The notes under the pieces are model-generated. The model worked only from the letters and a program-made list of their open reading frames with translations, made no database searches and was not told where the DNA came from. Shown one piece after another: positions 1 to 64,000 of a DNA stretch of 64,000 nt (positions within the stretch are counted from its first letter, which is position 1; every line of letters begins with the position of its first letter). Where the stretch lies: contig VMSV01000023.1 of NCBI GenBank assembly GCA_013791935.1, positions 4,779-68,778 of the forward strand, given 5' to 3'. The position numbers and the translations under genes are program-made. Source of the stretch: Desulfobacteraceae bacterium. GTDB lineage: Bacteria > Desulfobacterota > Desulfobacteria > Desulfobacterales > UBA5616.

Positions 1-969
1 TATTTCAGCGCCGTGATGGACTGGCTGTCCAGGCGCCATGGCTGGGGGATTCAAAAAGAATGGATGACCAGCAGTCCCGGGGTGGTGACGGCCCTAAGCC
101 TCTGCGTTCTCACTTTTACCAATCCAGGGGATTCCGTTCTGGTTCAACCCCCGGTGTACTACCCTTTTTTCAGAGTGATTGAAACCAGCGGAAGAAGGAT
201 CAAGGAGAACCCCCTGGCCTTTGACGGCCAAAGATACACCATGGATCTCGACGGGCTGGAAAAAATCAAAGGCAGCCGCATCAAGCTCATGATCCTGTCC
301 AACCCCCACAATCCCGTGGGCCGGGTGTGGACGGAAAATGAATTGAGAAGGCTGGGAGAATACTGCGTCCAAAAAGACATTGTGCTGGTATCCGACGAAG
401 TGCATTCGGATCTGATTTACAAAGGCTTTAAGCATATTCCCACGGCATCTATCTCGGAAGAAATCGCCCGGCAGACCATCACCTGCATCGCCCCCAGCAA
501 AACCTTCAATCTGGCAGGCTTGAAATCCTCCGTGATTATTATTCCCAATGAAAAGACCAGGGCGGCATACAATACTACTCTTGGGAATCTTTCCCTGGCC
601 GGAGACAATACCTTCGGACTGGCTGCCCTGGAAGCAGCCTACAAGGACGGTGAAGAATGGCTGGAAGCGCTGCTGGTCTACCTGGAAGAGAATCTGCAAT
701 TCTGTCTTGGCTGGTTTGCCGAAAAAATCCCTGCAATCAAAGTGATCCGGACCGAAGGCACCTATCTGGTATGGCTGGATTGCCGGAGTCTTCATATGAG
801 CAGCCAGGAACTGGACACTTTTTTCAAGGAAAAAGCACGGCTATGGCTGGATGACGGCCCCATGTTCGGCCAAGGTGGTGAAGGTTTCCAGCGCATCAAC
901 ATCGCCTGCCCCCGGTCCACCCTGACGGAAGCCTTGAGCCGAATCGAAATCGCCGTGAGGGGGCTTTAG
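1..969 (+). CDS. PLP-dependent class I/II aminotransferase-fold C-S lyase (MalY/PatB-type cystathionine beta-lyase); 5' end cut by window edge
   Basis: ORF is open to position 1 in the frame of 13..969. Motifs LILSNPHNPVGRVW, VSDEVHSDL, PSKTFNLAG (PLP-Lys region) and FQRINIACPR are typical of the MalY/PatB family. Confidence 0.85.
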   Translation, partial: YFSAVMDWLSRRHGWGIQKEWMTSSPGVVTALSLCVLTFTNPGDSVLVQPPVYYPFFRVIETSGRRIKENPLAFDGQRYTMDLDGLEKIKGSRIKLMILSNPHNPVGRVWTENELRRLGEYCVQKDIVLVSDEVHSDLIYKGFKHIPTASISEEIARQTITCIAPSKTFNLAGLKSSVIIIPNEKTRAAYNTTLGNLSLAGDNTFGLAALEAAYKDGEEWLEALLVYLEENLQFCLGWFAEKIPAIKVIRTEGTYLVWLDCRSLHMSSQELDTFFKEKARLWLDDGPMFGQGGEGFQRINIACPRSTLTEALSRIEIAVRGL

Positions 970-993
970 AAAATGCTTCCATGCGGAAGAATA

Positions 994-1629
994 TTATACC
1001 GCAGAATTGGATGATATGGCTTTGAGTTGCCGGTTGTGTGCTTTGGATAGAAGCACCAGGGCTGCAATGGCCCCGAACAAAGCCATGGCCATGTCGGACT
1101 GGGTGTCCCAAACATAGCCCTGGGTGCCCAGAAAAGCCTCGGCGGATTCTCCGCTTAATTCCGCCACCCACCATTCAATGAGTTCATAAAAAGCGCTCAC
1201 GGCAAGGCAGAAGCAGACGATGAGGAAGTTTCGCCAGGAGGCACCGGCAATAACGGATTTTCGAATAAAGATTTCCCGGGCCACCATGGCGGGAATGAAC
1301 CCCTGGGCCAGATGGCCTATTTTATCATAATTGTTCCTTTCAAGGTCCAGGACGTCCCGAAGCCAGTTAAACAAAGGGACTTCCGCATAGGTGTAGTGCC
1401 CGCCGATCATGAGAATGATGCAGTGGATCAGGATCAGAACATAGACAAGGTTCGTGAGCCGGAATTTTTTAAAGGTTGCAACCAAAAGAACAAACCCGAT
1501 GAGCGCCGGAGCCACCTCCAGAAACCAGGTAAAAAGGTCCTTGGGATGAATGCCGGACCAGATGAGAACGATAAAGAAAATGGACGACCAGACGACCTGG
1601 GGTATTTTGATTTCCTTTTGAAGAAACAT
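994..1629 (-). CDS. YjdF/DUF2238-family inner-membrane protein
   Basis: Multi-TM protein with motifs NNYDKIGHLAQGF and GTQGYVWDTQSDM. The ORF extends to 1677, but the Met at 1629 (MFLQKEIK) fits the family length. Confidence 0.75.
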   Translation of the reverse strand: MFLQKEIKIPQVVWSSIFFIVLIWSGIHPKDLFTWFLEVAPALIGFVLLVATFKKFRLTNLVYVLILIHCIILMIGGHYTYAEVPLFNWLRDVLDLERNNYDKIGHLAQGFIPAMVAREIFIRKSVIAGASWRNFLIVCFCLAVSAFYELIEWWVAELSGESAEAFLGTQGYVWDTQSDMAMALFGAIAALVLLSKAHNRQLKAISSNSAV

Positions 1630-1746
1630 GGCTTCCCTCCGGGGGGATTTCAGAATATGTGAAAAGGAGTCAACCATAGCCTTTTACCGTCATTCTGTCA
1701 AACAAATCCCCCCTTCAACACCGGGATAAACGCATCTCAAAAGGGA

Positions 1747-1780
1747 TTGTATCCGAACCGTTTTATTTCTTCGGATACAA
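1747..1780 (-). terminator. Rho-independent terminator-like hairpin overlapping the stop of the REC gene
   Basis: Perfect 11-bp inverted repeat TTGTATCCGAA / TTCGGATACAA with a 12-nt loop. On the minus strand it is followed by TCCCTTTTGAG. Confidence 0.55.
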
Positions 1781-2218
1781 TCCAAAAACAGAAGAGGGAG
1801 ACTCCACAATTTTTTTAATGTTTTCATTCAACTCCTCTTTCACGTTTTTGTCTTTTTCCTTCCAGGCCCCTTCAATTTTTTCCACCAGTTCATCGATTTC
1901 ACAGGGTTTTGTCAGATAGTCATAGGCTCCCAGCATCAAGGCTTCCTTGGCTGTGCCAATGGAGCCATGACCGGTAAGCATGAGAACCTGGGTAAACAAA
2001 CCCATTTTTTTAATCTCCCGTAACGTTGAAACGCCGTCCAGTCCATGCATTTTCATGTCCAGGACCACAACATCAAAATCCTGTTTTTCAAGCACTTCCA
2101 GCGCGTCGTTGCCGCTGTTCACTGCTTTTACCCAATACCCTCTGTCTTTTAAGAGCTTTTCCATATTCGAAGCAAAAACCTCTTCGTCATCAACGAGCAA
2201 TATTTTGCTGCCTATCAT
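1763..2218 (-). CDS. Stand-alone response regulator receiver (CheY-like) protein
   Basis: ILLVDDEE...VVVLDMKMHGLDG...LTGHGS...YDYLTKPCEIDEL. AGGAG lies upstream of the Met at 2218. Confidence 0.9.
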   Translation of the reverse strand: MIGSKILLVDDEEVFASNMEKLLKDRGYWVKAVNSGNDALEVLEKQDFDVVVLDMKMHGLDGVSTLREIKKMGLFTQVLMLTGHGSIGTAKEALMLGAYDYLTKPCEIDELVEKIEGAWKEKDKNVKEELNENIKKIVESPSSVFGLYPKK

Positions 2219-2234
2219 GGTGATCTCCTTTCCT

Positions 2235-4013
2235 TTAAATGATTGGATATTTAGCAAATTCATTATCCATTTTTCCTTCTTCCGATACTTTTATCCGACT
2301 TATCAGCGGAAGAAAAATGGCAAATTCCGTTCCCTCGCCTTTTTCGCTCCGAACCGTAATATTCCCTCCCAGGTTTTGAATAATGGTGAAACAGATGGAA
2401 AGTCCCAGGCCCGTTCCTTTGCCGACAGCTTTTGTCGTAAAAAAGGGATCGAATATTCGATTCATGTTTTCTTTTGAAATTCCGGTTCCCGTGTCTGCAA
2501 TCGTGATCAACACCCCCCCACCCCCTTCATCATATTTGGTCGCGATTCGAATGGAGCCGTAGGATTTTCCTTCATGGGCATCTATGGCATTGGTGATAAG
2601 GTTCAAAAACACCTGTTGAAGCTGGGAGATATCCGACTGGATAGAGGGCAAGAGTGCGTCCAGCTCTGTAATGAATTTTACCCCGCTGGTTTTGGCCTCC
2701 CGCTCCATGAGTTCCACCACTTCAAGGATGAAGTTGTTAAGATCAAGCATTTCCACCAAGGAGTGGGTTCTCCTGGAGAATCGCAGGAGATTGTGTGTGA
2801 TCCGCTTGCACCGTTTGGTTTGTGCGGCGATCTGATCCATGGAGTCTATAAACTGGGTTCTGAATATTTCATCCTCCACTTTGGTTTTCTTAAACTGATC
2901 CACAAGAAGCTGCCGTTCCGTGGAGATGATGGCAACCGGGTTGTTGATTTCATGGGCCACCCCGGCGGCAAGTTCTCCAATGGAGGCAAGTTTGCTGGCC
3001 TGGAGCAGTTGAAGGTTCAACTGACCTGCATGTTCATCGCGGTTTCGTATAATTTTAACCATATACCTTGTGATGAACAGGGAAACCACCAGAATGCTGA
3101 TGGCGCTGATATACAAAAAAATCAGGTTGATTCGCCGGGAATGATGAATTTCGGAAAAGGCCTCCGAATAGTCCTGTTTGATCACCAGAAGCCATCGGGG
3201 TTCGTCCAGCCATGACTTGCCGATAATCTGTTTGGAAGAGCTCCCCTTTGAAGACACACCATTGACAATGCCAACCTTGACGGTCTCTTTTAAGTCTTCA
3301 ATTTCAATGGGTGACTTTTCCATAATCTCTCCGGAAAACCGAGGACTGGTCTGATAGATCCCCCTGGAATTCACCAGGTAAACCTCCCCGGTTTCACCGA
3401 TCCTAACATTCTCCACCAGGGTTCGGAATACATCCGTGTTCACCGTGGCCCGCAGAATCCACTGTCCTTTCCCTTCAGAACGGCTGATGGCGATAATAAA
3501 GTGGGGCTCTTCTCTGAACCCGGTAAACATATCGCTGATATAAAGCCCTTTGTGAAGCACTTCCTTGAACCATTCCGCTTCTGCATAATTTCTATCCAGC
3601 AGATCATAGGGACCCACATAGGCCAGATGCCGGCCGGTATGGTCAATCACACCAAGATCCGTAATGGACTGATACTCCCTGTTCATGTTTTCATACACAA
3701 CGCGAAGATTCCCGGGAACCAGAAGAAAATCCAATGAATGGGTATAGGTAAGCAACCGCAATTTGGAGCTTTGCTCTTTTAAGAATTGTTCAACAAACCT
3801 CCGATGGTTTTCCACCTGGCCCTGGAATTGCCTCATCACTCGGTCTTTGGTGAAATAAGTATGGTAGGCGTTCAGGCCCCAGCCCACCAGCAGCAGGGGC
3901 CCCACGGAACAAACCACCGTCAGAAGCGTAAACTTCCGGAACAGATGTCCATAGGACTGCCGGTTTTGATCGCCATCGGATATTCTTTCAAACCATTTCC
4001 CGAACCATCTCAT
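2235..4013 (-). CDS. Sensor histidine kinase with a Cache-like periplasmic domain between two TM segments
   Basis: H-box [15 protein letters not shown] boxes NLITNAIDA, DTGTGI and GTGLGLSI. Two hydrophobic segments flank a domain of about 250 aa. Confidence 0.9.
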   Translation of the reverse strand: MRWFGKWFERISDGDQNRQSYGHLFRKFTLLTVVCSVGPLLLVGWGLNAYHTYFTKDRVMRQFQGQVENHRRFVEQFLKEQSSKLRLLTYTHSLDFLLVPGNLRVVYENMNREYQSITDLGVIDHTGRHLAYVGPYDLLDRNYAEAEWFKEVLHKGLYISDMFTGFREEPHFIIAISRSEGKGQWILRATVNTDVFRTLVENVRIGETGEVYLVNSRGIYQTSPRFSGEIMEKSPIEIEDLKETVKVGIVNGVSSKGSSSKQIIGKSWLDEPRWLLVIKQDYSEAFSEIHHSRRINLIFLYISAISILVVSLFITRYMVKIIRNRDEHAGQLNLQLLQASKLASIGELAAGVAHEINNPVAIISTERQLLVDQFKKTKVEDEIFRTQFIDSMDQIAAQTKRCKRITHNLLRFSRRTHSLVEMLDLNNFILEVVELMEREAKTSGVKFITELDALLPSIQSDISQLQQVFLNLITNAIDAHEGKSYGSIRIATKYDEGGGGVLITIADTGTGISKENMNRIFDPFFTTKAVGKGTGLGLSICFTIIQNLGGNITVRSEKGEGTEFAIFLPLISRIKVSEEGKMDNEFAKYPII

Positions 4014-4048
4014 AGCTTCCGTCCTGTTTTCCGCATCATGCCTGTTGC

Positions 4049-4465
4049 TTATTTCTTATTCAACAATTTGCCCAGCATGGATGGCTTTTTACCGTTGCTC
4101 TTCTTCCAGAGTTCTTCAAGTTTTTCCTCAAGCTCATCGATTTCACAGGGTTTGGTGAGATAATCATAGGCCCCCAGCTTCATGGCCTCCAGGGCGGTTC
4201 CAATGTCCCCGTGACCGGTCAGCACCAGGGTTTGAATTTCCAGATTCTGCTTTTTCATTTCCCTCAGGGTGGCCATCCCGTCCATTCCCGGCATTTTCAA
4301 GTCCAGCACCATAACATCGTACTGCCCCCCTCCTGCAATGGCCGCCACCGCGCCGTCGCCGCTGTTCAGGGTGGTTACCGCATGCCCCCTGTTTTCCAGA
4401 AGCTTCTTCATGTTTTTCGCAAAATCCTCCTCATCATCCACCAGTAGAATTCTTGCCTTTTCCAT
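4049..4465 (-). CDS. Stand-alone response regulator receiver protein (paralog of 1763..2218)
   Basis: ILLVDDEEDF...VMVLDLKMPGMDG...LTGHGD...YDYLTKPCEIDEL. Confidence 0.9.
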   Translation of the reverse strand: MEKARILLVDDEEDFAKNMKKLLENRGHAVTTLNSGDGAVAAIAGGGQYDVMVLDLKMPGMDGMATLREMKKQNLEIQTLVLTGHGDIGTALEAMKLGAYDYLTKPCEIDELEEKLEELWKKSNGKKPSMLGKLLNKK

Positions 4466-4515
4466 ATTTATGTTCCTCCTCTTATTAAAATGATTGCTTG
4501 AATTTCTTTGAAAGA

Positions 4516-4535
4516 GGCCGGGCCAAAGCCCGGCC
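4516..4535 (-). terminator. GC-rich hairpin between the transporter and REC genes (terminator or attenuator)
   Basis: GGCCGGGC-caaa-GCCCGGCC is a perfect 8-bp stem with T-rich flanks on both strands. Confidence 0.45.
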
Positions 4536-4544
4536 TTGTTGTTA

Positions 4545-6311
4545 TTAGAATGCCCACACCAAGGGGATCATTATGCTCATGAGCACCCAGGCGATGAGGT
4601 TCATGGGAATTCCGATTTTCAGAAAATCGCTGAACCGGTAGCCGCCAGGACCGAACACCATCATGTTGCACTGATAACCGATGGGGGTGGCAAAGCTTGC
4701 CGAAGCACCCATCATGATGGCAAAGGCAAAAGGCGTCCAACTCACACCCATTTGAGTGGCCATGGCATAGGCGATGGGCCAGAGGATCAGGGCCGCCGCA
4801 TTGTTGGTGACCATCTCGGTTAGGACGGAAGTGGTGATGTAGAGCATGGACAGAACCATCCAAGGGCTTCCCCCGCCCAGGCTGACCATTTGCGTTGCGA
4901 TAAACGCCGCCGCACCTGTTTTCTCCATGGCCTTTCCAATGCCGAAGGCCGCGATAATAACCAGAAGTACCTGCATGTCCACGCTTTTATAAGCTCCGGT
5001 GAAAGTAATGCACCGGGTGACCAGTAGAATGGCAGCAGCCACCACAGCGGCCTTGAACATCCCCACATCAAAAAACGTTGCGGTAAAAATCATGCCCACC
5101 AGCACCACGCAGGATAGAATGGCCTTGTTGTACCGGGGTGATGCGGATTCTTCCAACTGACTGATGAGGTGAAAGTCCTGGGAGTTTTTGTTTCTTTCAT
5201 AAAAACTAGGGTTGGTTTCCAGAAGCAGGGTGTCCCCTTCCTTTAGAACCACATTACCCAGAGACCCTTGAATTTGCTCCCCGGCCCTGGATATTGCTAC
5301 CACCACCGCATCATAGAGCTGCCGGAAGTGGTTTCCAACAATGCTCCTGTCGATGAATCGGTTGGAATTGGAGACCACGGCTTCCACAAAGCAGCGATCA
5401 GGCCTGGGGGTATCGATTTTAAAAAGACGGTCCATGACCGGCGTCAGGCCCTTGACTTTTTGAACTTCGGAGATCATGCCCAGAATCCCGCCAAAAACCA
5501 TTCGGTCGTCTTCCTCTATCTTCAGGTTGTAATCCGTGGCAGGAATGCTGTCTTTGCCCCGAATAATTTCAATAAGATTAATTTCATTTTCTTCCGTCAA
5601 TTCCGCCTGGCGAAGGGTTTTTCCAATCAATACGCTTCCGGGGGGCACAATCATCTCCGTGGTGTATTGTTTCGGGTCTCCCATCTGATCGATGGCGGAG
5701 GACCGGTCGGGCAAAAGCCAGAGGCTTAAAAGGGTGACCACCACAAACATGATCAGGGCAAAAGGCACTCCGACCTTGGCGATTTCAAAAAGACCAATTT
5801 GAACCCCAAGCTCTTTTTGAATCACCCCGCTCACCACCAGGTTGGTGCTGGTCCCGATCAGGGTGCAGGTCCCGCCGAAAACAGCCGAATAGCTTAGGGG
5901 AATCATCAGCTTGGACACGGGCACTTTGATTTTTTTGGCCCAGGCTTTCACCGCGGGAATGAAAATTGCCACCACCGGGGTGTTGTTGAGAAAAGCGCTC
6001 AGCAACGTAACCGGAGCCATCATGCGAATCAGAGCCATCGGCCTTGATTTGATCCGGGGAGACAAAAGAAACGTAAGCAACTGAATAGCCCCGGTTTCTG
6101 TAAACGCCCCGGCCACGATAAACAGAATGGCCACGGTGAGCATGCCCTGGTTGGAGGCCCCTTCCACGGCTTCCTTATCCGTAAGAATTCCCGTGACCAG
6201 AAATAACAGCAGGGTCCCCAGGCAAATCCACTCGGGAGGAATACGTGTTTTTGCGAGCATTACGAACATCAACCCCACACTTATCAATGTAAACCACATC
6301 TGCCATTCCAT
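4545..6311 (-). CDS. SLC13/DASS-type (CitT/ArsB-NhaD superfamily) anion permease with central tandem TrkA-C (RCK_C) domains
   Basis: 588 aa. Two hydrophobic multi-TM halves are separated by a soluble insert of about 170 aa (PGSVLIGKTLRQAEL..., LKEGDTLLLE) typical of TrkA-C. Confidence 0.8.
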   Translation of the reverse strand: MEWQMWFTLISVGLMFVMLAKTRIPPEWICLGTLLLFLVTGILTDKEAVEGASNQGMLTVAILFIVAGAFTETGAIQLLTFLLSPRIKSRPMALIRMMAPVTLLSAFLNNTPVVAIFIPAVKAWAKKIKVPVSKLMIPLSYSAVFGGTCTLIGTSTNLVVSGVIQKELGVQIGLFEIAKVGVPFALIMFVVVTLLSLWLLPDRSSAIDQMGDPKQYTTEMIVPPGSVLIGKTLRQAELTEENEINLIEIIRGKDSIPATDYNLKIEEDDRMVFGGILGMISEVQKVKGLTPVMDRLFKIDTPRPDRCFVEAVVSNSNRFIDRSIVGNHFRQLYDAVVVAISRAGEQIQGSLGNVVLKEGDTLLLETNPSFYERNKNSQDFHLISQLEESASPRYNKAILSCVVLVGMIFTATFFDVGMFKAAVVAAAILLVTRCITFTGAYKSVDMQVLLVIIAAFGIGKAMEKTGAAAFIATQMVSLGGGSPWMVLSMLYITTSVLTEMVTNNAAALILWPIAYAMATQMGVSWTPFAFAIMMGASASFATPIGYQCNMMVFGPGGYRFSDFLKIGIPMNLIAWVLMSIMIPLVWAF

Positions 6312-6447
6312 ACATTCCCTCCTCTTATCCTTTTACGGTTTATTTTCAGCCAAGGTCCCGTTCCTCTCGGGTCTGACCTTGCAACCCGGACTTTTCCTCT
6401 TTCTTCATCCCGGGCTGGTGCTTTTTTAGTTATTTTAGAGGCTATAG

Positions 6448-6463
6448 ATCAAAAAATGTGCCA
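6448..6463 (-). promoter_or_regulatory. Sigma-54 (-24/-12)-like promoter upstream of the SLC13 transporter operon
   Basis: The minus strand reads TGGCAC-ATTTT-TTGAT (consensus TGGCAC-N5-TTGCW; the -12 is GA instead of GC). It lies about 140 nt upstream of the ATG at 6311. Confidence 0.45.
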
Positions 6464-6597
6464 TTCACCATGAATGGGCTCAAGAGGATCCAATCAATTC
6501 TTCAGCATTCTGAAATTAAACGATTTTCTTGGATCAATCCAGGGGGTCTGACAGGAGGGGAGACTCAAGGGCTCTTGGCAGAAACGATCAAATGTAT

Positions 6598-6613
6598 CCT
6601 GTCAGGTGACAGG
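6598..6613. promoter_or_regulatory. Palindrome CCTGTCA-GG-TGACAGG, candidate enhancer-binding-protein (UAS) site
   Basis: 7-bp perfect arms about 140 bp upstream of the sigma-54-like promoter. An extra half-site TGACAGG is at 6549..6555. Confidence 0.35.
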
Positions 6614-6838
6614 TTCCGGATCTACTGAAACGATTTGTGGACAGTGGAGAGGGGTGGCCCATTTTTTTCCGGCGGCCTTGGTCCCTGATGTTTACAATAT
6701 ATCGCTCCCCCAACCCTTTATCTATGCCTAAAAAGCATGGTCAAGCCTCCTTAACACGGAGGGGCTTGAAAATTTCGGCATTGTTTTTGCTGAAGGGTTT
6801 CTACCGGGGAGGACAAAGTTGAGCCCTGGAATGAAGAA

Positions 6839-7063
6839 TTGGAGGCACGGTTGGAATTCCATAAAGTCAAATCCATTATGCTGCCTTATGAAACCGGGGT
6901 TTCCCTGAAATTTTCAGTGGAACCGGAGGATAAGCTCACCCAGGCAGTGGAACGAATGCTGCTCTATAACGCCAAGCAAATTGCCGTGATAAAAAACAGC
7001 TCTGTCGTGGGCATGATTCGTCTCGGGGATGCCTTGAAAAAACTGGGGCTGGAATCGGGGTAA
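6839..7063 (+). CDS. Small single-CBS-domain protein
   Basis: VKSIM...VEPEDKLTQAVERM...AVIKNSSVVGMIRLGDALK matches the CBS motif pattern. The TTG start is uncertain. Confidence 0.5.
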   Translation: MEARLEFHKVKSIMLPYETGVSLKFSVEPEDKLTQAVERMLLYNAKQIAVIKNSSVVGMIRLGDALKKLGLESG

Positions 7064-7129
7064 GCTATAACCTAAATTGAGCGATTGTTCCAGTTTGCAA
7101 GTTCGCTCCTCATGAAGCACCAATCCATT

Positions 7130-8518
7130 TTACTCTTCAGGCTCCAGGCCCGCCTGGTTGATGAGCCGGTGAAGATATTGCCGCTGGATACCCGCCGTTT
7201 CAGCCGCCCGGCTGATATTGCCGTTGCTGTTCTGAAGGAGTCTCTGGATATATTGGCGGTAAAACCGGTTCATGACAGCATTCCTGGCTTCCCGAAAAGG
7301 CAGGGTCAAAAAATCCGCCTCGGTTTCCATGGCTTCAGAACCCCGGGAGTTGCCTTCGGCAAAAACGTCGTTGACCTCCAGGCAATGGGTCCTGCAAAAC
7401 ACAACCCCCCGTTCGATGGTGTTTTCCAGTTCACGGACATTGCCCGGGAAAACATGGGATGAAAGCGTTCTGAGGGTATCCTCCGATATGCTGTGAATAT
7501 TCTTCGCGTACAACAGGGCATACTTTTTAAGGAAATGATGGGCCAGCATGGGAATGTCTTCCCTTCGCTGGCTTAAACCCGGCATTTCCAGGCGGATCAC
7601 GTTAAGCCGGTAAAACAGATCTTCCCTGAAAACCCCTTTTTGAATATCCGATTCCAGGTTATGGTTGGTGGCTGCGATAAAACGAATATCCGCTTTCAAG
7701 GTCCGAATGCCGCCCACGGGCTTGAATTCCCCTTCCTGAAGCAGGCGAAGCAGCTTGGTCTGCATGGCAAAATCCAGGTCACCGATTTCATCCAAAAACA
7801 AAGTTCCACCATCGGCGATTTCCACCAACCCTTTCTTGTCCTTCCAGGCCCCGGTGAAGGCTCCCTTGACATGACCGAACAACTCGCTCTCAATCACATT
7901 TTCGGAAATGGCTGTGCAATTGATGGTAATGAAGGGTTTATCTTTCCGCAAACTGAACTGGCACAGGGCCCGTGCAGCCAGTTCCTTTCCGGTGCCGCTT
8001 TCTCCGGTGATGAGTACGGTGGCTGTGGTGGGGGCCACCTGCCTGATCTGGTCCAGGAGGATTTTAATCCTTCGGGAGGATCCGATGAGATGGCCTGAGG
8101 CTTCCTTTTCCGCAAGGGCTTCCCGCAGGGAAATGTTTTCCGAAACCATCTCCCGCCATTGCAATACCTTGTCAATGGTCAGAAGAATTCTCTCCCGTTC
8201 AAAGGGTTTGGTGATATACTCAAAAGCCCCTTCCCGAACGGCTTCAACAGCGGTTTCAATGGACGCATAGGCGGTGATGATGACCACGGAGATGTCCGGC
8301 TGAATTTTTTTGATCTGCCGCAAAAGCTCGATTCCGTTCATTCCGGGCATTTTCAGATCCAGGAAGACCAAATCGAAAATACCGGGCTTGAACAGGGACA
8401 GGGCTTTTTTCGGATTGTTTTCCGTGGTTACCTGATGGCGGGTTTCCTCCTTGATGATACGGGAAAGGAGCACCAGCATGTCCGCTTCATCGTCCACGAT
8501 CAAGATTCTGCCGTTCAT
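7130..8518 (-). CDS. Sigma-54-dependent response regulator (NtrC/AtoC family: REC-AAA+-Fis HTH)
   Basis: ILIVDDEADM...FLDLKMPGMNG. Walker A GESGTGKE, GAFTGA loop, and C-terminal NISRAAETAGIQRQYLHRL. Confidence 0.95.
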   Translation of the reverse strand: MNGRILIVDDEADMLVLLSRIIKEETRHQVTTENNPKKALSLFKPGIFDLVFLDLKMPGMNGIELLRQIKKIQPDISVVIITAYASIETAVEAVREGAFEYITKPFERERILLTIDKVLQWREMVSENISLREALAEKEASGHLIGSSRRIKILLDQIRQVAPTTATVLITGESGTGKELAARALCQFSLRKDKPFITINCTAISENVIESELFGHVKGAFTGAWKDKKGLVEIADGGTLFLDEIGDLDFAMQTKLLRLLQEGEFKPVGGIRTLKADIRFIAATNHNLESDIQKGVFREDLFYRLNVIRLEMPGLSQRREDIPMLAHHFLKKYALLYAKNIHSISEDTLRTLSSHVFPGNVRELENTIERGVVFCRTHCLEVNDVFAEGNSRGSEAMETEADFLTLPFREARNAVMNRFYRQYIQRLLQNSNGNISRAAETAGIQRQYLHRLINQAGLEPEE

Positions 8519-10719
8519 ACAGAGGCTCCTTCATGGTAAATCGGCATTTTGATGGAAAATACCGTTCCCCTGGACCGGGTTGCCGAAAGGGGGGAATCCG
8601 TGGAAATGCTTTCACAGTCAATGGTTCCTCCGTATTTGGAGATGATGCCGTAGGTCACGGCCAAACCCAGGCCCGTGCCTTCCCCTTCGGGTTTTGTGGT
8701 AAAAAAAGGTTCGAAAATCCGGTCCATGTTTTCCCTGGAGATGCCGTGGCCCGTATCCTCGATCTGAACCTCGGCTTTCCGGCTTTTTTCATCCCATCGG
8801 GATCGAATGGTGAGCTTGCCGCCACCCTTCATGGCCGAAGAAGCATTGTTGATCAGGTTCAAAAACACCTGCTGTAATTCTCTGGGATCCCCTTGCACCG
8901 GAGGAATGTCCTTGGCCAGATGGGTCACCAACTCAATGTTTTCCATTTCAAGGGTATGACCGACGATGGTGATGATTTCCCTAAGCTCTTCATTGATATG
9001 GGCTTTTTCAGTCTTCCCCCCTCCGAACCGGGCGAATCGAAGCAGGTTTTCCACAATCCGTTTGCAATTCATGCCCTGCCTTTCAATGGTTTTCAAGTCT
9101 TCGTATGCCTGGGTATCCTTGGGGGTTTTGCGGACCAGCAAATCGGTGAAACCCAGAATAACGCCCAGGGGATTATTGATTTCATGGGCCACGCCTGCCG
9201 CAAGGGTTCCCATGGAAGCCAGTTTTTCCGCATTGATGAGCTGGTGTTCCATATTTTTTTCATTGGTCACATCCCTGGCAATGCACAGAATGGATCCAAC
9301 TCCCCCGGATTCTTCCCGAACCGGCATGAAGTTCACGCTGAGCCAGAGCTCATGGTCTCCCACCTGGAGGGCGAACTCATCACGAATGCTTCTGCCGTGC
9401 CGGAAAACCAATTGGAGTATTTTTTGATTTTTGGCAAAAGCCTCGTCCGGAAAAACCAGATGAATACTTTTCCCGATAAAATCCTCCGGGCTCCCACCCA
9501 GAAAAGCTGCGGTGAAACTGTTAATGGATTGAAACTCCCCTTCCGGGTTCACCGTATAAATGAAATCTTCAGCGCTTTCCACCAGGGACCGGTATTTTTC
9601 TTCGGATTTTTTCAAGGACAGGGTGCGTTCCTCCACTTTTTCTTCTAGTTCCCGGGTCCATCGCATTTCATTCAGAAGAATGGCTGTACCTGCGAAAATC
9701 ACAACGATGATGATGATGACCTGAAAAAGAGAGCGCCATAGATAGGTTTGGTTGATGTATTCATCCACTTCCGAGGCCGGAGCCACCACGGCCACAGACC
9801 ATCTCTGCAAGGGGAACTCGGATACGGTAATCGGACAATAGGCTATGAGCTTTTCGATTTCACCGGTAATGCCCCGATGCCAGCCTGTTTGATAGGACCC
9901 GGCCCCTTCAAGCCCCATGAGCATCTGGTTCTCCTGGATAAAATTAATGGTTTCATGGGACATCTCCGGGTTTCGTTCTCCCCGGGCTGTAAAAGCACTT
10001 TTCCCGATGAACTCCGTATAGGGATGGTCCAGGAAAATACCGTCCTGGGCCACAACCCAGGCATATCCAGTTTTCCCCGACCGGGCGTTTTTAAGAAACT
10101 GATTGAGAAATCGGGTGATGTCCAGTTCCATGGTCAAGGTGAACCTGGGGTCGACAAAGGATCGTCCCAGAATCATATGGATTCCTCCGGTTTTTTGAAC
10201 CGGGAACGAAGCATAAGCCCCCTGGGGGACCTCCTTGATGGAATCCATGAAAATGGATTGGTTTTCTGAGGCAAAATCCTGAATCATCCAGGGTTGTGAA
10301 TACTCATAGGAATACATTTTCTTCTGAACCTGATCCAGGATATTGATTCGGAAAATCCCGTTTTTCATCACCCGCAGGAGGGTTTTTTCCAACCCTCCCT
10401 GCATGGCCATCAAGTCCTCGGATGCCTTTGGCTTTGCTACGGTGATCATTCCGATTTCTCTTCGAATGAATTCCAGTTCGCGCTCAATGTTCCACCGGAT
10501 ATTCCGGGCAATGACCAGCTGTTCCTCATTGAACTGTTTTTTGGCAATTTCCCGCAAATTCCGGCTGGAACGAAAATCCAGGTATGCACTGATGGATAGG
10601 ATGAGGAGGGTGGCGAATAGGAGAAAACCCAGGACCCGTTTGGTTCTTTTCGTTCGAAAAAGCAATTTCAGGTCTTGGCTGAATGTTCGGATAAAATTCT
10701 TAATAAAAGAGAGGTCCAT
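8515..10719 (-). CDS. Sensor histidine kinase (TM - Cache-like - TM - PAS - HisKA - HATPase); partner of the NtrC-type regulator
   Basis: H-box [14 protein letters not shown]. Also [16 protein letters not shown] and GTGLGLAV. It overlaps the regulator gene by 4 nt. Confidence 0.9.
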
Positions 10720-11046
10720 AGCGTGCTATCATATTAACAATAAAGATAAAATCATTGATAAATCATCCCCTGAATACCTGGCCCGGACTATGGCAGAAAG
10801 GATGGGGTGTGTCAACATGGGTTCAAAGGCAAGCCATGTCGCAAAATCGGAAGAAGTATCGATATTTTCAACCCTTTTCACCTTCAAAGAAGATAGATTT
10901 TCACAATAGGTTTTAAGAATTTCATTAATCGAATCGATTTGACATCCACGGCCCGAGAATATTAGTAGAAACCTTTAAAATTTCTAATGGATAGGATGAT
11001 TTTTTATAGAGGCTGCAAACCAAAACCATTTTAAGGAGATACCATT

Positions 11047-12087
11047 TTGACCTTTTCTTTCCGCAAAATAACCAAGCCAAAGCGAAAGGCCCTATGGCTT
11101 TACGCCCTGGCTTCAGCCTTTCTGCTTCTTTCCTGTACGTCTGAAACCAAACCAAAACCGACACGGGATAATTTGCTTTCGGTTTCCGGGGAAGTCAAAA
11201 ACCCCTTGGAGCTTTCCTTGGAAGACCTCAAGGCCATGCCCTCCCTCTTCATCAAGGATGTTCTTTTCATCCAAGAGAAGGAGCGTTGCGGGGATCCTGA
11301 AAAATTCATTCACGGTGCACACTTCCGGGGGGTTCTTCTGAAGGATGTGCTTCTGAAAGCCGGAATGAAATATGTCAGAAAATGGGAGCCCGGCGTGTAT
11401 ATCACGGTGTACGACACCCAAGGCAAAGAGGAGGTTTTTTCATTCGGGGAAATTTTTTACTCCAGCATCGGGCGTAGCGTTCTGCTGGCTTTTGAAGAAA
11501 ATGACAAGCCCATGGTTTTTCCCCAGGGGGTTTGCGACCTGTTGGTGTCCACGGACCTGCGGGCCGGACGAAGGCTTCAGGGTGTATCCCGCATTGAGGT
11601 TTCCCGGGTGGATGTGGAGATGTTGGCTTATGATGATAAAAAAGAAAAGGTCGTAAGGCCCCCCACCCTGGCCTTTATGCTCATGGACCATAAAACCGGC
11701 GCAACCCGAAATATCTCTCTGGAAACCCTCAAGGCACTTCCCCCCGTTCGCCTGCCCTTTGCCGTCATGGCTGGAGATTGCGAGGGGTTCCGCGGCATTT
11801 ATTCCTTCGAAGGGATTTTGTTGAAAGATCTTCTGGTACAATCCGGCGTGGACCCCTGTCGGCCGGAGTACAACCGCTATGTTCTGGTGGCCAGCGAGGA
11901 CGGGTTCTGCGCCACTTTTTCCTTCGGTGAACTTTTCAATTCCCGGCTGAACAACAACCTGGTCATCGCCTATAAACTGGACGATGCTTTGCTCAATGAA
12001 AGCCAAGGCTTCGCCATGTCCGTTGCCGGGGAGGACAATTTGGGGGGTCGTTCCGTCAAACGCATTCAAAGAATAGAACTTTTTTAG
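11047..12087 (+). CDS. Lipoprotein made of two tandem YedY/sulfite-oxidase-like 'oxidoreductase molybdopterin-binding' fold domains
   Basis: Lipobox LLLSC. Two internal repeats carry the pattern G-x-V-x-x-P-L-x-L-S-L-E-x-L-K-A-(M/L)-P ... F-x-G-(V/I)-L-L-K-D-(V/L)-L ... FSFGE(I/L)F ... R-x-(L/V)-(Q/K)-x-(V/I)-x-RIE(V/L). AGGAG lies 8 nt before the TTG start. Confidence 0.55.
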   Translation: MTFSFRKITKPKRKALWLYALASAFLLLSCTSETKPKPTRDNLLSVSGEVKNPLELSLEDLKAMPSLFIKDVLFIQEKERCGDPEKFIHGAHFRGVLLKDVLLKAGMKYVRKWEPGVYITVYDTQGKEEVFSFGEIFYSSIGRSVLLAFEENDKPMVFPQGVCDLLVSTDLRAGRRLQGVSRIEVSRVDVEMLAYDDKKEKVVRPPTLAFMLMDHKTGATRNISLETLKALPPVRLPFAVMAGDCEGFRGIYSFEGILLKDLLVQSGVDPCRPEYNRYVLVASEDGFCATFSFGELFNSRLNNNLVIAYKLDDALLNESQGFAMSVAGEDNLGGRSVKRIQRIELF

Positions 12088-12098
12088 GAGTATAAAAA

Positions 12099-14219
12099 AT
12101 GAACAACCGCAGAAAAATAGCATGCTTTGCCTTTATGATCTGGTGTGTGGCTTCCTTTGCCTTGGCCGTTGAAAACGATTTTTCGGTTTTCGATCTCGGG
12201 GAAATCGTGGTCACGGCCAAAAACCAAGGCCAGGAAGGCCCTTCCACGGTTTCGGAAATCACCGCTTTGGATATTGAAAAGAAAAACGCGTCCAACCTGG
12301 GGGATGCTCTGAAATGGATTCCCGGCGTTCATGTTCGTCAGGGCCGGACCAAGGAGGGTTTCTATATTACGCTTCGGGGCTATGAGCAGGAAAACGTCCT
12401 GATTCTTCTGGACGGCATTCCCCTCAACGTGCCCTATGAAGGGCTGGTGAACCTGGCAGACATTCCGGTGGAGAATATCGCCCGGATCAAAGTTGTCAAA
12501 GGCAATGCATCTGCTCTTTACGGCCCCAATGCCATGGGAGGCGTGGTGAATGTGATCACCAAAAAAGGGACTGATAAGCCGAGCCTTTCAGGCACCTACA
12601 GCGTCAGTGATTACAACACCCACCACCTGGTGGCAACCCACGGCTGGCAGGTGGGCAATTTCAGCTATTTTGTCGGTGCGGCCCACCAGCAGTCTGACGG
12701 CTGGAAACTTGCAGACACTTACGCCTACCCTGAAACGGTATATGCCAGTATGGCGGCGGCACCGGCCAACCCCGGAACCGTGCCCAACGTGCCTATTGCC
12801 CCGGATTCCGGAAAAAGAGAAAACTCCGATTACCGGAAAAACTCCATTACCTTTACCGGAAGCCTGGAAGCAACCCCTGAAAATACCCTGGGCCTGTCCA
12901 TGGAGTACTACAACCATGAATACGGCATGCCTGCGGTCCCCATCATTCGCGATCACCGTCGGGGAATCTTTTACTTTCCCAGGTACTGGCGTTTTTCCGA
13001 CTGGGAACGCTTCACGGTAAACCTGATCGATGAATACCGCATCACCCCAGCACTCAGAACCAAATTCCGGTTGTTCTACGATGATTACGACAATACCCTG
13101 GACGCCTATGATGGTCCGGACTATGCCACCCGGAACCGCATCGGGCCGCCTTCGGGCCCGGGGGAATATAATGACTACAGCAGCGGTGCCCAGGTCCAGT
13201 CCTTTTGGAACAATACTCAAAACAATGAAATCCGCCTGGGTGTCCAATTCAAACGGGATGTTCACAGGGAAAACTTCCTGGACGGACCCTTTGACACCCT
13301 GATTTCCCATACCCTGTCTCTTTCCCTGGAAGATGAATTGCGTATCGGAGATGGTTTGGCCCTTACCGCCGGTGCCGGTTATGATAGGTTTGACAAAAGA
13401 AAAAAGGACCAGGAAGAGGAAACGGACAAAGACCCGGGCAGAGATATCGAAACCTTCAGTCCCCAAGCGGGCCTTGCCTGGGATTTCAACGACGCCCTGA
13501 CGTTTTCCTTCTCCGTGGGAAAAAAGGTGCGTTTCCCCACCATGCGGAACCTCTATGCCGACGGGGTCCTGGGACCTGAAGGGAACCCTGATTTAAAGGA
13601 GGAAAAAGCCCTGAACTATGAAGCGGGAGCCACCTGGGCCGTCCGGGAGAACATCGAAGTGGATGGGGCGGTGTTTTACAGCGATATCACCGATCTGATC
13701 AACTTTGACAACATCATCGGCCGCTTCGAGCAGTATGAAAGCGCAGTGATCAAAGGCTTCGAACTGGGGCTGAGTACCCGTTTTTCAGAGGGCCTTCTGG
13801 CCAGGCTCGGATACACCTTCCTGGATACCCAAAACAATTCCATGGTCACCATTGACAACGAAATTCATGAGGATCTAACCTATAAACCCGATGAGCTTCC
13901 CTATCGATCGAAGCACAAAATCGATCTGGATGTGAGCAAGAAATTTCTTTTCGGTCTTGAAGTCGCGTTGAACGGAAGCTATTTTTCAAAACAGCGGTAC
14001 TACGACCATTACGATCCCACCAACATCAACCATATGGTGAGCATTCCCAAGTGGCTGGATGATTATTTTCTTTTCAACCTGAAACTCACCCGGAGAATTT
14101 CCAAAAATGCCGATGTTTTTCTGGCCGGCGAAAACCTTTTCAACGAAACCCATGAGGACATCTCCCTGGTTCCCGGAAAAGGCAGGGCCCTCTGGGCAGG
14201 TGTAAAACTGTCATTGTAA
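12099..14219 (+). CDS. TonB-dependent outer-membrane receptor
   Basis: Signal peptide, then plug motifs (GEIVVTA, DALKWIPGV, LLDGIPLN, VKGNASALYGPNAMGGVVNVITKK), followed by a long beta-barrel. Confidence 0.9.
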   Translation: MNNRRKIACFAFMIWCVASFALAVENDFSVFDLGEIVVTAKNQGQEGPSTVSEITALDIEKKNASNLGDALKWIPGVHVRQGRTKEGFYITLRGYEQENVLILLDGIPLNVPYEGLVNLADIPVENIARIKVVKGNASALYGPNAMGGVVNVITKKGTDKPSLSGTYSVSDYNTHHLVATHGWQVGNFSYFVGAAHQQSDGWKLADTYAYPETVYASMAAAPANPGTVPNVPIAPDSGKRENSDYRKNSITFTGSLEATPENTLGLSMEYYNHEYGMPAVPIIRDHRRGIFYFPRYWRFSDWERFTVNLIDEYRITPALRTKFRLFYDDYDNTLDAYDGPDYATRNRIGPPSGPGEYNDYSSGAQVQSFWNNTQNNEIRLGVQFKRDVHRENFLDGPFDTLISHTLSLSLEDELRIGDGLALTAGAGYDRFDKRKKDQEEETDKDPGRDIETFSPQAGLAWDFNDALTFSFSVGKKVRFPTMRNLYADGVLGPEGNPDLKEEKALNYEAGATWAVRENIEVDGAVFYSDITDLINFDNIIGRFEQYESAVIKGFELGLSTRFSEGLLARLGYTFLDTQNNSMVTIDNEIHEDLTYKPDELPYRSKHKIDLDVSKKFLFGLEVALNGSYFSKQRYYDHYDPTNINHMVSIPKWLDDYFLFNLKLTRRISKNADVFLAGENLFNETHEDISLVPGKGRALWAGVKLSL

Positions 14220-14344
14220 GAAAAATAATGGGTTCCCAAACCAAATTCGGTCTCGAATTGGGCGGTGGCGGGTGTTCCGGGTGCAGTTGCTCCAGTGATT
14301 CCGGGGAATGCTGCTCCTGATGGCGGTTGAAACGCGATTTCCAT

Positions 14345-15091
14345 TTAAGCTTCTCCAGCCAGAAGGGCTGCCCCCAAGGCTCCCACCCCCTGGGGGTATT
14401 CGGGAACCAGGATGTCCCGGCCCAGCAAGCCGGTCAGTAAATGCCGCATACAGATATTGTTTGCCACCCCGCCTGCAAATACCAGGGGATCTTCAAGGGA
14501 TACTCTTTTAAGCATGGTCGCAGACCGTTTGGCCACGGCCATGTGCAATCCCTTTGCAATTTCAAGGGGGCTCTCCCCCTTGGCGATCAGGGTGGTGACT
14601 TCCGACTCCGCAAACACCGTGCACATGCTGTTGATGGATAGATTTTTCTCGGCTTTCAAGGCTTCTGTTCCAAATTCTTCAATGGTAAACCCCAGGGCCC
14701 TGGCCATGATTTCAAGAAATTTTCCGGTGCCGGCCGCACACCGGTCATTCATTTCGAATTTCTTGACTTTTCCATTTTCAGAAAGGGCGATGGCCTTGGT
14801 GTCCTGGCCCCCGATATCAAGAACAGTCCTCGCATGGGGAAACAGTTCCCTTGCGCCTCGGGCATAGGCCTTGATTTCGGTAACCGTTGCCGCATCAAAG
14901 GAGATTTCAAAGAGGTTCCGACCATAGCCTGTGGCCATGATTCGATCGTATGGAACCTCTCTCAGCATGGCCCGGGCTTTGGCCATGGGGTCAAAGCCCG
15001 TGTCCTCCTGAATACTTTTTACAATTTTTCCCTTTTCAACCACCACCAGCTCAATGGACCGGGAGCCGATATCAATCCCAGCAAATTTCAT
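14345..15091 (-). CDS. BcrA/BadF/HgdC-type ATPase: activator of 2-hydroxyacyl-CoA dehydratase / DCCP reductase (DCCP-R-like)
   Basis: MKFAGIDIGSRS..., DIGGQDTK, and DRCAAGTGKFLE (cluster-bridging Cys motif). The ORF extends to 15118; Met at 15091 is preferred. Confidence 0.9.
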   Translation of the reverse strand: MKFAGIDIGSRSIELVVVEKGKIVKSIQEDTGFDPMAKARAMLREVPYDRIMATGYGRNLFEISFDAATVTEIKAYARGARELFPHARTVLDIGGQDTKAIALSENGKVKKFEMNDRCAAGTGKFLEIMARALGFTIEEFGTEALKAEKNLSINSMCTVFAESEVTTLIAKGESPLEIAKGLHMAVAKRSATMLKRVSLEDPLVFAGGVANNICMRHLLTGLLGRDILVPEYPQGVGALGAALLAGEA

Positions 15092-15101
15092 ACTCACTGT
15101 C

Positions 15102-16379
15102 CTATTTAAGCTGCTCAATAAAGGCTTCCAGACGGGTTTTCAACTGCCCGGCATCCTCCATACTGTAATCGGTTTCAATTCTCAGGGTGGGTATATTATT
15201 ATCTTCCAGGGCCTTTTCAATAGGCATGGATTCCATGAGGTAAGGCTGGCAGAACTGCAAACTGTAGTGAATCACCCCATCCGCCCGGTAGGTTTTGGCC
15301 ATCTCTTTGATGTGGCTCAACCGATCCGGGTTGGGCGTAAAGATGGCACAATCGACTTTAAAGTAACGATCCACAAGGGCTTCCATGAGCTCTTCCACCG
15401 TACGGCCGGAATCATTCGTCAGGTTTCGGGTTCCCCGCTCCCCTACGCAGGACTCTTCTCCCACAATCACAGCGCCGGACGATTCGATGAGCCAGGGCAA
15501 CTTCCAGTTGGGAACCGCCATGGGGCATCCGGACAGAAGGACTCTTGGTGTTTTTTCCGAAAATACCCCCTGCTTATTTTGAATTCGGATTTCCAGCTCA
15601 TCACAAATTTTATTCACGGATTCCGTAAAACGCTTGGGATTATCATAGAAAAAAACCTGGTTGGCCAGGAGCGCGTCCAGTCCGGAAATCGGCGCCGGGT
15701 TTTCTTTTCTCAGCAGAGAAAGCCGGTGAATGGCTTTTCGTTTGGCGTTCACCGTATCAATCCCTTGTTTTAAAGATTCAACCGTGATGGTTTTGCCGGT
15801 GAGGCTTTCAACAGCTTCCTTAAACCGGTAATATTCCTTCTTGAGCAATTCGCGACCCATGGGGGATTTCACCTGGGGAAGGTCCATGACATAGAGGTTG
15901 CTCACCAGATCTTTTAAGGTTTCATAGGCTTTTTTCTTCCCATCGCAGGTATTTTCGCCCACCACCATATCCGTGGCCTCAAGATAAGGGCATACCTTTC
16001 CCAGTTTGAAACCGAAGGAGGATTTGATCAGGGCGCAGGTGTTCCGGGGCACGTATTTTTCCACCTCTTCCATGGCGAAATCCGCCCCGGCACACAATCC
16101 CACTAGGGTAGCATTGGCGGCCAGGGCGATTTCCTCGGGAACAAACACGCAATAAGACCCGATGATCTTCCGGCCCTGATCCTTTTCATCCATCAATTCC
16201 TTGATCCGAAGCCCGTGCACCTCGCTCATGACAAAATCAAAATAGCCCATGCCTTCGGGACGGTCTTTTTGGGACAGGAAAATGTCCTGGTATCCTTTTC
16301 CCAACACATTCAGCAGCATATCATGGGCTTCTAAATCCAGCCCCAGCTTCTCCCACATGCTTTTGTAATCTTCGCTCAT
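15102..16379 (-). CDS. Double-cubane-cluster-protein (DCCP)-like member of the 2-hydroxyacyl-CoA dehydratase / benzoyl-CoA reductase BcrC/BadD/HgdB family
   Basis: 425 aa. The N-terminus reads YKSMWEKLGLDLEAHD...RPEGMGYFDFVMSEVHGLRIKEL. It carries conserved Cys (VGENTCDGKKK, SGCPM, EESCVGERG, LQFCQPY) and lies immediately upstream of an activator ATPase. Confidence 0.75.
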   Translation of the reverse strand: MSEDYKSMWEKLGLDLEAHDMLLNVLGKGYQDIFLSQKDRPEGMGYFDFVMSEVHGLRIKELMDEKDQGRKIIGSYCVFVPEEIALAANATLVGLCAGADFAMEEVEKYVPRNTCALIKSSFGFKLGKVCPYLEATDMVVGENTCDGKKKAYETLKDLVSNLYVMDLPQVKSPMGRELLKKEYYRFKEAVESLTGKTITVESLKQGIDTVNAKRKAIHRLSLLRKENPAPISGLDALLANQVFFYDNPKRFTESVNKICDELEIRIQNKQGVFSEKTPRVLLSGCPMAVPNWKLPWLIESSGAVIVGEESCVGERGTRNLTNDSGRTVEELMEALVDRYFKVDCAIFTPNPDRLSHIKEMAKTYRADGVIHYSLQFCQPYLMESMPIEKALEDNNIPTLRIETDYSMEDAGQLKTRLEAFIEQLK

Positions 16380-16531
16380 CAGTTCTCCTTGGATTCGTTT
16401 TTCGGAAAAAGAAAAATATCAGCCTTCTTTTCAGTTGTTGTTATACGAACTGAGGCACCAGATCCAATTCATTATGTGAATGCGTGTTGATCATCGTATT
16501 GAGTTGTTCTATCTTTCCGGTTGAAGGCGCC

Positions 16532-16939
16532 CTAAAACCCCTTTTCCGTGGCCAGGCAAAGTCTTCCGGCCCCGGCGGCCTTGGCCAGATCCATGACCTT
16601 CACCGCCTTGTTTAAGACCACGGCTCGGTCGGCCTTGATCACCACCAGCCGGTTCTTGTCGCTGCCGATCAGGTTCTTAAGCTCTTTGAACAGCCGGTCC
16701 AGGGGAACTTCCTTATCCATGAGAAAAGCCCTTCCCTCCTGGTCCACGTAAACGGTTATCTCCTGCTGGGTCTGGGGGGCGGCGGCCCGGGCCTGGGGCA
16801 GTTTGATCTTGATGCCTTCATCCACCATGAAATTGGTGGTGAGGAGAAAATAGATCAGCAGCATGAACACGATATCGATGAGGGAGGTCAGGGGCGTCTG
16901 AATCGAATAGGGTGCTCTTCTTTTAAATTTCAAAGACAT
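16532..16939 (-). CDS. exbD: ExbD/TolR biopolymer transport protein
   Basis: 135 aa with N-terminal TM PLTSLIDIVFMLLIYFL. Conserved periplasmic domain ...VVIKADRAV.... Confidence 0.9.
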   Translation of the reverse strand: MSLKFKRRAPYSIQTPLTSLIDIVFMLLIYFLLTTNFMVDEGIKIKLPQARAAAPQTQQEITVYVDQEGRAFLMDKEVPLDRLFKELKNLIGSDKNRLVVIKADRAVVLNKAVKVMDLAKAAGAGRLCLATEKGF

Positions 16940-16950
16940 GTTTTTCCCCT

Positions 16951-17556
16951 TTATCTTCTGAAGATAGCCGTCATGAAGGCCACGGCCCCTTCCTGAATCC
17001 GGGCTTCATAATTGTCCACCCGGGCCAGGAGATAACTATGAGCCACCATGGTGGGAAGGGCTACTGCAAGCCCCAGGGCCGTGGTGAGCATGGCCTCCCA
17101 GATCCCGCCAGCCAGGACCGCGGCATTAACTTTTCCGCCCATCTGCTGAATCACCATAAAAGCCTTGATCATCCCCATCACCGTGCCCAAAAGGCCCAAC
17201 AGGGGGGCGATATTGCCGACGGTGGCCAGGGCCTGAAGGTAGGTGGAAAGGTTTCGCACCTCCTCTTCCGTGGAATGGGTGATAACGGATTCCACGGTTT
17301 CCCGATCCTGGTCCCGCACCTGGATGGCTTTGGACAAAACCCGGCCCATGGGGGAATTGCTCTCGGTGAGCAATTGATCGATTTCCTGAATTTTACCCTC
17401 CTTCATGAAATCAATGGTTTTCTGGGCCAGCCCCGCACCCCTGGCTTTCATCTTGGCAAACCGGATGACCCGTTCCACAAAAATGGCCAGGGCCAGGACC
17501 GAACACAGAAGAATGGGGATCACCAGAATCCCGCCTTTGGCTAAAAAATCTAACAT
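16951..17556 (-). CDS. exbB: ExbB/TolQ/MotA proton-channel protein
   Basis: 201 aa. Motif APLLGLLGTVMGMIKAF, with 3 TM segments. Confidence 0.9.
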   Translation of the reverse strand: MLDFLAKGGILVIPILLCSVLALAIFVERVIRFAKMKARGAGLAQKTIDFMKEGKIQEIDQLLTESNSPMGRVLSKAIQVRDQDRETVESVITHSTEEEVRNLSTYLQALATVGNIAPLLGLLGTVMGMIKAFMVIQQMGGKVNAAVLAGGIWEAMLTTALGLAVALPTMVAHSYLLARVDNYEARIQEGAVAFMTAIFRR

Positions 17557-17580
17557 GGAATCACTCCTTTATTCATAGAA

Positions 17581-19386
17581 TCAATTGGTGGCTGTTGCCT
17601 GTTCCGTTTTCTTGCCCATGTCTTCCATCACATCGGCCTTGCCGTCATAGTCCAAATCCCGGTCCCGTTTCACCAGGGCCTCGGATTCGTCATAGGTTTC
17701 CCAAACATCCGCCTTGCCGTCGAAATTACTGTCTTCCTCCACGGTGTTCACCAAACCCTTGTCATAAAAAAACCACACATCCGGGTTGCCGTCCCCGTTG
17801 CCGTCCTTTTCCGCCTTAACGGCCTCCCCCCCGGGGTTGTAGGTCCACACCATGTTGAGCCTTCCTGTGCCGTCCTCATCTTTTTCACTTTTGGTCAAAT
17901 GGCCCTTGTCGTCATAATACTCCCGCTCATTGATGGTTCCGTTGCTTTCCGGATCGCTTTCCTTGATGCACAGGGTCTTGTCCTTGAAAAAGGACCTCAG
18001 CTCCGGGTTTCCGTCGCTGTTCTCATCCACCTCCAGGACGGTGGTCCATCCGGGTCGGTCGAACCACTGGACGGTTTCAAAATGGCCGTTGTCATCCATA
18101 TCCTTGATGAGTTTTTTCTTTTCCTCGTTTTGATAGAAAACTTTCAGATCCACGGCACCGTTTTCGTTTTCGTCCTTTTCCACCCGGACCAATCGACCGG
18201 CTTCGTAGTACTGCCAGGTGTCGGTCTTGCCATTGAAATCCGCGTCACTTTCCACCCGCTCTTTTTCTTCCTTTGGGTTAAAATAGATCCGGATATCGGG
18301 GTCCCCCTTTTTATCCTCATTCACGGTTTGGAGATAAAGCTTTGATTTTTTATAATGAGAAACGGTTTCAATAAACCCGTCCCCGTCCGCGTCGTATTCC
18401 ACCTTCACGGCCTCTCCGTCCTTGAAAAACCGGATGCGGTCGATCCGGCCGGTGAATCTGGAGTCTTCTTTCATTTCCTTTAAAACGCCCTGGACATCAA
18501 AGCTCAGGAATTGGTCCATGATATCGTCAAAGTTGGTGTCCTTTTCCTGGGAAAAGGGTTTTCCGTTCCGGAAGGCGGTAAACACATCAAACCTCCCATC
18601 GCCGTTGGTGTCCTTCTGCTGCTTGGAAGGCTGGCCGGAAAAAAAATCCGTTGCCGTATCCGTCTTTCCGTCCCCGTCCGAATCTTTTTTTTCCTGAAGA
18701 ATTTCACCCTTGCTGTAGGATCGGAATACTTCCATTTTGCCGTCTCCATTCAGGTCATGTTGGCTCTCACGGGGTTGCCCTTTGTCATCATACCACACCA
18801 CTTGTTCCACGGAGCCGTTGCCGTCGCTGTCTGATTTCTTCTCCACCGGCTTGTCATTTTTAAAGGTGATCCAGGTGTTGGGCTTTCCGTCCTCATCCGT
18901 GTCCCGGGTACAGGAGGCCAGCGCACCGGCCTGGTACAAATACCGGGTGTCCAGCTTCCCGTCTTCGGTGGTGTCTTTTTCCACGGTAAGCGGGCGCTCC
19001 TGCTCGTCAAACGTCACGCATTCGATCACTTTTCCCTTTGGGTTCAGTCTCTCCATGCGGACACGTTTTTCGTTTTTGAAGTAGTCGATTCCATCATTTT
19101 TCCCGTCAAAATCCGAATCCCGTTCCGCCCGGACCAGGACATTGTTCTCATAGTACTGGAACCGGTCCATTATTCCGTCCTGGTTGGTGTCGATATCGAA
19201 CTGCACTGCCTTGCCCGCACCATCAAAGTGGATGATCCGGTCGGTTTTGCCGTCGTTGTCCGTATCCTTTTCTACGGTTTTTGCGGAGGCTCCATGGGCC
19301 GGTTCAAGCCATACCGGGTTAAAAACCAAAGCCACGGCAAAGGCCCCACAAAGGATCGTGAATTTTTTTATCATTCTGTTTTTCAT
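17581..19386 (-). CDS. Secreted repeat protein with about 22 units of roughly 26 aa, each carrying a D-x-D-x-D-G-K-x-D (EF-hand/thrombospondin-type-3-like Ca-binding) motif
   Basis: Signal peptide MKNRMIKKFTILCGAFAVALVF...AHG. Repeated motifs include DTDNDGKTD, DSDFDGKND, DTDEDGKPN, DSDGDGKTD, DTNGDGRFD, DADGDGFIE, DSNFDGKAD and DLDYDGKAD. The gene sits between tonB and exbB. Confidence 0.7.
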   Translation of the reverse strand: MKNRMIKKFTILCGAFAVALVFNPVWLEPAHGASAKTVEKDTDNDGKTDRIIHFDGAGKAVQFDIDTNQDGIMDRFQYYENNVLVRAERDSDFDGKNDGIDYFKNEKRVRMERLNPKGKVIECVTFDEQERPLTVEKDTTEDGKLDTRYLYQAGALASCTRDTDEDGKPNTWITFKNDKPVEKKSDSDGNGSVEQVVWYDDKGQPRESQHDLNGDGKMEVFRSYSKGEILQEKKDSDGDGKTDTATDFFSGQPSKQQKDTNGDGRFDVFTAFRNGKPFSQEKDTNFDDIMDQFLSFDVQGVLKEMKEDSRFTGRIDRIRFFKDGEAVKVEYDADGDGFIETVSHYKKSKLYLQTVNEDKKGDPDIRIYFNPKEEKERVESDADFNGKTDTWQYYEAGRLVRVEKDENENGAVDLKVFYQNEEKKKLIKDMDDNGHFETVQWFDRPGWTTVLEVDENSDGNPELRSFFKDKTLCIKESDPESNGTINEREYYDDKGHLTKSEKDEDGTGRLNMVWTYNPGGEAVKAEKDGNGDGNPDVWFFYDKGLVNTVEEDSNFDGKADVWETYDESEALVKRDRDLDYDGKADVMEDMGKKTEQATATN

Positions 19387-19389
19387 GGG

Positions 19390-20106
19390 TCAGGTGGTCT
19401 CAAAAATGATGTTCAATTTCATGGGAATGTCGGACTTGAAAAATTTGAGAGGCGGCCTGGGAAAAGGCGCCGCGGTCTGCACAGCCTTCACCGCGGCCTC
19501 ATTCAGCACCTCATGCCGGCAGGGGGTCGCAATTTGAACCTCTTTGACTTCTCCTGCAATGGTCACCACAAAACTCACCGTCACCCGGCCCTGCTGCTGC
19601 AAGGACCGAGCGGATTCCGGGTAGCGTTTTGCGGATTCGATTTTCATCACCACCATTTCCAGGTAGCTTTTGGCATTCGTGTATTCCGCCCCCACATTGA
19701 GGAGATCCTCCATCTTGAATACCCCGGTGGTCTGGCCCATTCCGGCATCACTTTCAGGAATGCTGACCCCCTCCATTAACCCTTCCGCAAATTTTCCAGT
19801 GGGCGGATCCACGCTGATGGGCTTTACCGGTGCAATCCGATTGGGGGAAACGAAAATCTTCTTCACATCATGGGGCTGGTCCGGTTCCTTGGGCCGATGG
19901 GTAGGCCGGGGAATAGCCCGGTTGAAAGGCTTTCCGATGTCCTCCATGGTCAGTTCTATGAACTGAAGGGCTGCCTTGTTATAGAGCCCGGAGATATGTA
20001 AAAACAGTACAAAATGAATGGCGACGGAAACCAGAATCAGGCCCCGAAGCAGTTTATTGGGCTGTTTTTTGGGGGGAACAAATGCGTCCATGACCGTTGC
20101 TGTCAA
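19390..20106 (-). CDS. tonB: TonB energy-transducer protein
   Basis: N-terminal TM (LILVSVAIHFVLFL), a Pro-rich linker (IPRPTHRPKEPDQP), and a C-terminal TonB_C domain (GRVTVSFVVTIAGEVKEVQI...NEAAVKAV...PFPRPP). Confidence 0.9.
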   Translation of the reverse strand: MTATVMDAFVPPKKQPNKLLRGLILVSVAIHFVLFLHISGLYNKAALQFIELTMEDIGKPFNRAIPRPTHRPKEPDQPHDVKKIFVSPNRIAPVKPISVDPPTGKFAEGLMEGVSIPESDAGMGQTTGVFKMEDLLNVGAEYTNAKSYLEMVVMKIESAKRYPESARSLQQQGRVTVSFVVTIAGEVKEVQIATPCRHEVLNEAAVKAVQTAAPFPRPPLKFFKSDIPMKLNIIFETT

Positions 20107-20135
20107 AATTTATGCTTTCTTTTTCAGGGAAAAAC

Positions 20136-20180
20136 CCCCTCGCCTGCCGAACCCCGGAATCAAGTTCAACGGGCGAAGGG
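20136..20180 (-). terminator. Terminator-like hairpin between the interrupted receptor gene and tonB
   Basis: On the minus strand, CCCUUCGCC...GGCGAGGGG forms 9 bp (one G-U) with a long loop, followed by GUUUUUCC. Confidence 0.3.
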
Positions 20181-20191
20181 TTTCAAATCCA

Positions 20192-22363
20192 TCAGAATGA
20201 TGCTTTCATGGAAACTCCGTAAACCCTTCCAGGCATGGGGTACCCGTAAATCTCCTGGTATTCCTCACCCAGCACATTGCCCACAAAAAAGTGAGCTTTG
20301 AGGTTTTCCCGGAATTCATATTCCATGCCCACATCCACGGTGATGAAATCATCCAGGGTGTAGACATTGCCTTCGCTTTCCCGTTTGCCTACATACCGGA
20401 TATCGGATGTGAGCAGCGTTTTATCCCAGATACGGTACCGCAAGCCCAGGTTGGCCTTGTGTTCCGGTGCAATCTCCAATAAAATGGGGCTGACATCAAG
20501 GTCGGCGCCACTTGCATTTTTAAAATAAAGTTCTTCTTCATCGTAATCGGTTTTCCGGTAGGTGTAATTCCCGAAAAAGGTCAGCTTGTCCGACCATACG
20601 CTGTTAAATTCCATTTCCACACCGTAGAAAATGATCTCATTCATGTTAAAGCCATAAGTGCTCTCCGCATGGAAGGTATCCGCCGCATTGGCCACGATAT
20701 AGTTACTTACGTCAATGTAATAAAAATTCACCCGAGTTTCCAATTTCTCCATGGGACGGTGAAACACGCCTAAATCATAATGCCAACTGGTTTCCGTTTT
20801 GATTTCATCGCCTTTATTAACTGAGCCGAAACTGGCCCAAGCAGAGCGATCTCAGCACCCCGGGACATGGTAGTCCCTGTTCACGGAAACAAAAAGTTCC
20901 GTATCCGGATTGAACCGGTAGGTCAGGGTGGATTTGGGAAGCCATTCCACGGTTTTCAGCAGATGACGCACCGAGGGAGAACTGGCCGTTTCCTTGTATT
21001 CATAGGTCCATTCCCGAATGTGGGCGTATCGCAGTCCGTAAAACGCAGACCATTTCGGGGTGAAGTTAAAGGTGTCCTCGCCATATAGTGCGTTCATCCG
21101 CCATACATCGGGTTTGTTTTCAACCTCCATGCGGCGCTGATCATATCCTAAAATCAGGTTATGGTTTTCCCACTGATCGAAAATCGTTTGGAATCGACCG
21201 CCCTTCTGGGCTTCCTTTCGACCTTCGCCACCGCTGAAATAGGGCTCTAGTTTCAATTCGCCAGGATCAACAACTCCGTCTCCATTGCCATCCCCCTTAA
21301 CTGCCCGGTAATAGAAGGCATCCTCCTGGCCGGCGCTTTTGTACAATTGGAACTTGAGTCGAACATTCTTTACCGGTTGCTCATAGGCCAGATCCATGTG
21401 CCGGGCGCTCTTGTTCTTGTAATTGTCGCCTCCCGGGAAGGAGGTGTACCGGTAACGCCTCACCGTATCCGAATCCTGCCTCACGATCGGGTAATCCGGA
21501 TCATAAAGATCTTTGACCAACAAGGTGCTGGCCGGATCCTTTGGGTTAACCTTCAGGGTGCAATCCGGATCATTGACCACAGCAAATCCGTGTTCCATCT
21601 GAGATCCCTTGAGCCCCAGGGTTAAATTCCCTTCAAAGGGAAACAAATAATTCACCCTGGTGGAATAATCGTACCCTTGATAATCATTATTCAACAGATA
21701 GCCGTCGGATTCCTTGTACCCGTAATTCATAAAATATCCCAGGTCGCCCGCGCCGCCATCCACGGTCGCCCGGCCCACAAAGGAGTTGAACCGGGAATAA
21801 TCCGTGGTGAGATTGATATCGGGCCTCAGGGTCTCCTTCTTCTTGCCTTTTTTGGTGATGATGTTGATAATGCCGCCCTGGGAGTTCTCATACTGGGCCG
21901 ATGCGGCCCCCCGAATGACTTCGATTTTTTCGATGTCTCCGGTGGTGAGGCTGGACCAGTCCACGTAGGTGTCGGCCCCGGCAGTGGGCCCGGTGATGGT
22001 CCTCCCGTCAATGGCGATGGTGAACCGGCTGTCGTCAAATCCCCGCATCATGACCATCTGCTGGGGATCGGCTCCGGAGGTTCCGCGAAGCACGTCGATT
22101 CCGGTGAGGTGCATGAGGATATCCTCCACCCGGTCCACGGACCCGCTCTTGTTGAATTTTTCAATATCAATCACGGTTTTTGTGGGGGTGATGGTGACAG
22201 CCCCGCCGTAAAAGGCCGTCACGAAAATATCCCCCAGGTCAATGGCCTCGGATTTTGGACAATCCGGGCAATCCTCCTTTTCGGGCTCTGCAAATGCCAA
22301 AGGCGTCAGAATCATCCATCCCAACAACCAGCAGCAAATCAGAGCGGTTTTAGCCACTTTCAT
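20192..22363 (-). CDS. TonB-dependent receptor interrupted by one in-frame TGA at 20852..20854 (Sec/read-through candidate, or nonsense pseudogene)
   Basis: ORFs 20852..22363 (signal peptide, plug, N-terminal barrel) and 20192..20767 (C-terminal barrel ending in ...MKASF) are in the same frame, separated by TGA plus 27 sense codons. Confidence 0.8.
20821..20854 (-). other. In-frame UGA plus downstream hairpin (candidate SECIS-like element; unproven)
   Basis: UGA-GAUCGCUCUGC-[UUGGGCC-AGUUUC-GGCUCAG]. The stem is 7 bp including 2 G-U pairs and starts 11 nt after the UGA. Confidence 0.3.
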
Positions 22364-23376
22364 CTGTTTTTACCTCCTTCTCCTCTCTCGTTGTCATTTT
22401 CTTTTGGTTCGGGCAAATAACGGTAATCCACAAAATTCCCCACCGGAACTACTTCCGGCAGGAATTTCATCTGAATCATCATGGCCTGCTGCCGATCAAT
22501 CTGTTCTTCCGATTCCCGGCCGTCATTGAACTCCCGAAGGGCGGATTTCATCGCCACATCCATTTCCACCCCGGCATACTTGGGAATCCATTTCCGGGCT
22601 TCCGTTTCGTGGTTTCGAATAAAGTCAAAGGCCTCCACCAGTCCCCTTAAAAAAGCCCGGACATTTTCAGGGTGCTCAGCCAGATACTCATCCGTAAAAA
22701 ACAGCCCGCTGAAAATAAAACCCGGGATGGCATCGTTAAACGATGTCAGAAGCCTGCTCGCACCATGCATCTCCAGCATGGTCGCTGTGGGATCTCAGGC
22801 CACAATAACATCCACCCCCTTGGACCTTAAAGCCGCCTCATGCTTCATGGCATCATCCAGGCGGATCCCCTTGATGCAATGAACATCCTCACGGGTAAGC
22901 CCGGCTTTTTTCAAGGTTTCGGCAATCATCATGGCCGTGGTGAAGGACCCGGATTCCGCCACCCTGGTGCCTTTTAAATCGTAAATCGTGTGAATGCCGC
23001 TTTTTTGGTCCACATGGAGCCCGCAGCGTGTTCCTTTATGGGCATGGCCCAGCCAAACCACCACCTTGATGGGGATATTCCTCAACCCGGCGTGGAAGGC
23101 TGAGCCCATTTCCAGGTGCCCGGCTTGAATATCCCCGTGGAGGGCGGCTGCAATGATATTCTGCTCCCCCACCAGCCGGACCAGCTCCACATCAAGACCG
23201 TTCTTCTTCCAGAAGCCTTTCTCAATGGCCACATACAGGGGAAGATCATCTATACTCCGGCCATAGGTCACCTTCATGGTTTCTGTGGCTCCCACCGAAA
23301 CCATGGAAGTAAGGACCGCCAGTCCCACGATAAGTCCAAACGGAAGAATCCTCTTCAAACCCGCTCCATGTTTCAT
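22360..23376 (-). CDS. NMT1/THI5-SsuA/TauA-like periplasmic substrate-binding protein (NitT/TauT ABC family) interrupted by one in-frame TGA at 22795..22797
   Basis: Signal peptide MKHGAGLKRILPFGLIVGLAVLTS. ORFs 22795..23376 and 22360..22779 share a frame and are separated by TGA plus 5 codons. The stop overlaps the receptor start (ATGA). Confidence 0.75.
22762..22797 (-). other. In-frame UGA plus downstream hairpin (candidate recoding or re-initiation element; unproven)
   Basis: UGA-GAUCCCACAGCG-[ACCAUGC-UGGAGAU-GCAUGGU]. The perfect 7-bp stem starts 12 nt after the UGA and contains two in-frame AUGs. Confidence 0.3.
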
Positions 23377-23409
23377 TTCTGCTTTCTTCCTCTTTCATTG
23401 CGCCACCAC

Positions 23410-23480
23410 GTAGGATGGGTGAAACCCATCAACATAGCCGCCATTCCTTTTCATTTTTTGATGGGTTTCACCCATCCTAC
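23410..23480. repeat. Perfect 23-bp inverted repeat (25-nt spacer) in the permease/binding-protein intercistronic region
   Basis: GTAGGATGGGTGAAACCCATCAA ... TTGATGGGTTTCACCCATCCTAC. Each arm is itself a 7-bp palindrome (GATGGGT-nnn-ACCCATC). The right arm overlaps the permease stop codon. Confidence 0.85.
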
Positions 23481-24244
23481 CCGATTCCCGCCATGGAGGT
23501 CTCCGTGTGCCAGGATAAGACCCTTTTCTGCACCAGCCGCGCAACGCGGTCCAGAAAAAACCCCATCAGAGAGATGACGATGATTCCGGCAAACATCCTG
23601 TCTGTCGCAAAGGTTCTCTGGGCGTCTATCACCAGAAACCCGATTCCCGAATCCGCAGCCAGCATTTCCACCCCCACAATGGAGAGCATGGACATGGCCG
23701 TTGAAATTCGCATGCCCGTGATAATGGAGGGCATGGCGGAAGGAATCAGCACCATGGTCCACAGCCGCCGCCCCTCTGCGCCCAAAGACCGGGCGGCCTG
23801 GACCAGCCTGGCATCCACCCCCTTGATTCCGGCGATGGTGTTGATCACTATGGGGAAAAAGCAACCCTTGACGATGATGGCGGTTTTAGAAGCGTTTCCG
23901 ATGCCGAACCACACAAACATCACCGGAACCAGAGCGAAGGTGGAGATGGGCCGGATCAGCTCGATGAGGGGATCGAAAATCGTTTCAAAAATCCGGGACC
24001 AGGCCACCAGCAGGCCGATGAACAGGCCCAGCACCGCGGCAATCAGGTAACCTGAAAGCGCCCTTAGAATGCTGATGCCCACATGGGGAAAGATCTCCCC
24101 GGTGATGGTCATACCCCAGAGGGAGGTGAGCATGGCGCTGGGGGTGGGCAGAAAAAAGGGATCGATAAGGCCGGCCCTTCCGATCATTTCGCAGATGAGA
24201 AGAACGCCAAGGGGAGACAATGTTTTCCGCCAGTTGATTGTCAT
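23477..24244 (-). CDS. ABC transporter permease (NitT/TauT family, BPD_transp_1)
   Basis: Six TM segments with an EAA-like loop (GIKGVDARLVQAARSLGA). The Met at 24244 (MTINWRK) overlaps the ATPase stop (ATGA). The ORF-track N-terminal extension is rejected. Confidence 0.85.
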   Translation of the reverse strand: MTINWRKTLSPLGVLLICEMIGRAGLIDPFFLPTPSAMLTSLWGMTITGEIFPHVGISILRALSGYLIAAVLGLFIGLLVAWSRIFETIFDPLIELIRPISTFALVPVMFVWFGIGNASKTAIIVKGCFFPIVINTIAGIKGVDARLVQAARSLGAEGRRLWTMVLIPSAMPSIITGMRISTAMSMLSIVGVEMLAADSGIGFLVIDAQRTFATDRMFAGIIVISLMGFFLDRVARLVQKRVLSWHTETSMAGIG

Positions 24245-25011
24245 GGGTTTGCTTCCGATACTTCCTTCCACACCATCTGGCGCAGATCCTTTTCTATGGT
24301 TTTGAATTCCGGTAAAAACAGCGTTTCCCGGGTCCTGGGCCGAGGCAGGCCAACCGGAATATCCGCAATGATTTTTCCAGGCCTGCGGCTCATGATCAGC
24401 ACCCTGTCCGAAAGGTAGATGGCCTCGCTGATACTGTGGGTTACAAACAGAACCGTGCATTTGGCTTGCTGCCAGATGTTGAGCAGTTCCGCCTGCATCA
24501 TCTCCCGGGTCAGGGCGTCCAAGGCTCCGAAGGGCTCATCCATGAGCAGTAAAGACGGGTTATTGGCCAGGGCCCTGGCAATGGCCACCCTTTGTTTCAT
24601 CCCTCCGCTGAGTTCATGGGGGTATTGGTTTTCAAAAGCCTTAAGCCCCACCAGATCCATCAAATGGTAGGATATTCTTTTTTGTTCTTCCGAATCCTTC
24701 CCCCGAACCTTGGGGCCGAACTCAATATTTTTCCGGACCGTTTTCCAGGGAAACAACAGGTATTCCTGGAAAACAATGGCCCTTTCGGGGTCCGGACCCA
24801 GAATTTTTCGGCCTTTAAAAAGGATTTCTCCTTTTGTGGCTTTTTCCAGGCCGGCGGCCATGAGCAGAAACGTGGATTTGCCGCATCCGCTGGGCCCTAT
24901 GATGGACACGAATTCATTTTTTTCCACGCACACATTCAGGTCGGAAAGAGCTGTGATTTGCCTTCGTTTGCTGAACGCCTTTCCAAGTCCCCTTGCTTCG
25001 ATGAAGGCCAT
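24241..25011 (-). CDS. ABC transporter ATP-binding protein (NitT/TauT family)
   Basis: Walker A GPSGCGKST, signature LSGGMKQRVAIARAL, Walker B LLLMDEPFGALD. Confidence 0.95.
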   Translation of the reverse strand: MAFIEARGLGKAFSKRRQITALSDLNVCVEKNEFVSIIGPSGCGKSTFLLMAAGLEKATKGEILFKGRKILGPDPERAIVFQEYLLFPWKTVRKNIEFGPKVRGKDSEEQKRISYHLMDLVGLKAFENQYPHELSGGMKQRVAIARALANNPSLLLMDEPFGALDALTREMMQAELLNIWQQAKCTVLFVTHSISEAIYLSDRVLIMSRRPGKIIADIPVGLPRPRTRETLFLPEFKTIEKDLRQMVWKEVSEANP

Positions 25012-25012
25012 C

Positions 25013-26167
25013 TCATTTTTCCGCCAGAATCTGTTCGATAAAGGCTTCGATTCTAACCTTCAGCTGGCCGATGTCCGACTGGGAGTAATCCGTGACCACG
25101 TGGAGGAAGGGAATCCCGTGCTTTTCCCGGACCAGCTCTCCCACCCGATAGGACTCGATGTTGAAGGCGTGGCAGGACTGCCAGGTGAGATCGATGACCC
25201 CGTCGATGTTGAAGTCCCGAATGAGCAAATCAATGTCGTCAAAACGGGTGTTGTTGGGAGTCATGCAGGAACAGGTCACCCGAAGATACCGCTCGGCAAT
25301 GGCGTCCAAAGGATCTTTGGTTTCATCGATGGGGTCGTTTAAACGGGTAACCCCGCCGCATCCTTCCTGGCAGACCACCACTCCGCCGCATTCTTCCACC
25401 AGGCGAAGAACTTTATCACACCCCAGGGAGTTACCCAGGCCGGTCCAGAGAATTCTGGGACGTTTTGCATCGCAGGCCGCGTAACCGGTTTCAATGCGCC
25501 GGGTCAGCTCGCTTAATATGGATTCGAGATTTCGATGATAGTCGGTTCGATCCACCGTGTATCCGGTTTTGGTGGATACGGCCACCAGGTCCAGACCCAT
25601 GATGGGAGGCGGCTGGACCTTTCGGCATTCATGGATGGCCTTTAGAAGTGCCCTTTCCTTGTTGCCCCGGGCGATGGCTTCCCGCAATGAAGTTTCTGTA
25701 ATCTTGACATCAAGCTGGTCTTCAATGAAAGCTTTAAGCTTTTCGATCTCCCCACGCCAGTGAATTTTGGCTTCCGGCTCCTCCGGTCTTTGGGGAAGAT
25801 CCATCACATGCATGGTTTTTTCCCGGGCCAGCAGCTCGTACATTTTTTTCCGGCCGTCACAGGTGGTTTCGCCCACAATGACATCCGCCAAAGGGAAGAT
25901 CGGACAGGTGTTGTTGATGGCCCGACCGTAGGTGGCCTTCACCATGGGACACTGATCGGCGGGAAGAACTTTTTCCGCTGCTTCGATGGGACCTTCGGTG
26001 GTGCCGCAGAGTCCAACGGAAATGGCCCCGGCCGCCCAGACAATTTCCCGCGGAAAGTAAGAACACAAGGACCCGACAACTTTTTTGCCCTCATCTTTGG
26101 CCATTTCCAACTGCTGGGCGAAATTGGTTTTTACCTCATCAATTTTCTGATTGACTTTCAGTTCCAT
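25013..26167 (-). CDS. 2-hydroxyacyl-CoA dehydratase / BcrC-BadD-HgdB family protein (shorter DCCP-like paralog), first gene of the ABC/receptor operon
   Basis: 384 aa. Shares Cys-containing blocks with 15102..16379 (VGETTCDGRKKMYE, CQEGCGG, LTWQSCHAFN). It ends with ...QLKVRIEAFIEQ, like the paralog (QLKTRLEAFIEQ). Confidence 0.75.
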   Translation of the reverse strand: MELKVNQKIDEVKTNFAQQLEMAKDEGKKVVGSLCSYFPREIVWAAGAISVGLCGTTEGPIEAAEKVLPADQCPMVKATYGRAINNTCPIFPLADVIVGETTCDGRKKMYELLAREKTMHVMDLPQRPEEPEAKIHWRGEIEKLKAFIEDQLDVKITETSLREAIARGNKERALLKAIHECRKVQPPPIMGLDLVAVSTKTGYTVDRTDYHRNLESILSELTRRIETGYAACDAKRPRILWTGLGNSLGCDKVLRLVEECGGVVVCQEGCGGVTRLNDPIDETKDPLDAIAERYLRVTCSCMTPNNTRFDDIDLLIRDFNIDGVIDLTWQSCHAFNIESYRVGELVREKHGIPFLHVVTDYSQSDIGQLKVRIEAFIEQILAEK

Positions 26168-26455
26168 GGTTTCATCCTTTTCTAATCAGACCTCGAAAAA
26201 AACGCTAAGATTGCACTCCAAAATGGGCATATCAGGAATTCGTGTAACAGAAAGAGAGCAATATATCTAGAATCAGGATAGGTCAAATTGATAATTCTGA
26301 TATGACTTAAGCTCTGGATAGCCTTTTTCGATTATATGTTATTCCCAAAAGTTCAACCCCTCATTCTGGACCTTTTTTCCTTTTGATTCAAAACCCGGAA
26401 TATGCGATAGACACCTAAAGAATGAACCCCCCTTTGGATTTGGAGAAATCAGAAT

Positions 26456-27028
26456 ATGCCTAAAGCAAGCAATTTGAAAAGAGGAACCATCGTAGCCATC
26501 AACCAGTTACCCTATCAGGTGAAACAGGTTGAGGTACATACCCCGTCTGCCAGGGGGGCCAACACCCTGTATAAAGTCCGGTTTAACTGCGTGAGCACAG
26601 GACAAAAGCTGGACCAATCCTATAAAGGGAATGATTTTCTGGAAGATGTGGACCTTGAAAAACGATCGGCAAGTTTTTTATACAGCGACCAGGAGCACTA
26701 CACCTTTATGGATGGTGAAAATTATGAGCAATACACCCTGCCCGCCGGGGCATTGGAAGGTCAGATCCAATGGCTGATGGAAGGCCTCGAAGGGATTGTG
26801 GTGTTTCTACTCAATGGCATCCCCCTGTGCATTGAAATTCCAGATACCATGGATCTTGCCATCACGGAAACCGCCCCGGGCATGAAAGCCGCCTCCGCAA
26901 CCAGCCGAAACAAACCCGCTGTCCTATCCAATGGCGTTACGGTTCTGGTGCCGGAATATCTCACCCAGGGAGAAATCATCAAGGTGAACACGGAAACCGG
27001 AAAATATATGTCCCGGGCCAAGGGATAG
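26456..27028 (+). CDS. yeiP: Elongation factor P-like protein YeiP (EfpL)
   Basis: 190 aa. MPKASNLKRG...HTPSARGANTLYKVRF...ETAPGMKAASATSRNKPAVLSNG...VPEYL closely parallels E. coli YeiP as I remember it (SPTARGAATLYKMRF, ETAPGIKGASASARNKPA). Confidence 0.9.
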   Translation: MPKASNLKRGTIVAINQLPYQVKQVEVHTPSARGANTLYKVRFNCVSTGQKLDQSYKGNDFLEDVDLEKRSASFLYSDQEHYTFMDGENYEQYTLPAGALEGQIQWLMEGLEGIVVFLLNGIPLCIEIPDTMDLAITETAPGMKAASATSRNKPAVLSNGVTVLVPEYLTQGEIIKVNTETGKYMSRAKG

Positions 27029-27030
27029 GC

Positions 27031-27636
27031 TCAACCCCCGGCGCAGGCCCGGCAGAGGTTTTTGCCGTTTTTTTTCTGAAGTTTGGTCCCCATGACCCCC
27101 TCCCTGCAGAAATCGCAGGGAACCGAGGGGGCGATCTGCGCTCTGGCCGGCAGTTCCACGTTCACCTTCTGAACCGTAAAAAGCTTTTCTTCCGGCAGGG
27201 TCAAAACATCCCCGGTTCTTTTCAAATGCAGGCCGTCAAAGGCTTTCCTGTCGTTTTCATCCGCGGTTCCGCTGGTTATTTTCTGGATCAGGGCCATGTG
27301 GGCCGGGTCCGGCTTAAATGCATCGGGTTTCAAGACCACGCGAACCCCCTCGCCGGTATTTCGGGATAAAAGCGTTACGGCCACTTTTCCGTGGTCTTTA
27401 TAGATGAAATTGCCCTTGCCGAAGGTGCATCCGGTGAGAACCTGGATGGCGTCGGCGCAGCAGGCATCGGTTTCCACGATTGCAACGATTTCCTCGTCTT
27501 CGCTCCGCAGGGCATTCAATCTTTCCATGGCTGTTTTGGCGGCCCGAAAGCCCATGGAAAGACCCGGGCATAAATGACCGTGGAATTCCACACATTTTCT
27601 GAAATCTTCACTGTCCATAATTTCTTCTGCGCTCAT
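27031..27636 (-). CDS. FmdE/FwdE-family protein with a C-terminal zinc ribbon
   Basis: FHGHLCPGLSMGFRA...ETDACCADAIQVLTGCTFGKGN. The C-terminus reads CDFCRE...CRAC. Confidence 0.85.
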   Translation of the reverse strand: MSAEEIMDSEDFRKCVEFHGHLCPGLSMGFRAAKTAMERLNALRSEDEEIVAIVETDACCADAIQVLTGCTFGKGNFIYKDHGKVAVTLLSRNTGEGVRVVLKPDAFKPDPAHMALIQKITSGTADENDRKAFDGLHLKRTGDVLTLPEEKLFTVQKVNVELPARAQIAPSVPCDFCREGVMGTKLQKKNGKNLCRACAGG

Positions 27637-27646
27637 TATTTACTCC

Positions 27647-28747
27647 TTATTCTTCAGGTTTTAAAAAATTCGCCATGGCTCCCAAAGAACCATAGTCTTT
27701 TTTCATGGCTTCATACACCGGCTTTCCCACCAGAAACGTATAGATTTCGTCCGCCTTTTTTTCAGGGTCGATATCTTTGAAGGAGTCGGGGTAGAGGATT
27801 TTCCCGACGGCGTAGGCATCGGCCAGGGCCGTGCTGATATTTGTTGCGTACCAGTTGAACGGCAGCAGGGTATGGACTTTCTTCTCGGAAAAAGCCTTCA
27901 AGGAAAAATAAAATTCCGGCTTTTTGGAAAAGTCTTCCGTCACCAGGGCCAACCCTCCTCCGTCTATGAAGATCACATCCGGATTCATCTTCAAAAGCGC
28001 TTCCTTATCCAGAAAAACATGGCTGCCCATTTTGGTCTCCTGAGCCTCTGCCAGGTTGTTTGCGTTCACCCAGGAAAAAGGAAGGTAGCTTTTTTCCGTG
28101 CTCTCAATGCCGAAGGTTCCTTTATATCCTATTCCTCCCACGTAAACCGAAGGGCGTAGTTTTACCGGGATATGCTTTGTACGGGCGTTGAGATCCTTTT
28201 GAATGGATCCAAAATAGGCAATGACCTCATCGGCCCGTTTTTCACGGTTCAGGATTTTCCCTGCGATTTTAAGGGAATCCAAAAGGGCTTGATCAAAACC
28301 GCCCAGAGGGCCATAGCTCAATACCACAAAGGGAATCCCCGATATTTTTTGGGCTTCGTCCGCAAGGGGCGCATCCAGATAGGTCACAAAAACCACCCGG
28401 GGATTCACCGCCATGATGGATTCCAGGTCCGGCTTTTTGTTGATTCCTGCAGGGCCACCCGGACCGCAGGAAGGCAAGGAGGAAAATTCAGGGTGAGCAA
28501 GCCAGTAGGGCCGGCCCCTGGAGTTCATCTTCTCCATATTTTCCACCCCCGCCACCTTGTCCCGGGCCTGAAGATAGACCAGCAGCCGCAGCGCACCCGG
28601 ACCGATCCCGATGATTTTCTGAGGGTCCGGGGGTGTTCGGACTTCCCGCCCGACCATGTCCTTTACAATAAGGGTTTCCGCGTGGATCGGAAACGGGAGT
28701 ACGATGCAAAGCAGAATAAAAGCCAGAATAAAACCGGTTTTTTTCAT
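27647..28747 (-). CDS. Periplasmic binding protein of a FecB/FepB/BtuF-type (metal-chelate/corrinoid) ABC importer
   Basis: Signal peptide MKKTGFILAFILLCIVL. Followed by PQKIIGIGPGALRLLVYLQA...NPDVIFIDGG. The ORF-track N-terminal extension to 28831 is rejected (AGGAG lies before 28747). Confidence 0.85.
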   Translation of the reverse strand: MKKTGFILAFILLCIVLPFPIHAETLIVKDMVGREVRTPPDPQKIIGIGPGALRLLVYLQARDKVAGVENMEKMNSRGRPYWLAHPEFSSLPSCGPGGPAGINKKPDLESIMAVNPRVVFVTYLDAPLADEAQKISGIPFVVLSYGPLGGFDQALLDSLKIAGKILNREKRADEVIAYFGSIQKDLNARTKHIPVKLRPSVYVGGIGYKGTFGIESTEKSYLPFSWVNANNLAEAQETKMGSHVFLDKEALLKMNPDVIFIDGGGLALVTEDFSKKPEFYFSLKAFSEKKVHTLLPFNWYATNISTALADAYAVGKILYPDSFKDIDPEKKADEIYTFLVGKPVYEAMKKDYGSLGAMANFLKPEE

Positions 28748-28763
28748 CGGGGTCTCCTTGTTT

Positions 28764-29516
28764 TTATACCGGCACCACCACCTGATGGCCGCCGATGTCT
28801 TGGAGAAGAACATTGACGTCATAGACTTCACTGATGATTTCAGAGGTTAGCCCTTCCTTTGGCACCGCCGCGTGAATGCTGTTGTTTTTCATAAAAACAA
28901 ACCGGTCGGCAAACCGGAGCGCCGTGTTTAAATCATGAATGGCCACCACGGCAGCCAACTGCTGTGTATCCACAATCCTTCGAATCAGGCCCATGACGTC
29001 CAATTGGTTTTTCAAATCCAAATTGCTGGTGGGTTCATCCAATAGCAGTATTCCAGGGCTCTGGGCAAGGGCCCTGGCAATCCCTACCTTTTGCATCTCG
29101 CCGCCGCTTAAATCGCTCACGGGTCGCATGGCCAGCTGGGCCAGGCCGATTTCCTGAAGGATCCTCTCCACCAGGAGGTAGTCGGTTTGTTGCACGCTCC
29201 ATTGGATATGGGGCTTGCGGCCCAGGAGCACCGCTTCAAAAACCGTCAGGGACGTTTCCGGATGGCGCTGGGGCACATAGCCCATGATTCGGGCGATCTG
29301 CTTCCTGCCGAGAGAAAGAAGATTTTCTTCCCCGACCATGACGTTGCCTTTTCCGGCTTTCAGTATCCGGTTCAAGCATTTCAGCAGGGTGGATTTCCCT
29401 GCTCCGTTCACTCCCAGAATACACATCATCTGACCCGGATTCAGGTGAAAACGGATATCCGACAACACGGGGTGGCTATTGTAGGAAAAACAAATATCCC
29501 TCACCACCAGTTTCAT
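28764..29516 (-). CDS. ABC ATP-binding protein (FepC/FecE/BtuD type)
   Basis: Walker A GVNGAGKSTL, signature LSGGEMQKVGIARAL, Walker B ILLLDEPTSNLD. Confidence 0.95.
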   Translation of the reverse strand: MKLVVRDICFSYNSHPVLSDIRFHLNPGQMMCILGVNGAGKSTLLKCLNRILKAGKGNVMVGEENLLSLGRKQIARIMGYVPQRHPETSLTVFEAVLLGRKPHIQWSVQQTDYLLVERILQEIGLAQLAMRPVSDLSGGEMQKVGIARALAQSPGILLLDEPTSNLDLKNQLDVMGLIRRIVDTQQLAAVVAIHDLNTALRFADRFVFMKNNSIHAAVPKEGLTSEIISEVYDVNVLLQDIGGHQVVVPV

Positions 29517-30580
29517 GGGTGCCTCCGAATCAGCAGATAAAGGAACATGGGTGCCCCCAGAAAAGAGGTAATGATGCCCACGGGCAGGGCACCTGAACCC
29601 AGAATCACACGTCCAAGGGTATCAGCGCAAAGAAGAATAAGGGCGCCGATGACCGAGGAGAAGGGGATCAGAATGCCGTGGTCTTCCCCCACAAGCTTTC
29701 TTGAGATATGGGGAGCGATGAGCCCCACAAAAGCGATGACCCCGTGGAAGGCCGTGGCCAGGGCGCAGATGAGGGAAACGGCCAGCAGACTGATGATTCG
29801 GGTTCGTTCCACATTCACCCCCAGGCCCTTTGCATTGTCCTCCCCCAGCATCATGGCGTTCAAATCCCATCTTCGGGCCATGAGATACAGGGTTACGGCT
29901 GCCGTGACGCCGCTTAATATGAGAATTTCCCGCCAGTTGGACCGGCCCACATCCCCGAAGGTCCAGAAGATTACAATGGCCAGTTGGATTTCCGTGGCCA
30001 GGTACTGAATCAGGGCTGTGGCCGAAGAAAAAAGGGCGGAGAGAGCCACCCCTGTCAGAATCACCGCCTCGGGAGCCAGCCGCTTGATGCCGGCCAGAAT
30101 CAGGATGATGAACATGGCCCCCATGGCGCCGGCAAAGGCGAAGGTGGTGACGGAGAATAGCTTGGCGCCGAACACCACAATGGATAGGGCCGCGCCAAAG
30201 GCTGCCCCCTGGCTGATTCCCAGGGTGGCTGGAGAACCCAGGGGATTTTTCAAAACCGATTGAAGGCAGAGGCCGGACACCGAAAGGCCCCAGCCGCAAA
30301 CCATGGCCGCCACCACCCGGGGAAGCCGGATGCTGGTGATCACAACCCCTGCCGGGCCGGTTATTTTTCCCGATAAAGCAGCCAGCACATCCCATAACGG
30401 AATTGCATAGGCGCCCATGGCAATGGAATAAACCGCAATCCCCCCCATCAATCCTGTTAAAGCAAGCAGGAGCAGCATTTTCTGACGGGTTCCGGAAAGA
30501 TACGTCTCAACGATCCCTCCGGAGGGGTTTCCCGCTCGGGGATTCAAACCCGGCTCATCGAATTTTATTTCACCTGCCAT
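29513..30580 (-). CDS. FecCD/BtuC-family ABC permease
   Basis: 355 aa, about 9-10 TM segments. RLPRVVAAMVCGWGLSVSG...GAPMFLYLLIRR. Confidence 0.9.
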   Translation of the reverse strand: MAGEIKFDEPGLNPRAGNPSGGIVETYLSGTRQKMLLLLALTGLMGGIAVYSIAMGAYAIPLWDVLAALSGKITGPAGVVITSIRLPRVVAAMVCGWGLSVSGLCLQSVLKNPLGSPATLGISQGAAFGAALSIVVFGAKLFSVTTFAFAGAMGAMFIILILAGIKRLAPEAVILTGVALSALFSSATALIQYLATEIQLAIVIFWTFGDVGRSNWREILILSGVTAAVTLYLMARRWDLNAMMLGEDNAKGLGVNVERTRIISLLAVSLICALATAFHGVIAFVGLIAPHISRKLVGEDHGILIPFSSVIGALILLCADTLGRVILGSGALPVGIITSFLGAPMFLYLLIRRHP

Positions 30581-31344
30581 ACCAATATTCCCTGTTCCAC
30601 ATGGGTGGTGTGCCGAACCAAGCCGTTTTCCTGATTGGATCGAGCAAATTCAAGAAGCTTCCGCCTGTCAGCCGTCCTTCCCTGCATTTCAATATGACCG
30701 GCCATGCTCTCCACAGCCAGCTCGGCCGTTCCCTTCCAATCCCAGGAAGCCCCGAAAAGGTCCAGGGAAGGAGATCTTCCCATGTCCATGAGGATGTCCC
30801 GGGATTTGAAGGCCCCCGGTGGAGGGCCGAATTGGAGCCCGTGCATTTCAAATGCCGATTGAAGGAAAGGGTTCTCCCTTTTCCTTCCCCATCCAATATA
30901 AACGCACCAATGTTTCGCGCATTGCTCCATTTTAAAAAAGTCATTCTCCGTCTGAATTGCCGGCGTCATGGAGGCCCACACCCCGTCAAAGGCTTTTTCA
31001 AACCCTTCTTTTGCAAGATCCGCCTCCTTCCAGGACAACACCCGGGTATTCACATTGGCCATGCCATGCAGATCGGCCTGGGCTTTAAGCCGTTCAATCA
31101 TGGCCGGTGAGGAATCCAGGCCGGTGACTTCCATGGCTTCACGAGCCAAGGGCAGTGTGAAAATTCCCGTGCCGCATCCGATATCCAGCAAAGTCCGGCC
31201 TTCCACGGCAACACCCTTTTCCCTGGCAAGTGCTATCACCCTTTGGGTGTCCCGGAGGGTTTTCTCCTCAAAAGGCAGGGGATAATGCCCGGCCATTTTG
31301 TTCCAGAAAACTGCCGACGTTTCCTTGAATGAAGTATTTTCCAT
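30565..31344 (-). CDS. Class I SAM-dependent methyltransferase
   Basis: Motif I LLDIGCGTGIFTLPLA, followed by VTGLDSSPAMIE. Confidence 0.8.
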   Translation of the reverse strand: MENTSFKETSAVFWNKMAGHYPLPFEEKTLRDTQRVIALAREKGVAVEGRTLLDIGCGTGIFTLPLAREAMEVTGLDSSPAMIERLKAQADLHGMANVNTRVLSWKEADLAKEGFEKAFDGVWASMTPAIQTENDFFKMEQCAKHWCVYIGWGRKRENPFLQSAFEMHGLQFGPPPGAFKSRDILMDMGRSPSLDLFGASWDWKGTAELAVESMAGHIEMQGRTADRRKLLEFARSNQENGLVRHTTHVEQGILVWQVK

Positions 31345-31355
31345 GCTCTTCTCCC

Positions 31356-33500
31356 TTAAAACATGATTTTTGCAGACGCCCCGATGATCCGTCCCGGCAG
31401 GGGGTACCCGAACTGTTCTTCAATGCCCTTGTCAAACAGGTTTTCCACATACAGGCCGAGTTCTCCTTTTTTCGTCACCGGTATTTTAAAATCCAGATCC
31501 GCCGTCACGCTGGAATCCAGCGTCATGAGCTTGAAAGCCTTCTGGGCTGGCGACCCGTAGCTGTAAGCATAAATCGTCTGGCGCTCATCCACGTACCTGG
31601 CCAGGACTCGAACCAGGGAGTCAAAGGGCAGTCTGAGCTCCAATCCCGCATTGGCCTTCCACTCCGGAAGATAATCAATCCGGTCCGTGAGCCCGGCGGT
31701 ATCAAAAAGGTCCCCTTCCTTTCGGGTTTTTTGATAGGTGATGGAGGCGATTCCGGAAACCCTTGAAGCAAGCTGTTTTTTCATGTCAACGGAAAACCCG
31801 GTCAGCACAGCTTCGTTGATGTTGTAAACTCCTCTCCAGGAGGGGTCGAACCGGAACATGATGTAGTCATCCACTTTATAATAGTACCCCGAGAGCCTGA
31901 AATAACCCGGCTGGATGAACTTGCGCTGATAGCTGATTTCAAGTGCATTGTTCTTTTCCGGAGACAAAACCGGGGACCCCTTGGTCATTCCTTCGGCCCA
32001 CCAGTAGGTTTCGGGAAGCCCCGGCGTTCTCAGGGCCTGGTAGGCCGAGAGGGTGAACTCATCCCGGTCTGTCATGGTGTAAGATGCGGTGAGCTTGGGC
32101 GTAATGTTGTCATCCTTGAGTTCGGGGGATGTACTGCCGTGGATGGATTGGTTTTCGTAACTGTCCCACCTTACGCCCGCGGTTAGAGCAAGGGCATCGT
32201 TCATAAACCAGGCATCCTGGAGAAAGAGCCCGTGACAAATCCCCTTGGAGGAGGATTTATAGCCTGTGACCGGCGCCCACCAGTTGTTGTATATCGTGTC
32301 AATAAAATTCAAATCCGTATTCCCGTAGGCCAATACTTTGTGTTCGTATCCGGCTATGAGGTTATGGTTTTCAAACGGTTTTCGGACCTTGAAACAACCG
32401 CCATAGGACCGGTCCGAGGCCACATCCCGGTCCAGAACCAGTGCCCCGTCGTCGTAAGCGGGGTTGATCAGGCTGGACGAATAGTTTTTCTCCTTCCGGT
32501 CTTCATGGTTTTTGTAGATTTTCAATTCCACCTTACCGTCCCATACGGGCTGTTCATAACCGAAATCCAAATAGTACTTGGTTTTGTCCCAGAAGGCCCC
32601 GGGCCCGGGAATAAAGGCTGTACCTGAATAGGGGCTGAAAGTTTCGCCAAAGGACAAGGGATAATCATCATCTTTTTTCATGTAAAAATCCGTGCTGTCC
32701 GGGTTGGTGGATTGGCGGTTTTCTCGAATAAACCCGCGTTCGGCAAATGCGTATTGAAAACCAAAGCGCATGACTCCTTCAGCGGGCATGTCCAAATCCA
32801 TGTTTGCGGAAAGGTTGCGGCCCTCAAAATTATTGTTCCAGAGAAAGGCACCGGCCTTTTGAAAACTTCCGGCCAGGGAATAGCCCAGGGGCCCAACCTT
32901 AAAGGTATGGGTTATCCGGATATTCTCAATGGGATCAATTCCCCTTCCCCCGCCGTAATTCCCGAAAAAGGTGAACCTCGGGGTTTCCGATGGTTTTTTG
33001 GTGATGACGTTGATCACCCCTCCCATGGCGTTGTTTCCGTATTCCGCCGAACCACCGCCCCGGATCAGCTCAATTTTTTCAATATTGTCCAAGGGAATGG
33101 TCCCCCAGTCAATGTAATAGCCCCCCACCACGCCGGCGGCGTTCACCGGCCTGCCGTCGATATTGAGCATAATCCGGTTTCCCGAAAACCCCCGAATAGA
33201 GAGAATATCCGCCGTATCCCCAACGCTGGCCCGGCGTTTGATATCGATTCCGGGAACGTCCTTCAAGACATCGGGAAGGTTGATGTTTTTCCCCTTCTCA
33301 ATGATCTTGACCCCCACCTCAGTGGTGGTTACATCAACCCGGGTCTCTGTGGTGACGAAGATTTCTCCCAGGTTGATGACTTTTGTATTTTCTCCAAAGG
33401 AATATGAGCCATATGAGCTCATAAACACACAAAGCACTGCCATCGAGAATCGTTTAGTACCCTTCAAAACCAACCTCCCTTTCGCATGAAAAGATTTCAC
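31356..33500 (-). CDS. TonB-dependent outer-membrane receptor (first gene of the FmdE/ABC operon)
   Basis: Plug motifs GEIFVTT, DVLKDVPGI, SIRGFSGNRIMLNIDGRPVN and GGGSAEYGNNAMGGVINVITKK. Terminal ...AKIMF. The true start is probably the TTG near 33467, preceded by GGGAGG. Confidence 0.9.
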   Translation of the reverse strand: MKSFHAKGRLVLKGTKRFSMAVLCVFMSSYGSYSFGENTKVINLGEIFVTTETRVDVTTTEVGVKIIEKGKNINLPDVLKDVPGIDIKRRASVGDTADILSIRGFSGNRIMLNIDGRPVNAAGVVGGYYIDWGTIPLDNIEKIELIRGGGSAEYGNNAMGGVINVITKKPSETPRFTFFGNYGGGRGIDPIENIRITHTFKVGPLGYSLAGSFQKAGAFLWNNNFEGRNLSANMDLDMPAEGVMRFGFQYAFAERGFIRENRQSTNPDSTDFYMKKDDDYPLSFGETFSPYSGTAFIPGPGAFWDKTKYYLDFGYEQPVWDGKVELKIYKNHEDRKEKNYSSSLINPAYDDGALVLDRDVASDRSYGGCFKVRKPFENHNLIAGYEHKVLAYGNTDLNFIDTIYNNWWAPVTGYKSSSKGICHGLFLQDAWFMNDALALTAGVRWDSYENQSIHGSTSPELKDDNITPKLTASYTMTDRDEFTLSAYQALRTPGLPETYWWAEGMTKGSPVLSPEKNNALEISYQRKFIQPGYFRLSGYYYKVDDYIMFRFDPSWRGVYNINEAVLTGFSVDMKKQLASRVSGIASITYQKTRKEGDLFDTAGLTDRIDYLPEWKANAGLELRLPFDSLVRVLARYVDERQTIYAYSYGSPAQKAFKLMTLDSSVTADLDFKIPVTKKGELGLYVENLFDKGIEEQFGYPLPGRIIGASAKIMF

Positions 33501-33515
33501 GGCAATACAGCCGCC

Positions 33516-33576
33516 AAAAAAAAAGCCACGAAACCGCCCCGGATTTCAATCCGTGTGCGCCTTCGTGGCTTTTTTT
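33516..33576. terminator. Bidirectional rho-independent terminator-like hairpin immediately 5' of the receptor gene
   Basis: A9-GCCACGAA...(internal CGGAU/AUCCG hairpin)...TTCGTGGC-T7. Confidence 0.6.
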
Positions 33577-33692
33577 ATATGATGAAAATAAATCAGCTTA
33601 TGTATGGCATCTTCCTGATGCCGAATAGATACTCTCCTATCGGAAGGAAAAATCTTTGTCAAATTCTTTTTTTAAAACAGGTCGAGGTTTCC

Positions 33693-34141
33693 TCAGTCAT
33701 GGTCCTTATCATTGGGCTGGTTCATGGGGCGTGAAAGCCGCCGGTCAAGAATTTCAACCCGCGGCAGGTTGCGCACTTTGCGGACAGCCGCCACAAGGGT
33801 GTTTTTTTCTTTTGTCGTGAGAGTGTACAGGTCTCCTCCTTCAAAGTAAACCATGGCTTTGAGGCTTTCGCTTGGCTGGAAATTGATGCCATACATGGCA
33901 CGAGCCGCGGCGAGACCTTTGGGGAGGCTAACTTCTGAATGGAGCATGGCAGCAATGTCACGGTAGTCCTTGGCTTCAATGCGCTGGAGAATAACCTTGG
34001 TTTTTGTAGCCATCAAATCAAGGCAACAGCAGTGCCTCCGTATAAAACAAAGCCCAGTTTGCTATAGGGGTGCAGTTCAGGCCACAGTTTTTTCTGCTCA
34101 AGGGGGAGTATTTCCATGTGCGGTTTAAAAGAGTGGCTCAT
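33693..34141 (-). pseudogene. Remnant of an AbiEii/AbiGii-family nucleotidyltransferase toxin with the catalytic core deleted
   Basis: The N-terminal piece ...LPLEQKKLWPELHPYSKLGFVLYGGTAVALI stops at 34013 (ATGA). The C-terminal piece resumes with ...ILQRIEAKDYRDIAAML...MYGINFQPSESLKAMVYFEGGDL. The expected GHRxSxDxD NTase segment between them is absent. Confidence 0.6.
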
Positions 34142-34434
34142 GGGAGTTTTCGTATCGGCATCGGCGGGACATGATCGACAGCGGCAAGCCCAAGCCGGTA
34201 ATGCCAGTAGGCCCAAGATCGCTCATTGAACCAGCCGATTTCAGCATGCTTTAAAACATCATGAAAAACCTTATCTCCAACCAGATCGGCCAGGGATTGC
34301 ACATCGGCATAGTCAGCGATATTCATCACCTGGGCAATGACGCGTTCAGGGATTTCAATGGCCTCTTCCGGTGTTTTCCACCAGATGTATTTGGCGGCAA
34401 AAGGTTTTAATGCATCGGGGTTAATATGCGTCAC
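34138..34434 (-). CDS. Small protein of the type found upstream of AbiEii-like toxins (putative cognate antitoxin)
   Basis: THINPDALKPFAAKYIWWKTPEEA...ERSWAYWHYRLGL. Its stop overlaps the toxin-remnant ATG (ATGA). The GTG start at 34434 is a guess; the ORF is open to 34518. Confidence 0.45.
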   Translation of the reverse strand: MTHINPDALKPFAAKYIWWKTPEEAIEIPERVIAQVMNIADYADVQSLADLVGDKVFHDVLKHAEIGWFNERSWAYWHYRLGLAAVDHVPPMPIRKLP

Positions 34435-34527
34435 AGTGATCTTGCTCCTTCTGAAAAGGCAATCAGAAAATAAGGCGAAATTTTTTCTAACTGTCTCTAA
34501 ATTAAGGGTAAAAGTCAATATAATTAG

Positions 34528-34575
34528 AAGGTGAACACCGAAACCGGGAAATACATGTCCCGGACCAAAGGGTAA
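34528..34575 (+). pseudogene. 16-codon remnant of the 3' end of yeiP (duplication scar)
   Basis: It translates to KVNTETGKYMSRTKG*, versus authentic YeiP ...KVNTETGKYMSRAKG* at 26984..27028. The nucleotide match runs along the whole segment. Confidence 0.8.
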
Positions 34576-34586
34576 TTTCGCATTTT

Positions 34587-35690
34587 CTATTCTTCCGGCT
34601 TCAGAAATGGAACCACGGCGCCCAAGGGTCCATAGTCTTTTTTCATGGACTCATAAACCGGCTTTCCCACCAGAAACGTATAGATTTCATCGGCTTTTTT
34701 TTCAGGGTCGATATCTTTGAAGGCGGCAGGATAGAGGATTTTCCCCACGGCATAGGCATCGGCCAGGGCCGTGCAAAGATTGGTTCCGTATGCGTTGACC
34801 GGCAAGAGGGTATGGACCGCCCTCTCGGAAAAAGCCTTGAAGGAAAAATAGTACTCGGGCTTTTTGAAAAAATCTTCCGTCACCGAATTCAATCCTCCTC
34901 CATCGATGAAAATCACGTCGGGGTTCATCCTCAGAAGGTCTTCCCTGTTCAGGAAAAGGTGGTTGCCTATTCGGGTTTCCAGATCCTCGCACAGGTTCTT
35001 TGCGTTGACCCTGGAAAAGGGAATGAAACTCTTTTCGGTACTCTCAATCCCGAAGAGACCTTTATGACCGATACCCCCCACATAAACCGAGGGTCGTTGT
35101 TTCCGGGAAATGGCTCGTGTACGCTGATCCAAATCCTTTCTAACGGATTCAAAGTAGGCGATCACGTCATCCGCGCGCTTTTCCCGGTTGAGGATTTTTC
35201 CTGAGATTTTGAGGGACTCAAACAGGACCTCATCGCTCCCCCCCGGCTCGCCGTAGCTTAAGATCACAAAAGGAATCCCGGATGTTTTCATGGCCTCATC
35301 CGCAAGGGGACCATCCATGCACGTAACAAAAATCACCTGGGGGTTCACCATCATGATGGATGCCGGATCCGGCTTGTGATTGATCCCCCCCGGGCCTCCC
35401 GGCCCGCACTCCGGCAGATCCCAAAGTTCCGAATGGGCGATCCAGTAGGACCTGCCTCGGAAGCTCATTTTCTCCATTTTTTCCACCCCAGCCACCTTGT
35501 CTTGAGCCTGAAGATACACCAGCAAACGCAGAGCCCCCGGCCCGATCCCAACGATCTTTCTTGGATCCCTCGGAAATTGAACCTCCCGCCCGGCCAGGTC
35601 CTTCAGCAAAAGAGTTTCTCCAAAGGAAGAACAGCAAAAAAGCAACCCGAAAAAAAACCATGTCATTTTATAATGGTACTTAATTTTCAT
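34587..35690 (-). CDS. Orphan paralog of the FecB/BtuF-type periplasmic binding protein at 27647..28747
   Basis: Collinear with the paralog. Identical blocks include GIGPGALRLLVYLQA, GKILNREKRAD and DIDPEKKADEIYTFLVGKPVYE. Signal peptide MKIKYHYKMTWFFFGLLFCC. The upstream extension to 35786 is rejected. Confidence 0.85.
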   Translation of the reverse strand: MKIKYHYKMTWFFFGLLFCCSSFGETLLLKDLAGREVQFPRDPRKIVGIGPGALRLLVYLQAQDKVAGVEKMEKMSFRGRSYWIAHSELWDLPECGPGGPGGINHKPDPASIMMVNPQVIFVTCMDGPLADEAMKTSGIPFVILSYGEPGGSDEVLFESLKISGKILNREKRADDVIAYFESVRKDLDQRTRAISRKQRPSVYVGGIGHKGLFGIESTEKSFIPFSRVNAKNLCEDLETRIGNHLFLNREDLLRMNPDVIFIDGGGLNSVTEDFFKKPEYYFSFKAFSERAVHTLLPVNAYGTNLCTALADAYAVGKILYPAAFKDIDPEKKADEIYTFLVGKPVYESMKKDYGPLGAVVPFLKPEE

Positions 35691-35805
35691 CCCTGTTTCC
35701 TTGTGTTGACTCCGGCACAACCTCCCATTAATTTTCAGACCCGAATTGTGGATAGGATCATCCAATAGCAGATTCCGGGGACCCAAAGCAAGAGCGGCGG
35801 AATGG
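35691..35805 (-). pseudogene. Decayed remnant of the FepC/BtuD-type ATPase gene (Walker-B region) upstream of the orphan binding protein
   Basis: It translates to ...PRNLLLDDPIHNSGLKIN..., versus the intact ...PGILLLDEPTSNLDLKNQ.... DNA CCAATAGCAGATTCCGGGG... parallels 29040.. CCAATAGCAGTATTCCAGGG.... Confidence 0.6.
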
Positions 35806-35812
35806 TCTTGAT

Positions 35813-37816
35813 TTACTTCCCTTCCAGAATTTCTCGGATTTTTTCATCCAACTCCCTGCCGGAAAAAGGCTTCTGAATAAAATTTATGCCCCCTTCAAGC
35901 ACGCCGCGATGGGCGATGACATCGGCTGTATAGCCGGACATGAAAAGGCATTTCAACCCCGGGCAGTACTGAAGCAATTTCTCTGAAAGTTCTTTGCCGT
36001 TCATCTCCGGCATCACCACATCCGTGAGGATCAAATCAATGGACCCGACGAATTCCTTAGCCAGACGAATGGCCTCCTTGGGGGTGGCCGCAGGGAGCAC
36101 CGTATAGCCAAGCCTTTCAAGAAGGCTTTGAGCCGTGGTTAAAATGGAAGGCTCATCCTCCACCATCAAAATGGTTTCCTTGCCGCCTTTTGGCCGATCA
36201 TCCGGCTCTTTTGTAGAATCGTTTTGAATATCACCACTCTTGTCTCTGGGAAAGTAGACGCGGAATGTGGTGCCCACGGAAGGTTCGCTGTACACATTGA
36301 CAAAACCGTTGTTCTGCTTGACAATACCATAAACCGTTGCAAGGCCCAGGCCCGTGCCCTGCCCCAGTTCTTTGGTGGTGAAAAAAGGTTCAAAAATCAA
36401 ACCCAGCGTATTTTTGTCCATGCCGCACCCGTTATCGCTCACAGTCAGAACGACATAATCTCCGGGGATGAACCCCACATGATCGGAGCTGTAAAGATCA
36501 TCAAGCACAATGTTCCGGGTTTCCACAATGACTCTTCCAACACCGGATATGGCATCATGGGCGTTCACTGCGAGATTCGCCAGGATCTGGTCCATCTGGG
36601 CAGGATCCATTTTGACGGGCCAGAGCCCATGACCCGGGATCCACACCAATTCTTTGTCCTCCCCGATGAGCCTTTGAAGCATTTTAAGGGTACCGGACAC
36701 CCAGGTGTTCAGATCCATCACCTTGGGGGCAATGGTCTGCTTTCGGGCAAAGGCCAGAAGCTGCTGGGTAAGGTCTGCAGAACGTCGGCAGGCCTTTAAA
36801 ATTTCCGTGAGGTTGACAAAAACGGGATTCTCTTTTCCCATGAGGCCCATGGCCATTTCCGTGTGCCCCAAAATGACGCTGAGCATGTTGTTGAAATCAT
36901 GGGCCACCCCTCCGGCCAGACGGCCCACGGATTCCATTTTCTGGGCCTGCCGAAGCTGATTCTCCAGGCTTTTTCTTTCGATTTCTGCTCCCATGCGCTC
37001 GGTCACATCACTGACCTGAATGATGGAACGGGTTCTTCCCTGGCTATCCACATACACTGCGCTCTGAACTTCCGCATACCCGGTTTCTCCGTTTTTTCGA
37101 ACAAAAGACACCGGGTAGTGATCGGGGATTTCTTCTCCCCTCTGGCGTTTAATATACCGCTCAACACCCTGTTCCCGGCTCTCTTCCGCCAACTGGGTCG
37201 TGAACTCGGCTCCGACCAGTTCATGGGTCTCAAAACCCAGGATAAAGCAAAATTTCTGGTTTACATACACATAGCGGAACTTGTCATCCACAATGGCGAT
37301 GCCGAGGGGGGATTTCTCCACCATGGACCGGAATCTTTCCTCGCTGGCCAGAAGATTTTCCTCTGTTTTTTTCCGTTGGGTGATATCGGTCATAAAATTC
37401 AAGGTGGCCGGTTTTCCTTCCCATTGAATCTGCACCACATTGAGTTCCATCCACTGAGTCTCCCCTTCCCGATTGATGACTCTGAAGGCATATCGAGAGG
37501 GCAGGGATTCACCATTCAATCGCTTCACATGCCTTTCAAGCACCAAATCCCTGTCCTCCGGATGGATGAATTCCGTAAACCGGATTTTGTCAACTTCTCC
37601 CCTTTCATACCCGGCACCTTTCAGCGTAACGAGGTTGGCGAATTTAATGTGGCCGTCCTGGGCCACAAAAATACCTTCCAGGGAGTTCTCCACCAGGGTT
37701 TTGTATTTGTCCCGGCTGTTTCGCAATCGATTTATGGTTTGATCCCGGTCGGAAAGCTTGGCCTCCAGGTCGATGATCCTTTTTTCCAGTTTTTCATAAG
37801 ATGGTTGATTTTTCAT
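35813..37816 (-). CDS. Hybrid sensor histidine kinase (coiled coil - 2 PAS - HisKA - HATPase - REC)
   Basis: H-box [13 protein letters not shown]. Also [15 protein letters not shown], and a C-terminal [11 protein letters not shown]...[13 protein letters not shown]. Confidence 0.9.
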
Positions 37817-37862
37817 GCATCACCTGAAGCAAACGGTTGATTTCTTGAATGATTGGCGGATC

Positions 37863-37879
37863 TTTCCGGATCAGTACGT
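37863..37879. repeat. 17-nt motif TTTCCGGATCAGTACGT, copy 1 (the identical copy is at 51082..51098)
   Basis: Exact 17/17 match between two intergenic regions. Confidence 0.8.
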
Positions 37880-37955
37880 TTATCTATACCAGATTCATGG
37901 TATAGGTTGCAACCCAAAGGGTTATTTAAGTCAAAATACCGAATTTATTAACTTG

Positions 37956-37984
37956 TTGACACCAGGAAGGGGCTAAGATATGGT
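37956..37984 (+). promoter_or_regulatory. Sigma-70-like promoter for the 38095 kinase gene
   Basis: TTGACA-17 nt-TATGGT. Confidence 0.35.
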
Positions 37985-38094
37985 GCCCGTAAAATAGATT
38001 TACCATTCTTTTTTTCCGATATCCTCTATCTCTCTCTTGCGCTCCCCCAAGGCTCTTTTCTGCCGGTACCGGAAAAATTTCATTCGAGGAAAAG

Positions 38095-40428
38095 ATGACC
38101 CGAAAACCATCCCCCCCGGGCCTGGAAGTAAAAAACCATTCCCCTGAAAAAGAACAAGAAGGTTTGGCCGGAACTTCAGACCGGCTCAATCGGCTGCTGG
38201 ATACCATGACCGAAAGGTATGTGGAGACGGATCTATCCGGCAAAATCCTGGTCTGCAACAAAGCTCTGGCTGATTTATTCGGCAGAACCAAAGAAGAAGC
38301 CGTCAACCTGAGCTATACGGATTTCATGACCCCGGACCAAAGCGGCCTGATTTTTATTGTTTACAACAGGGTCTTTCAAACCGGTACTCCTGAGGGAATC
38401 AACGATTTTGAAATTATCCGAAAAGACGGATCTAAAACCATTCTTTCAGCAACAGTCCATCCTCTTCGTGATGAATTCGGTACGGTGGTGGGCTTTGCCA
38501 CGGTTTCAAAGGACATTACAAAGGAAAGGGAAATCGAAATCGCTTACCGGCAAAGCGAGGAAAGCTATCGGAAGCTTCTGGAGCTTGCGCCGGACAGCAT
38601 TGTCATCAGTCGCCTTGAAGACGCCATGTACCTTCAGGTCAATGACACATTCTGCCAGAGAACCGGATACAGCCGAGAGGAAGTCATTGGCAAAACGGCT
38701 TTGGAGCTTGGCCTCTACGAGAATCCCGATGATTTGAAACGTTTGAGAGAAATTCTCGGGATCAACGGTCGGGTGGATGGATTGGAGATTTGCTTTCGCC
38801 ACCGGGATGGTGTGGAGGCAAACACTTTGGTTTCCGCAACACGCATCCAATACCAGGGCCAGACCTGTATGCTCACCATCAGCAAGAATATCACGGAGCT
38901 GAAAAATGCCCAGAAAGCCCTCAAAACCAGCGAGCAGCTTTTCCGCACCATTGTGGAGAGCGCCCAGGATGCCATATTCATTAAGGATCGTTCGTTAAAA
39001 TACACGCTGGTCAATCCCGCCATGGAACGACTTTATGACATAAAAGCTGCCGATTTTATAGGAAAAACAGATGATGAGCTCTTTGGACTTCCGGAAGGAA
39101 AAATAAACAGGAACCTGGAATCCCGGGTACTCCTCGGGGAAATCGTCAGAATGGATGAAGAAAAGATCTGCGGAGGAACCCATAAAAGCTTTCACAGCAT
39201 CAAAGTGCCCATCGTGGATGATTTGGGTGGGATCAACGGAATTTGCAGTTTTTCAAGAGACATGACCGATACCCGAAAGCTGGAGGACCGATTGATCCAG
39301 GCCCAAAAGATGGAGGCCATCGGAACCCTTGCAGGGGGTATTGCCCACGATTTTAATAACCTTCTGGCTCCCCTTGTAGGCTATACGGAATTGCTGAAAG
39401 ACGATATTGCCAGGGACAGTCCACTTCAGGATTACCTCAATGAAATTCTTCGAGCTACATCCAGAGCCAGGGACCTGGTCAAACAAATCCTCACCTTCAG
39501 CCGCCAGGATGAGCAAGAACTGAAACCCGTTCGGTTGGCCCCGGTGATTGAGGAAGCGGTTAAACTTCTTCGAGCCACGCTCCCCAAAACCATTGAGATG
39601 CGAACGACCCTGGATCAGGGTGGCGGCGCTGTGATGGCCGATCCGAGCCAGTTGCACCAGATCATCATAAACCTCGCCACCAATGCGTTTCATGCCATGG
39701 AAGATTCCGGGGGGGTTATGCAAATCGATTTGAAACCCGTTCGGTTTGCGGAGGACCATTGGCTCTTCCCCGAGCCGGGAGTCCGAGAATATGCCCTGAT
39801 CAAGGTCATCGATACGGGCATGGGCATGGAAAAGGACACCCTGGACAAGATCTTCGACCCCTACTTCAGCACCAAGGGTAAAAACAAGGGCACGGGCTTG
39901 GGGCTTTCCGTGGTCCAGGGCATTGTCACCAAATCCGGAGGCAAAATTCACGTAACCAGTGAGCCTGGAAAAGGAACCGCATTCCATATCTACCTCCCTC
40001 TCATCGAACGGTTTGCATCCAAGTCTGAAACAAAGGAAAGCCTGCCGATTCAGGGAGGATTGGAGCGGATCCTGCTGGTGGATGATGAAGAACCGATTGT
40101 CAGAATGCAGCAAAAGATCCTTGAAAGGCTTGGATATTCCGTTACCATACGCACAGGAAGCATTGAAGCTTTGGAGGCCTTCAAATCCAAGCCCCATGCC
40201 TTTGACCTCATCATCACGGACCTCACCATGCCCAACATGACCGGTATCCAGCTTTTGCGGGAAATCAAACAGATTCGACCGGAAATCCCCGTGATCCTGT
40301 GTACGGGTTTCAGCGATCAGATCAACGAAGAAAAATGCCGCCTTCTGAACCTCCAGGGTTTTATCATGAAACCTGTGGTCAGGAGAGAATTTGCCGAAAA
40401 AATTCGAAGCGTCCTGGATTCCCAATAA
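38095..40428 (+). CDS. Hybrid sensor histidine kinase (multiple PAS - HisKA - HATPase - REC)
   Basis: H-box LAGGIAHDFNNLL. Also DTGMGM, GTGLGLSVV, and a C-terminal REC ILLVDDEEP...LIITDLTMPNMTG. Confidence 0.9.
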   Translation: MTRKPSPPGLEVKNHSPEKEQEGLAGTSDRLNRLLDTMTERYVETDLSGKILVCNKALADLFGRTKEEAVNLSYTDFMTPDQSGLIFIVYNRVFQTGTPEGINDFEIIRKDGSKTILSATVHPLRDEFGTVVGFATVSKDITKEREIEIAYRQSEESYRKLLELAPDSIVISRLEDAMYLQVNDTFCQRTGYSREEVIGKTALELGLYENPDDLKRLREILGINGRVDGLEICFRHRDGVEANTLVSATRIQYQGQTCMLTISKNITELKNAQKALKTSEQLFRTIVESAQDAIFIKDRSLKYTLVNPAMERLYDIKAADFIGKTDDELFGLPEGKINRNLESRVLLGEIVRMDEEKICGGTHKSFHSIKVPIVDDLGGINGICSFSRDMTDTRKLEDRLIQAQKMEAIGTLAGGIAHDFNNLLAPLVGYTELLKDDIARDSPLQDYLNEILRATSRARDLVKQILTFSRQDEQELKPVRLAPVIEEAVKLLRATLPKTIEMRTTLDQGGGAVMADPSQLHQIIINLATNAFHAMEDSGGVMQIDLKPVRFAEDHWLFPEPGVREYALIKVIDTGMGMEKDTLDKIFDPYFSTKGKNKGTGLGLSVVQGIVTKSGGKIHVTSEPGKGTAFHIYLPLIERFASKSETKESLPIQGGLERILLVDDEEPIVRMQQKILERLGYSVTIRTGSIEALEAFKSKPHAFDLIITDLTMPNMTGIQLLREIKQIRPEIPVILCTGFSDQINEEKCRLLNLQGFIMKPVVRREFAEKIRSVLDSQ

Positions 40429-40470
40429 GACAAAAGAAATGGGTCTTCCTACCGTTTTTTAAGCCCCCTG

Positions 40471-42350
40471 CTATCGCCGGAACAGGTCCGGGTCGAATCC
40501 ACTGCACCCCTCTTTTCCCAGGCTCTCATACTCCGCCTTGTCCCATAAAGGGCTGAGCCTGAAAAGCTCCACATAGGTTCGGCAGTACTCCTCCTGGGTC
40601 TCAAAACGCTCATCCGCCATTAAACGCGCCTTGATATCCTCCAGGGTGATTTCCTCTGAAACCATGCGAATCCCCTGATCCTCCGAAGTATCGAACACGA
40701 TGAATTTTTCCGAAGCGTCACTGGCATTGTCCCAGGCTTTCCATTCCACCTCGTTTCCATCTCTGCCTTTCCCGGATTACCGGTATGGGCGAATTGTGCC
40801 CAGTAGGACATCATGCTTCGGGAAAGCGCCTCCCTACCCGGGGCCTTGTCCTTCCGGTAAAGGGATGTTCCGGTAAGCCCCGGCCCTGCAAAATTATTGA
40901 ATACAAATGGAATTTCCATACCATGGGCGGCACCCAGGGCTTTGCTCAGGTCGTATCCCATGATGGATCGCTCCTCATCCCAGTCAAACCGGTAGCCAAA
41001 CACCGTCGGCCCCTGGGTATCCCGTAGTATCCCGGCCAGACTGTCCACCCCCCGGACTTTCCAGGCATCGGACTGGTACCGGGCCTGTCTTTCGTAGGCC
41101 TCGGGATTTTTCAGACGGGGAAAGACCCACAAGACCCGCTTTACATTTCGGGGATCCAAGGCCATGAACAACTTGGCTTCATCCCGGTTCGTTCCCAGAA
41201 TCACCGGAACGCTGTTGAACCGGTTTTTTGCCTTAAACAAGTTTTCAATGCGCTCCAGGGGAAGAACCGCACCGTCGGCAAAAAGCTGGGGCATGGTAAT
41301 CATGCCGGAGAATTTTTCCGCGTACAGGGAGATAATGTCCCGATTTGATTTCGACCGAAGGTATTGGGCGATTTCCGCATCCGGCATGTGGTTTTGGTGA
41401 GACTTGGCCTCTTCCCGGTCTTTGACCAAACCATCGCGAATCAAGGAAAGATTGACGATCTCCCTGGCGCTGAACCGGTGGCCTGGCTGAAGGTCATCCG
41501 AGTAATTCGCCCCCACGAAAAGGGGATTCACCCGAAGGCCCCCGCTCTGGACAATGGCCCGGTGAAACAAGCCCTTGGCTCTTGGGGAGGCCATCATGCT
41601 CAACACATTTACACCCCCGGCGGATTCCCCGAAAATGGTCACGTTCTCCGGATTTCCGCCGAATTCTGCAATATTTTCCCGGACCCATTCCAGCCCGCGG
41701 ATGATGTCCAGGGTTCCGAAATTTCCGGAATTATCCTCCGGGCTCGTTTCTGAATCCTTCAAGGCCGGGTGAGGGAACCACCCGAACGGCCCGAGCCGGT
41801 AATTGACGGATACCACAACCAACTGGTGGGTCGTGGCCAGGGCCGAGCCATTATAGGTCTCCTGACCCGCGTGCCCGATGCTGTTGCCGCCTCCGTGGAT
41901 CCAGAACATCACGGGCAGGCCATGATCAGCCCTTGGAATATTTTCCTTGTCATAGGGCGGGGCCCAGACATTCAGATAGAGACAATCCTCTTCTCCGGCA
42001 ATATCATCCGGGCCGGCGTCGGGGTGCCCGTTGAGCCTTCCTGCCGGTTGGGTGCACATGCTTTCCACCCGGAGAGCCGCCAGGGGTTCAATCCAAGGCT
42101 CCGGGCCCACCGGGGCTTTCCATCTTAAATCCCCCACGGGCGGTTTGGCAAAAGGAATGCCAAGCCAGGCATGGCTTTCAAGGGAATCCACAAAACCCAC
42201 GACCCTGCCGGTTTTTAAAACCCTTTCGGTGGAAGGATCTGCCAAAGCCGTCCCGGGTTCCTTAACGACGGAGGACCGGGCAGAAAAGAAAAACCAGCCC
42301 GCCAATAAAATGATCACGAGAACGACAGCCGCAAGAATTTTTCTGGACAT
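40471..42350 (-). CDS. Type-B carboxylesterase/lipase (alpha/beta hydrolase) with a 1-nt frameshift near 40766..40775
   Basis: EDCLYLNVW, FWIHGGG, and the nucleophile elbow FGESAGG. After ...FAHTGNPG the family-like C-terminus (KGRDGNEVEWKAWDNAS...KFIVFD) continues in another frame (ORF 40471..40749). The shift is at GGGAAAGG. Confidence 0.85.
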
Positions 42351-42472
42351 GATTCCCTCCTGAATAAATATTTTTTGTAACTTTTATGAAGCAGACGGGT
42401 TTTACCTCTCAAAGGCTTAAACATTTAAACCCATTACACCAAAAACCTTAAATCGAAAGGAACCCCCGAAAC

Positions 42473-42709
42473 ATGTTTAAAAAAATTTTTTCTTCCATGA
42501 TGATCATTTTCTTTTGCGCAAGTGTGGCCTCCGCAGCAGACCAGATGAGAACACGAACCCCAATCAAGGACCAGAAGAAGCTCAAGGACGGGTCCTGCCA
42601 GATGATGAACAGCGGTTCCATGTTGCTGTCGGCGGATCAACTTAAAACAAGAGACCAAATTAAATCAAAGGATCGGTTGAAATTGAAAGACGGGTCCTGC
42701 AAAAGCTGA
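42473..42709 (+). CDS. Small secreted protein (78 aa) with two copies of a DQ-x-(R/K)-TR...LKLKDGSC repeat
   Basis: Signal peptide MFKKIFSSMMIIFFCASVASA. Followed by a strong terminator. Confidence 0.5.
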   Translation: MFKKIFSSMMIIFFCASVASAADQMRTRTPIKDQKKLKDGSCQMMNSGSMLLSADQLKTRDQIKSKDRLKLKDGSCKS

Positions 42710-42735
42710 TCCAATGCCCGGTATTGCATGGGGTG

Positions 42736-42778
42736 AACAAAGACCTCCTTTTCAAAAAAAGGGAGGTCTTTGTTTTGG
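42736..42778 (+). terminator. Rho-independent terminator
   Basis: AACAAAGACCTCC-loop-GGAGGTCTTTGTT (13 bp) running into TTTTGG. Confidence 0.75.
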
Positions 42779-42781
42779 CAT

Positions 42782-42797
42782 TGGCACATAGGTTGAA
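42782..42797 (+). promoter_or_regulatory. Sigma-54 (-24/-12)-like promoter
   Basis: TGGCAC-ATAGG-TTGAA carries the same non-canonical -12 (TTGA) as the element at 6448..6463. It is preceded by a second TTGGCA. Confidence 0.4.
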
Positions 42798-43072
42798 TAA
42801 TGGTTTTCTCCACCTTTTGCAAGGGATTACACGAAAATTGCTCAAAACGCAGCATAAAGGGTCCTATGCAACGAATTTCATCCCTTAGGTTCGACACCTA
42901 TTCGTCAGTTTTCAAGAAGGTGAAATGGAAGTCCCTGAAGGTTATATTCAAACCTTTCCTTGTCCTGAAAATGCTTGTTTCAAAATTCTTTCCATGGTAT
43001 TGGCCTGGCAGTTGTTCAAAAATTCCGGTTTTTACAAAATGTTACCGTATATTGTTAAAGGAGGCGTCTCGG

Positions 43073-43558
43073 ATGTTAAGCTTTGTTAAAAAATACCTCT
43101 CCCTCGCATTGACCCTTGGACTTGGATTGCTGCTCCAGGGAATTTTCATCTGTGCGGATCAAAAGAATACACCGAACAAAGCCGCCGTGGAATTCTATAA
43201 GGCCTACTATGGATTGAACGAAAAGAATATGGAGGAAAACCTTTGCGAGTCCCTGAACTCTAAAGGCTTTGCGGATCATTATGTCCATGGCATGGTTCTT
43301 TCGGCCTCGGCACGGGGCTATGATCCCTCCTACCTGAAAACCAGCTTGTTTCATATTCGGACCGAATTGCTCAACAGCACGGAAAAAACCGCAGTCATTC
43401 GGCTCACTGCCAAACAGAGAAAATCCATTAATCCCATTTTTGAATATGTGGGAAAAATCTTTTTTCTCCTGGATGAATCCGAAGTGGATCAGACCATTCA
43501 TCTGATCAAAGAAAAAGAGCAATGGAAAGTTTGCGGCGGGTCCATGGCGCTCTCCTAA
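43073..43558 (+). CDS. Hypothetical exported protein/lipoprotein
   Basis: AGGAGG lies 8 nt before the ATG. N-terminus MLSFVKKYLSLALTLGLGLLLQGIFICAD. I recognised no family with confidence. Confidence 0.55.
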   Translation: MLSFVKKYLSLALTLGLGLLLQGIFICADQKNTPNKAAVEFYKAYYGLNEKNMEENLCESLNSKGFADHYVHGMVLSASARGYDPSYLKTSLFHIRTELLNSTEKTAVIRLTAKQRKSINPIFEYVGKIFFLLDESEVDQTIHLIKEKEQWKVCGGSMALS

Positions 43559-43576
43559 CCCTTGCCGGCGGGTTTT

Positions 43577-44326
43577 ATGCAGTCCATCTATAGAGATATT
43601 CAAAAAAAAGCTCTTAAAATTGCCTCCGGGTTTCCTCCCCCGGTTTTCTACAGGGATTTCAAATACGCCTGCGAATCCTCCAGGGTTTTTTTCGACACAG
43701 ACCCCATCATCGCCAACCTGAAAAAATATGTTGAAAGCACCATAGAAAATGATTTTGGCCACGGCATGGACCATGTGGTCAAGGTGACCCTGGATGCCGG
43801 GGCCTTGCTGCTGATTGAAGGGAAAAATTCAGGATTCAAGGAGAATATCATCCACCGGAGCATGCTCATCATCCAAAGCGCCGGGCTCCTGCATGATATT
43901 AAACGCAAAGAAAAAGAGCATGCCCTTCAAGGCAGTATTTTTGTAAAGGATCTGCTCAAATCCTATCCCTTCACTCCCGGGGAGATCCTTGATATCAGCA
44001 TGGCCATCAAAAACCACGAGGCGTTTAAACCCGTGGATCCACTGAATTCCCCGGAAGGGAATCTGGTTTCGGATTGCTTGTATGATGCGGATAAATTCCG
44101 GTGGGGACCGGACAACTTCACCCATACCGTGTGGGACATGCTGGCCTATTCCAAAACCCCCATCAAAAATTTTATTGACTATTATCCCAAATCCATTGAA
44201 GGGCTTGTAAAGATTAAAGAGACCTTCAGAACGCCCACCGGGAAAAAATACGGCCCCCGATTCATCGACCTGGGCATTGAAATGGGTGAATGGATTCTTG
44301 CTGATCTCAAGGAAACCTTCGTTTGA
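43577..44326 (+). CDS. HD-domain phosphohydrolase family protein
   Basis: GHGMDHVVKV...SAGLLHDIKR. The ORF is open from 43562. Confidence 0.7.
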   Translation: MQSIYRDIQKKALKIASGFPPPVFYRDFKYACESSRVFFDTDPIIANLKKYVESTIENDFGHGMDHVVKVTLDAGALLLIEGKNSGFKENIIHRSMLIIQSAGLLHDIKRKEKEHALQGSIFVKDLLKSYPFTPGEILDISMAIKNHEAFKPVDPLNSPEGNLVSDCLYDADKFRWGPDNFTHTVWDMLAYSKTPIKNFIDYYPKSIEGLVKIKETFRTPTGKKYGPRFIDLGIEMGEWILADLKETFV

Positions 44327-44345
44327 AACAGGATAAAATACATCC

Positions 44346-45152
44346 ATGAAAACTTCCAAGAAATCTTTTTCCCTTCCCGCAATGGCCGGAACGGTCATCC
44401 TTTTCCTCATGGTTCTTTCGGGGGGGATGCTCTGGCCCGGCCGGCTCATGGCCGATGATCCCGGCTTACCCTTCCAGGTGGGTGAAAAACTGATTTTTGA
44501 ATTGCGATGGAGTTTTATCCCCGCCGGCACGGCTGTTCTTGAAGTCATGCCCATGGAAAAAATCAACGGCGAGGAGGCCTATCATTTTGTCATGACTGCC
44601 TCCACCAACTCTTTTGTGGATAAATTTTATAAAGTCCGGGACCGGATTGACGCCTATGCCGATCTCTCCATGACCCGGTCCCTGTATTATCGAAAACAAC
44701 AGAGGGAAGGACGCTCAAAAAAGGATATCGTGGTGCAATTTGACTGGAAGGCCAATCAAGTCAGCTATTCCAATTCCGGAAAGAAGAAAGATCCCGTCTC
44801 CATTGCCCCCGGAACCTTTGACCCTTTTTCCGTTTTTTATTTTTCCAGAACCTTTGACTGGAGCCGAAATTCCTCCATGGAGCAACCGGTGACCGACGGC
44901 AAAAAACTCATCATGGGGAAAGCCAATTTAAAGGCCAAGGAAAAGATCAAGGTTCCGGTCGGGGAATTTGAAACCTACCTGTTCGAGCCCGGCATTGAAA
45001 ATATAGGGGGGGTGTTTGAAAAGAAAAAAGGGGCTAAAATCGAGGTCTGGGTGACCGCAGACCATCGCAAAATACCCGTGAGACTGAAGAGCGAAGTTTC
45101 CGTGGGCAGTTTTATCGCTGAACTGGTTTCCATTGAAGGCGCTGACAAGTAA
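44346..45152 (+). CDS. DUF3108-family exported protein
   Basis: Signal peptide. GEKLIFELRWSFIPAGTAVLEV...YKVRDRIDAYAD...KIPVRLKSEVSVGSFIAELV fits the DUF3108 pattern. Confidence 0.65.
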   Translation: MKTSKKSFSLPAMAGTVILFLMVLSGGMLWPGRLMADDPGLPFQVGEKLIFELRWSFIPAGTAVLEVMPMEKINGEEAYHFVMTASTNSFVDKFYKVRDRIDAYADLSMTRSLYYRKQQREGRSKKDIVVQFDWKANQVSYSNSGKKKDPVSIAPGTFDPFSVFYFSRTFDWSRNSSMEQPVTDGKKLIMGKANLKAKEKIKVPVGEFETYLFEPGIENIGGVFEKKKGAKIEVWVTADHRKIPVRLKSEVSVGSFIAELVSIEGADK

Positions 45153-45180
45153 CTTCCATATAAAAGCATAAGGGGTTTCC

Positions 45181-45513
45181 ATGGCGGAAAATAGTAAATC
45201 CGAAAAATTCGACAAGGAGTGGCAGAATCGTAAATTATGCAGCGATGGTAATTGTATCGGCGTCATCGGAAAAGACGGATCTTGCGGTGAATGTGGCAAA
45301 CGATCTATCGAAAACGAGGATAATGCCCTTGGGGATGTGAATGCTCGGGAACCATGGGTTGAAGAGGAAATCCCGCCGGGGGGCTTGGAGGTTTCCGATT
45401 CCTCCCCGGGCTTGGACTGGGAAAACCGAATTCTGTGTTGCGATGAAAACTGCATCGGCATCATGGGCATGGACGGACGATGTACGGAATGCGGAAAACC
45501 CGCCCCGGACTAA
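45181..45513 (+). CDS. Small protein with two Cys-rich zinc-ribbon-like repeats
   Basis: W-x-NR-x-LC-x-D-x-NCIG-x-x-G-x-DG-x-C-x-ECGK occurs twice. Confidence 0.55.
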   Translation: MAENSKSEKFDKEWQNRKLCSDGNCIGVIGKDGSCGECGKRSIENEDNALGDVNAREPWVEEEIPPGGLEVSDSSPGLDWENRILCCDENCIGIMGMDGRCTECGKPAPD

Positions 45514-45552
45514 GCCCGGAGAATGATCACCAAGCCCGAAGCTCACGGGTCA

Positions 45553-46227
45553 TCAAACCCCTCCATCTGCTGCATCGCCTTTATACCGGTCATAATATTT
45601 GAATACGTTTTTAATATAATGTCGGGTGGCTTGAAACGGGGGCACCCCGTTATACTGAAGGACCCTATTGCTTCCCGCGTTATAGGCAGCAAGGGCCAAC
45701 CTGGCATCGCCGTTAAACTGAACCATGAGCTGCTTGAAATACCTTACCCCGCAGTCAATATTGCTCTCGGGATCACGAATATCCTTGATGCCCAGGGATC
45801 TTGCCGTGGCCGGCATAAGTTGCATGAGCCCCACAGCCCCTCGCTTTGAAACTGCCGAAGGATTAAAACTCGATTCAGCCCAGATGATGGCCTTGATCAG
45901 GGACGGGTCCACGTCATACTGACCGGCCACCTCATGAATCACCGGATGAAGAAGCATTTCCGCTGCCGTTCCCCGCAGAGAAGCCAGAGCCGCATTGTCT
46001 AAGGAAGCCTTTCCTTTTTGTTTTGCCGTGGTTGCCGGCAAAGCCAGGAGGGCTTCTTTCAGCACATCTTGATCCAGTGCCAAAGGGTTGGGCAGTTCGG
46101 GTTCGTGGGCCATATCACCGGGGTTGACCGAAGGCCCCAAATTGAAAAAGGGTACCGTGGCCACCAATAGGCACGCACCTGAAATTAAAACATATCTCAT
46201 GATCTGTAATCGGTTTTGTCTGTCCAT
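45553..46227 (-). CDS. Lytic transglycosylase (SLT domain) protein
   Basis: Catalytic block AIIWAESSFNPSAVSKRGAVGLMQLMPATA...AYNAG. Confidence 0.9.
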   Translation of the reverse strand: MDRQNRLQIMRYVLISGACLLVATVPFFNLGPSVNPGDMAHEPELPNPLALDQDVLKEALLALPATTAKQKGKASLDNAALASLRGTAAEMLLHPVIHEVAGQYDVDPSLIKAIIWAESSFNPSAVSKRGAVGLMQLMPATARSLGIKDIRDPESNIDCGVRYFKQLMVQFNGDARLALAAYNAGSNRVLQYNGVPPFQATRHYIKNVFKYYDRYKGDAADGGV

Positions 46228-46398
46228 ATTCCTTCTCGTAATTTTGAATTGTCGGTGAAATTATCCGGTTAAAGCCTGCGTGTCAAGGGAAATTCTTTGC
46301 ACTCCCATGGCCGGACAAATGCAAATCAATCATTTAATGTCCCGCAGACTTAAACATGTTTACCGATAATGCATTCATTCTTTGCATTATTCTATAAC

Positions 46399-47052
46399 TC
46401 ATAGCAGGCCTGTAAGATCCATGGGATGCGCGATCAATCGTTCAGCACCGCCGATTTTCAAGACTTTTTGTGAAGCAAACCCCCAACGGACGCCAACTGG
46501 AAACATCCCTCCGGCCAGAGCTGTTTTCATGTCTGTATCCGAATCCCCTACAAAGAGAATGTTTTTGGGGTCAACCCCCAGATGATCCGCAATTTCCAGC
46601 GCTCCGGCCGGATGGGGTTTTCGGGGAACATCGGCTCTTAAACCCAGAATCCTGTCAAAATGCCATCTGGATAAAAACAGGTCCGCGCAAAGCCTGGCAA
46701 GGTCATTTTGTTTGTTGGTTAATATGGCGATTTTGATATTACGATGGACCAATTCATCCAGCAATTCCGGTATCCCTTCGTAGAGGGTTGTGTGGATGGT
46801 GCAATTTTCCCTATAGTCGTCCAGATAGGCTTGAAGGCAGGAACTCACCATGCCGGTTGCACGCTGCTCCATCGGCAAAGCTCGTGAAATAAGGATTTTC
46901 GGACCCTCACCGATGAAGGCGCGGTACTGATTCAGATCATGGGTTGGAAACCCCCTTTTCATCAGGATCCGGTTTACCGAGCCGGCAATGTCCTCCAGGG
47001 TGTCCAACAACGTCCCGTCCATATCAAATATCACCGCTTTACATTTCATCAT
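46399..47052 (-). CDS. HAD-superfamily hydrolase (phosphoglycolate-phosphatase-like)
   Basis: Motif I AVIFDMDGTLLDT. Motif III/IV VGDSDTDMKTALAGGM. Confidence 0.85.
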   Translation of the reverse strand: MMKCKAVIFDMDGTLLDTLEDIAGSVNRILMKRGFPTHDLNQYRAFIGEGPKILISRALPMEQRATGMVSSCLQAYLDDYRENCTIHTTLYEGIPELLDELVHRNIKIAILTNKQNDLARLCADLFLSRWHFDRILGLRADVPRKPHPAGALEIADHLGVDPKNILFVGDSDTDMKTALAGGMFPVGVRWGFASQKVLKIGGAERLIAHPMDLTGLL

Positions 47053-47241
47053 GCCCTCCCTATCGTTTCGTGCGCAAAATTTTCCAGATCCTTGGGCCAA
47101 AGATTGTGGAAACTACCACGGACAATATTCAGCCGTCAATGACCCCCTGAAATCCATTCAGGGCAAACGGGGCATCCATTCCACTCAATCCACCCCTTTG
47201 AGAATCAAAATCGGTTACCCTGTTCCACGAGCCTGATCACA

Positions 47242-47270
47242 TTGACTTTAAAAAACCGGGTTGCTATAAG
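47242..47270 (+). promoter_or_regulatory. Sigma-70-like promoter directly abutting the RNB-nuclease start codon
   Basis: TTGACT-17 nt-TATAAG. The -10 ends 6 nt before the ATG at 47277. Confidence 0.4.
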
Positions 47271-47276
47271 GCCTCC

Positions 47277-49253
47277 ATGAAACCAGGAAATATCATTGAA
47301 TATATTGATCAGCAGAAAATCCTCTCCGCTGTGATTTTAAAAACGGAAGATTCTCGGGCTTCTCTTCTTAATGAGTCAAATCATGAAGTTAATTTGTCCT
47401 TTCACCGGATTTTGCACGCAGGGGACCATTCATTGGATCTTTCGTTGTCCAGGGATCGAATGCTGGCAAACCTCCTTCAATCGGTTCACCGGCAAATCGC
47501 CCTGTCCAAAGAGATCGATATCCAGGCACTATGGGAAATCCTTCATGAAAGCCCGGAATGGATTGATGTTCCGCAAGTCGCCCGGCTCTGCTTTCCGGAA
47601 AATGCAACCGGGGTCCATGAGTCTGCCGTCATTCGAGCGCTTTTTGAAAACCGAACTTATTTCAAATTCGACAGAACCCGGTTTTTTCCCTATTCGCCGG
47701 AACAGGTCCTGGATATGAAATCCCAGGCCCTGGAGACTCAACGGGCCAATGATCTGATTCAAAACGGGTCGGCTTGGCTGGTCGCCAAGATGAGCCACGC
47801 CTCTCCTCCTCCAGACGAAAATGACGCTGTTTTTACGGACCTGTTGAAATCCTTTTTTCTGTTTGAAAAAGAAAGCCCTCATTTTTCGTGTTGCAGAGCC
47901 ATGATTGCCGGTTCCGGAATTCCCCTTCCTCTGGATATATTTGCCCTGCTGGTGAAGTTGAAGGTTTTTGAAGGCAATGAAAATATCGACCTGCATCAGA
48001 TGCGTATTCCAGTGCTGTTTTCCAAAGAAGCCCTCGGCCTGGCCGATGAAATTTTAAGACAAAAGAAAGGCGATTTTGAAAACCACCGGATCGACCTGAC
48101 CCATCTGGATATCATGACCATCGATGGCCCGGGAACCCTGGATTTTGACGACGCCCTGAGTCTTCACCCATCAGGAGATGGCTTTGAGCTGGGAATTCAT
48201 ATTGCGGATGTGGCCCATTTCGTGAAGAAAGACGACTTTATCGACCGGGAGGCCCTTCTGAGGGGAAGCTCCATTTACATGCCGGATCTGAAAATTCCCA
48301 TGCTGCCCAACGCCTTTGCAGAGGATCTTTGCAGTCTGAAGCAGGATGCTGAAAAACCGGCCATCAGCATGATGGTGAAAATAACGCCCACGGGAGAAAT
48401 TCAGGATTACAGAATCCTGCCCAGCGTTATAAGGATCAAGCAGCAGTTGACCTATGAGAATGCCGATCTATTGGCCCGGGAAAACCCGCAGATCATGATG
48501 ATGATCCATACCGCCAAAAAATTTCGCTCAAGAAGGCTGAGCCAGGGAGCCGTTCATATTTCCCTTCCCGAAATCCAATTCATCTCCAATGAAAAACAAG
48601 GGATCCTTCCCGTTCACATAGACCGGGAAAGCCCGGGGAGAATGATGGTGGCCGAACTGATGATCATGGCCAATTGGCTGGTGGCAGGGCACCTTGAAAA
48701 AAACAAAATGCCTGCGGTGTTCAGGTGCCAGGCGGATCCCAAGGAACGGTTATTCCGGGGTCATGAAGGATCCCTGTTTCAAAACCACATGCAAAGACGA
48801 TTGTTAAACCGTTTTGTTCTTTCAGAGAAAGCGGAGCGGCATTCCGGGCTGGGCCTGGATGCCTATGTAACGGCCACATCGCCCATTCGAAAGTATTTTG
48901 ATCTGGTTTCACAACGTCAGATTCGGGCCACCCTGGGTCTGGAAACCCCCTATTCGGCGGAAGACATAAAACATATCCTTGACGTCCTCAGACCCCCCTT
49001 GGCCAATGTGGGTAAAATCCAAACCCGACGCAACCGGTTTTGGATTTTAAAACATCTGGAGAAAAAAACAGGGGAGCGAATGGAGGCCATTGTTCTGCAG
49101 AAGCGTAGAAATGATTTCCAGATTTTGATCAAGGAATTCATGATTGAGTGCCATTTGGCCAGCAGCATTCGACTGAAGCCCGAGGACTTCATCCATGTGA
49201 AAATCCAGCATGTGGATGCCCGAAAGGACATGATTTCGGTTTTTATGGCCTAG
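47277..49253 (+). CDS. RNB-domain 3'-5' exoribonuclease (RNase II/R family)
   Basis: TIDGPGTLDFDDALS...HIADVAHFV...SIYMPD...MLP...YVTATSPIRKYFDLVSQRQ. Confidence 0.9.
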   Translation: MKPGNIIEYIDQQKILSAVILKTEDSRASLLNESNHEVNLSFHRILHAGDHSLDLSLSRDRMLANLLQSVHRQIALSKEIDIQALWEILHESPEWIDVPQVARLCFPENATGVHESAVIRALFENRTYFKFDRTRFFPYSPEQVLDMKSQALETQRANDLIQNGSAWLVAKMSHASPPPDENDAVFTDLLKSFFLFEKESPHFSCCRAMIAGSGIPLPLDIFALLVKLKVFEGNENIDLHQMRIPVLFSKEALGLADEILRQKKGDFENHRIDLTHLDIMTIDGPGTLDFDDALSLHPSGDGFELGIHIADVAHFVKKDDFIDREALLRGSSIYMPDLKIPMLPNAFAEDLCSLKQDAEKPAISMMVKITPTGEIQDYRILPSVIRIKQQLTYENADLLARENPQIMMMIHTAKKFRSRRLSQGAVHISLPEIQFISNEKQGILPVHIDRESPGRMMVAELMIMANWLVAGHLEKNKMPAVFRCQADPKERLFRGHEGSLFQNHMQRRLLNRFVLSEKAERHSGLGLDAYVTATSPIRKYFDLVSQRQIRATLGLETPYSAEDIKHILDVLRPPLANVGKIQTRRNRFWILKHLEKKTGERMEAIVLQKRRNDFQILIKEFMIECHLASSIRLKPEDFIHVKIQHVDARKDMISVFMA

Positions 49254-49340
49254 AAAGATAATTGCTTGACTAAACCATGAATTTAAACTAAAAAGCTGTC
49301 ATTAAATAAATTGAATTCATAACGCGGAAAGAAAGACCCC

Positions 49341-49973
49341 ATGGGAATCCAGGAAAGAAAAGAGAGGGAAAAAGAAAGAAGAAAACAGCAGATTATCGTG
49401 GCTGCCAAGCGCGTATTCTCCGAAAAAGGGTTCAGTAAATCCACCATGGAGGATATCGCAAGCGAAGCGGAACTGAGCCCCGGAACGCTGTATCTTTATT
49501 TTAAAAACAAGGAAGAGTTGTACGCCTCCCTTTCGCTCCGAATCCTCCAGTACATGAATATCCGCGTTCAGCACGTCAATGACGAAATCGGTCTTGACCC
49601 GATTCAGAAAATGGGCGCTTTGCAGGAAGCCCTTCTGGATGTCTATGATTTTGATTCCACCACCATCATCAACCTCTTCCATCTTCAGTCCAGCGAAACC
49701 CTTAAGAATTTGTCCCCGGATTTCCTCAATGAGATCAATGAGCTTTCCAGAAAATCCATCGGTGGCATCGCCAATATCATCAATGAAGGCGTCGAAAAAG
49801 GCCTTTTCATCGACGAACATCCCCATGCCCTGGCGGACACCTTGTGGTCTTTGTTTTCCGGGGTGATTCTATGGGAAGCCAGCAAAAGCATTTTGAATGA
49901 GCAGAAAAATTACCTTAAAAAAACCCTGGATATCGCCTTTCGAATTTTCGTGAACGGCATAAAAAAGAATTAA
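49341..49973 (+). CDS. TetR/AcrR-family transcriptional regulator
   Basis: HTH AAKRVFSEKGFSKSTMEDIASEAELSPGTLYLYFKNKEELY. Confidence 0.9.
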   Translation: MGIQERKEREKERRKQQIIVAAKRVFSEKGFSKSTMEDIASEAELSPGTLYLYFKNKEELYASLSLRILQYMNIRVQHVNDEIGLDPIQKMGALQEALLDVYDFDSTTIINLFHLQSSETLKNLSPDFLNEINELSRKSIGGIANIINEGVEKGLFIDEHPHALADTLWSLFSGVILWEASKSILNEQKNYLKKTLDIAFRIFVNGIKKN

Positions 49974-50071
49974 AAAAAACACCCCCCTAAAGAATGTTTT
50001 TTCAGCCTGAACCCGATCCCCATTTTTTTACTTCCACCCTCTTTTTTCCTTTGATCCAGCCCCATTTACTT

Positions 50072-50112
50072 GAATTGTTTTTCTTGACTAAACAATTCAG
50101 ATCAAGTATTAG
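50072..50112 (+). promoter_or_regulatory. Sigma-70-like promoter (TTGACT-17-TATTAG) embedded in a 9-bp inverted repeat; candidate TetR operator
   Basis: GAATTGTTT (50072..50080) / AAACAATTC (50090..50098) flank the -35 box. Related TGAATT(G) half-sites are at 49278, 49312 (palindrome TGAATTCA) and 50124. Confidence 0.45.
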
Positions 50113-50199
50113 GCGATCATAGTCTGAATTGTATTCATTTTATTATGTTTTATGCTTTCCCATCGTTTCATCTATATCAATACAGTCGGAGGTTTATCA

Positions 50200-51069
50200 G
50201 TGCATTTACAATCCAAGTTTGATTCCGGTGAATTCCTATATCTCGCTGAGATTGAGCCGCCCAAGGGCGTGGATGTTTCGGACATGCTGAAAAACGCCAA
50301 ACAACTTAAGGGCAAAATCGATGCGTTTATCGTTCCGGAAATGAGCAACGCCGTCATGCGCATGAGCTCTCTCGGAGCGTCGCTGCTTTTGAAGAACAAT
50401 GGTTTAAATCCCATTTTTCAAGTCTGCTGCAGGGACCGCAATCGACTGGCTTTGCAAGCGGATCTTCTGGCAGCCGGAGCCGCAGGCATTACCCATGTCA
50501 TGGCGGTTGCAGGCGAAGACCCGAGTTTTGGAGACCATCACCAGACAAAAGCCGTGTATGATATTGACCTCATGGGGCTGCTTAAGGGAATTCAACAGCT
50601 GCAGGAAGGCCGTGACATGGCCGGAATTGATTTAAGCGGCGCTCCGAAATTTGTAGTGGGTTCCACGTTGAATTCAGGTCTTTCCGGCCAGGCACTTGAA
50701 ATGGAGCTAAAGGAAATGAGCGCAAAAATGGCCGGGGGCGTTTCTTTTTTCATCACCCCCCCCCTGTTTGATATTTCCACCATGAAATCCTTCCTCTCAC
50801 GCATCGACCTTTCCAAAACCAGAATCATTCCAACGGTTCTTTTGTTGAAATCCGTGGGTATGGCCAGATACATGGCCAGAAACGTGGACCATGTCCACAT
50901 CCCGGATGAAATCATCACAAGAATCCAGAAAGCCCCGGACAAGATTCGCGAATGCGTCTCCATTGCTGCGGAAACGTTGAGCACCTTGAAAGAAAGCGGT
51001 TTTGGCGGTGCTGTGCTTTCAACCATCGGATGGGAAGACAAAATCCCGGAAATTCTGGAAAAAATTTAA
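50200..51069 (+). CDS. Methylenetetrahydrofolate reductase (MTHFR/MetF) family paralog
   Basis: FLYLAEIEPPKG...CRDRNRLALQADLLAAGAAGITHVMAVAGED.... GGAGG lies 7 nt before the GTG at 50200. The ORF is open from 50152. Confidence 0.8.
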   Translation: MHLQSKFDSGEFLYLAEIEPPKGVDVSDMLKNAKQLKGKIDAFIVPEMSNAVMRMSSLGASLLLKNNGLNPIFQVCCRDRNRLALQADLLAAGAAGITHVMAVAGEDPSFGDHHQTKAVYDIDLMGLLKGIQQLQEGRDMAGIDLSGAPKFVVGSTLNSGLSGQALEMELKEMSAKMAGGVSFFITPPLFDISTMKSFLSRIDLSKTRIIPTVLLLKSVGMARYMARNVDHVHIPDEIITRIQKAPDKIRECVSIAAETLSTLKESGFGGAVLSTIGWEDKIPEILEKI

Positions 51070-51081
51070 TCCTGTTTGTTC

Positions 51082-51098
51082 CCTTACAATTTTTCCGG
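51082..51098. repeat. 17-nt motif TTTCCGGATCAGTACGT, copy 2
   Basis: Identical to 37863..37879. It lies 61 nt upstream of the hdrA-like start. Confidence 0.8.
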
Positions 51099-51158
51099 AT
51101 CAGTACGTATCGGCTCTTTTCGATTAACCCCTATATCCATTAAAAGAACAGAGGCAAC

Positions 51159-54100
51159 ATGACTATGGAAAGCGAAATGGATCGCAAAGAAATATCCTCG
51201 ATAAAAAATGACCCGGTGGGGTCCGTCATGGTTTTGGGAGGCGGAATCGCAGGGATGCAATCCGCTCTGGATCTTGCAAATTCCGGATATTACGTTTATC
51301 TGGTGGAAAAGTCCTCTGCCATCGGCGGCATGATGTCCCAGTTGGACAAAACCTTTCCCACCAATGATTGCGCCATGTGAGTCATCTCACCCAAACTGGT
51401 CGAGGTCGGCCGGCATCTGAATATCGAATTGTTAATGAATACCGAATTGATGGACCTTTCCGGAGAGCCAGGGCATTTTTCCGCAAAAATCAAACAAGCC
51501 CCGCGTTTTGTGGATATGTCCAAATGCACCAGCTGCGGCGAATGCGAAAAAGTCTGCCCCATATCGGTTCCCAATGAATATGACAAAGGCATGTCCAACC
51601 GAAAAGCCATCTTCAAAAAATACCCCCAAGCCATCCCGGGGGCCTATGCCATCAGCAAACGGGGAACGGCCCCGTGTAAAGCCACCTGCCCTGCCCACGT
51701 GAGCATTCAGGGCTATGTGGCCCTCATCACCCAGGAAAAATACCGGGAAGGTCTGGCTCTTTTTAAGGAAGAGCACCCCTTTCCAGGCATCTGCGGCCGA
51801 ATCTGCCATCATCCCTGCGAAAATGAATGTACCCGGAATGCGGTGGATGAACCCCTGGGCATTCAGCCCCTTCATCGGTTTCTCGCGGATGTGGATTTCG
51901 CCTCTGATTCTCCCTATATCCCGGCGGTCAAGGAACCCAGGGAAGAAAAGATTGCCGTCATCGGTTCCGGGCCTGCGGGTCTGGCTGCCGCCTATTTTCT
52001 GGCAAGGGAAGGTTATCCGGTCACGGTCTTTGAAAAACTGCCCGTGGCCGGCGGCATGATGGCTGTAGGGATACCGGAATACCGGTTGCCCAGAGATATT
52101 CTCAATGCGGAAATCAGCGTGATTGAAAAAATGGGGGTCACCCTGAAAACTGGGGTTGCCTTCGGAACCGACATCACCCTGGAAAGCCTGAATCAGGACG
52201 GATTCAAGGCGGTTTATCTGGCCACGGGACTTCACCAAAGCCGGAAACTCGGCGTGCCGGGAGAAGCACTTCAAAACGTGATCCCGGGGGTTCCTTTTTT
52301 AAGGGATGCGGCCCTGGGCAAAGACATCAAGCTTGGAAAAACCGTGGTGGTTATCGGTGGTGGAAACGTGGCGGTGGACGTGGCCCTCACGGCAAAAAGA
52401 CTGGGTGCGGAGCAGGTTAAAATGATCTGTCTGGAATCCAGAAAGGAAATGCCCGCATGGGACTATGAAATTGAAGAGGCGGTGGAAGAAAAAATAGAAG
52501 TCATCAACTCCTACGGCCCCAAACAATTTATCGGGGAAAACGGAGCCCTCACGGATGCGGAGTTTAAAAAATGCACTTCGGTTTTCGATGAAAACCGCCG
52601 GTTCAATCCCAAGTACGACGAAAATGACCTGATGAAGATTACCGCCGATACCGTCATCGTGGCCATTGGCCAAATGGCTGAACTTGAATTTGCCGGGTCC
52701 CAGAAGATTCCGACCACACCCCCCGGTGGAATCCAGGTGGACCCTGTAACGTTCCAAACTTCTTTAGACTGGGTTTTTGCAGGCGGGGATGCCGTATACG
52801 GTCCCAAATCCGTTGTGGAAGCCGTGGCCTGCGGCAAAGAAGCAGCAGAAAGTATTCATCGTTTTGTTCATGGCCTGGATTTGTCTGAAGGAAGAAAAAA
52901 AGAATGGGATTTTGAAAAGCCGGACACGGAAGCAGAGCCCCTCAAAAACAGAATTCCGATTCATAAAATTCCCGTGGAAGATCGTGAGCACAATTTCAAA
53001 GAGGTGGCTTTCGGATATGAAAACGCCCAGGCCCTTGCCGAAGCGGCCCGCTGCGTCAAGTGCGGCATCTGCTCCGAGTGCTATCAGTGCGTCTCCGCCT
53101 GTATCGCCAACGCGGTGATTCATGAGGAGGCGGAAATCATTAAAGATATCGATGTGGGCTCGGTCATCATCTGTGCAGGAAGTGAGACCTATGATCCGTC
53201 GGCCCTTGAGGACCAATACCATTACCGGACCAATCCCAATGTACTGACCAGCGCCGAATTTGAACGAATCCTGAGCGCCTCGGGTCCCACCCTGGGACAC
53301 CTCATCCGACCTTCGGATTCCAAAGAGCCCGAAAGAATCGCCTGGCTGCAATGCATCGGATCCCGGGATACCAACCGGTGCGGCAACACGTATTGTTCAT
53401 CCGTGTGCTGCATGTACGCCATCAAAGAAGCCATGATTGCCAAAGAACACTCCAAGAAGGATATGGACTGTGTAATTTTCAACATGGATATTCGAACCTT
53501 CGGAAAAGATTACGAAAAATACTACAACCGGGCCAAGGATGAAGAAGGGGTACGGTTTGAAAAAGCCAGGGTTCACACCCTCACGGAAAACTGGGAAACC
53601 GGTGGATTGACCATCCGTTACGCCAATGAGGCGGGTGAGCTTCTTTCGGAAGAGTTCGACATGGTGGTTCTTTCCGTGGGGCTTCAGATTTCAGAACCCA
53701 CCATTGACCTGGCCAATCGTCTGAATGTTTCCCTGAACAAACATAAATTCGCCGATACGCCTCTGTTTGAGCCGGTTTCGACCTCCAGGCCGGGGGTTTA
53801 TGCCTGTGGCGTTTTCCAGGGTCCCAAGGACATTCCCACCTCCATCATTGAAGCCAGTGCCGCCGCCATGGTGGCCGGAAAAAGCCTTTCCAAAAGCAGA
53901 AACACTCTGACCCGAAAGGTGGATGTTCCTCAAGAAATCGACATCACGGGGCAGGATCCGAGAATCGGTGTATTTGCCTGCCGGTGCGGAATCAACATCG
54001 CCGGCGTGGTGAACATGGACGAGGTGGAGGCTTATACCAAAACCCTTCCCAATGTGGTGTATGTGGGGCAGAACCTTTTCACCTGCTCCCAGGACACCCA

Positions 54101-55625
54101 GGACCTCATGAAGGATCTCATTGCGGAGCACCAACTCAACCGGATTGTGGTCGCCTCCTGCACCCCCAAAACCCATGAAGCCATTTTCATGGATACCCTT
54201 GAATCCTGCGGCATCAACAAGTACCTTTTTGAGATGGCCAATATTCGAAACCAGAATTCCTGGATCCATTCCGATGCCCCTGAAAAAGCCACGGAAAAAG
54301 CAAAGGATCTCATTCGCATGGCCGTGGCCCGTTCCGCTTCCCTTTACCCTCTCCATGAAAAAATCATTCCTGTGAATAAAAGGGCTCTGGTGGTGGGGGG
54401 CGGTATCGCCGGCATGAACGCGGCCCTGGGACTTGCCGAGCAGGGATTTGAAACCGTTTTGGTGGAAAAAGAAAAACAGCTCGGCGGAACCGCCACTCGG
54501 CTTACCCAAACCATTGAAGGGGTGAAGATTGAGCCCTATTTGCGCAATCTGATCCAACTCACCATGAATAATCCTAAAATACAGGTTCTCGCCCAGTCCC
54601 TCATTGTTGGATTTTCCGGGTTTAAAGGCAATTTTCAAACGGAGATCCTGGTGGGTCCCGGCATGTATGAGCGGAAAATCGACCATGGTGCGGTGATCCT
54701 CGCCACCGGAGCCACGGAATACAAGCCCAAGGAATTCCTCTATGGTATCGATGAAAGGGTTCTCACCCAGATCGAACTGGCCCAGCGCCTGGAAAATTCC
54801 GGGGCAAAAGACCTGAGCCAGGTGGTGATGATTCAATGTGTGGGCTCCAGAAACAAAGAAAACCCCAACTGCTCCAGAATCTGCTGCCAGAGTGCCATCA
54901 AAAACGCCCTGCACATCAAGGAGCTGAACCCGGATGCGGACCTTTACATCCTCTACCGGGATATCCGCATGTACGGCTTCCTGGAAGATTACTATACGGA
55001 AGCCCGTAAAAAAGGCATCTACTTTTTCCGGTATGATCTGGAAGATATGCCGGATGTTCAAGCCACTCCCGAGGGTCTTGAGATTGTCTTCACGGACCAT
55101 GTGCTGGGAAGAAAACTTTCGGTCACCGCAGACTTGCTGGCCCTGAGTGCTGCCATGGTGCCGGAGGATACCGAAGAACTTGCATCCATCATGAAATTGG
55201 CCCGAAATGAAGAAGGTTTTTTCATGGAAGCCCATGTGAAGCTTCGGCCCGTGGACATGGCCACCGAAGGAGTCTTCGTCTGCGGTACGGCCCACAGTCC
55301 TCGATTGATCACGGAAACCATTTCCCAGGCCTATGCGGCTGCGTCCCGTGCCGTAACCTTTCTCTCCCAGGATCAGATCACCCTATCCGCGGTAACGGCC
55401 CGGGTGAACCCGGATAAATGCGCGTCCTGCCTGATCTGTGTAAGATCCTGCGCGTACAATGTTCCAAGAATCAACAAGGAAGGGGTCAGCGAAATTGATG
55501 AAGCCCTTTGCCGGGGTTGCGGGGTATGTGCCGCCGAATGCCCGGCCAAGGCCATTGAGTTGAACTGGTATGAGGACAACCAAATACTATGCAAGGTGGA
55601 ATCCTTATTGGAGGGGGTATTATGA
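51159..55625 (+). CDS. hdrA: Giant selenocysteine-containing HdrA-like flavoprotein (two HdrA modules with an inserted NfnB/GltD-like NAD(P)H module; 'HdrL'-like); UGA-Sec at 51378..51380
   Basis: ORFs 51159..51380 and 51429..55625 are in frame across TGA. The read-through gives [20 protein letters not shown], matching the HdrA CxxC(I/V)xxPK motif. Also present are GGGIAGM dinucleotide folds, GltD-like [12 protein letters not shown] / [11 protein letters not shown], and several CxxCxxC ferredoxin motifs. Confidence 0.9.
51378..51413 (+). other. Sec-UGA plus candidate SECIS hairpin of hdrA
   Basis: The stem CUGGUC/GGCCGG has the loop GAGGUC (contains GGUC, as in the E. coli fdhF SECIS loop) and starts 15 nt after the UGA. 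Confidence 0.55.
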
Positions 55626-56056
55626 GTTTGGACTTTGAACCGATCATCATCGCGTTCTGCTGTAATTTCTGAGGGTACACCGCTGCGGACCTGGCAGGTT
55701 CCATGAGGCTCAAATACCCTTCCAGCATTAAAATCATTCGCGTTCCATGCACCGGAAAAGTCGACCTGCTGCATGTTCTTCGGGCTTTTGAAAAAGGGGC
55801 CGACGGGGTTTATGTGGTGGGATGCGAAGAAGGCAGCTGCCAATACACCAAAGGCAATTTCAGGGCCCGGAAAAGAATAGAACAGGCCCAGAATATTCTG
55901 GATACCATCGGCATCGGCGGGGAGCGCGCCCAGATGTATAATTTGTCCTCCGGTGAAGGCACCCGTTTTGCCCAGTTTGCCATTGAGATGGAAGAACGAA
56001 TCCAGAAACTCGGGCCCAATCCCATTAAGCTGGCCCACAACAAATCAGCCGCATAA
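55622..56056 (+). CDS. mvhD: MvhD (methyl-viologen-reducing hydrogenase delta subunit-like) selenoprotein; UGA-Sec at 55670..55672
   Basis: The ATG overlaps the hdrA stop (ATGA). Read-through gives [26 protein letters not shown], aligning with the MvhD F-x-C-N-W-C-x-Y-x-G-A-D-x-AG motif. Then RVPCTGKVD and GCEEGSCQY. Confidence 0.85.
55670..55702 (+). other. Sec-UGA plus candidate SECIS hairpin of mvhD
   Basis: GGACC-UGGCA-GG(U)UCC is a stem with a bulged U starting 14 nt after the UGA. Confidence 0.45.
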
Positions 56057-56095
56057 AGGACGAGGGTTTACTTTTATAGAAAGAGAGGTTGCCAA

Positions 56096-56764
56096 ATGAT
56101 TGTCGCGGACAAAAAACCCATTCAGGAAATTATTGAAACTGTTAAACATTGCGAAAAGATTCTGGTTCTCGGCTGCAATGAATGCGTCACCGTTTGCGAA
56201 GCCGGGGGCAAAAAGGAAGTCGGTATTCTATCCTCGGCATTGAGAATGTATTTTTTAAACCAGGGCAAAGAGATGAAAATCGACGAGATCACCCTGGAAA
56301 GACAGTGCGACCATGAATACCTGGACGAAATCCGGGATGTGGCCGATCAGTACGACGCCATCGTATCTCTTGCCTGCGGGGTTGGGGTTCAGTTTACCGC
56401 TGAAAAATATCCTTCCATGCCCGTCTATCCCGGGGTCAACACTTGTTTTCTCGGGGCCACGGAAAAAAGAGGACTATGGACGGAGCGGTGCCAAGCATGT
56501 GGCTCCTGCATTCTGGCCACAACCGGCGGCATCTGCCCGGTGTCCCGATGTGCCAAACGGGTCATGAATGGTCCCTGCGGCGGCTCCAGCAAAGGAAAGT
56601 GCGAAATCAGCAAGGACGTGGACTGCGCCTGGCAATTGATCATCGACCGTTTAAAGGCCATTGGCAGGCTGGAGGACTATGAAAAAGTGCAACCCATTAA
56701 AGACTGGTCAACCGACAGAGCTGGAGGACCGCGTAGAGTTGTCAGGGAGGATGTACAGCTATGA
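56096..56764 (+). CDS. metV: MetV (Cys-rich methylenetetrahydrofolate reductase-associated subunit, 'MTHFR C-terminal domain' family)
   Basis: LVLGCNECVTVC...CQACGSCILATTGGICPVSRCAKRVMNGPCGG. Confidence 0.85.
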   Translation: MIVADKKPIQEIIETVKHCEKILVLGCNECVTVCEAGGKKEVGILSSALRMYFLNQGKEMKIDEITLERQCDHEYLDEIRDVADQYDAIVSLACGVGVQFTAEKYPSMPVYPGVNTCFLGATEKRGLWTERCQACGSCILATTGGICPVSRCAKRVMNGPCGGSSKGKCEISKDVDCAWQLIIDRLKAIGRLEDYEKVQPIKDWSTDRAGGPRRVVREDVQL

Positions 56765-57693
56765 ATGTGAAAACACCCAGCAAACTGGAAAAAATTCTTC
56801 GATCCGGGCAATTGGCCGTCACATCGGAATGCGGTCCCCCCAGGGGAAGCGACCCGGAAGAGGTTGTTAAAAAAGCGAAATTGATCGGGGATTGTGTAGA
56901 TGCCATCAATGTGACGGACAATCAGACGTCCGTGGTGCGGATGAGCAGCCTTGCCGCCTGCATCCGGATCAAACTCCTGGGATACGAACCGGTGCTTCAG
57001 ATGGTGACCCGGGACAGGAACCGCATCGCCCTTCAAAGTGACATTCTGGGGGCCGCCTCCTTTGATATCCATAATCTTCTTTGCCTTTCGGGGGATCACC
57101 AAAGCTTCGGGGACAACAAGCAGGGCCAGAATGTTCATGACCTGGATTCCATGCAGCTCGTGCAGACCGTAAGGCATATGAGGGATGAAGGCAAATTTCT
57201 TAACGGGGATGAAATCAAGCGCCCCCCCCAAATGTTTGTGGGGGCTGCCGCCAATCCCTTTGCCGATCCCTTTGAAATCCGGGTCCCCAGGCTGGCCAAA
57301 AAAATTGCCTGCGGGGCGGAGTTTATTCAGACCCAGTGCATCTACAACCTGGATCGGTTTGAAGAATGGATGAAGCTCGCCAGGGATCGTGGCCTGCATG
57401 AAAAAGTTTTCATCATGGCCGGAATGACCCCCTTGAAATCCGTAGGCATGGCAAGGTATATGAAAAATCGTGTTCCTGGAATGGATGTCCCGGACGACGT
57501 TGTAAAAAGAATGGCGGATACACCAAAAGAAAAACAGGCGGAAGAAGGAATTAATATTTGCATTGAAGCCATTGAGCGGTTAAAGTCTGTGGAAGGGGTC
57601 AGCGGATTTCATATCATGGCCATTGAATGGGAAGAAAAAGTCCCGGAAATCGTAAAAAGAGCCGGTCTTTATCCCAGACCCAAGGTGGATTAA
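56761..57693 (+). CDS. metF: Methylenetetrahydrofolate reductase MetF (acetogen/sulfate-reducer type)
   Basis: ECGPPRGSDPEE...VTDNQTSVVRMSS...TRDRNRIALQSDILGA...CLSGDHQSFGDN. It overlaps the metV stop. Confidence 0.9.
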   Translation: MNVKTPSKLEKILRSGQLAVTSECGPPRGSDPEEVVKKAKLIGDCVDAINVTDNQTSVVRMSSLAACIRIKLLGYEPVLQMVTRDRNRIALQSDILGAASFDIHNLLCLSGDHQSFGDNKQGQNVHDLDSMQLVQTVRHMRDEGKFLNGDEIKRPPQMFVGAAANPFADPFEIRVPRLAKKIACGAEFIQTQCIYNLDRFEEWMKLARDRGLHEKVFIMAGMTPLKSVGMARYMKNRVPGMDVPDDVVKRMADTPKEKQAEEGINICIEAIERLKSVEGVSGFHIMAIEWEEKVPEIVKRAGLYPRPKVD

Positions 57694-57752
57694 AAGTATC
57701 GTTGTTTTTCAAGGTTTTCATTTCTTTGATTCATTATGAAAGGAGATATCTC

Positions 57753-58142
57753 ATGGCTGATAAAAAATTGATACTGGTGGTGGATGATGAACCTGATTTT
57801 GTTTCCATCGTTCAGAGTAATCTTCAAAAGGAAGGCTTTGCAGTAAATGTTGCCTATGACGGCGTTGAAGGGCTTGAAAAAGTCCGTCAGAATCCTCCGG
57901 ACCTGATCGTACTGGACGTCATGATGCCTGAAAAGGACGGGTACCAGATGTGCTCCGAGCTGAAAAAGGACAAGAAATATGCAGGGATTCCCATCCTCAT
58001 GCTTACGGCGGTGGCGGATCATGTTTCTTCCACACGGTATTCCCATTACAACGGCATGAGCATGGAAGCAGACGATTATCTTCCGAAACCCGCCACGGCC
58101 GAAGATATTGTCGAAAGTATCAAAAGGTTGTTAAACCTCTAA
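57753..58142 (+). CDS. Stand-alone response regulator receiver protein
   Basis: AAGGAG lies before the ATG at 57753. LILVVDDEPDF...LIVLDVMMPEKDG...DDYLPKP. Confidence 0.9.
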   Translation: MADKKLILVVDDEPDFVSIVQSNLQKEGFAVNVAYDGVEGLEKVRQNPPDLIVLDVMMPEKDGYQMCSELKKDKKYAGIPILMLTAVADHVSSTRYSHYNGMSMEADDYLPKPATAEDIVESIKRLLNL

Positions 58143-58209
58143 AGAATAAAGAATCAGATCCTGCCATGGCTGTTTGCTTTCAACCCATAAAATGGCCATG
58201 GAGCACAGA

Positions 58210-58244
58210 CCGATGGATTTTGCCACGTTCAGAAAAATCCATCG
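58210..58244. repeat. Perfect 12-bp inverted repeat (hairpin) between the REC gene and aroE
   Basis: CCGATGGATTTT-11 nt-AAAATCCATCGG. No clear U-tract follows. Confidence 0.7.
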
Positions 58245-58329
58245 GTCACGGTATATTCTTCAAGCAACCCTTCCAACGTAAAATAGAATTGAAGCCACCT
58301 ATCTTTTCGTTTTACCCCGGGAATATTGA

Positions 58330-59187
58330 ATGAACGACTTTTTTTCCCTGAAAAGTTCAAAACTTGCCATCGGAACCAAGGTGTTTTGCATTCTAAGCGA
58401 TGAGCGTGCTTTTCAGTCTAAATCTCCGGCCATGTTTTCAAAAGTCATGGAAAGGGTAGGGGTAAAAGGGGTCTATGTGCCTTTCATGGTAAAACCCGAA
58501 AAGCTGGGGGAGGCCATTCATTCCTTAAGAATCCTGAATATTGCGGGGGCCAATATTACCGTTCCCTACAAAGAAGCGGTCATCCCGTTCATGGACACCC
58601 TGTCCGAAAGCGCTAAAATCATGGGGGCCATCAACACCATCGCCCGGGACGGGGATAAGTTCAAGGGCTACAACACCAACGCCATCGGTTTTATGGACAC
58701 GCTCGAATCCGTGGGATTCGATCCCACGGGAAAATCCGCTCTGGTCTTCGGTTCAGGCGGTGCGGCCCGGGCCGTTGTATTCATCCTGAACTGGCTCAGG
58801 GCCAATTCCATTCGCATTGCCGCAAGGAACACCACCAAAGCTAAAATCATTGCAAAAGACCTTGGGGGAGAAGCGGTTACCATTGACAGTTTAATGGCAA
58901 ACCCTTTTCCTGCGGATATCATTGTGAACACAACCTCCGTTTCCTCCCATCATGAGGCCCCGGTCTTTGCCGAAATGATCTTGAAAATGACCGCCCCGAA
59001 CTGTGAGCTGATCATTGATCTCAATTACGGAAGAGGGGAAAATTTCTGGGAGGATTTCGCACGGATCAAAAAAATCCGTTTTATGGATGGGCTAACCACC
59101 CTGGCCCATCAGGCCATGCGGACCTTTGCCCTCTGGACCGGCATAAAAGTGGAACCCAAAGAATTTCTTAAGGCCCTGGATGAATAA
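58330..59187 (+). CDS. aroE: Shikimate dehydrogenase
   Basis: GANITVPYKEAV...MGAINTI...KGYNTNAIGF...VFGSGGAARAV. Confidence 0.9.
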   Translation: MNDFFSLKSSKLAIGTKVFCILSDERAFQSKSPAMFSKVMERVGVKGVYVPFMVKPEKLGEAIHSLRILNIAGANITVPYKEAVIPFMDTLSESAKIMGAINTIARDGDKFKGYNTNAIGFMDTLESVGFDPTGKSALVFGSGGAARAVVFILNWLRANSIRIAARNTTKAKIIAKDLGGEAVTIDSLMANPFPADIIVNTTSVSSHHEAPVFAEMILKMTAPNCELIIDLNYGRGENFWEDFARIKKIRFMDGLTTLAHQAMRTFALWTGIKVEPKEFLKALDE

Positions 59188-60681
59188 TCAGCGGTTGACC
59201 GGCAACATGACGGTGAATGTGGATCCCATGCCCGGTGTGCTTTCAACGGTGATGGTGCCCCCCAGGGAATCCACCAAACCCTTGACAATGGGCAATCCCA
59301 GACCTGTTCCTGTGATAAACCGCGTGTTTTCGTTTTTAACCCTGTAGAATTTTTCGAAAATCTGGTCCAGGTATTTTGCGTCTATTCCGAAGCCATTGTC
59401 CTCCACACTCACCAGAATCTTATCCATGGCCTGGGAGGCCGTGACCTGGATACGTCCGCCATCCTGGGTATAGTTGATGGCATTGGTGATGAGGTTGCCG
59501 AAAATGCTTTCAAGGGCCATGGGGTCTGTTGTGAGCTCGGAAAGCTTTGTCTCGGAAAGTTTCAGGGTCAAGGTCTGATTCTTTGCTTTTACCCGCACAT
59601 CCAAAAAATCCACCACGCTTTTCAGGAGGTCCTCCAGTTGAATGGGCTTAAGATCCATTTTTGCGCTTTTGGATTCAATTCGGGACAAATCCAGCAGGTC
59701 ACCGATCATGGAAATCAGGCTCTGGGTTTTTTCCTGTGCTCGGGTGAGCAAGTACTGATCCCTCTGGGACTCTTCCTCCATGGCATCCCTCAAGACCACA
59801 CCAAGCTGCTCGTGAATGGTGGACAAAGGGGATCTCAGTTCATGGGACACTTTGGCCACAAACTCGGATTTCAACCGATCCAGGACCTTCATGGCTGTAA
59901 TATCCATAAAAGTTACTACGGCCCCCAAACATTCATTTTTCTCCCCGAGAACCGGCTGCCCCCTTGCCATGAGGTATTGGCCTGATCCGGTTGAAAATTC
60001 ATGGGTGGGAATATCTTCAAAATCAATGTACTTCCCCTTTGAAATGTCTATGACCAGCTTGCACAACTCCTCCTCGGAAACATAAAAATTAATAGCGTTG
60101 TGCAATGGAGTCTGGGGGGAAAGGCCGAAGAGTCTCTGAAATGCCGGGTTCATGAGCACAACCTGGCCATTGCGGTTGGTCACCACCACCCCGTTGGGAA
60201 GGGACTCAATAATGGTCCGGATTCGGCTCTTTTCCATGCCCAGATCGACCAGGGTCCGCCTTTTTTCAATTTCAAGTTTTTCAGCCTCGGTTCTCAGCCG
60301 AATGGTTTCCCTGGCCCGATTGACCACAATCCTCAACTGGTCCGGTTCAAAGGGTTTTGGAATGAAATCATAGGCCCCGCCTTTCATGGCTTCAATGGCA
60401 GTTTCCAGGGTGGCAAACCCTGTGATGACGATAACCAGAACCCGAATATATTTTTCCTTGATCCGCTGAAGGACCTCCATGCCGTCCATTCCCGGCATTT
60501 TCAAATCCAGCAGAACAATGGCGATGTCTTTTTCTCCGACAATTTTAAGGCCATCAGCCCCGTTTGAGGCCATAAAGACATCAAATTCCATGCGGGTGAG
60601 GATTCGTTTGGCACCCTCCCGAATGCTTTCCTCATCATCCACAATCAGCAGTTGAACATGATCCATTGATTCCTGATTCAT
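59188..60681 (-). CDS. Response-regulator/histidine-kinase fusion (REC - PAS - HisKA - HATPase)
   Basis: LLIVDDEESIR...LLDLKMPGMDG. H-box VSHELRSPL. Also DNGFGI and GTGLGLPIV. Confidence 0.9.
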   Translation of the reverse strand: MNQESMDHVQLLIVDDEESIREGAKRILTRMEFDVFMASNGADGLKIVGEKDIAIVLLDLKMPGMDGMEVLQRIKEKYIRVLVIVITGFATLETAIEAMKGGAYDFIPKPFEPDQLRIVVNRARETIRLRTEAEKLEIEKRRTLVDLGMEKSRIRTIIESLPNGVVVTNRNGQVVLMNPAFQRLFGLSPQTPLHNAINFYVSEEELCKLVIDISKGKYIDFEDIPTHEFSTGSGQYLMARGQPVLGEKNECLGAVVTFMDITAMKVLDRLKSEFVAKVSHELRSPLSTIHEQLGVVLRDAMEEESQRDQYLLTRAQEKTQSLISMIGDLLDLSRIESKSAKMDLKPIQLEDLLKSVVDFLDVRVKAKNQTLTLKLSETKLSELTTDPMALESIFGNLITNAINYTQDGGRIQVTASQAMDKILVSVEDNGFGIDAKYLDQIFEKFYRVKNENTRFITGTGLGLPIVKGLVDSLGGTITVESTPGMGSTFTVMLPVNR

Positions 60682-62219
60682 AGAGTCTTTTCTTCCTTTT
60701 CGCCCAGGGGCAGTTCAATCACAAAGGTTGCGCCCTTTCCAGGGGCCGTCTTGACGCTGATCTTACCGCCATGATTTTGAACAATACCATAGACAATGCT
60801 GAGCCCCAGGCCTGTTCCCTCTCCCTCGTCCTTGGTGGTGAAAAAAGGATCAAATATCTGGGACAAAATTTCATCCGGTATGCCGGGTCCGGTGTCGGAT
60901 ATTTCAATCCGAACCCTGTCCTTCTCCTCCTCCAGCATGGTTTTCACGGTAAGTTGCCCGGCGCCCTTCATGGCCTGGGCTGCATTCAAAATAATATTCA
61001 TGAAAAGATGATTGAGCTGCTGAATATCCCCGGACACCTTGGGAAGATTGTCGGCAAGTTGTTTGTGTATGGTGATATTCTGGAACAAGGTTTGATTTTC
61101 CAGCAGGAAAAAGGTCCGGGTAATGGCGCGGTTAATGTCGTTCAACTGCATTCGCTGCTGGGTCTGCCGGGCGAATTCAAGCAATTCCTTCACCGTGTCC
61201 CGGCAACGCTCGGCATCCTTCAAAATCCGCTTAAGATCATTCATCACCCCTTCTTCCAAGGTGTATTCTTCCATCATCAGCTTGGTAAAGAGAGTGATGC
61301 CCCCGAGAGGATTGTTCAACTGATGGGCAACCCCGGCCGCCAGTTTTCCCAGGGAGGCCATTTTTTCAGATTGGAGCAGCTGGACCTGGGTTTTTTCCAG
61401 CTCCGTCTTCATTCGAATATTTTCACGAAGGTCATGGAAATAGCCGATGGTGGCCACCTCTTTTTCACCCTCGTAGACAATGGCCGCATTCAGACTGATG
61501 GGGATCACTTCCCCTGTTTTCCTTAAAAAATCCACCTGGCAGGATTTAAGCTTGCCTTTTCCACCAAACTCATCGCTTCGAAGCTTCCGCATCACTTCCT
61601 TTGCGCCACCTTCGGGATAAACCTGCCGGATATCCAGATTCTCCAAGGCTTCCTCTACGCCATGCCCGCTGATTTCAGACGCGGCATCGTTAAAAACAAG
61701 AACCTTTCCGGTTTTGTCGGCGGCAATGACCCCATCCACCGAACTCAGCATGAGGTTTCTGAAAAAAGCATTGGACCGTTGCAGTTTTTCTTCCAATCCG
61801 GTCAGAATGGGAGGCTGAAAGTCCATGATGGCCAAGGCCTCGACGGTGTCACCGGAGATGATGGGATAGGCATAAAGGCAGGACCCTCTTCCTTCCCCCG
61901 AAGTGTCCTTGTCAGCTTCCCACATGACGGGTTCTCGGGAAAGGAAAATCTGTTTTGCCGGGCAATATCCGCAGACTTCGTTTTGGCCGAAAAAAGTTTC
62001 AAAGCATTTTTTCCCCGAACCAATGGAGCTGCCCTCCTTGCCGTCCCCCTGGTTTATGGCCAGAATCTCAAATTCGGTGGAAATGACGAAAAATCTTTTG
62101 CGAAAAGCATCTATGGCCTTGAGCAGGTATTCATTGTTTTTTTGCATCTGCATGTGTTTTCCACTTGCCCGTTCAGGGCTTATCAGCAGGTTCTTTTGTG
62201 ATCGCTGAGAAATAACCAT
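60678..62219 (-). CDS. Cytoplasmic sensor histidine kinase (Cys-containing N-terminal domain - PAS - HisKA - HATPase)
   Basis: H-box [13 protein letters not shown]. Also DTGPGI and GTGLGLSIV. The N-terminus has C-x9-C-x2-C ([18 protein letters not shown]). The true start may be the Met at 62153. Confidence 0.9.
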
Positions 62220-62275
62220 GGGGTTTTAACAGGCATCCCATGCAATGCACAAACCAAGTGGTTAACGAAATATCG

Positions 62276-62578
62276 TCATGAGTCGTCATCCACTTCGTTT
62301 TCCAGGGCATCATCCGAATCTTCATTTTCAGCCTCTTCCTCCCCCGTATCCTCCGGATTCTGATCCGGAACCAGACGGTTGATGAGAAGATACCCTTCCT
62401 GGAATTTTTGTTTGGTGAGTTCAATTCGCTGTTTGGCCAGTTTTTCACCACCGGCCTTTAAATAAATCAAGATTTTTTTCTGAAATTCCACGTCTTCCTT
62501 TTGTTCACTTGGCGCTTTCTTAATCAGACGCCGATAGGTTGACAGCAGATTTTCAGGAATTTCCAGTTCTTCAGTCAT
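62276..62578 (-). CDS. Hypothetical small protein with a highly acidic C-terminal tail
   Basis: 100-aa ORF whose tail reads EDTGEEEAENEDSDDALENEVDDDS. I recognised no family. Confidence 0.4.
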   Translation of the reverse strand: MTEELEIPENLLSTYRRLIKKAPSEQKEDVEFQKKILIYLKAGGEKLAKQRIELTKQKFQEGYLLINRLVPDQNPEDTGEEEAENEDSDDALENEVDDDS

Positions 62579-62679
62579 TCCTTATCCCTTTAAAAAATGT
62601 TTTTATCCATTTTTATTGCAAAAGCCCTGGCACCATGCCCTGAAAATTAAAACTAAAATCTTGATTCCAACCGCAGAAA

Positions 62680-62713
62680 AACCCGCCAGCAGATCTTAGC
62701 GGACCAGCGGGTT
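62680..62713 (-). terminator. Terminator-like hairpin downstream of the usp gene
   Basis: On the minus strand, AACCCGC...GCGGGTT is followed by TTTTCTG. Confidence 0.45.
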
Positions 62714-62724
62714 CATCGTTCGGA

Positions 62725-63210
62725 TTAATTAACAATCAATACCGAAACATCCTTCGAGAGGCTGAGCACTTTCTGGGAAACGCTGCCCATGATAAATTCC
62801 TTGATTCCGGAAAGCCCCCGCCGGCCAATGACGATGAGATCATAGCCCAACTTGGATTCTTCTATAATGTCCCTTGCAATCCCCTGTTTTTTTGCATTGG
62901 CCTTCAGAATGATTTTATCCTCCTGAAAACCTGCATCCAACAGCATTTGTTTTGCTTTCTCCAGGGCCTGTTCAATCAACTCCTTTTTCTTATTTTCCAG
63001 AAGGCAAAAATTGCTCTGCTGGGATTTAAAATAAGGGGTCAGTTCAGGGCTGTTCATTTCACATAAAGCCGCCGTGTCCGGCAGAATGCTGAAAAGGGTC
63101 AGCCGGCTGTCCGTATTGAAATTTTTCACCACAAACTCAATCGACCTCATGGCGTTTTCGGAGTCGTCAAATGCAATCAGTACTCTTTGCTCCATGGAAT
63201 ATTCCTCCAT
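62725..63210 (-). CDS. Universal stress protein (UspA family)
   Basis: VLIAFDDSENAMRS...DLIVIGRRGLSGIKEFIMGSVSQKVL. Confidence 0.9.
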   Translation of the reverse strand: MEEYSMEQRVLIAFDDSENAMRSIEFVVKNFNTDSRLTLFSILPDTAALCEMNSPELTPYFKSQQSNFCLLENKKKELIEQALEKAKQMLLDAGFQEDKIILKANAKKQGIARDIIEESKLGYDLIVIGRRGLSGIKEFIMGSVSQKVLSLSKDVSVLIVN

Positions 63211-63245
63211 TGATTGGGTTGTTCATCATTTGGAATGCACACACC

Positions 63246-64000
63246 CTATTTTTTCAGATCCTTGAGAAGCCTTTCCAGGGATGTGAGGGCTTCCGAGAAA
63301 CCACTTCCCATATTTGAAGCCAGGGTGACAAATCCAAGCCTTTCTTTTTCAAGTCCCATTTCTTCCATCATTCTGTGCAGATCGTCCACCCGCCATTTTG
63401 CGTAGGTGTTTCCCCTTTCGGATTTGCAGTTGCCCGAGTGGCAGGCCATGACCAGAACACCATCGGCACCTTCCACAAAAGCATTCATCATGTAGTCCAG
63501 ATCCACTTTCCCCGCGCAGGGAACCTTGACCATCTGGAGATTGCCGGGTTTGGGCATATTGAAGGCTTCGGCCATTATGCCCGCTTCATGGGCGGAGTTC
63601 TGGCAGCAGAAGGCTACAATCTTGGGCTGATCCGGAGCTTCGGCCTTTCCGTTTTTCAAGGCATCCTGGATTTCGGTATCCTGGAACCCACCGATCTGAA
63701 TGGCATTCATGGGGCATTCACTGGCGCAGATGCCGCATCCCTGGCAGGCCATTTGGCAAATCACGGGTTTGTTGCTTTGATCCCAGAGAATAGCGCCATG
63801 GGGGCAGCACCGGTAACAGGTGAGGCAGAAGGTACACTTTCCGGTATCCAGAACCGCCTTGTTGACTTGAACCATGGCTTTTCCGTTTTTCAAAAAGCGT
63901 TTTAATTCCAGAACAGCGTTTTCCACATCCATCAGGGCCGAGGCCATCCCCTGAATATTCCTTGCGCCGCCCACCAGCAAAACCCCTTCCCGGTTGGATC
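63246..64000 (-). CDS. C-terminal part of a second HdrA-like protein: 2x[4Fe-4S] ferredoxin domain fused to an MvhD-like domain; 5' part lies beyond the window
   Basis: CTFCLTCYRCCP / CQGCGICASECP, then IVAFCCQNSAHEAG...VKVPCAGKVD...ACHSGNCKS. The ORF is open to the window end. Confidence 0.8.
   Translation of the reverse strand, partial: SNREGVLLVGGARNIQGMASALMDVENAVLELKRFLKNGKAMVQVNKAVLDTGKCTFCLTCYRCCPHGAILWDQSNKPVICQMACQGCGICASECPMNAIQIGGFQDTEIQDALKNGKAEAPDQPKIVAFCCQNSAHEAGIMAEAFNMPKPGNLQMVKVPCAGKVDLDYMMNAFVEGADGVLVMACHSGNCKSERGNTYAKWRVDDLHRMMEEMGLEKERLGFVTLASNMGSGFSEALTSLERLLKDLKK

Follow-up and report, generated by a model that had tools for sequence, protein, structure and literature searches.

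The locus described here raises the question of why an import route from the outer membrane to the cytoplasm is encoded in one row with two double-cubane reductases, and what this route carries. The window, i.e., the whole stretch of 64 kb that was analyzed, belongs to a sulfate-reducer-type bacterium.

Organization of the locus

The row lies on the minus strand, and the genes, their order and, essentially, their coordinates are those of an earlier sequence-only reading. The first gene of the conserved core encodes a double-cubane-cluster reductase (DCCP1, 25013..26167; PF06050, NF040772). It is followed by an ABC ATPase of the NitT/TauT group (24241..25011; PF00005), a permease of 255 aa (23477..24244; PF00528), a periplasmic binding selenoprotein of 338 aa with the NMT1/SsuA fold (22360..23376; PF09084) and a TonB-dependent receptor of 723 aa, also a selenoprotein, with plug and barrel domains (20192..22363; NF049946). 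TonB (19390..20106; PF03544, TIGR01352), a secreted 601-aa protein with Asp-rich, DxDxDG-like repeats (17581..19386), ExbB (16951..17556; PF01618) and ExbD (16532..16939; PF02472) come next. The row ends with a second double-cubane reductase (DCCP2, 15102..16379) and an HgdC/DCCP-R-type ATPase, the sole activase in the window (14345..15091, alternative end 15118; BcrAD_BadFG, PF01869 with 175 bits, TIGR00241 with 231.8 bits).

The two HGD-D proteins are genuine double-cubane reductases, as had been supposed from their likeness to DCCP. DCCP1 scores 480 bits and DCCP2 473.6 bits against NF040772 (cutoff 350); DCCP1 also scores 370 bits against PF06050 and matches PDB 7YYL/6ENO with E = 5e-81. 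All seven cysteines are present in each protein. Their spacing predicts Cys35, 54, 73, 103, 266, 299 and 332 as cluster ligands in DCCP1, and Cys77, 96, 115, 145, 311, 344 and 377 in DCCP2.

Upstream of DCCP1, the motif ATTATCAATTTGAC (26282..26295, minus strand) overlaps a -35-like TTGAC and is a candidate promoter or operator. Without mismatch, it occurs once in the window. The same 14-mer is found upstream of the operon in two related loci (L015 and L025), and about ten other loci contain ATTTGAC variants. On the plus strand, a lipoprotein with two Oxidored_molyb-like domains and the lipobox LLSC (11047-12087) and a second TonB receptor (12099-14219) converge on the row. Next to the row lies a regulator pair, namely a sigma54 activator (7130-8518) and a Cache/PAS histidine kinase (8515-10719). 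The convergence and the regulator pair had both been recognized before.

Two selenocysteine codons

Nothing in the locus is more informative than its two conserved selenocysteine (Sec) codons. Gene callers break both the binding-protein and the receptor gene at an in-frame UGA, and the sequence-only reading had considered that these might be nonsense mutations, i.e., that the row was the relic of a decayed operon. The comparative data refute this explanation, to which we give practically no weight. The binding-protein UGA (Sec194, 22795..22797, minus strand) is TGA in all 42 related loci. The receptor UGA (Sec504, 20852..20854, minus strand) is TGA in 14 of 15 orthologs, with TGC in L019, and also in three metagenome loci (L048, L049 and L053). 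These loci come from different families, with protein identities down to about 40%. Beyond the UGA, the frames are intact and conserved: the PF09084 match runs across it in the binding protein, as do the plug and barrel domains in the receptor. About 90 database homologs of the binding protein stop exactly at residue 193, and about 90 receptor homologs terminate at the UGA. Other homologs have Cys at the same position, e.g., some seven full-length binding proteins (P0002-P0007, P0010). Moreover, the receptor falls into a family that NCBIfam curates as selenoproteins, "TonB-dependent receptor, CU motif-type" (NF049946, 1155.6 bits, cutoff 700).

A SECIS-like hairpin follows each codon on the minus strand. 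In the binding-protein gene, (A)CCAUGC-UGGAGAU-GCAUGG(U) (22762..22782), identified by folding and codon comparison, begins 13 nt past the UGA. Among 41 distinct sequences, the synonymous sites of its codons are fixed (NCC in 40, CTG in 39, NNG and CAT in all 41), whereas the conserved residues flanking it use all their codons. In the receptor gene, the hairpin UGGGCC-AGUUUC-GGCUCA (20822..20839) was identified by folding and ortholog comparison. Divergent orthologs have a hairpin of another sequence at the same distance from the UGA, with G-rich loops, and the Cys-form ortholog in L019 has none. The single-sequence folds are unexceptional (z = -0.6 and -1.2), and the support for the hairpins is comparative. 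By these comparisons, both UGAs are selenocysteine codons and not damage.

Conservation of the neighborhood

The gene arrangement is no chance adjacency: five independent contigs from metagenomes or MAGs carry the identical locus, and more than 40 loci of other taxa repeat the order of the core. These core loci belong to Desulfobacterota, SAR324 and one Myxococcota MAG; cultured carriers include Desulfosarcina variabilis Montpellier (L032) and Desulfofustis glycolicus DSM 9705 (L026). DCCP1, ATPase, permease and Sec-containing binding protein are colinear in 31 of the 34 loci that could be judged; the DCCP1 orthologs are 57-79% identical, with the ABC genes directly downstream. The activase lies directly before DCCP1 in most relatives (19 of the 31 colinear loci). 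The reverse test, anchored on DCCP1 in metagenomes, agrees: an uptake system adjoins wherever the downstream sequence suffices. The same ABC genes follow in seven of nine judgeable loci, and in the other two (L046 and L047) a TonB/BtuF-type importer with FecCD follows instead. This importer is Sec-free, so DCCP1 is not tied solely to Sec-bearing transporters. Judged by gene order, the functional link between the import route and the DCCP reductases, which the sequence-only reading had suggested, holds.

Only the core of DCCP, activase and ABC genes is broadly conserved. The earlier expectation of a conserved neighborhood thus stands for this core and fails for the Sec-containing receptor, TonB and ExbB/ExbD, which are confined to the subclade of the window. 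TonB orthologs lie inside the cluster in eight loci (L007, L009, L013-L015, L017, L018 and L053), and orthologs of the Asp-rich protein, with 45-54% identity, adjoin TonB/ExbB/ExbD in eight loci. The repeat protein matches no Pfam family at cutoff and shows a weak match to the Lsa25.6 adhesin. DCCP2 and activase orthologs are found in L019 (78%) and L046 (77%); as a pair at the end of the row, they recur in one other locus of the genome scan (L019).

Predicted binding sites

The binding protein matches no NCBIfam model at cutoff (SsuA_fam 105.8 against 163.5, SaoX 52.2 against 300). An AF2 model of its Cys homolog P0002 (pLDDT 90.6) has 4NMY, 3KSX, 6SSY and 2X26 as top Foldseek matches. Sec194 aligns with a Glu in generic NMT1 binding proteins. 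His113, Cys118 and His121, in the motif HxHxGTxCGxH, are invariant across 25 family members, and the fold topology suggests that they lie near Sec194. The receptor contains a Cys-Sec dipeptide (PGC-U504-D). In the AF2 model of the Cys-form receptor P0126, the corresponding CC dipeptide starts the loop between strands 13 and 14, which strand parity assigns to extracellular loop 7 in this model. A further Cys pair (CPDC, residues 32-35) lies between the signal peptide and the TonB box of the receptor, and Cys pairs adjoin the TonB box at receptor N-termini. The permease has no selenocysteine; its Cys128, His54 and His246 are conserved among 45 orthologs.

Comparison with the SAO system

The sequence-only reading knew of no described pathway with this architecture. 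Precedents do exist, namely the NCBIfam CU-motif receptor model and the SAO system of Haft and Gwadz, an ABC importer of the nitrate/sulfonate/taurine type whose binding proteins and permease contain selenocysteine (bioRxiv 10.1101/2022.07.06.499078; J Bacteriol 2023). The latter is the closest described system and is taken by its authors to handle organometallic or heavy-metal traffic (bioRxiv 10.1101/2022.07.06.499078). By analogy, the Cys and Sec residues of the present module could capture Hg, Cu, Ni, Co, Cd, a thio-anion of Mo or W, or a metal-carbon compound, which would be reduced or dismantled by the DCCPs after import. This is possible, but we consider it rather doubtful. SaoA is the best curated match of the ATPase (259.7 bits, cutoff 360), the permease fits SaoP (164.1 bits) as well as TauC (164.3 bits), both under cutoff, and the binding protein is a distant relative of SaoX with Sec in the same UxP context. 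Furthermore, soft metals are classically bound by CU and CC motifs, the His2-Cys-Sec set of the binding protein resembles a metal site, and OprC, a known thiolate-using copper receptor, is among the structural matches. Metal-type neighbors also occur: L015 encodes a Mop-domain protein and the P0004 locus a NikR-like gene, the window has an FmdE/BtuF/FecCD cluster besides the YedY-like lipoprotein, and DCCP1 is paired with the chelate-type importer in L046 and L047. Nevertheless, the module does not qualify as an SAO system. None of the signature genes (MerB-like SaoL, SaoB, SaoE, SaoC, SaoT, SaoD) turned up, and no Sao model is matched at its cutoff. The genes conserved with the module include no metal efflux pump and no metal-specific regulator, and its recurrent neighbors traffic selenium and sulfur rather than serve metal homeostasis. 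NMT1-fold binding proteins typically take small anions or organics, not free metal cations.

Selenium-handling genes in related loci

In about a quarter of the loci, YedE/YedF-type genes adjoin the module. YedE (TIGR04112), YedF (TIGR03527), Se_S_carrier (PF11823) and a Carb_kinase-like gene flank it in L007, L008, L015, L016, L034, L035 and L040, and in L016, L034, L035 and L040 these genes come immediately after it on the same strand. The locus of the Cys variant P0004 encodes on one strand a DCCP, an activase, a DCCP, an Aminotran_5 protein (NifS/Sec-lyase family), YedF, Se_S_carrier, the ATPase, the permease, the binding protein and a molybdopterin oxidoreductase. Periplasmic PhsA/PsrA-like molybdoenzymes with NapH-like partners lie inside the cluster in L009 and L018. 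In Slackia, STRING links YedE, YedF and DUF3343 to partners that include an activase as well as HGD-type subunits beside selA, selB and selD (PMC5322559).

Proteins such as YedE/YeeE, TusA-like proteins and DUF3343 work on sulfur, too, and the hosts are sulfur-cycling Desulfobacterota. Together with the PhsA/PsrA-like reductases and a binding protein nearest to SsuA/TauA (TIGR01728, 105.8 bits; Foldseek 3KSX, 6SSY, 2X26), this would suit the import of polysulfide or S(0), thiosulfate, a sulfonate or a thiol, bound via S-Se or S-S and cleaved reductively at C-S or S-S by a DCCP. We regard such a cargo as improbable. The YedE neighbor belongs to the selenium-linked TIGR04112 (484.7 bits) and scores just 36 bits against the thiosulfate transporter TsuA, and the score for the sulfonate-binding family is under cutoff. 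Sulfide is plentiful for sulfate reducers, which makes an energized TonB route hard to rationalize, and the invariant use of Sec points to a trace, high-affinity target. The sulfonates and thiamine precursors proposed before as substrates are unlikely because of the His/Cys/Sec pocket and the selenium-handling neighbors.

The DCCPs might alternatively be service enzymes that keep the Cys/Sec sites of the transporter or an acceptor reduced, or that build a selenium cofactor, the transporter merely supplying them. This includes a formal possibility raised by Haft, a selenium-bridged double-cubane. DCCP and SelD co-occur tightly (according to the literature, SelD-containing genomes hold 955 of 970 strong NF040772 proteins), the YedE/YedF row of L007 and L008 contains the activase, and the P0004 locus has its DCCP genes next to those for NifS-like, YedF and Se_S_carrier proteins. 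However, the DCCPs have no signal peptide and their homologs are cytoplasmic, so a periplasmic protein or an extracellular loop is out of their reach. Sequence comparison of the DCCP1 orthologs revealed no Sec and no other special feature. The service role is quite improbable as an explanation of its own, and it overlaps with selenium import rather than excluding it.

Proposed pathway

Selenium capture is the best reading because relatives place YedE, YedF, Se/S-carrier, NifS-like and PsrA-like genes beside the module. The row would form one acquisition pathway from the outer membrane to the cytoplasm for a scarce, thiophilic cargo, most likely a selenium species, followed by processing by the DCCPs; we hold this to be about evenly balanced. 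The cargo, e.g., Se(0) or polyselenide, a selenotrisulfide-type adduct or a small selenium anion, would be gripped by Cys and Sec ligands instead of the usual polar pocket. It would first meet the vicinal Cys and Sec residues at the foot of extracellular loop 7, and TonB-ExbB-ExbD would energize its passage through the receptor. On the periplasmic side, the Cys pair by the TonB box may take it over. The NMT1-fold binding protein would then receive it with Sec194, in place of the usual Glu, and His113, Cys118 and His121, and the NitT/TauT-type permease and ATPase would import it. In the cytoplasm, DCCP1 and DCCP2, which would receive electrons of very low potential from the HgdC-type ATPase, would reductively release or convert the cargo and hand selenide to YedF, the DUF3343 Se/S carrier, a NifS-like lyase and SelD.

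Several points speak against a selenium cargo. A selenium importer that itself requires Sec is hard to bootstrap when selenium runs short, and Cys variants, although they occur, are rare. The clustering of selenoprotein genes with selenium-supply genes may reflect no more than their consumption of selenium. The window contains no yedE, yedF or selD, and their adjacency concerns only part of the loci. In addition, some neighbors hint at Mo/W or other metals, and Haft and Gwadz interpret the related SAO system in terms of metal traffic.

A transporter dedicated to selenium is not known from any organism (PMC11097638). If the proposed pathway is correct, the module would provide high-affinity selenium scavenging for organisms with large selenoproteomes.

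Gene content and conservation of the module

The gene row at 14345-26167 (minus strand) is firmly supported as a conserved and functional import module that depends on selenocysteine (Sec) and has a cytoplasmic partner, namely double-cubane cluster protein (DCCP) and its activase. It is equally firmly supported that, in the clade of the window, this module has been extended to the outer membrane by a Sec-bearing TonB-dependent receptor. The eleven genes described in the sequence-only reading were all found, in the order proposed there. The row starts with DCCP1 (25013-26167; NF040772, 480 bits, cutoff 350), followed by an ABC ATPase (24241-25011; PF00005), a permease (23477-24244; PF00528) and an NMT1/SsuA-type periplasmic binding protein (SBP; 22360-23376; PF09084). 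The outer membrane part consists of the TonB-dependent receptor with plug and barrel domains (20192-22363; PF07715 and PF00593), TonB (19390-20106; PF03544, TIGR01352), a 601-aa Asp-rich repeat protein (17581-19386; no family above cutoff), ExbB (16951-17556; PF01618) and ExbD (16532-16939; PF02472). DCCP2 (15102-16379; NF040772, 473.6 bits) and the HgdC-type activase (14345-15091; TIGR00241, 231.8 bits) close the row. An identical locus occurs in five independent contigs, including the NCBI MAG GCA_018900255.1.

Conservation was studied in an SBP-anchored scan with one genome per species, which yielded 40 loci. The hosts belong to Desulfatiglandales, Desulfosarcina, Desulfonema, Desulfobacula, Desulfofustis, Desulfovibrionaceae, Syntrophobacteraceae and SAR324, and include a Myxococcota MAG. 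Among the loci with enough upstream sequence, DCCP1, ATPase, permease and SBP are colinear in 31 of 34. The activase lies directly upstream of DCCP1 in 19 loci and elsewhere in the cluster in several others. When metagenome contigs were examined from DCCP1 as the anchor, as a reverse test, these ABC genes came next in seven of the nine loci that could be judged. The linkage of import and DCCP genes proposed earlier is, on both counts, clearly not an adjacency confined to this genome. Two or more cultured strains carry a variant of the module, among them Desulfosarcina variabilis Montpellier, at about 1,904,900-1,910,000 of NZ_CP159846.1, and Desulfofustis glycolicus DSM 9705.

Two variants can be distinguished by the gene that follows the SBP. 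In the clade of the window (SBP identity to the window's protein of 57% or more), it is a CU-type Sec receptor (13 loci), often accompanied by TonB, the repeat protein, ExbB and ExbD. In the second variant (SBP identity 41-48%; 18 loci), the place of the receptor gene directly after the SBP is taken by a conserved secreted protein, about 150 aa long and equipped with a signal peptide. It has no Pfam or NCBIfam match and was found at 40-64% identity in loci of the range L022-L042 (e.g., L032 10914-11423 and L027 10879-11346). A different layout was seen in the remaining two loci of the reverse test, L046 and L047: here, the genes after DCCP1 encode a receptor without Sec, a radical-SAM protein and an importer of the BtuF/FecCD type. 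This arrangement resembles the second transport cluster of the window (27031-33500). The DCCP1 ortholog in these two loci has 73% identity, with its activase alongside.

The repeat protein consists of many DxDxDG-like units and has a weak match to the Lsa25.6 adhesin. Its orthologs (45-54% identity, 8 loci) always occur with TonB, ExbB and ExbD, and this constant company suggests that it is an accessory of this TonB system.

Upstream of DCCP1, the minus-strand sequence ATTATCAATTTGAC (26282-26295) overlaps a -35-like TTGAC, and half of it resembles a Fur-type ATTATCA half-site. The identical 14-mer is present upstream of the operon in L015 and L025, two loci of different clades, and ATTTGAC variants occur in about ten more. 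The element could be a strong promoter with an operator. Because of the NtrC-type neighbour, a sigma54 promoter was also sought upstream of DCCP1; the interval 26168-26455 had no match, and matches to the pattern show no enrichment across the window. With Rfam at the gathering threshold, no ligand-naming riboswitch was found in the window and 11 related loci. The only match was an unrelated cobalamin riboswitch in L015 (17487-17669, 103.5 bits), located after the TonB gene, where its target is presumably the following operon.

Surroundings of the row

The flanks agree with the earlier description: the row faces, in convergent orientation on the plus strand, the genes of a lipoprotein that has two Oxidored_molyb-like domains and of a second receptor, and a sigma54 activator and a Cache/PAS kinase sit beside it. 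The convergent pair spans 11047-14219; the lipoprotein has the lipobox LLSC and its two domains in tandem, and its partner is a heme/B12-like TonB receptor. A copy of the lipoprotein (56% identical) is found just upstream of DCCP1 in L006 (5397-6311). The window is unusually dense in two-component and hybrid sensor kinases (1763-10719, 35813-40428 and 59188-62219). Two dCache kinases and the sigma54 activator adjoin the uptake island, and the module also has kinase genes at its flanks in L006-L008, L024 and L047.

Just beyond an EF-P-like gene, a second TonB/ABC uptake cluster occupies 27031-35786 on the minus strand. It encodes an FmdE-domain protein (27031-27636), a BtuF-like binding protein (27647-28831), an ABC ATPase (28764-29516), a FecCD permease (29513-30580), a SAM methyltransferase (30565-31344), a third receptor (31356-33500; 248 bits to the CU-type model, without Cys at the CU site) and a second Peripla_BP_2 protein (34587-35786). 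Two MTHFR-family genes, an MvhD/FlpD-like protein and a 1398-aa HdrA/NfnB-like flavoprotein-ferredoxin fusion (51429-55625) are located at 50152-57693 and 63246-63980. These genes form a set typical of Desulfobacterota of the Wood-Ljungdahl type, with no apparent relation to the uptake module.

Selenocysteine codons

The SBP and receptor genes each contain one in-frame UGA (22795-22797 and 20852-20854, respectively), and the Pfam domains run on across both. In the protein collection, about 90 SBP homologs (40-82% identity) all end exactly with the residue that precedes the UGA. Cys occupies the UGA position in about seven full-length homologs, and the homologous proteins P0002-P0007 and P0010 read VTCDPVATMLEMHGASR; generic NMT1 proteins have Glu there. 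At the DNA level, the codon is TGA in 42 of 42 loci from other genomes, and the frame downstream is intact and conserved.

A hairpin, CCAUGC-UGGARNN-GCAUGG, starts 13-14 nt downstream of the SBP codon. It corresponds to what is sought in a bacterial SECIS element, i.e., a stem-loop shortly after the UGA with a G in the apical loop. The synonymous sites of its codons are frozen across 41 distinct sequences (NCC 40/41, CTG 39/41, NNG 41/41, CAT 41/41), and the G of NNG is kept throughout though the encoded amino acid varies. For the equally conserved residues that flank the hairpin (Asp, Pro, Ala and Ser), all codons are in use. The frozen sites thus point to a constraint at the RNA level, of the kind expected of a bacterial SECIS. 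Since the stem is invariant, it offers no covariation.

The receptor carries the motif PGC-U-D. Of 15 orthologs, 14 have TGA at the Sec position and one has TGC, and about 90 receptor homologs in the databases are truncated at this point. Divergent orthologs have a hairpin at the same distance but of different sequence, and the Cys form has none. The receptor scored 1155.6 bits (cutoff 700) against NCBIfam NF049946, "TonB-dependent receptor, CU motif-type", and has the Cys-Sec dipeptide.

On this comparative evidence, both UGAs are predicted with confidence to be selenocysteine codons. The alternative raised in the sequence-only reading, that they are nonsense mutations in pseudogenes, is ruled out by the conserved TGA, the Cys homologs and the hairpins. 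No further Sec codon was found in the activase, permease, TonB, ExbB, ExbD or repeat protein genes, and the permease and its 45 orthologs have no in-frame stop. No sel genes lie within the 64-kb window. These codons have consequences for annotation: the SBP family has no curated model and is truncated in its roughly 90 database entries, and gene callers split the receptor in two.

Position of the Cys and Sec residues

Natural Cys homologs, P0002 for the SBP and P0126 for the receptor, were modelled with AlphaFold2. The P0126 model (pLDDT 83.5) has 22 barrel strands. Its CC dipeptide (458-PGCC-461) is at the start of a 23-residue loop between strand 13 (445-456) and strand 14 (480-493). Strand parity, and the alternation of turns of 2-5 residues with long loops, place the CC/CU loop of the model outside the cell, as extracellular loop 7. 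From the topology of FepA, we take this to be the loop that bears the Cys pair in FepA and PfeA, and a weak alignment agrees with the placement. The general features of TonB receptors are also present: a plug, the 22-strand barrel of the model and a putative TonB-box-like DLGDIFVTA.

In the Sec receptor, a CPDC motif (residues 32-35; 22259-22270, minus strand) is located between the signal peptide and the TonB box, i.e., on the periplasmic side. Comparable N-terminal Cys pairs (CIEC, CPEC, CxxxC, repeated KCPPG..C) are found in most Sec-type receptor homologs and are absent from the Cys-form P0126. The other two receptors of the window have no Cys at the CU position.

The P0002 model (pLDDT 90.6) shows the SsuA/TauA/ThiY/PqqT fold. 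Sec194 of the SBP falls at the end of the strand at the second inter-domain crossover, and the invariant H113, C118 and H121 are in the loop after the first crossover strand. Judging from the fold topology, the two segments should line the base of the ligand cleft.

The double-cubane cluster proteins

Double-cubane cluster proteins are nitrogenase-like, ATP-driven reductases of very low potential that are widespread in anaerobes and include E. coli YjiM. We know of no physiological substrate for them. Both proteins of the window pass the cutoff of the family model NF040772, and DCCP1 matches the solved Carboxydothermus hydrogenoformans DCCP (7YYL/6ENO) with E = 5e-81. The seven family cysteines are found in DCCP1 (C35, 54, 73, 103, 266, 299 and 332) and in DCCP2 (C77, 96, 115, 145, 311, 344 and 377). 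Their spacing is within one residue of the published pattern, except for the long central gap, which spans 162 residues in DCCP1 and 165 in DCCP2 compared to the published range of 166-170. The partner ATPase expected of the family is present in the form of the activase at 14345-15091. By their sequence signatures, DCCP1 and DCCP2 are assigned to the double-cubane cluster proteins, and the cluster and ATP-dependent reduction are predicted. They share the family, the seven cysteines and the HgdC-type ATPase partner with C. hydrogenoformans DCCP/DCCP-R (6ENO, 7YYL; Jeoung and Dobbek 2018). In contrast to that system, there are two paralogs (384 and 425 aa), and they are embedded in a transport operon. 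A Sec residue in DCCP1 was considered owing to an apparent split at Cys260 in L030 and L033 and was rejected: L030 has a frameshift, L033 an internal deletion, and neither has a TGA.

Comparison with known transport systems

As described by Haft and Gwadz (bioRxiv 2022.07.06.499078; J Bacteriol 2023), the selenocysteine-assisted organometallic (SAO) system, known from Clostridioides difficile and other anaerobes, comprises a NitT/TauT-type ABC importer. Sec is present in its binding protein SaoB (CU) and its permease SaoP, and in occasional cases also in SaoX, which has the NMT1 fold. Both systems have a nitrate/sulfonate/taurine-type ABC importer with Sec or Cys in substrate-contacting parts, and both occur in strictly anaerobic hosts, Deltaproteobacteria included. 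Both also have an NMT1-fold binding protein, with Sec in a UxP motif in SaoX (2026 review) and in U-D-P in the window's SBP. However, all Sao models scored below cutoff (SaoA 259.7 against 360, SaoP 164.1 against 295, SaoX 52.2 against 300), which rules out membership in the SAO system. The window's permease lacks the Sec that SaoP has at its gate. DCCP and activase are obligatory operon members here (31/34 loci), whereas 40% of SAO loci have an NF040772 protein within 5 kb (Haft and Gwadz). The Sec-bearing TonB receptor and TonB/ExbBD are an addition, and the neighbours are YedE, YedF and a Se/S-carrier, not a metal efflux pump. SaoB, the MerB-like SaoL, SaoE, SaoC, SaoT and SaoD are absent from the row 14345-26167, where every ORF was assigned to another family, and were not found among the clustered flanks of the 40 loci. 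A Pfam scan gave no MerB-like match in the rest of the window.

Assignment of the SBP to the SsuA/TauA sulfonate/taurine binding proteins was likewise rejected (TIGR01728 105.8 against a cutoff of 163.5, TIGR01729 34 against 304); the fold alone is shared. The receptor, with its defining Cys-Sec dipeptide, is a clear member of the CU-type family NF049946. Sister models exist for PUIUD, PCPU and FCYXU receptors, the last type being reported from Desulfosarcina sp. BuS5 by deep-Sep (PMC12013277). In the literature searched, no published account was found of the genomic context of CU-type receptors, of the dipeptide in loop 7 or of the pairing with a Sec-SBP and DCCP, and no paper combined double-cubane proteins, selenocysteine and TonB.

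The PQQ uptake pair PqqU-PqqT (9C4O, 9B1U) is alike in that a TonB-dependent receptor feeds an NMT1-fold ABC binding protein, and both proteins were among the structural matches. Its cargo, however, is an organic cofactor held by polar and aromatic contacts, with neither a Sec/Cys ligand nor a cytoplasmic reductase. The Mer-type thiol relay (MerP, MerT, MerA) and the copper receptor OprC resemble the module in soft-ligand capture and hand-over by Cys pairs across the envelope. They offer a working parallel to a possible relay that would lead from the CU dipeptide via the CxxC pair to Sec/Cys, although the families are unrelated except for the generic receptor fold of OprC, and neither selenocysteine nor DCCP occurs there.

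Association with candidate selenium-trafficking genes

Clustering of all flank ORFs of the related loci revealed a set of four genes: YedE (TIGR04112, 484.7 bits), YedF (TIGR03527), a PF11823 "Se/S carrier-like" protein and a Carb_kinase-like protein. The set adjoins the module in seven loci (L007, L008, L015, L016, L034, L035 and L040), in four of them directly downstream on the same strand. In L007 and L008, the activase is part of the YedE row. This row is divergent from the DCCP1 operon and is headed by an Opr-family porin (L007 5558-6787, L008 5570-6799), followed by YedE, YedF, Se/S-carrier, kinase-like protein and activase. In L015, a Mop-domain (molbindin-like) ORF (5683-6090) lies between yedE and the activase. 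YedF alone was found in L019, L024, L038 and L046-L049.

The locus of P0004, a Cys-type SBP, encodes on one strand DCCP, activase, DCCP, an Aminotran_5 protein (NifS/Sec-lyase family), YedF and Se_S_carrier, then the ATPase, permease and SBP, and a molybdopterin oxidoreductase. TAT-signal PhsA/PsrA-like molybdoenzymes with NapH-like partners are inside the cluster in L009 and L018; the window has neither such enzymes nor such partners. A scan of 10 ORFs from the regions flanking YedE-bearing loci yielded no selD.

In the selenium gene island of Slackia, activase and HGD-type subunits are among the partners of YedE/YedF/DUF3343 (Lin et al. 2015, PMC5322559), and DCCP/DCCP-R were drawn among the selenium-linked neighbours of methyl-selenide gene clusters (2023 preprint). 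Many related loci have these candidate selenium-trafficking genes (PMC5322559) in physical linkage with the module. Yet yedE, yedF, Se_S_carrier and related genes are absent from the window, and they are not known to have been connected to an ABC/TonB importer before.

Proposed mechanism and cargo

The most likely mechanism is a ligand-exchange relay for a thiophilic species with subsequent reduction in the cytoplasm. The species would be captured by the Cys-Sec pair in loop 7 of the receptor, passed to the receptor's periplasmic Cys pair, then to the Sec/Cys/His pocket of the SBP and on to the ABC permease. After import, DCCP would carry out an ATP-driven reduction.

That the cargo is a selenium species has close to an even chance. 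Selenium is favoured on two grounds: no extra genes other than those of selenium trafficking recur beside the module, and DCCPs track SelD, with 955 of 970 strong NF040772 proteins found in SelD-containing genomes (Haft and Gwadz). Several points speak against it. A Sec-dependent selenium importer poses a bootstrapping problem, not all loci show the linkage to YedE/YedF, two DCCP1 orthologs have a chelate-type importer as their partner, and several neighbours have a metal flavour. A soft metal or an organometallic compound, in the sense of the SAO system, is a rather unlikely cargo, and a sulfur species is improbable.

Significance

Parts of this picture are not new: a curated model exists for the receptor family, and the general idea that Sec-assisted ABC import is linked to DCCP has been published. 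Within the reach of the tools used, the core of five obligatory genes (activase, DCCP, ATPase, permease and Sec-SBP) is new, as are the SBP selenoprotein family and its coupling to a CU-type TonB receptor with TonB/ExbBD. The same holds for the predicted placement of the CU dipeptide in extracellular loop 7 and for the finding that genes for YedE, YedF, Se/S-carrier and NifS-like proteins are physically linked to the module.

The module offers a concrete, testable hypothesis for two open questions, one of which is the function of DCCPs. DCCP and activase are operon-linked to an importer whose two substrate-contacting proteins are Sec-coded, this arrangement is kept across dozens of taxa, and in relatives its genes are interspersed with those for YedE, YedF, Se/S-carrier and NifS-like proteins. 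According to a 2024 paper (PMC11097638), no organism is known to have a dedicated selenium transporter. It is possible, if still tentative, that the module is the first dedicated high-affinity pathway of selenium acquisition, leading from Sec receptor to Sec SBP, with DCCP as the ATP-driven reductase that mobilises imported selenium to selenide for SelD. If true, this would explain the near-confinement of DCCPs to SelD-containing genomes. If the cargo is a soft metal instead, SAO-type "Sec-assisted transport" would be extended to the Gram-negative outer membrane.

Follow-up and report, generated by a model that had tools for sequence, protein, structure and literature searches.

The closest described counterpart of the receptor analysed here is a curated database model, NCBIfam NF049946, 'TonB-dependent receptor, CU motif-type' (NF049946.1, release 20, June 2026). 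The model has a Cys-Sec dipeptide at the same column and the same plug-barrel architecture, with no structural difference from the receptor encoded in the window, as we call the whole 64-kb stretch of DNA that was analysed; judged by its sequence, the receptor is of a type that is already curated. In the literature searched, the CU family is known as a database model only, with no relevant paper on CU motif-type, PUIUD or PCPU receptors and no description of an operon or a function for the CU type.

A sibling type, the FCYXU receptor, was published in 2025 (deep-Sep, PMC12013277; BuS5). It is likewise a predicted selenoprotein TonB-dependent receptor of Desulfobacterota with a Cys...Sec pair, and like the window receptor it has a SECIS-like hairpin and homologues with TGA as well as homologues with Cys, but its motif is CxxU whereas that of the window receptor is CU (PGCU). 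The window receptor scores 283.6 bits against the FCYxU-type model (cutoff 825) and lacks the FCYxU motif, and is not a member. Two further types, PCPU (NF049947) and PUIUD (NF049944), carry Sec before Asp at the same barrel site (RSYRLPCP-U-D and REMRMPUI-U-D, against RDYHVPGC-U-D in the window) together with a hairpin at equal offset and the same 'split' database annotation, but unlike in the CU type their partner chalcogen is a Cys or a second Sec at position -2. Their operons also differ from that of the CU type and contain either BtuCDF-like FecCD/Peripla_BP_2 proteins with methyltransferases or tetrapyrrole methylases with DUF4198, and the window receptor scores 372 and 389 bits against the PCPU and PUIUD models, under the respective cutoffs of 800 and 850.

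A 2026 review (PMC13188914) lists envelope and transport selenoproteins including the GSU2204/MtrB-PioB-type beta-barrel, BtuF CxxU, YeeE/YedE and the SO_0444 efflux protein. These differ from the receptor in fold and family and share no homology with its Sec site, but they illustrate that the occurrence of Sec among envelope and transport proteins, an outer-membrane beta-barrel included, is already recognised. An earlier note on this DNA was not aware of a described outer-membrane selenoprotein; such proteins are described or curated in this review, in the deep-Sep report and in NF049946.

For the operon as a whole there is a precedent in the SAO (selenocysteine-assisted organometallic) system of Clostridioides difficile and other anaerobes, where Sec-bearing substrate-binding protein (SBP) and permease subunits are tied to double-cubane proteins (Haft & Gwadz, bioRxiv 10.1101/2022.07.06.499078). 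Both systems occur in anaerobes only, and both combine an ABC importer with Sec in its SBP, a TauC/SsuC-like permease and a tight link to NF040772 reductases and an activase. The Sec positions agree by profile offset, 'T-U' at 191-192 in SaoX and A/T-U-D-P at 193-194 here, but Sec is rare in SaoX whereas it is the rule in the SBP family of the window. Unlike SAO, the window unit has a permease without Sec, no SaoL, SaoE, SaoT, SaoC or SaoB was seen in it, and it adds an outer-membrane Sec receptor and TonB/ExbBD.

Organisation of the locus

Table 1. Predicted features of the receptor operon, in the order of transcription (coordinates are those of the window)
Feature	Position	Strand	Remarks
Double-cubane-cluster anaerobic reductase (DCCP1)	25013..26167	-	First in unit; NF040772, 480 bits (cutoff 350); conserved synteny
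ABC transporter ATPase	24241..25011	-	Pfam, synteny
ABC permease, TauC/SsuC/SaoP-like	23477..24244	-	ORF reaches 24460; start likely near 24244
SsuA/NMT1-type (SaoX-like) ABC substrate-binding protein	22360..23376	-	338 aa; predicted Sec194; motif A-U-D-P
UGA, predicted Sec194 of SBP	22795..22797	-	TGA in 18/18 orthologous loci
Candidate SECIS-type hairpin of SBP gene	22762..22782	-	ACCAUGC / UGGAGAU / GCAUGGU
Predicted full-length TonB-dependent receptor selenoprotein gene	20192..22363	-	723 aa including Sec504
N-terminal CPDC motif	22259..22270	-	Between signal peptide and TonB box; variable Cys-pair region
UGA read as Sec (predicted), Cys503-Sec504 dyad	20852..20854	-	...DYHVPG-C-U-DRS...; orthologue conservation
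Candidate bacterial SECIS-type hairpin of receptor gene	20821..20840	-	11 nt past UGA; 5' arm UUGGGCC 20840..20834, loop AGUUUC 20833..20828, 3' arm GGCUCAG 20827..20821
TonB	19390..20106	-	
Secreted protein, 601 aa	17581..19386	-	About 20 DxDxDG (Ca-binding-type) repeats; conserved in cluster
ExbB and ExbD	16532..17556	-	ExbB 17556..16951; ExbD 16939..16532
Second double-cubane reductase and activase	14345..16379	-	Reductase 16379..15102, NF040772, 473.6 bits; activase 15118..14345, TIGR00241, 231.8 bits

The receptor is annotated as two minus-strand ORFs, 22363..20852 (503 aa) and 20767..20192. As the earlier note had reported, they lie in one frame with a single TGA between them (...DYHVPGC-TGA-DRSAW...), while the number of sense codons from this TGA to the downstream GTG is 28 by our recount and not the 27 given there. 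Pfam identifies Plug and barrel domains, and the barrel-profile match of the N-terminal part stops at position 244 and is picked up by the C-terminal part at 258, so the interruption is a point stop and not a frameshift or deletion. Read as one chain, the product consists of a signal peptide, the CPDC motif, the plug and a 22-strand barrel and ends in ...SMKASF, with the aromatic last residue of its class, at a true stop that is itself TGA (20194..20192). This is the architecture of NF049946. Searched with C in place of U, the joined protein reaches 1155.6 bits against that model (cutoff 700; protein 5-723, profile 3-682/683), with the Cys-Sec dipeptide and its TGA-encoded Sec at the expected place (...HVPG-C-TGA-D...). 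The N-terminal Cys-pair region is found in most family members, as CxxC in 35 of 78 and as repeated CPPGxxC in many others, and is absent in a few.

The motif strings that the earlier note quoted from the two other receptors of the window are found there, and the in-frame TGAs that it placed in an HdrA-like gene (51378) and an MvhD/FlpD gene (55670) are both real; decoding of Sec in HdrA and MvhD by this genome counts as support for recoding in the receptor. Neither selA, selB, selC or selD nor any tRNA gene was found within the 64-kb window.

Conservation of the receptor TGA

About 78 database homologues of the receptor (41-86% identity) all terminate at ...PGC. At the nucleotide level, among 22 orthologous loci from different species, 21 have TGA at this codon and none has TAA or TAG, which excludes chance; the sole sense variant is TGC, encoding Cys (locus L016, protein P0024, PGCCDRP), and this Cys form scores 926 bits against NF049946. 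Beyond the TGA no stop interrupts the frame for about 205-212 further codons, and the C-terminal part (219 aa) is conserved in all orthologous loci (tblastn E 1e-36 to 1e-89). Conservation runs straight across the junction (C-U-D-R-x-x-W) and includes the 28 codons preceding the GTG. For the recognition of a selenoprotein family, Haft & Gwadz look for ten or more examples of which 100% have TGA, for similarity that continues through the U together with a Cys homologue at the same column, and for a SECIS-like stem-loop immediately 3' of the UGA. Here the window and 21 loci all have TGA, the Cys homologue is that of L016, and the stem-loop is described below.

Genuine termination, which would leave a truncated 503-residue plug and half-barrel with or without a separate C-terminal fragment (a split receptor), is how the gene callers of all source databases annotate the gene, and a GTG is indeed available downstream. 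Such a reading is extremely improbable in view of the conservation of the codons ahead of that GTG and of a stop that is always TGA. Moreover, the C-terminal fragment has no signal peptide and could not get to the outer membrane, a half-barrel of 13 strands cannot close, and the Cys form is one chain of 668 aa.

SECIS-type hairpins

The 7-bp hairpin that the earlier note had described downstream of the receptor UGA is present as reported, with a G at loop position 2. Each of the 22 receptor genes with a TGA has a downstream hairpin at this offset, its apical loop lying about 21-28 nt past the UGA. The hairpin is conserved with compensatory changes in clade-specific stems (GGGCC/GGCUC, GCGCA/UGCGC, UUGGCCU/AGGCCAG and UUGCCUC/GGGGCAA). 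A fixed-column MAFFT alignment of the 55 nt past the UGA was unfit for pair counts since loop lengths differ, and was replaced by a per-sequence hairpin test. By this position-restricted statistic the receptor hairpins are stabler than protein-preserving synonymous recodings of the same genes (mean z -1.87; p<0.05 in 13 of 22), the weakest being that of the Cys homologue. The test is much sharper than the minimum free energy of the whole region, which gave a weak difference from synonymous recodings (mean z -0.86, compared with 0.01 in the control). An Rfam scan of the receptor region for a SECIS family gave noise only; to our knowledge Rfam has no general bacterial SECIS model, and a family match is therefore not expected.

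A second in-frame TGA in the binding-protein gene

The stop codon of the SBP gene overlaps the ATG of the receptor gene (ATGA). The earlier note was right that this upstream gene has an in-frame TGA (22797..22795), but its suggestion of operon decay does not hold, the codon being conserved in every orthologous locus (Table 1) and followed by a hairpin of its own. The Sec column is occupied by Cys in close, full-length homologues (P0122-P0127, P0131 and P0136), and the hairpin has a mean z of -2.03 relative to synonymous recodings, with a compensatory change from C-G to U-A in L011. His113, Cys118 and His121 are invariant. The TGA marks, on this comparative evidence, a predicted second conserved selenoprotein of the operon. 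None of the NCBIfam models scored above its own cutoff with the SBP, and membership in SaoX (NF040735) is not indicated, at 52.2 bits for the SBP and 74.9 bits for the Cys form P0122 against a cutoff of 300; the SBP is a predicted selenoprotein family that lacks a curated model.

If the operon were decaying, a recent nonsense mutation of CGA, TGG or TGC to TGA would account for a lone stop in an otherwise intact gene, and the TGA in its neighbour would be a second lesion. This reading is vanishingly improbable given the same column of TGA in species-level orthologues and database proteins, the open and conserved 219 C-terminal codons, the conservation of the upstream TGA, the selected hairpins after both TGAs and the match above cutoff to a curated selenoprotein model. 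By all these comparisons the receptor gene is not a pseudogene.

UGA is the leakiest of the stop codons, and SECIS-independent read-through, with Trp, Cys or Arg inserted by near-cognate tRNAs, was also considered. It is very improbable: it leaves unexplained the compensatory hairpin at bSECIS distance, the strict alternation of TGA and TGC and the sel genes beside the operon in three lineages (see below), and both the SBP and the receptor gene use TGA as a real terminator without read-through extensions. The two alternatives that the earlier note had named, nonsense mutation and leaky read-through, are effectively excluded.

Its main proposal, that the UGA is decoded as Sec to give a full-length receptor with a Cys-Sec pair, is supported by the orthologue column, where only TGA or Cys is found, by the hairpins and by the Sec machinery adjoining the operon in three lineages. 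The TGA at 20854..20852 is very probably a Sec codon, and the predicted product is a TonB-dependent outer-membrane transporter of 723 residues with Cys503-Sec504, a member of NF049946. SelB with Sec-tRNA(Sec) would be recruited by the hairpin, and the ribosome would then make the receptor as a single chain.

Predicted location of the Cys-Sec dyad

The AF2 model of the single-chain Cys form P0024 (pLDDT 88.3, pTM 0.88) has one 22-strand barrel and the canonical fold of TonB-dependent transporters, with BtuB, FhuA and PqqU as the top matches in Foldseek, which returned generic transporters of this class only. A PDB sequence search returned YncD and PqqU only, which aligned the motif and gave no function. 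The CC dipeptide (residues 460-461), which contains the only cysteines of this protein, is found by strand counting at the start of L7, a loop that is modelled at low confidence (pLDDT 57-70). From this model we infer that strand 13 carries the dyad at its top, where extracellular loop 7 begins, in the mouth of the barrel. The barrel mouth is the ligand-binding place of TonB-dependent transporters. A position beside the periplasmic 'lock-region' glutamate was considered and rejected, the strand count leading to the extracellular end of strand 13.

The earlier note had likened the motif to redox-active selenenylsulfides, and a Cys-Sec pair that reduces or isomerises cargo at the cell surface would be in line with the vicinal or near-vicinal chalcogen pairs of all sibling types (C-U, C-P-U, U-I-U and C-x-x-U) and with the N-terminal CxxC motifs of many members. 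We consider such a function unlikely. We know of no reductant on the external surface of the outer membrane, and the N-terminal Cys pairs are periplasmic and variable and are absent in several members, P0024 among them. Further, the single Sec of the SBP with its His/Cys/His set looks like a binding site and not like a redox centre.

Operon context and proposed function

A module of activase, double-cubane reductase, ABC importer, SBP(U) and receptor(CU) is conserved, and the activase is of the ATP-dependent BcrAD/BadFG type. The permease scores 164 bits against both SaoP (cutoff 295) and TauC. Like the SBP it is under the cutoff of its SAO counterpart, and the unit is not a nine-gene sao locus. 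The search for regulatory RNA gave no riboswitch or other element in the window that could serve as a clue to the cargo. A cobalamin riboswitch in L001 was rejected as a control element of the cluster, as it sits downstream of it.

We propose a relay in which the selenolate/thiolate pair at the barrel mouth would capture a thiophilic cargo, either a soft metal or a compound that is organometallic or contains a chalcogen, and TonB/ExbBD would energise its passage. The periplasmic SsuA/SaoX-like SBP would take the cargo by means of Sec194 and His113/Cys118/His121, the ABC permease would import it, and the ATP-activated double-cubane reductases would process it in the cytoplasm. The relay as a whole has, in our estimate, a little less than an even chance of being correct. 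It is suggested because of the Sec and hairpin of the SBP, the invariant His/Cys/His residues, the conserved module and the SAO precedent, and on this reading the system would be an outer-membrane-equipped analogue of SAO. Two observations count against it. The PCPU and PUIUD siblings occur in other contexts, and the Sec site may be generic rather than cargo-specific; in addition, neither Cys nor Sec occupies the permease position that corresponds to the gating position of SaoP, as located by an approximate profile offset that is too imprecise for further interpretation. The cargo would most likely be a thiophilic metal or organometal, with a selenium compound as a possibility.

SBPs of the SsuA/TauA type have small anions and organosulfonates as ligands, and this fits a more specific scheme in which the Cys-Sec dyad and Sec194 would capture a selenium compound. 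The receptor, the Sec SBP, the importer and the two reductases would then form a dedicated envelope-to-cytoplasm route for scavenging selenium or chalcogen-bound cargo by Se-Se/S-Se exchange, the reductases making selenide for SelD. In line with this, sel genes adjoin the orthologous operon in three of the 22 loci: selC-selB are directly upstream of the receptor in L012, selC/selD/selA/selB are beside the operon in L014, and selC/selD with a NifS-like desulfurase are beside it in L018. In L014 and L018 co-oriented DCCP2-activase-selD-selC genes abut the receptor operon. Furthermore, 955 of 970 high-scoring double-cubane proteins are from SelD genomes, and a role in selenium compound processing has been suggested by the authors of that survey (Haft & Gwadz). 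On balance we regard selenium import as rather doubtful. An importer that requires Sec would face a bootstrap problem when selenium is scarce, the sel linkage is confined to the three loci, two of which are from related Acidobacteriota, and the sibling receptor types occur in corrinoid- or metal-like contexts. It also counts against this scheme that sel genes often travel with 'customer' selenoprotein genes; a molybdopterin oxidoreductase is also nearby in L012.

If the selenium route is true, prokaryotes would have in this operon their first specific system for high-affinity selenium uptake, and the double-cubane proteins would gain a physiological substrate. With a thiophilic metal or organometal as the cargo, the operon would be an outer-membrane-equipped counterpart of SAO.

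Sec is usually found in redox enzymes. Here the model places it in the barrel mouth of an outer-membrane transporter, it is also predicted in a matching periplasmic SBP, and double-cubane reductases are linked to the genes of both. The operon is a genetically tractable case for asking what cargo uses Sec-lined transport paths, and it bears on why double-cubane proteins track SelD closely and on a dedicated uptake route for selenium or thiophilic metals in anaerobes. The receptor gene and the upstream SBP gene should each be annotated as one selenoprotein rather than be left as four fragments or as pseudogenes. Of the public homologues that our searches returned (about 78 receptors and about 85 SBPs), nearly all still end at the Sec codon.

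Probable selenocysteine codon of the receptor gene

The two open reading frames of the receptor gene, 22363..20852 (503 aa) and 20767..20192, lie in a common frame on the minus strand and are separated solely by one TGA (20854..20852), the junction reading ...DYHVPGC*DRSAWASFGS.... Pfam matched Plug and TonB barrel domains, with the N-terminal piece ending at position 244 of the barrel profile and the C-terminal piece restarting at 258, which indicates that a contiguous gene is interrupted by a point stop. This agrees with the earlier note, which had described an intact TonB-dependent receptor split by a single in-frame TGA; its one slip in the layout was the distance from that TGA to the downstream GTG, which is 28 sense codons and not 27. 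The true terminator is an ordinary TGA (20194..20192, minus strand).

With the joined protein as query, about 80 homologues (41-86% identity) were found; nearly all have 470-510 aa and only about 70% query coverage, and their C-termini read almost uniformly ...DYH(V/L/F)PGC. We then compared 22 orthologous loci of full length, each taken from a different species; the sources include Desulfobacterales, Desulfatiglandales, Nitrospirota and Acidobacteriota. In 21 loci ...PGC is followed by TGA, and in none by TAA or TAG; the open frame runs on for about 205-212 codons more, and the C-terminal half-barrel that these specify is conserved (tblastn E 1e-36 to 1e-89). The lone exception, protein P0024 (668 aa) of locus L016, has TGC and reads PGC-C-DRP. 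Judged on sequence, a column holding either TGA or Cys, with similarity continuing across it, is the classical selenoprotein signature, and it excludes the nonsense pseudogene considered before.

The proposal that this organism decodes UGA as Sec is supported within the window by Sec-type TGAs in an HdrA-like fusion protein and an MvhD/FlpD protein (see table). The 64 kb hold four Sec codons in total.

Coordinates of features in the window and in three orthologous loci
Feature	Coordinates	Strand	Details
Operon	26167 to 14345	-	11 genes
Gene 1			double-cubane reductase; NF040772, 480 bits
Gene 2			ABC ATPase
Gene 3			TauC/SsuC/SaoP-like permease
Gene 4, substrate-binding protein (U)	23376..22360	-	SsuA/NMT1-type; TGA 22797..22795, reads GVDVIVA-U-DPTATMLEMHG
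Gene 5			receptor (CU)
Gene 6			TonB
Gene 7	17581..19386	-	DxDxDG-repeat protein, 601 aa
Gene 8			ExbB
Gene 9			ExbD
Gene 10			second double-cubane reductase; NF040772, 473.6 bits
Gene 11			BcrAD/BadFG-type activase
CPDC motif, receptor N-terminus	22259..22270	-	Cys pair between signal peptide and TonB box
Receptor hairpin	20840..20821	-	UUGGGCC-AGUUUC-GGCUCAG; begins 11 nt after UGA
Substrate-binding protein hairpin	22782..22762	-	7-bp, ACCAUGC/UGGAGAU/GCAUGGU; after TGA
Sec-type TGA	51378..51380	+	large HdrA-like fusion protein
Sec-type TGA	55670..55672	+	MvhD/FlpD protein, CCNF-U-GY
L012 (Nitrospira)	2127..4141		selC-selB immediately upstream of receptor
L014 (Acidobacteria)	7081..13348		selC, selD(-AhpD fusion), selA, start of selB
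L018 (Acidobacteriota)	6570..11135		NifS-like desulfurase, selC, selD

SECIS-type hairpin of the receptor

The 7-bp hairpin behind the receptor UGA has exactly the sequence and offset claimed for it, and a hairpin occurs in every TGA-bearing orthologue, with about 21-28 nt between the apical loop and the U in UGA. It overlaps codons of a clade-variable surface-loop peptide (WASFGS, WARAGL, MSAGGK, LIGLAGQ, YYMRTGA); the stems vary with the peptide while pairing is preserved (GGGCC/GGCUC, UGGGCUGC/GCAGCUCA, GCGCA/UGCGC, UGCC/GGCA, UUGGCCU/AGGCCAG, UUGCCUC/GGGGCAA). To part RNA selection from peptide conservation, each hairpin was tested against 500 recoded versions of its 15 codons that leave the peptide unchanged. 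The z value was negative in 22/22 (mean -1.87), with p<0.05 for 13 individually, and the weakest hairpin was that of the Cys homologue; a cruder whole-region MFE test gave a weak result in the same direction. Bacterial SECIS elements usually have a G in the first two loop positions (the bSECISearch rule), as do most of the receptor hairpins. We consider it very probable that the receptor TGA is recoded by SelB and a SECIS element, the interrupted gene is a real finding, and the reading of its UGA as Sec is supported; a pseudogene, true termination or a split gene, and read-through with a standard amino acid are, even jointly, very improbable.

The upstream substrate-binding protein

The TGA in the neighbouring substrate-binding protein (SBP) gene had been taken as a possible second lesion in a decaying operon. 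This does not hold, as the TGA is kept in 18/18 orthologous loci, including L016 with its Cys receptor, eight homologues of about 50% identity whose sequence continues past the column have Cys in it, and the codon has its own hairpin. The SBP is thus, from its sequence, a predicted second selenoprotein (A-U-D-P). About 85 database homologues are truncated at the Sec codon; in ordinary SBPs that are only distantly related, the column holds Phe, Ile or Ala. The hairpin outdoes synonymous recodings of its codons (mean z -2.03), and one of its pairs has undergone a compensatory change, C-G to U-A. Against NCBIfam the SBP reached no curated cutoff (SsuA_fam 105.8 vs 163.5, SaoX 52.2 vs 300) and appears to represent a Sec family without a curated model. 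Going by profile offset, this Sec falls where SaoX has its rare Sec ('T-U' at 191-192); the SBP also has an invariant His113, Cys118 and His121.

The stop codon of the SBP gene and the start codon of the receptor gene overlap (ATGA, 22360..22363), which suggests translational coupling. Both genes end on an ordinary TGA, so that within one mRNA the SECIS context alone would tell Sec from stop.

Receptor family and position of the dyad

This kind of receptor is already catalogued as NCBIfam NF049946.1, 'TonB-dependent receptor, CU motif-type', which the joined protein (U written as C) matches at 1155.6 bits (cutoff 700) over profile positions 3-682 of 683, and the natural Cys form P0024 at 926 bits. 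Sibling models exist for PCPU, PUIUD and FCYXU types. The deep-Sep study (PMC12013277) described the FCYXU type from Desulfosarcina sp. BuS5, and a 2026 review (PMC13188914) lists this type and an MtrB/PioB-type outer-membrane barrel selenoprotein; the earlier note's remark that it knew of no described outer-membrane selenoprotein is thus superseded. Our literature search found no paper on CU-type receptors or on their operon or function.

At the DNA level, two TGAs interrupt the PUIUD gene (MP-U-I-U-DLWRW...) and one the PCPU gene (LPCP-U-DYYWW...). Both genes have a hairpin at the same offset as in the CU type, and the Sec before Asp aligns across the three types at the same barrel site. The operons of these siblings (L036 9001..11055, L037, L038 5529..7631) differ: two tetrapyrrole methylases and DUF4198 adjoin the PUIUD type, and the PCPU type lies in a FecCD/ABC/Peripla_BP_2 (BtuCDF-like) cluster with methyltransferases (L038).

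The AlphaFold2 model of P0024 (pLDDT 88.3, pTM 0.88) forms a barrel of 22 strands, in which the even-to-odd turns are short. Its CC dipeptide (residues 460-461), the only cysteines of the protein, comes straight after strand 13, where the 23-residue extracellular loop L7 begins, a loop with a pLDDT of only 57-70. In alignment to YncD/PqqU the dyad lies opposite 'IN' of the conserved RGFETPT-IN-EL motif, and Foldseek returned generic TonB-dependent transporters only, e.g. BtuB, FhuA, PqqU and FecA. L7 of FecA and FepA shares in ligand binding and closure, which makes a ligand-contacting role for the dyad plausible. A redox-active selenenylsulfide is less likely, since the cell surface is not known to offer a reductant. 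Most CU-type receptors (N-termini of P0001-P0081) also have Cys pairs between signal peptide and TonB box, as CPDC (window), CPEC or two to four repeats of CPPGxxC; this region is variable and missing from several members.

Operon and possible function

The core order activase, double-cubane reductase, ATPase, permease, SBP, receptor is repeated across loci, and the operon parallels the selenocysteine-assisted organometallic system (Haft & Gwadz), where double-cubane proteins are tied to ABC subunits that carry Sec. As the most likely function we tentatively propose that the selenolate/thiolate site of the receptor would trap a thiophilic metal or organometallic cargo and hand it to the Sec-SBP for import, after which the double-cubane reductases would process it.

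Among the orthologous loci, Rfam models identified tRNA-Sec genes adjoining the operon in three distant MAGs, all outside Desulfobacterota, and family searches confirmed the neighbouring Sec machinery. In L014 and L018 the genes for the second double-cubane reductase, activase, selD and selC are co-oriented beside the operon, which hints at a tie between double-cubane reductases and selenophosphate synthesis. This would fit uptake and reduction of a selenium compound, as would the occurrence of 955/970 high-scoring double-cubane proteins in SelD genomes and the lack of a known specific prokaryotic Se importer (PMC13188914). We nevertheless regard selenium uptake as unlikely, since an importer needing Sec poses a bootstrap problem, sel genes tend to move with client selenoprotein genes, and the sibling receptors lie in corrinoid- or metal-like contexts. 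Three things merit follow-up: the Sec SBP that lacks a curated model, the conserved import module in which two selenoproteins occur with double-cubane reductases, and its link to sel genes.

The secreted DxDxDG-repeat protein has about 20 DxDxDG(K) calcium-binding-type repeats and is kept between receptor and ExbB in many loci; PUIUD loci have a 581-590-aa gene in the same position. In L001 the TonB gene of the orthologous cluster is closely followed by a cobalamin riboswitch (13578..13760, plus strand, 103.5 bits), which points to the next gene beyond the locus end and does not control the cluster. A second uptake cluster in the window (27031..33500, minus strand) encodes a non-Sec TonB receptor, methyltransferase, FecCD permease, ABC ATPase, Peripla_BP_2 and an FmdE-domain protein, a gene content like that of the PCPU-type cluster in L038; the best NCBIfam match of its receptor is the CU-type model, at 248 bits and under the cutoff.
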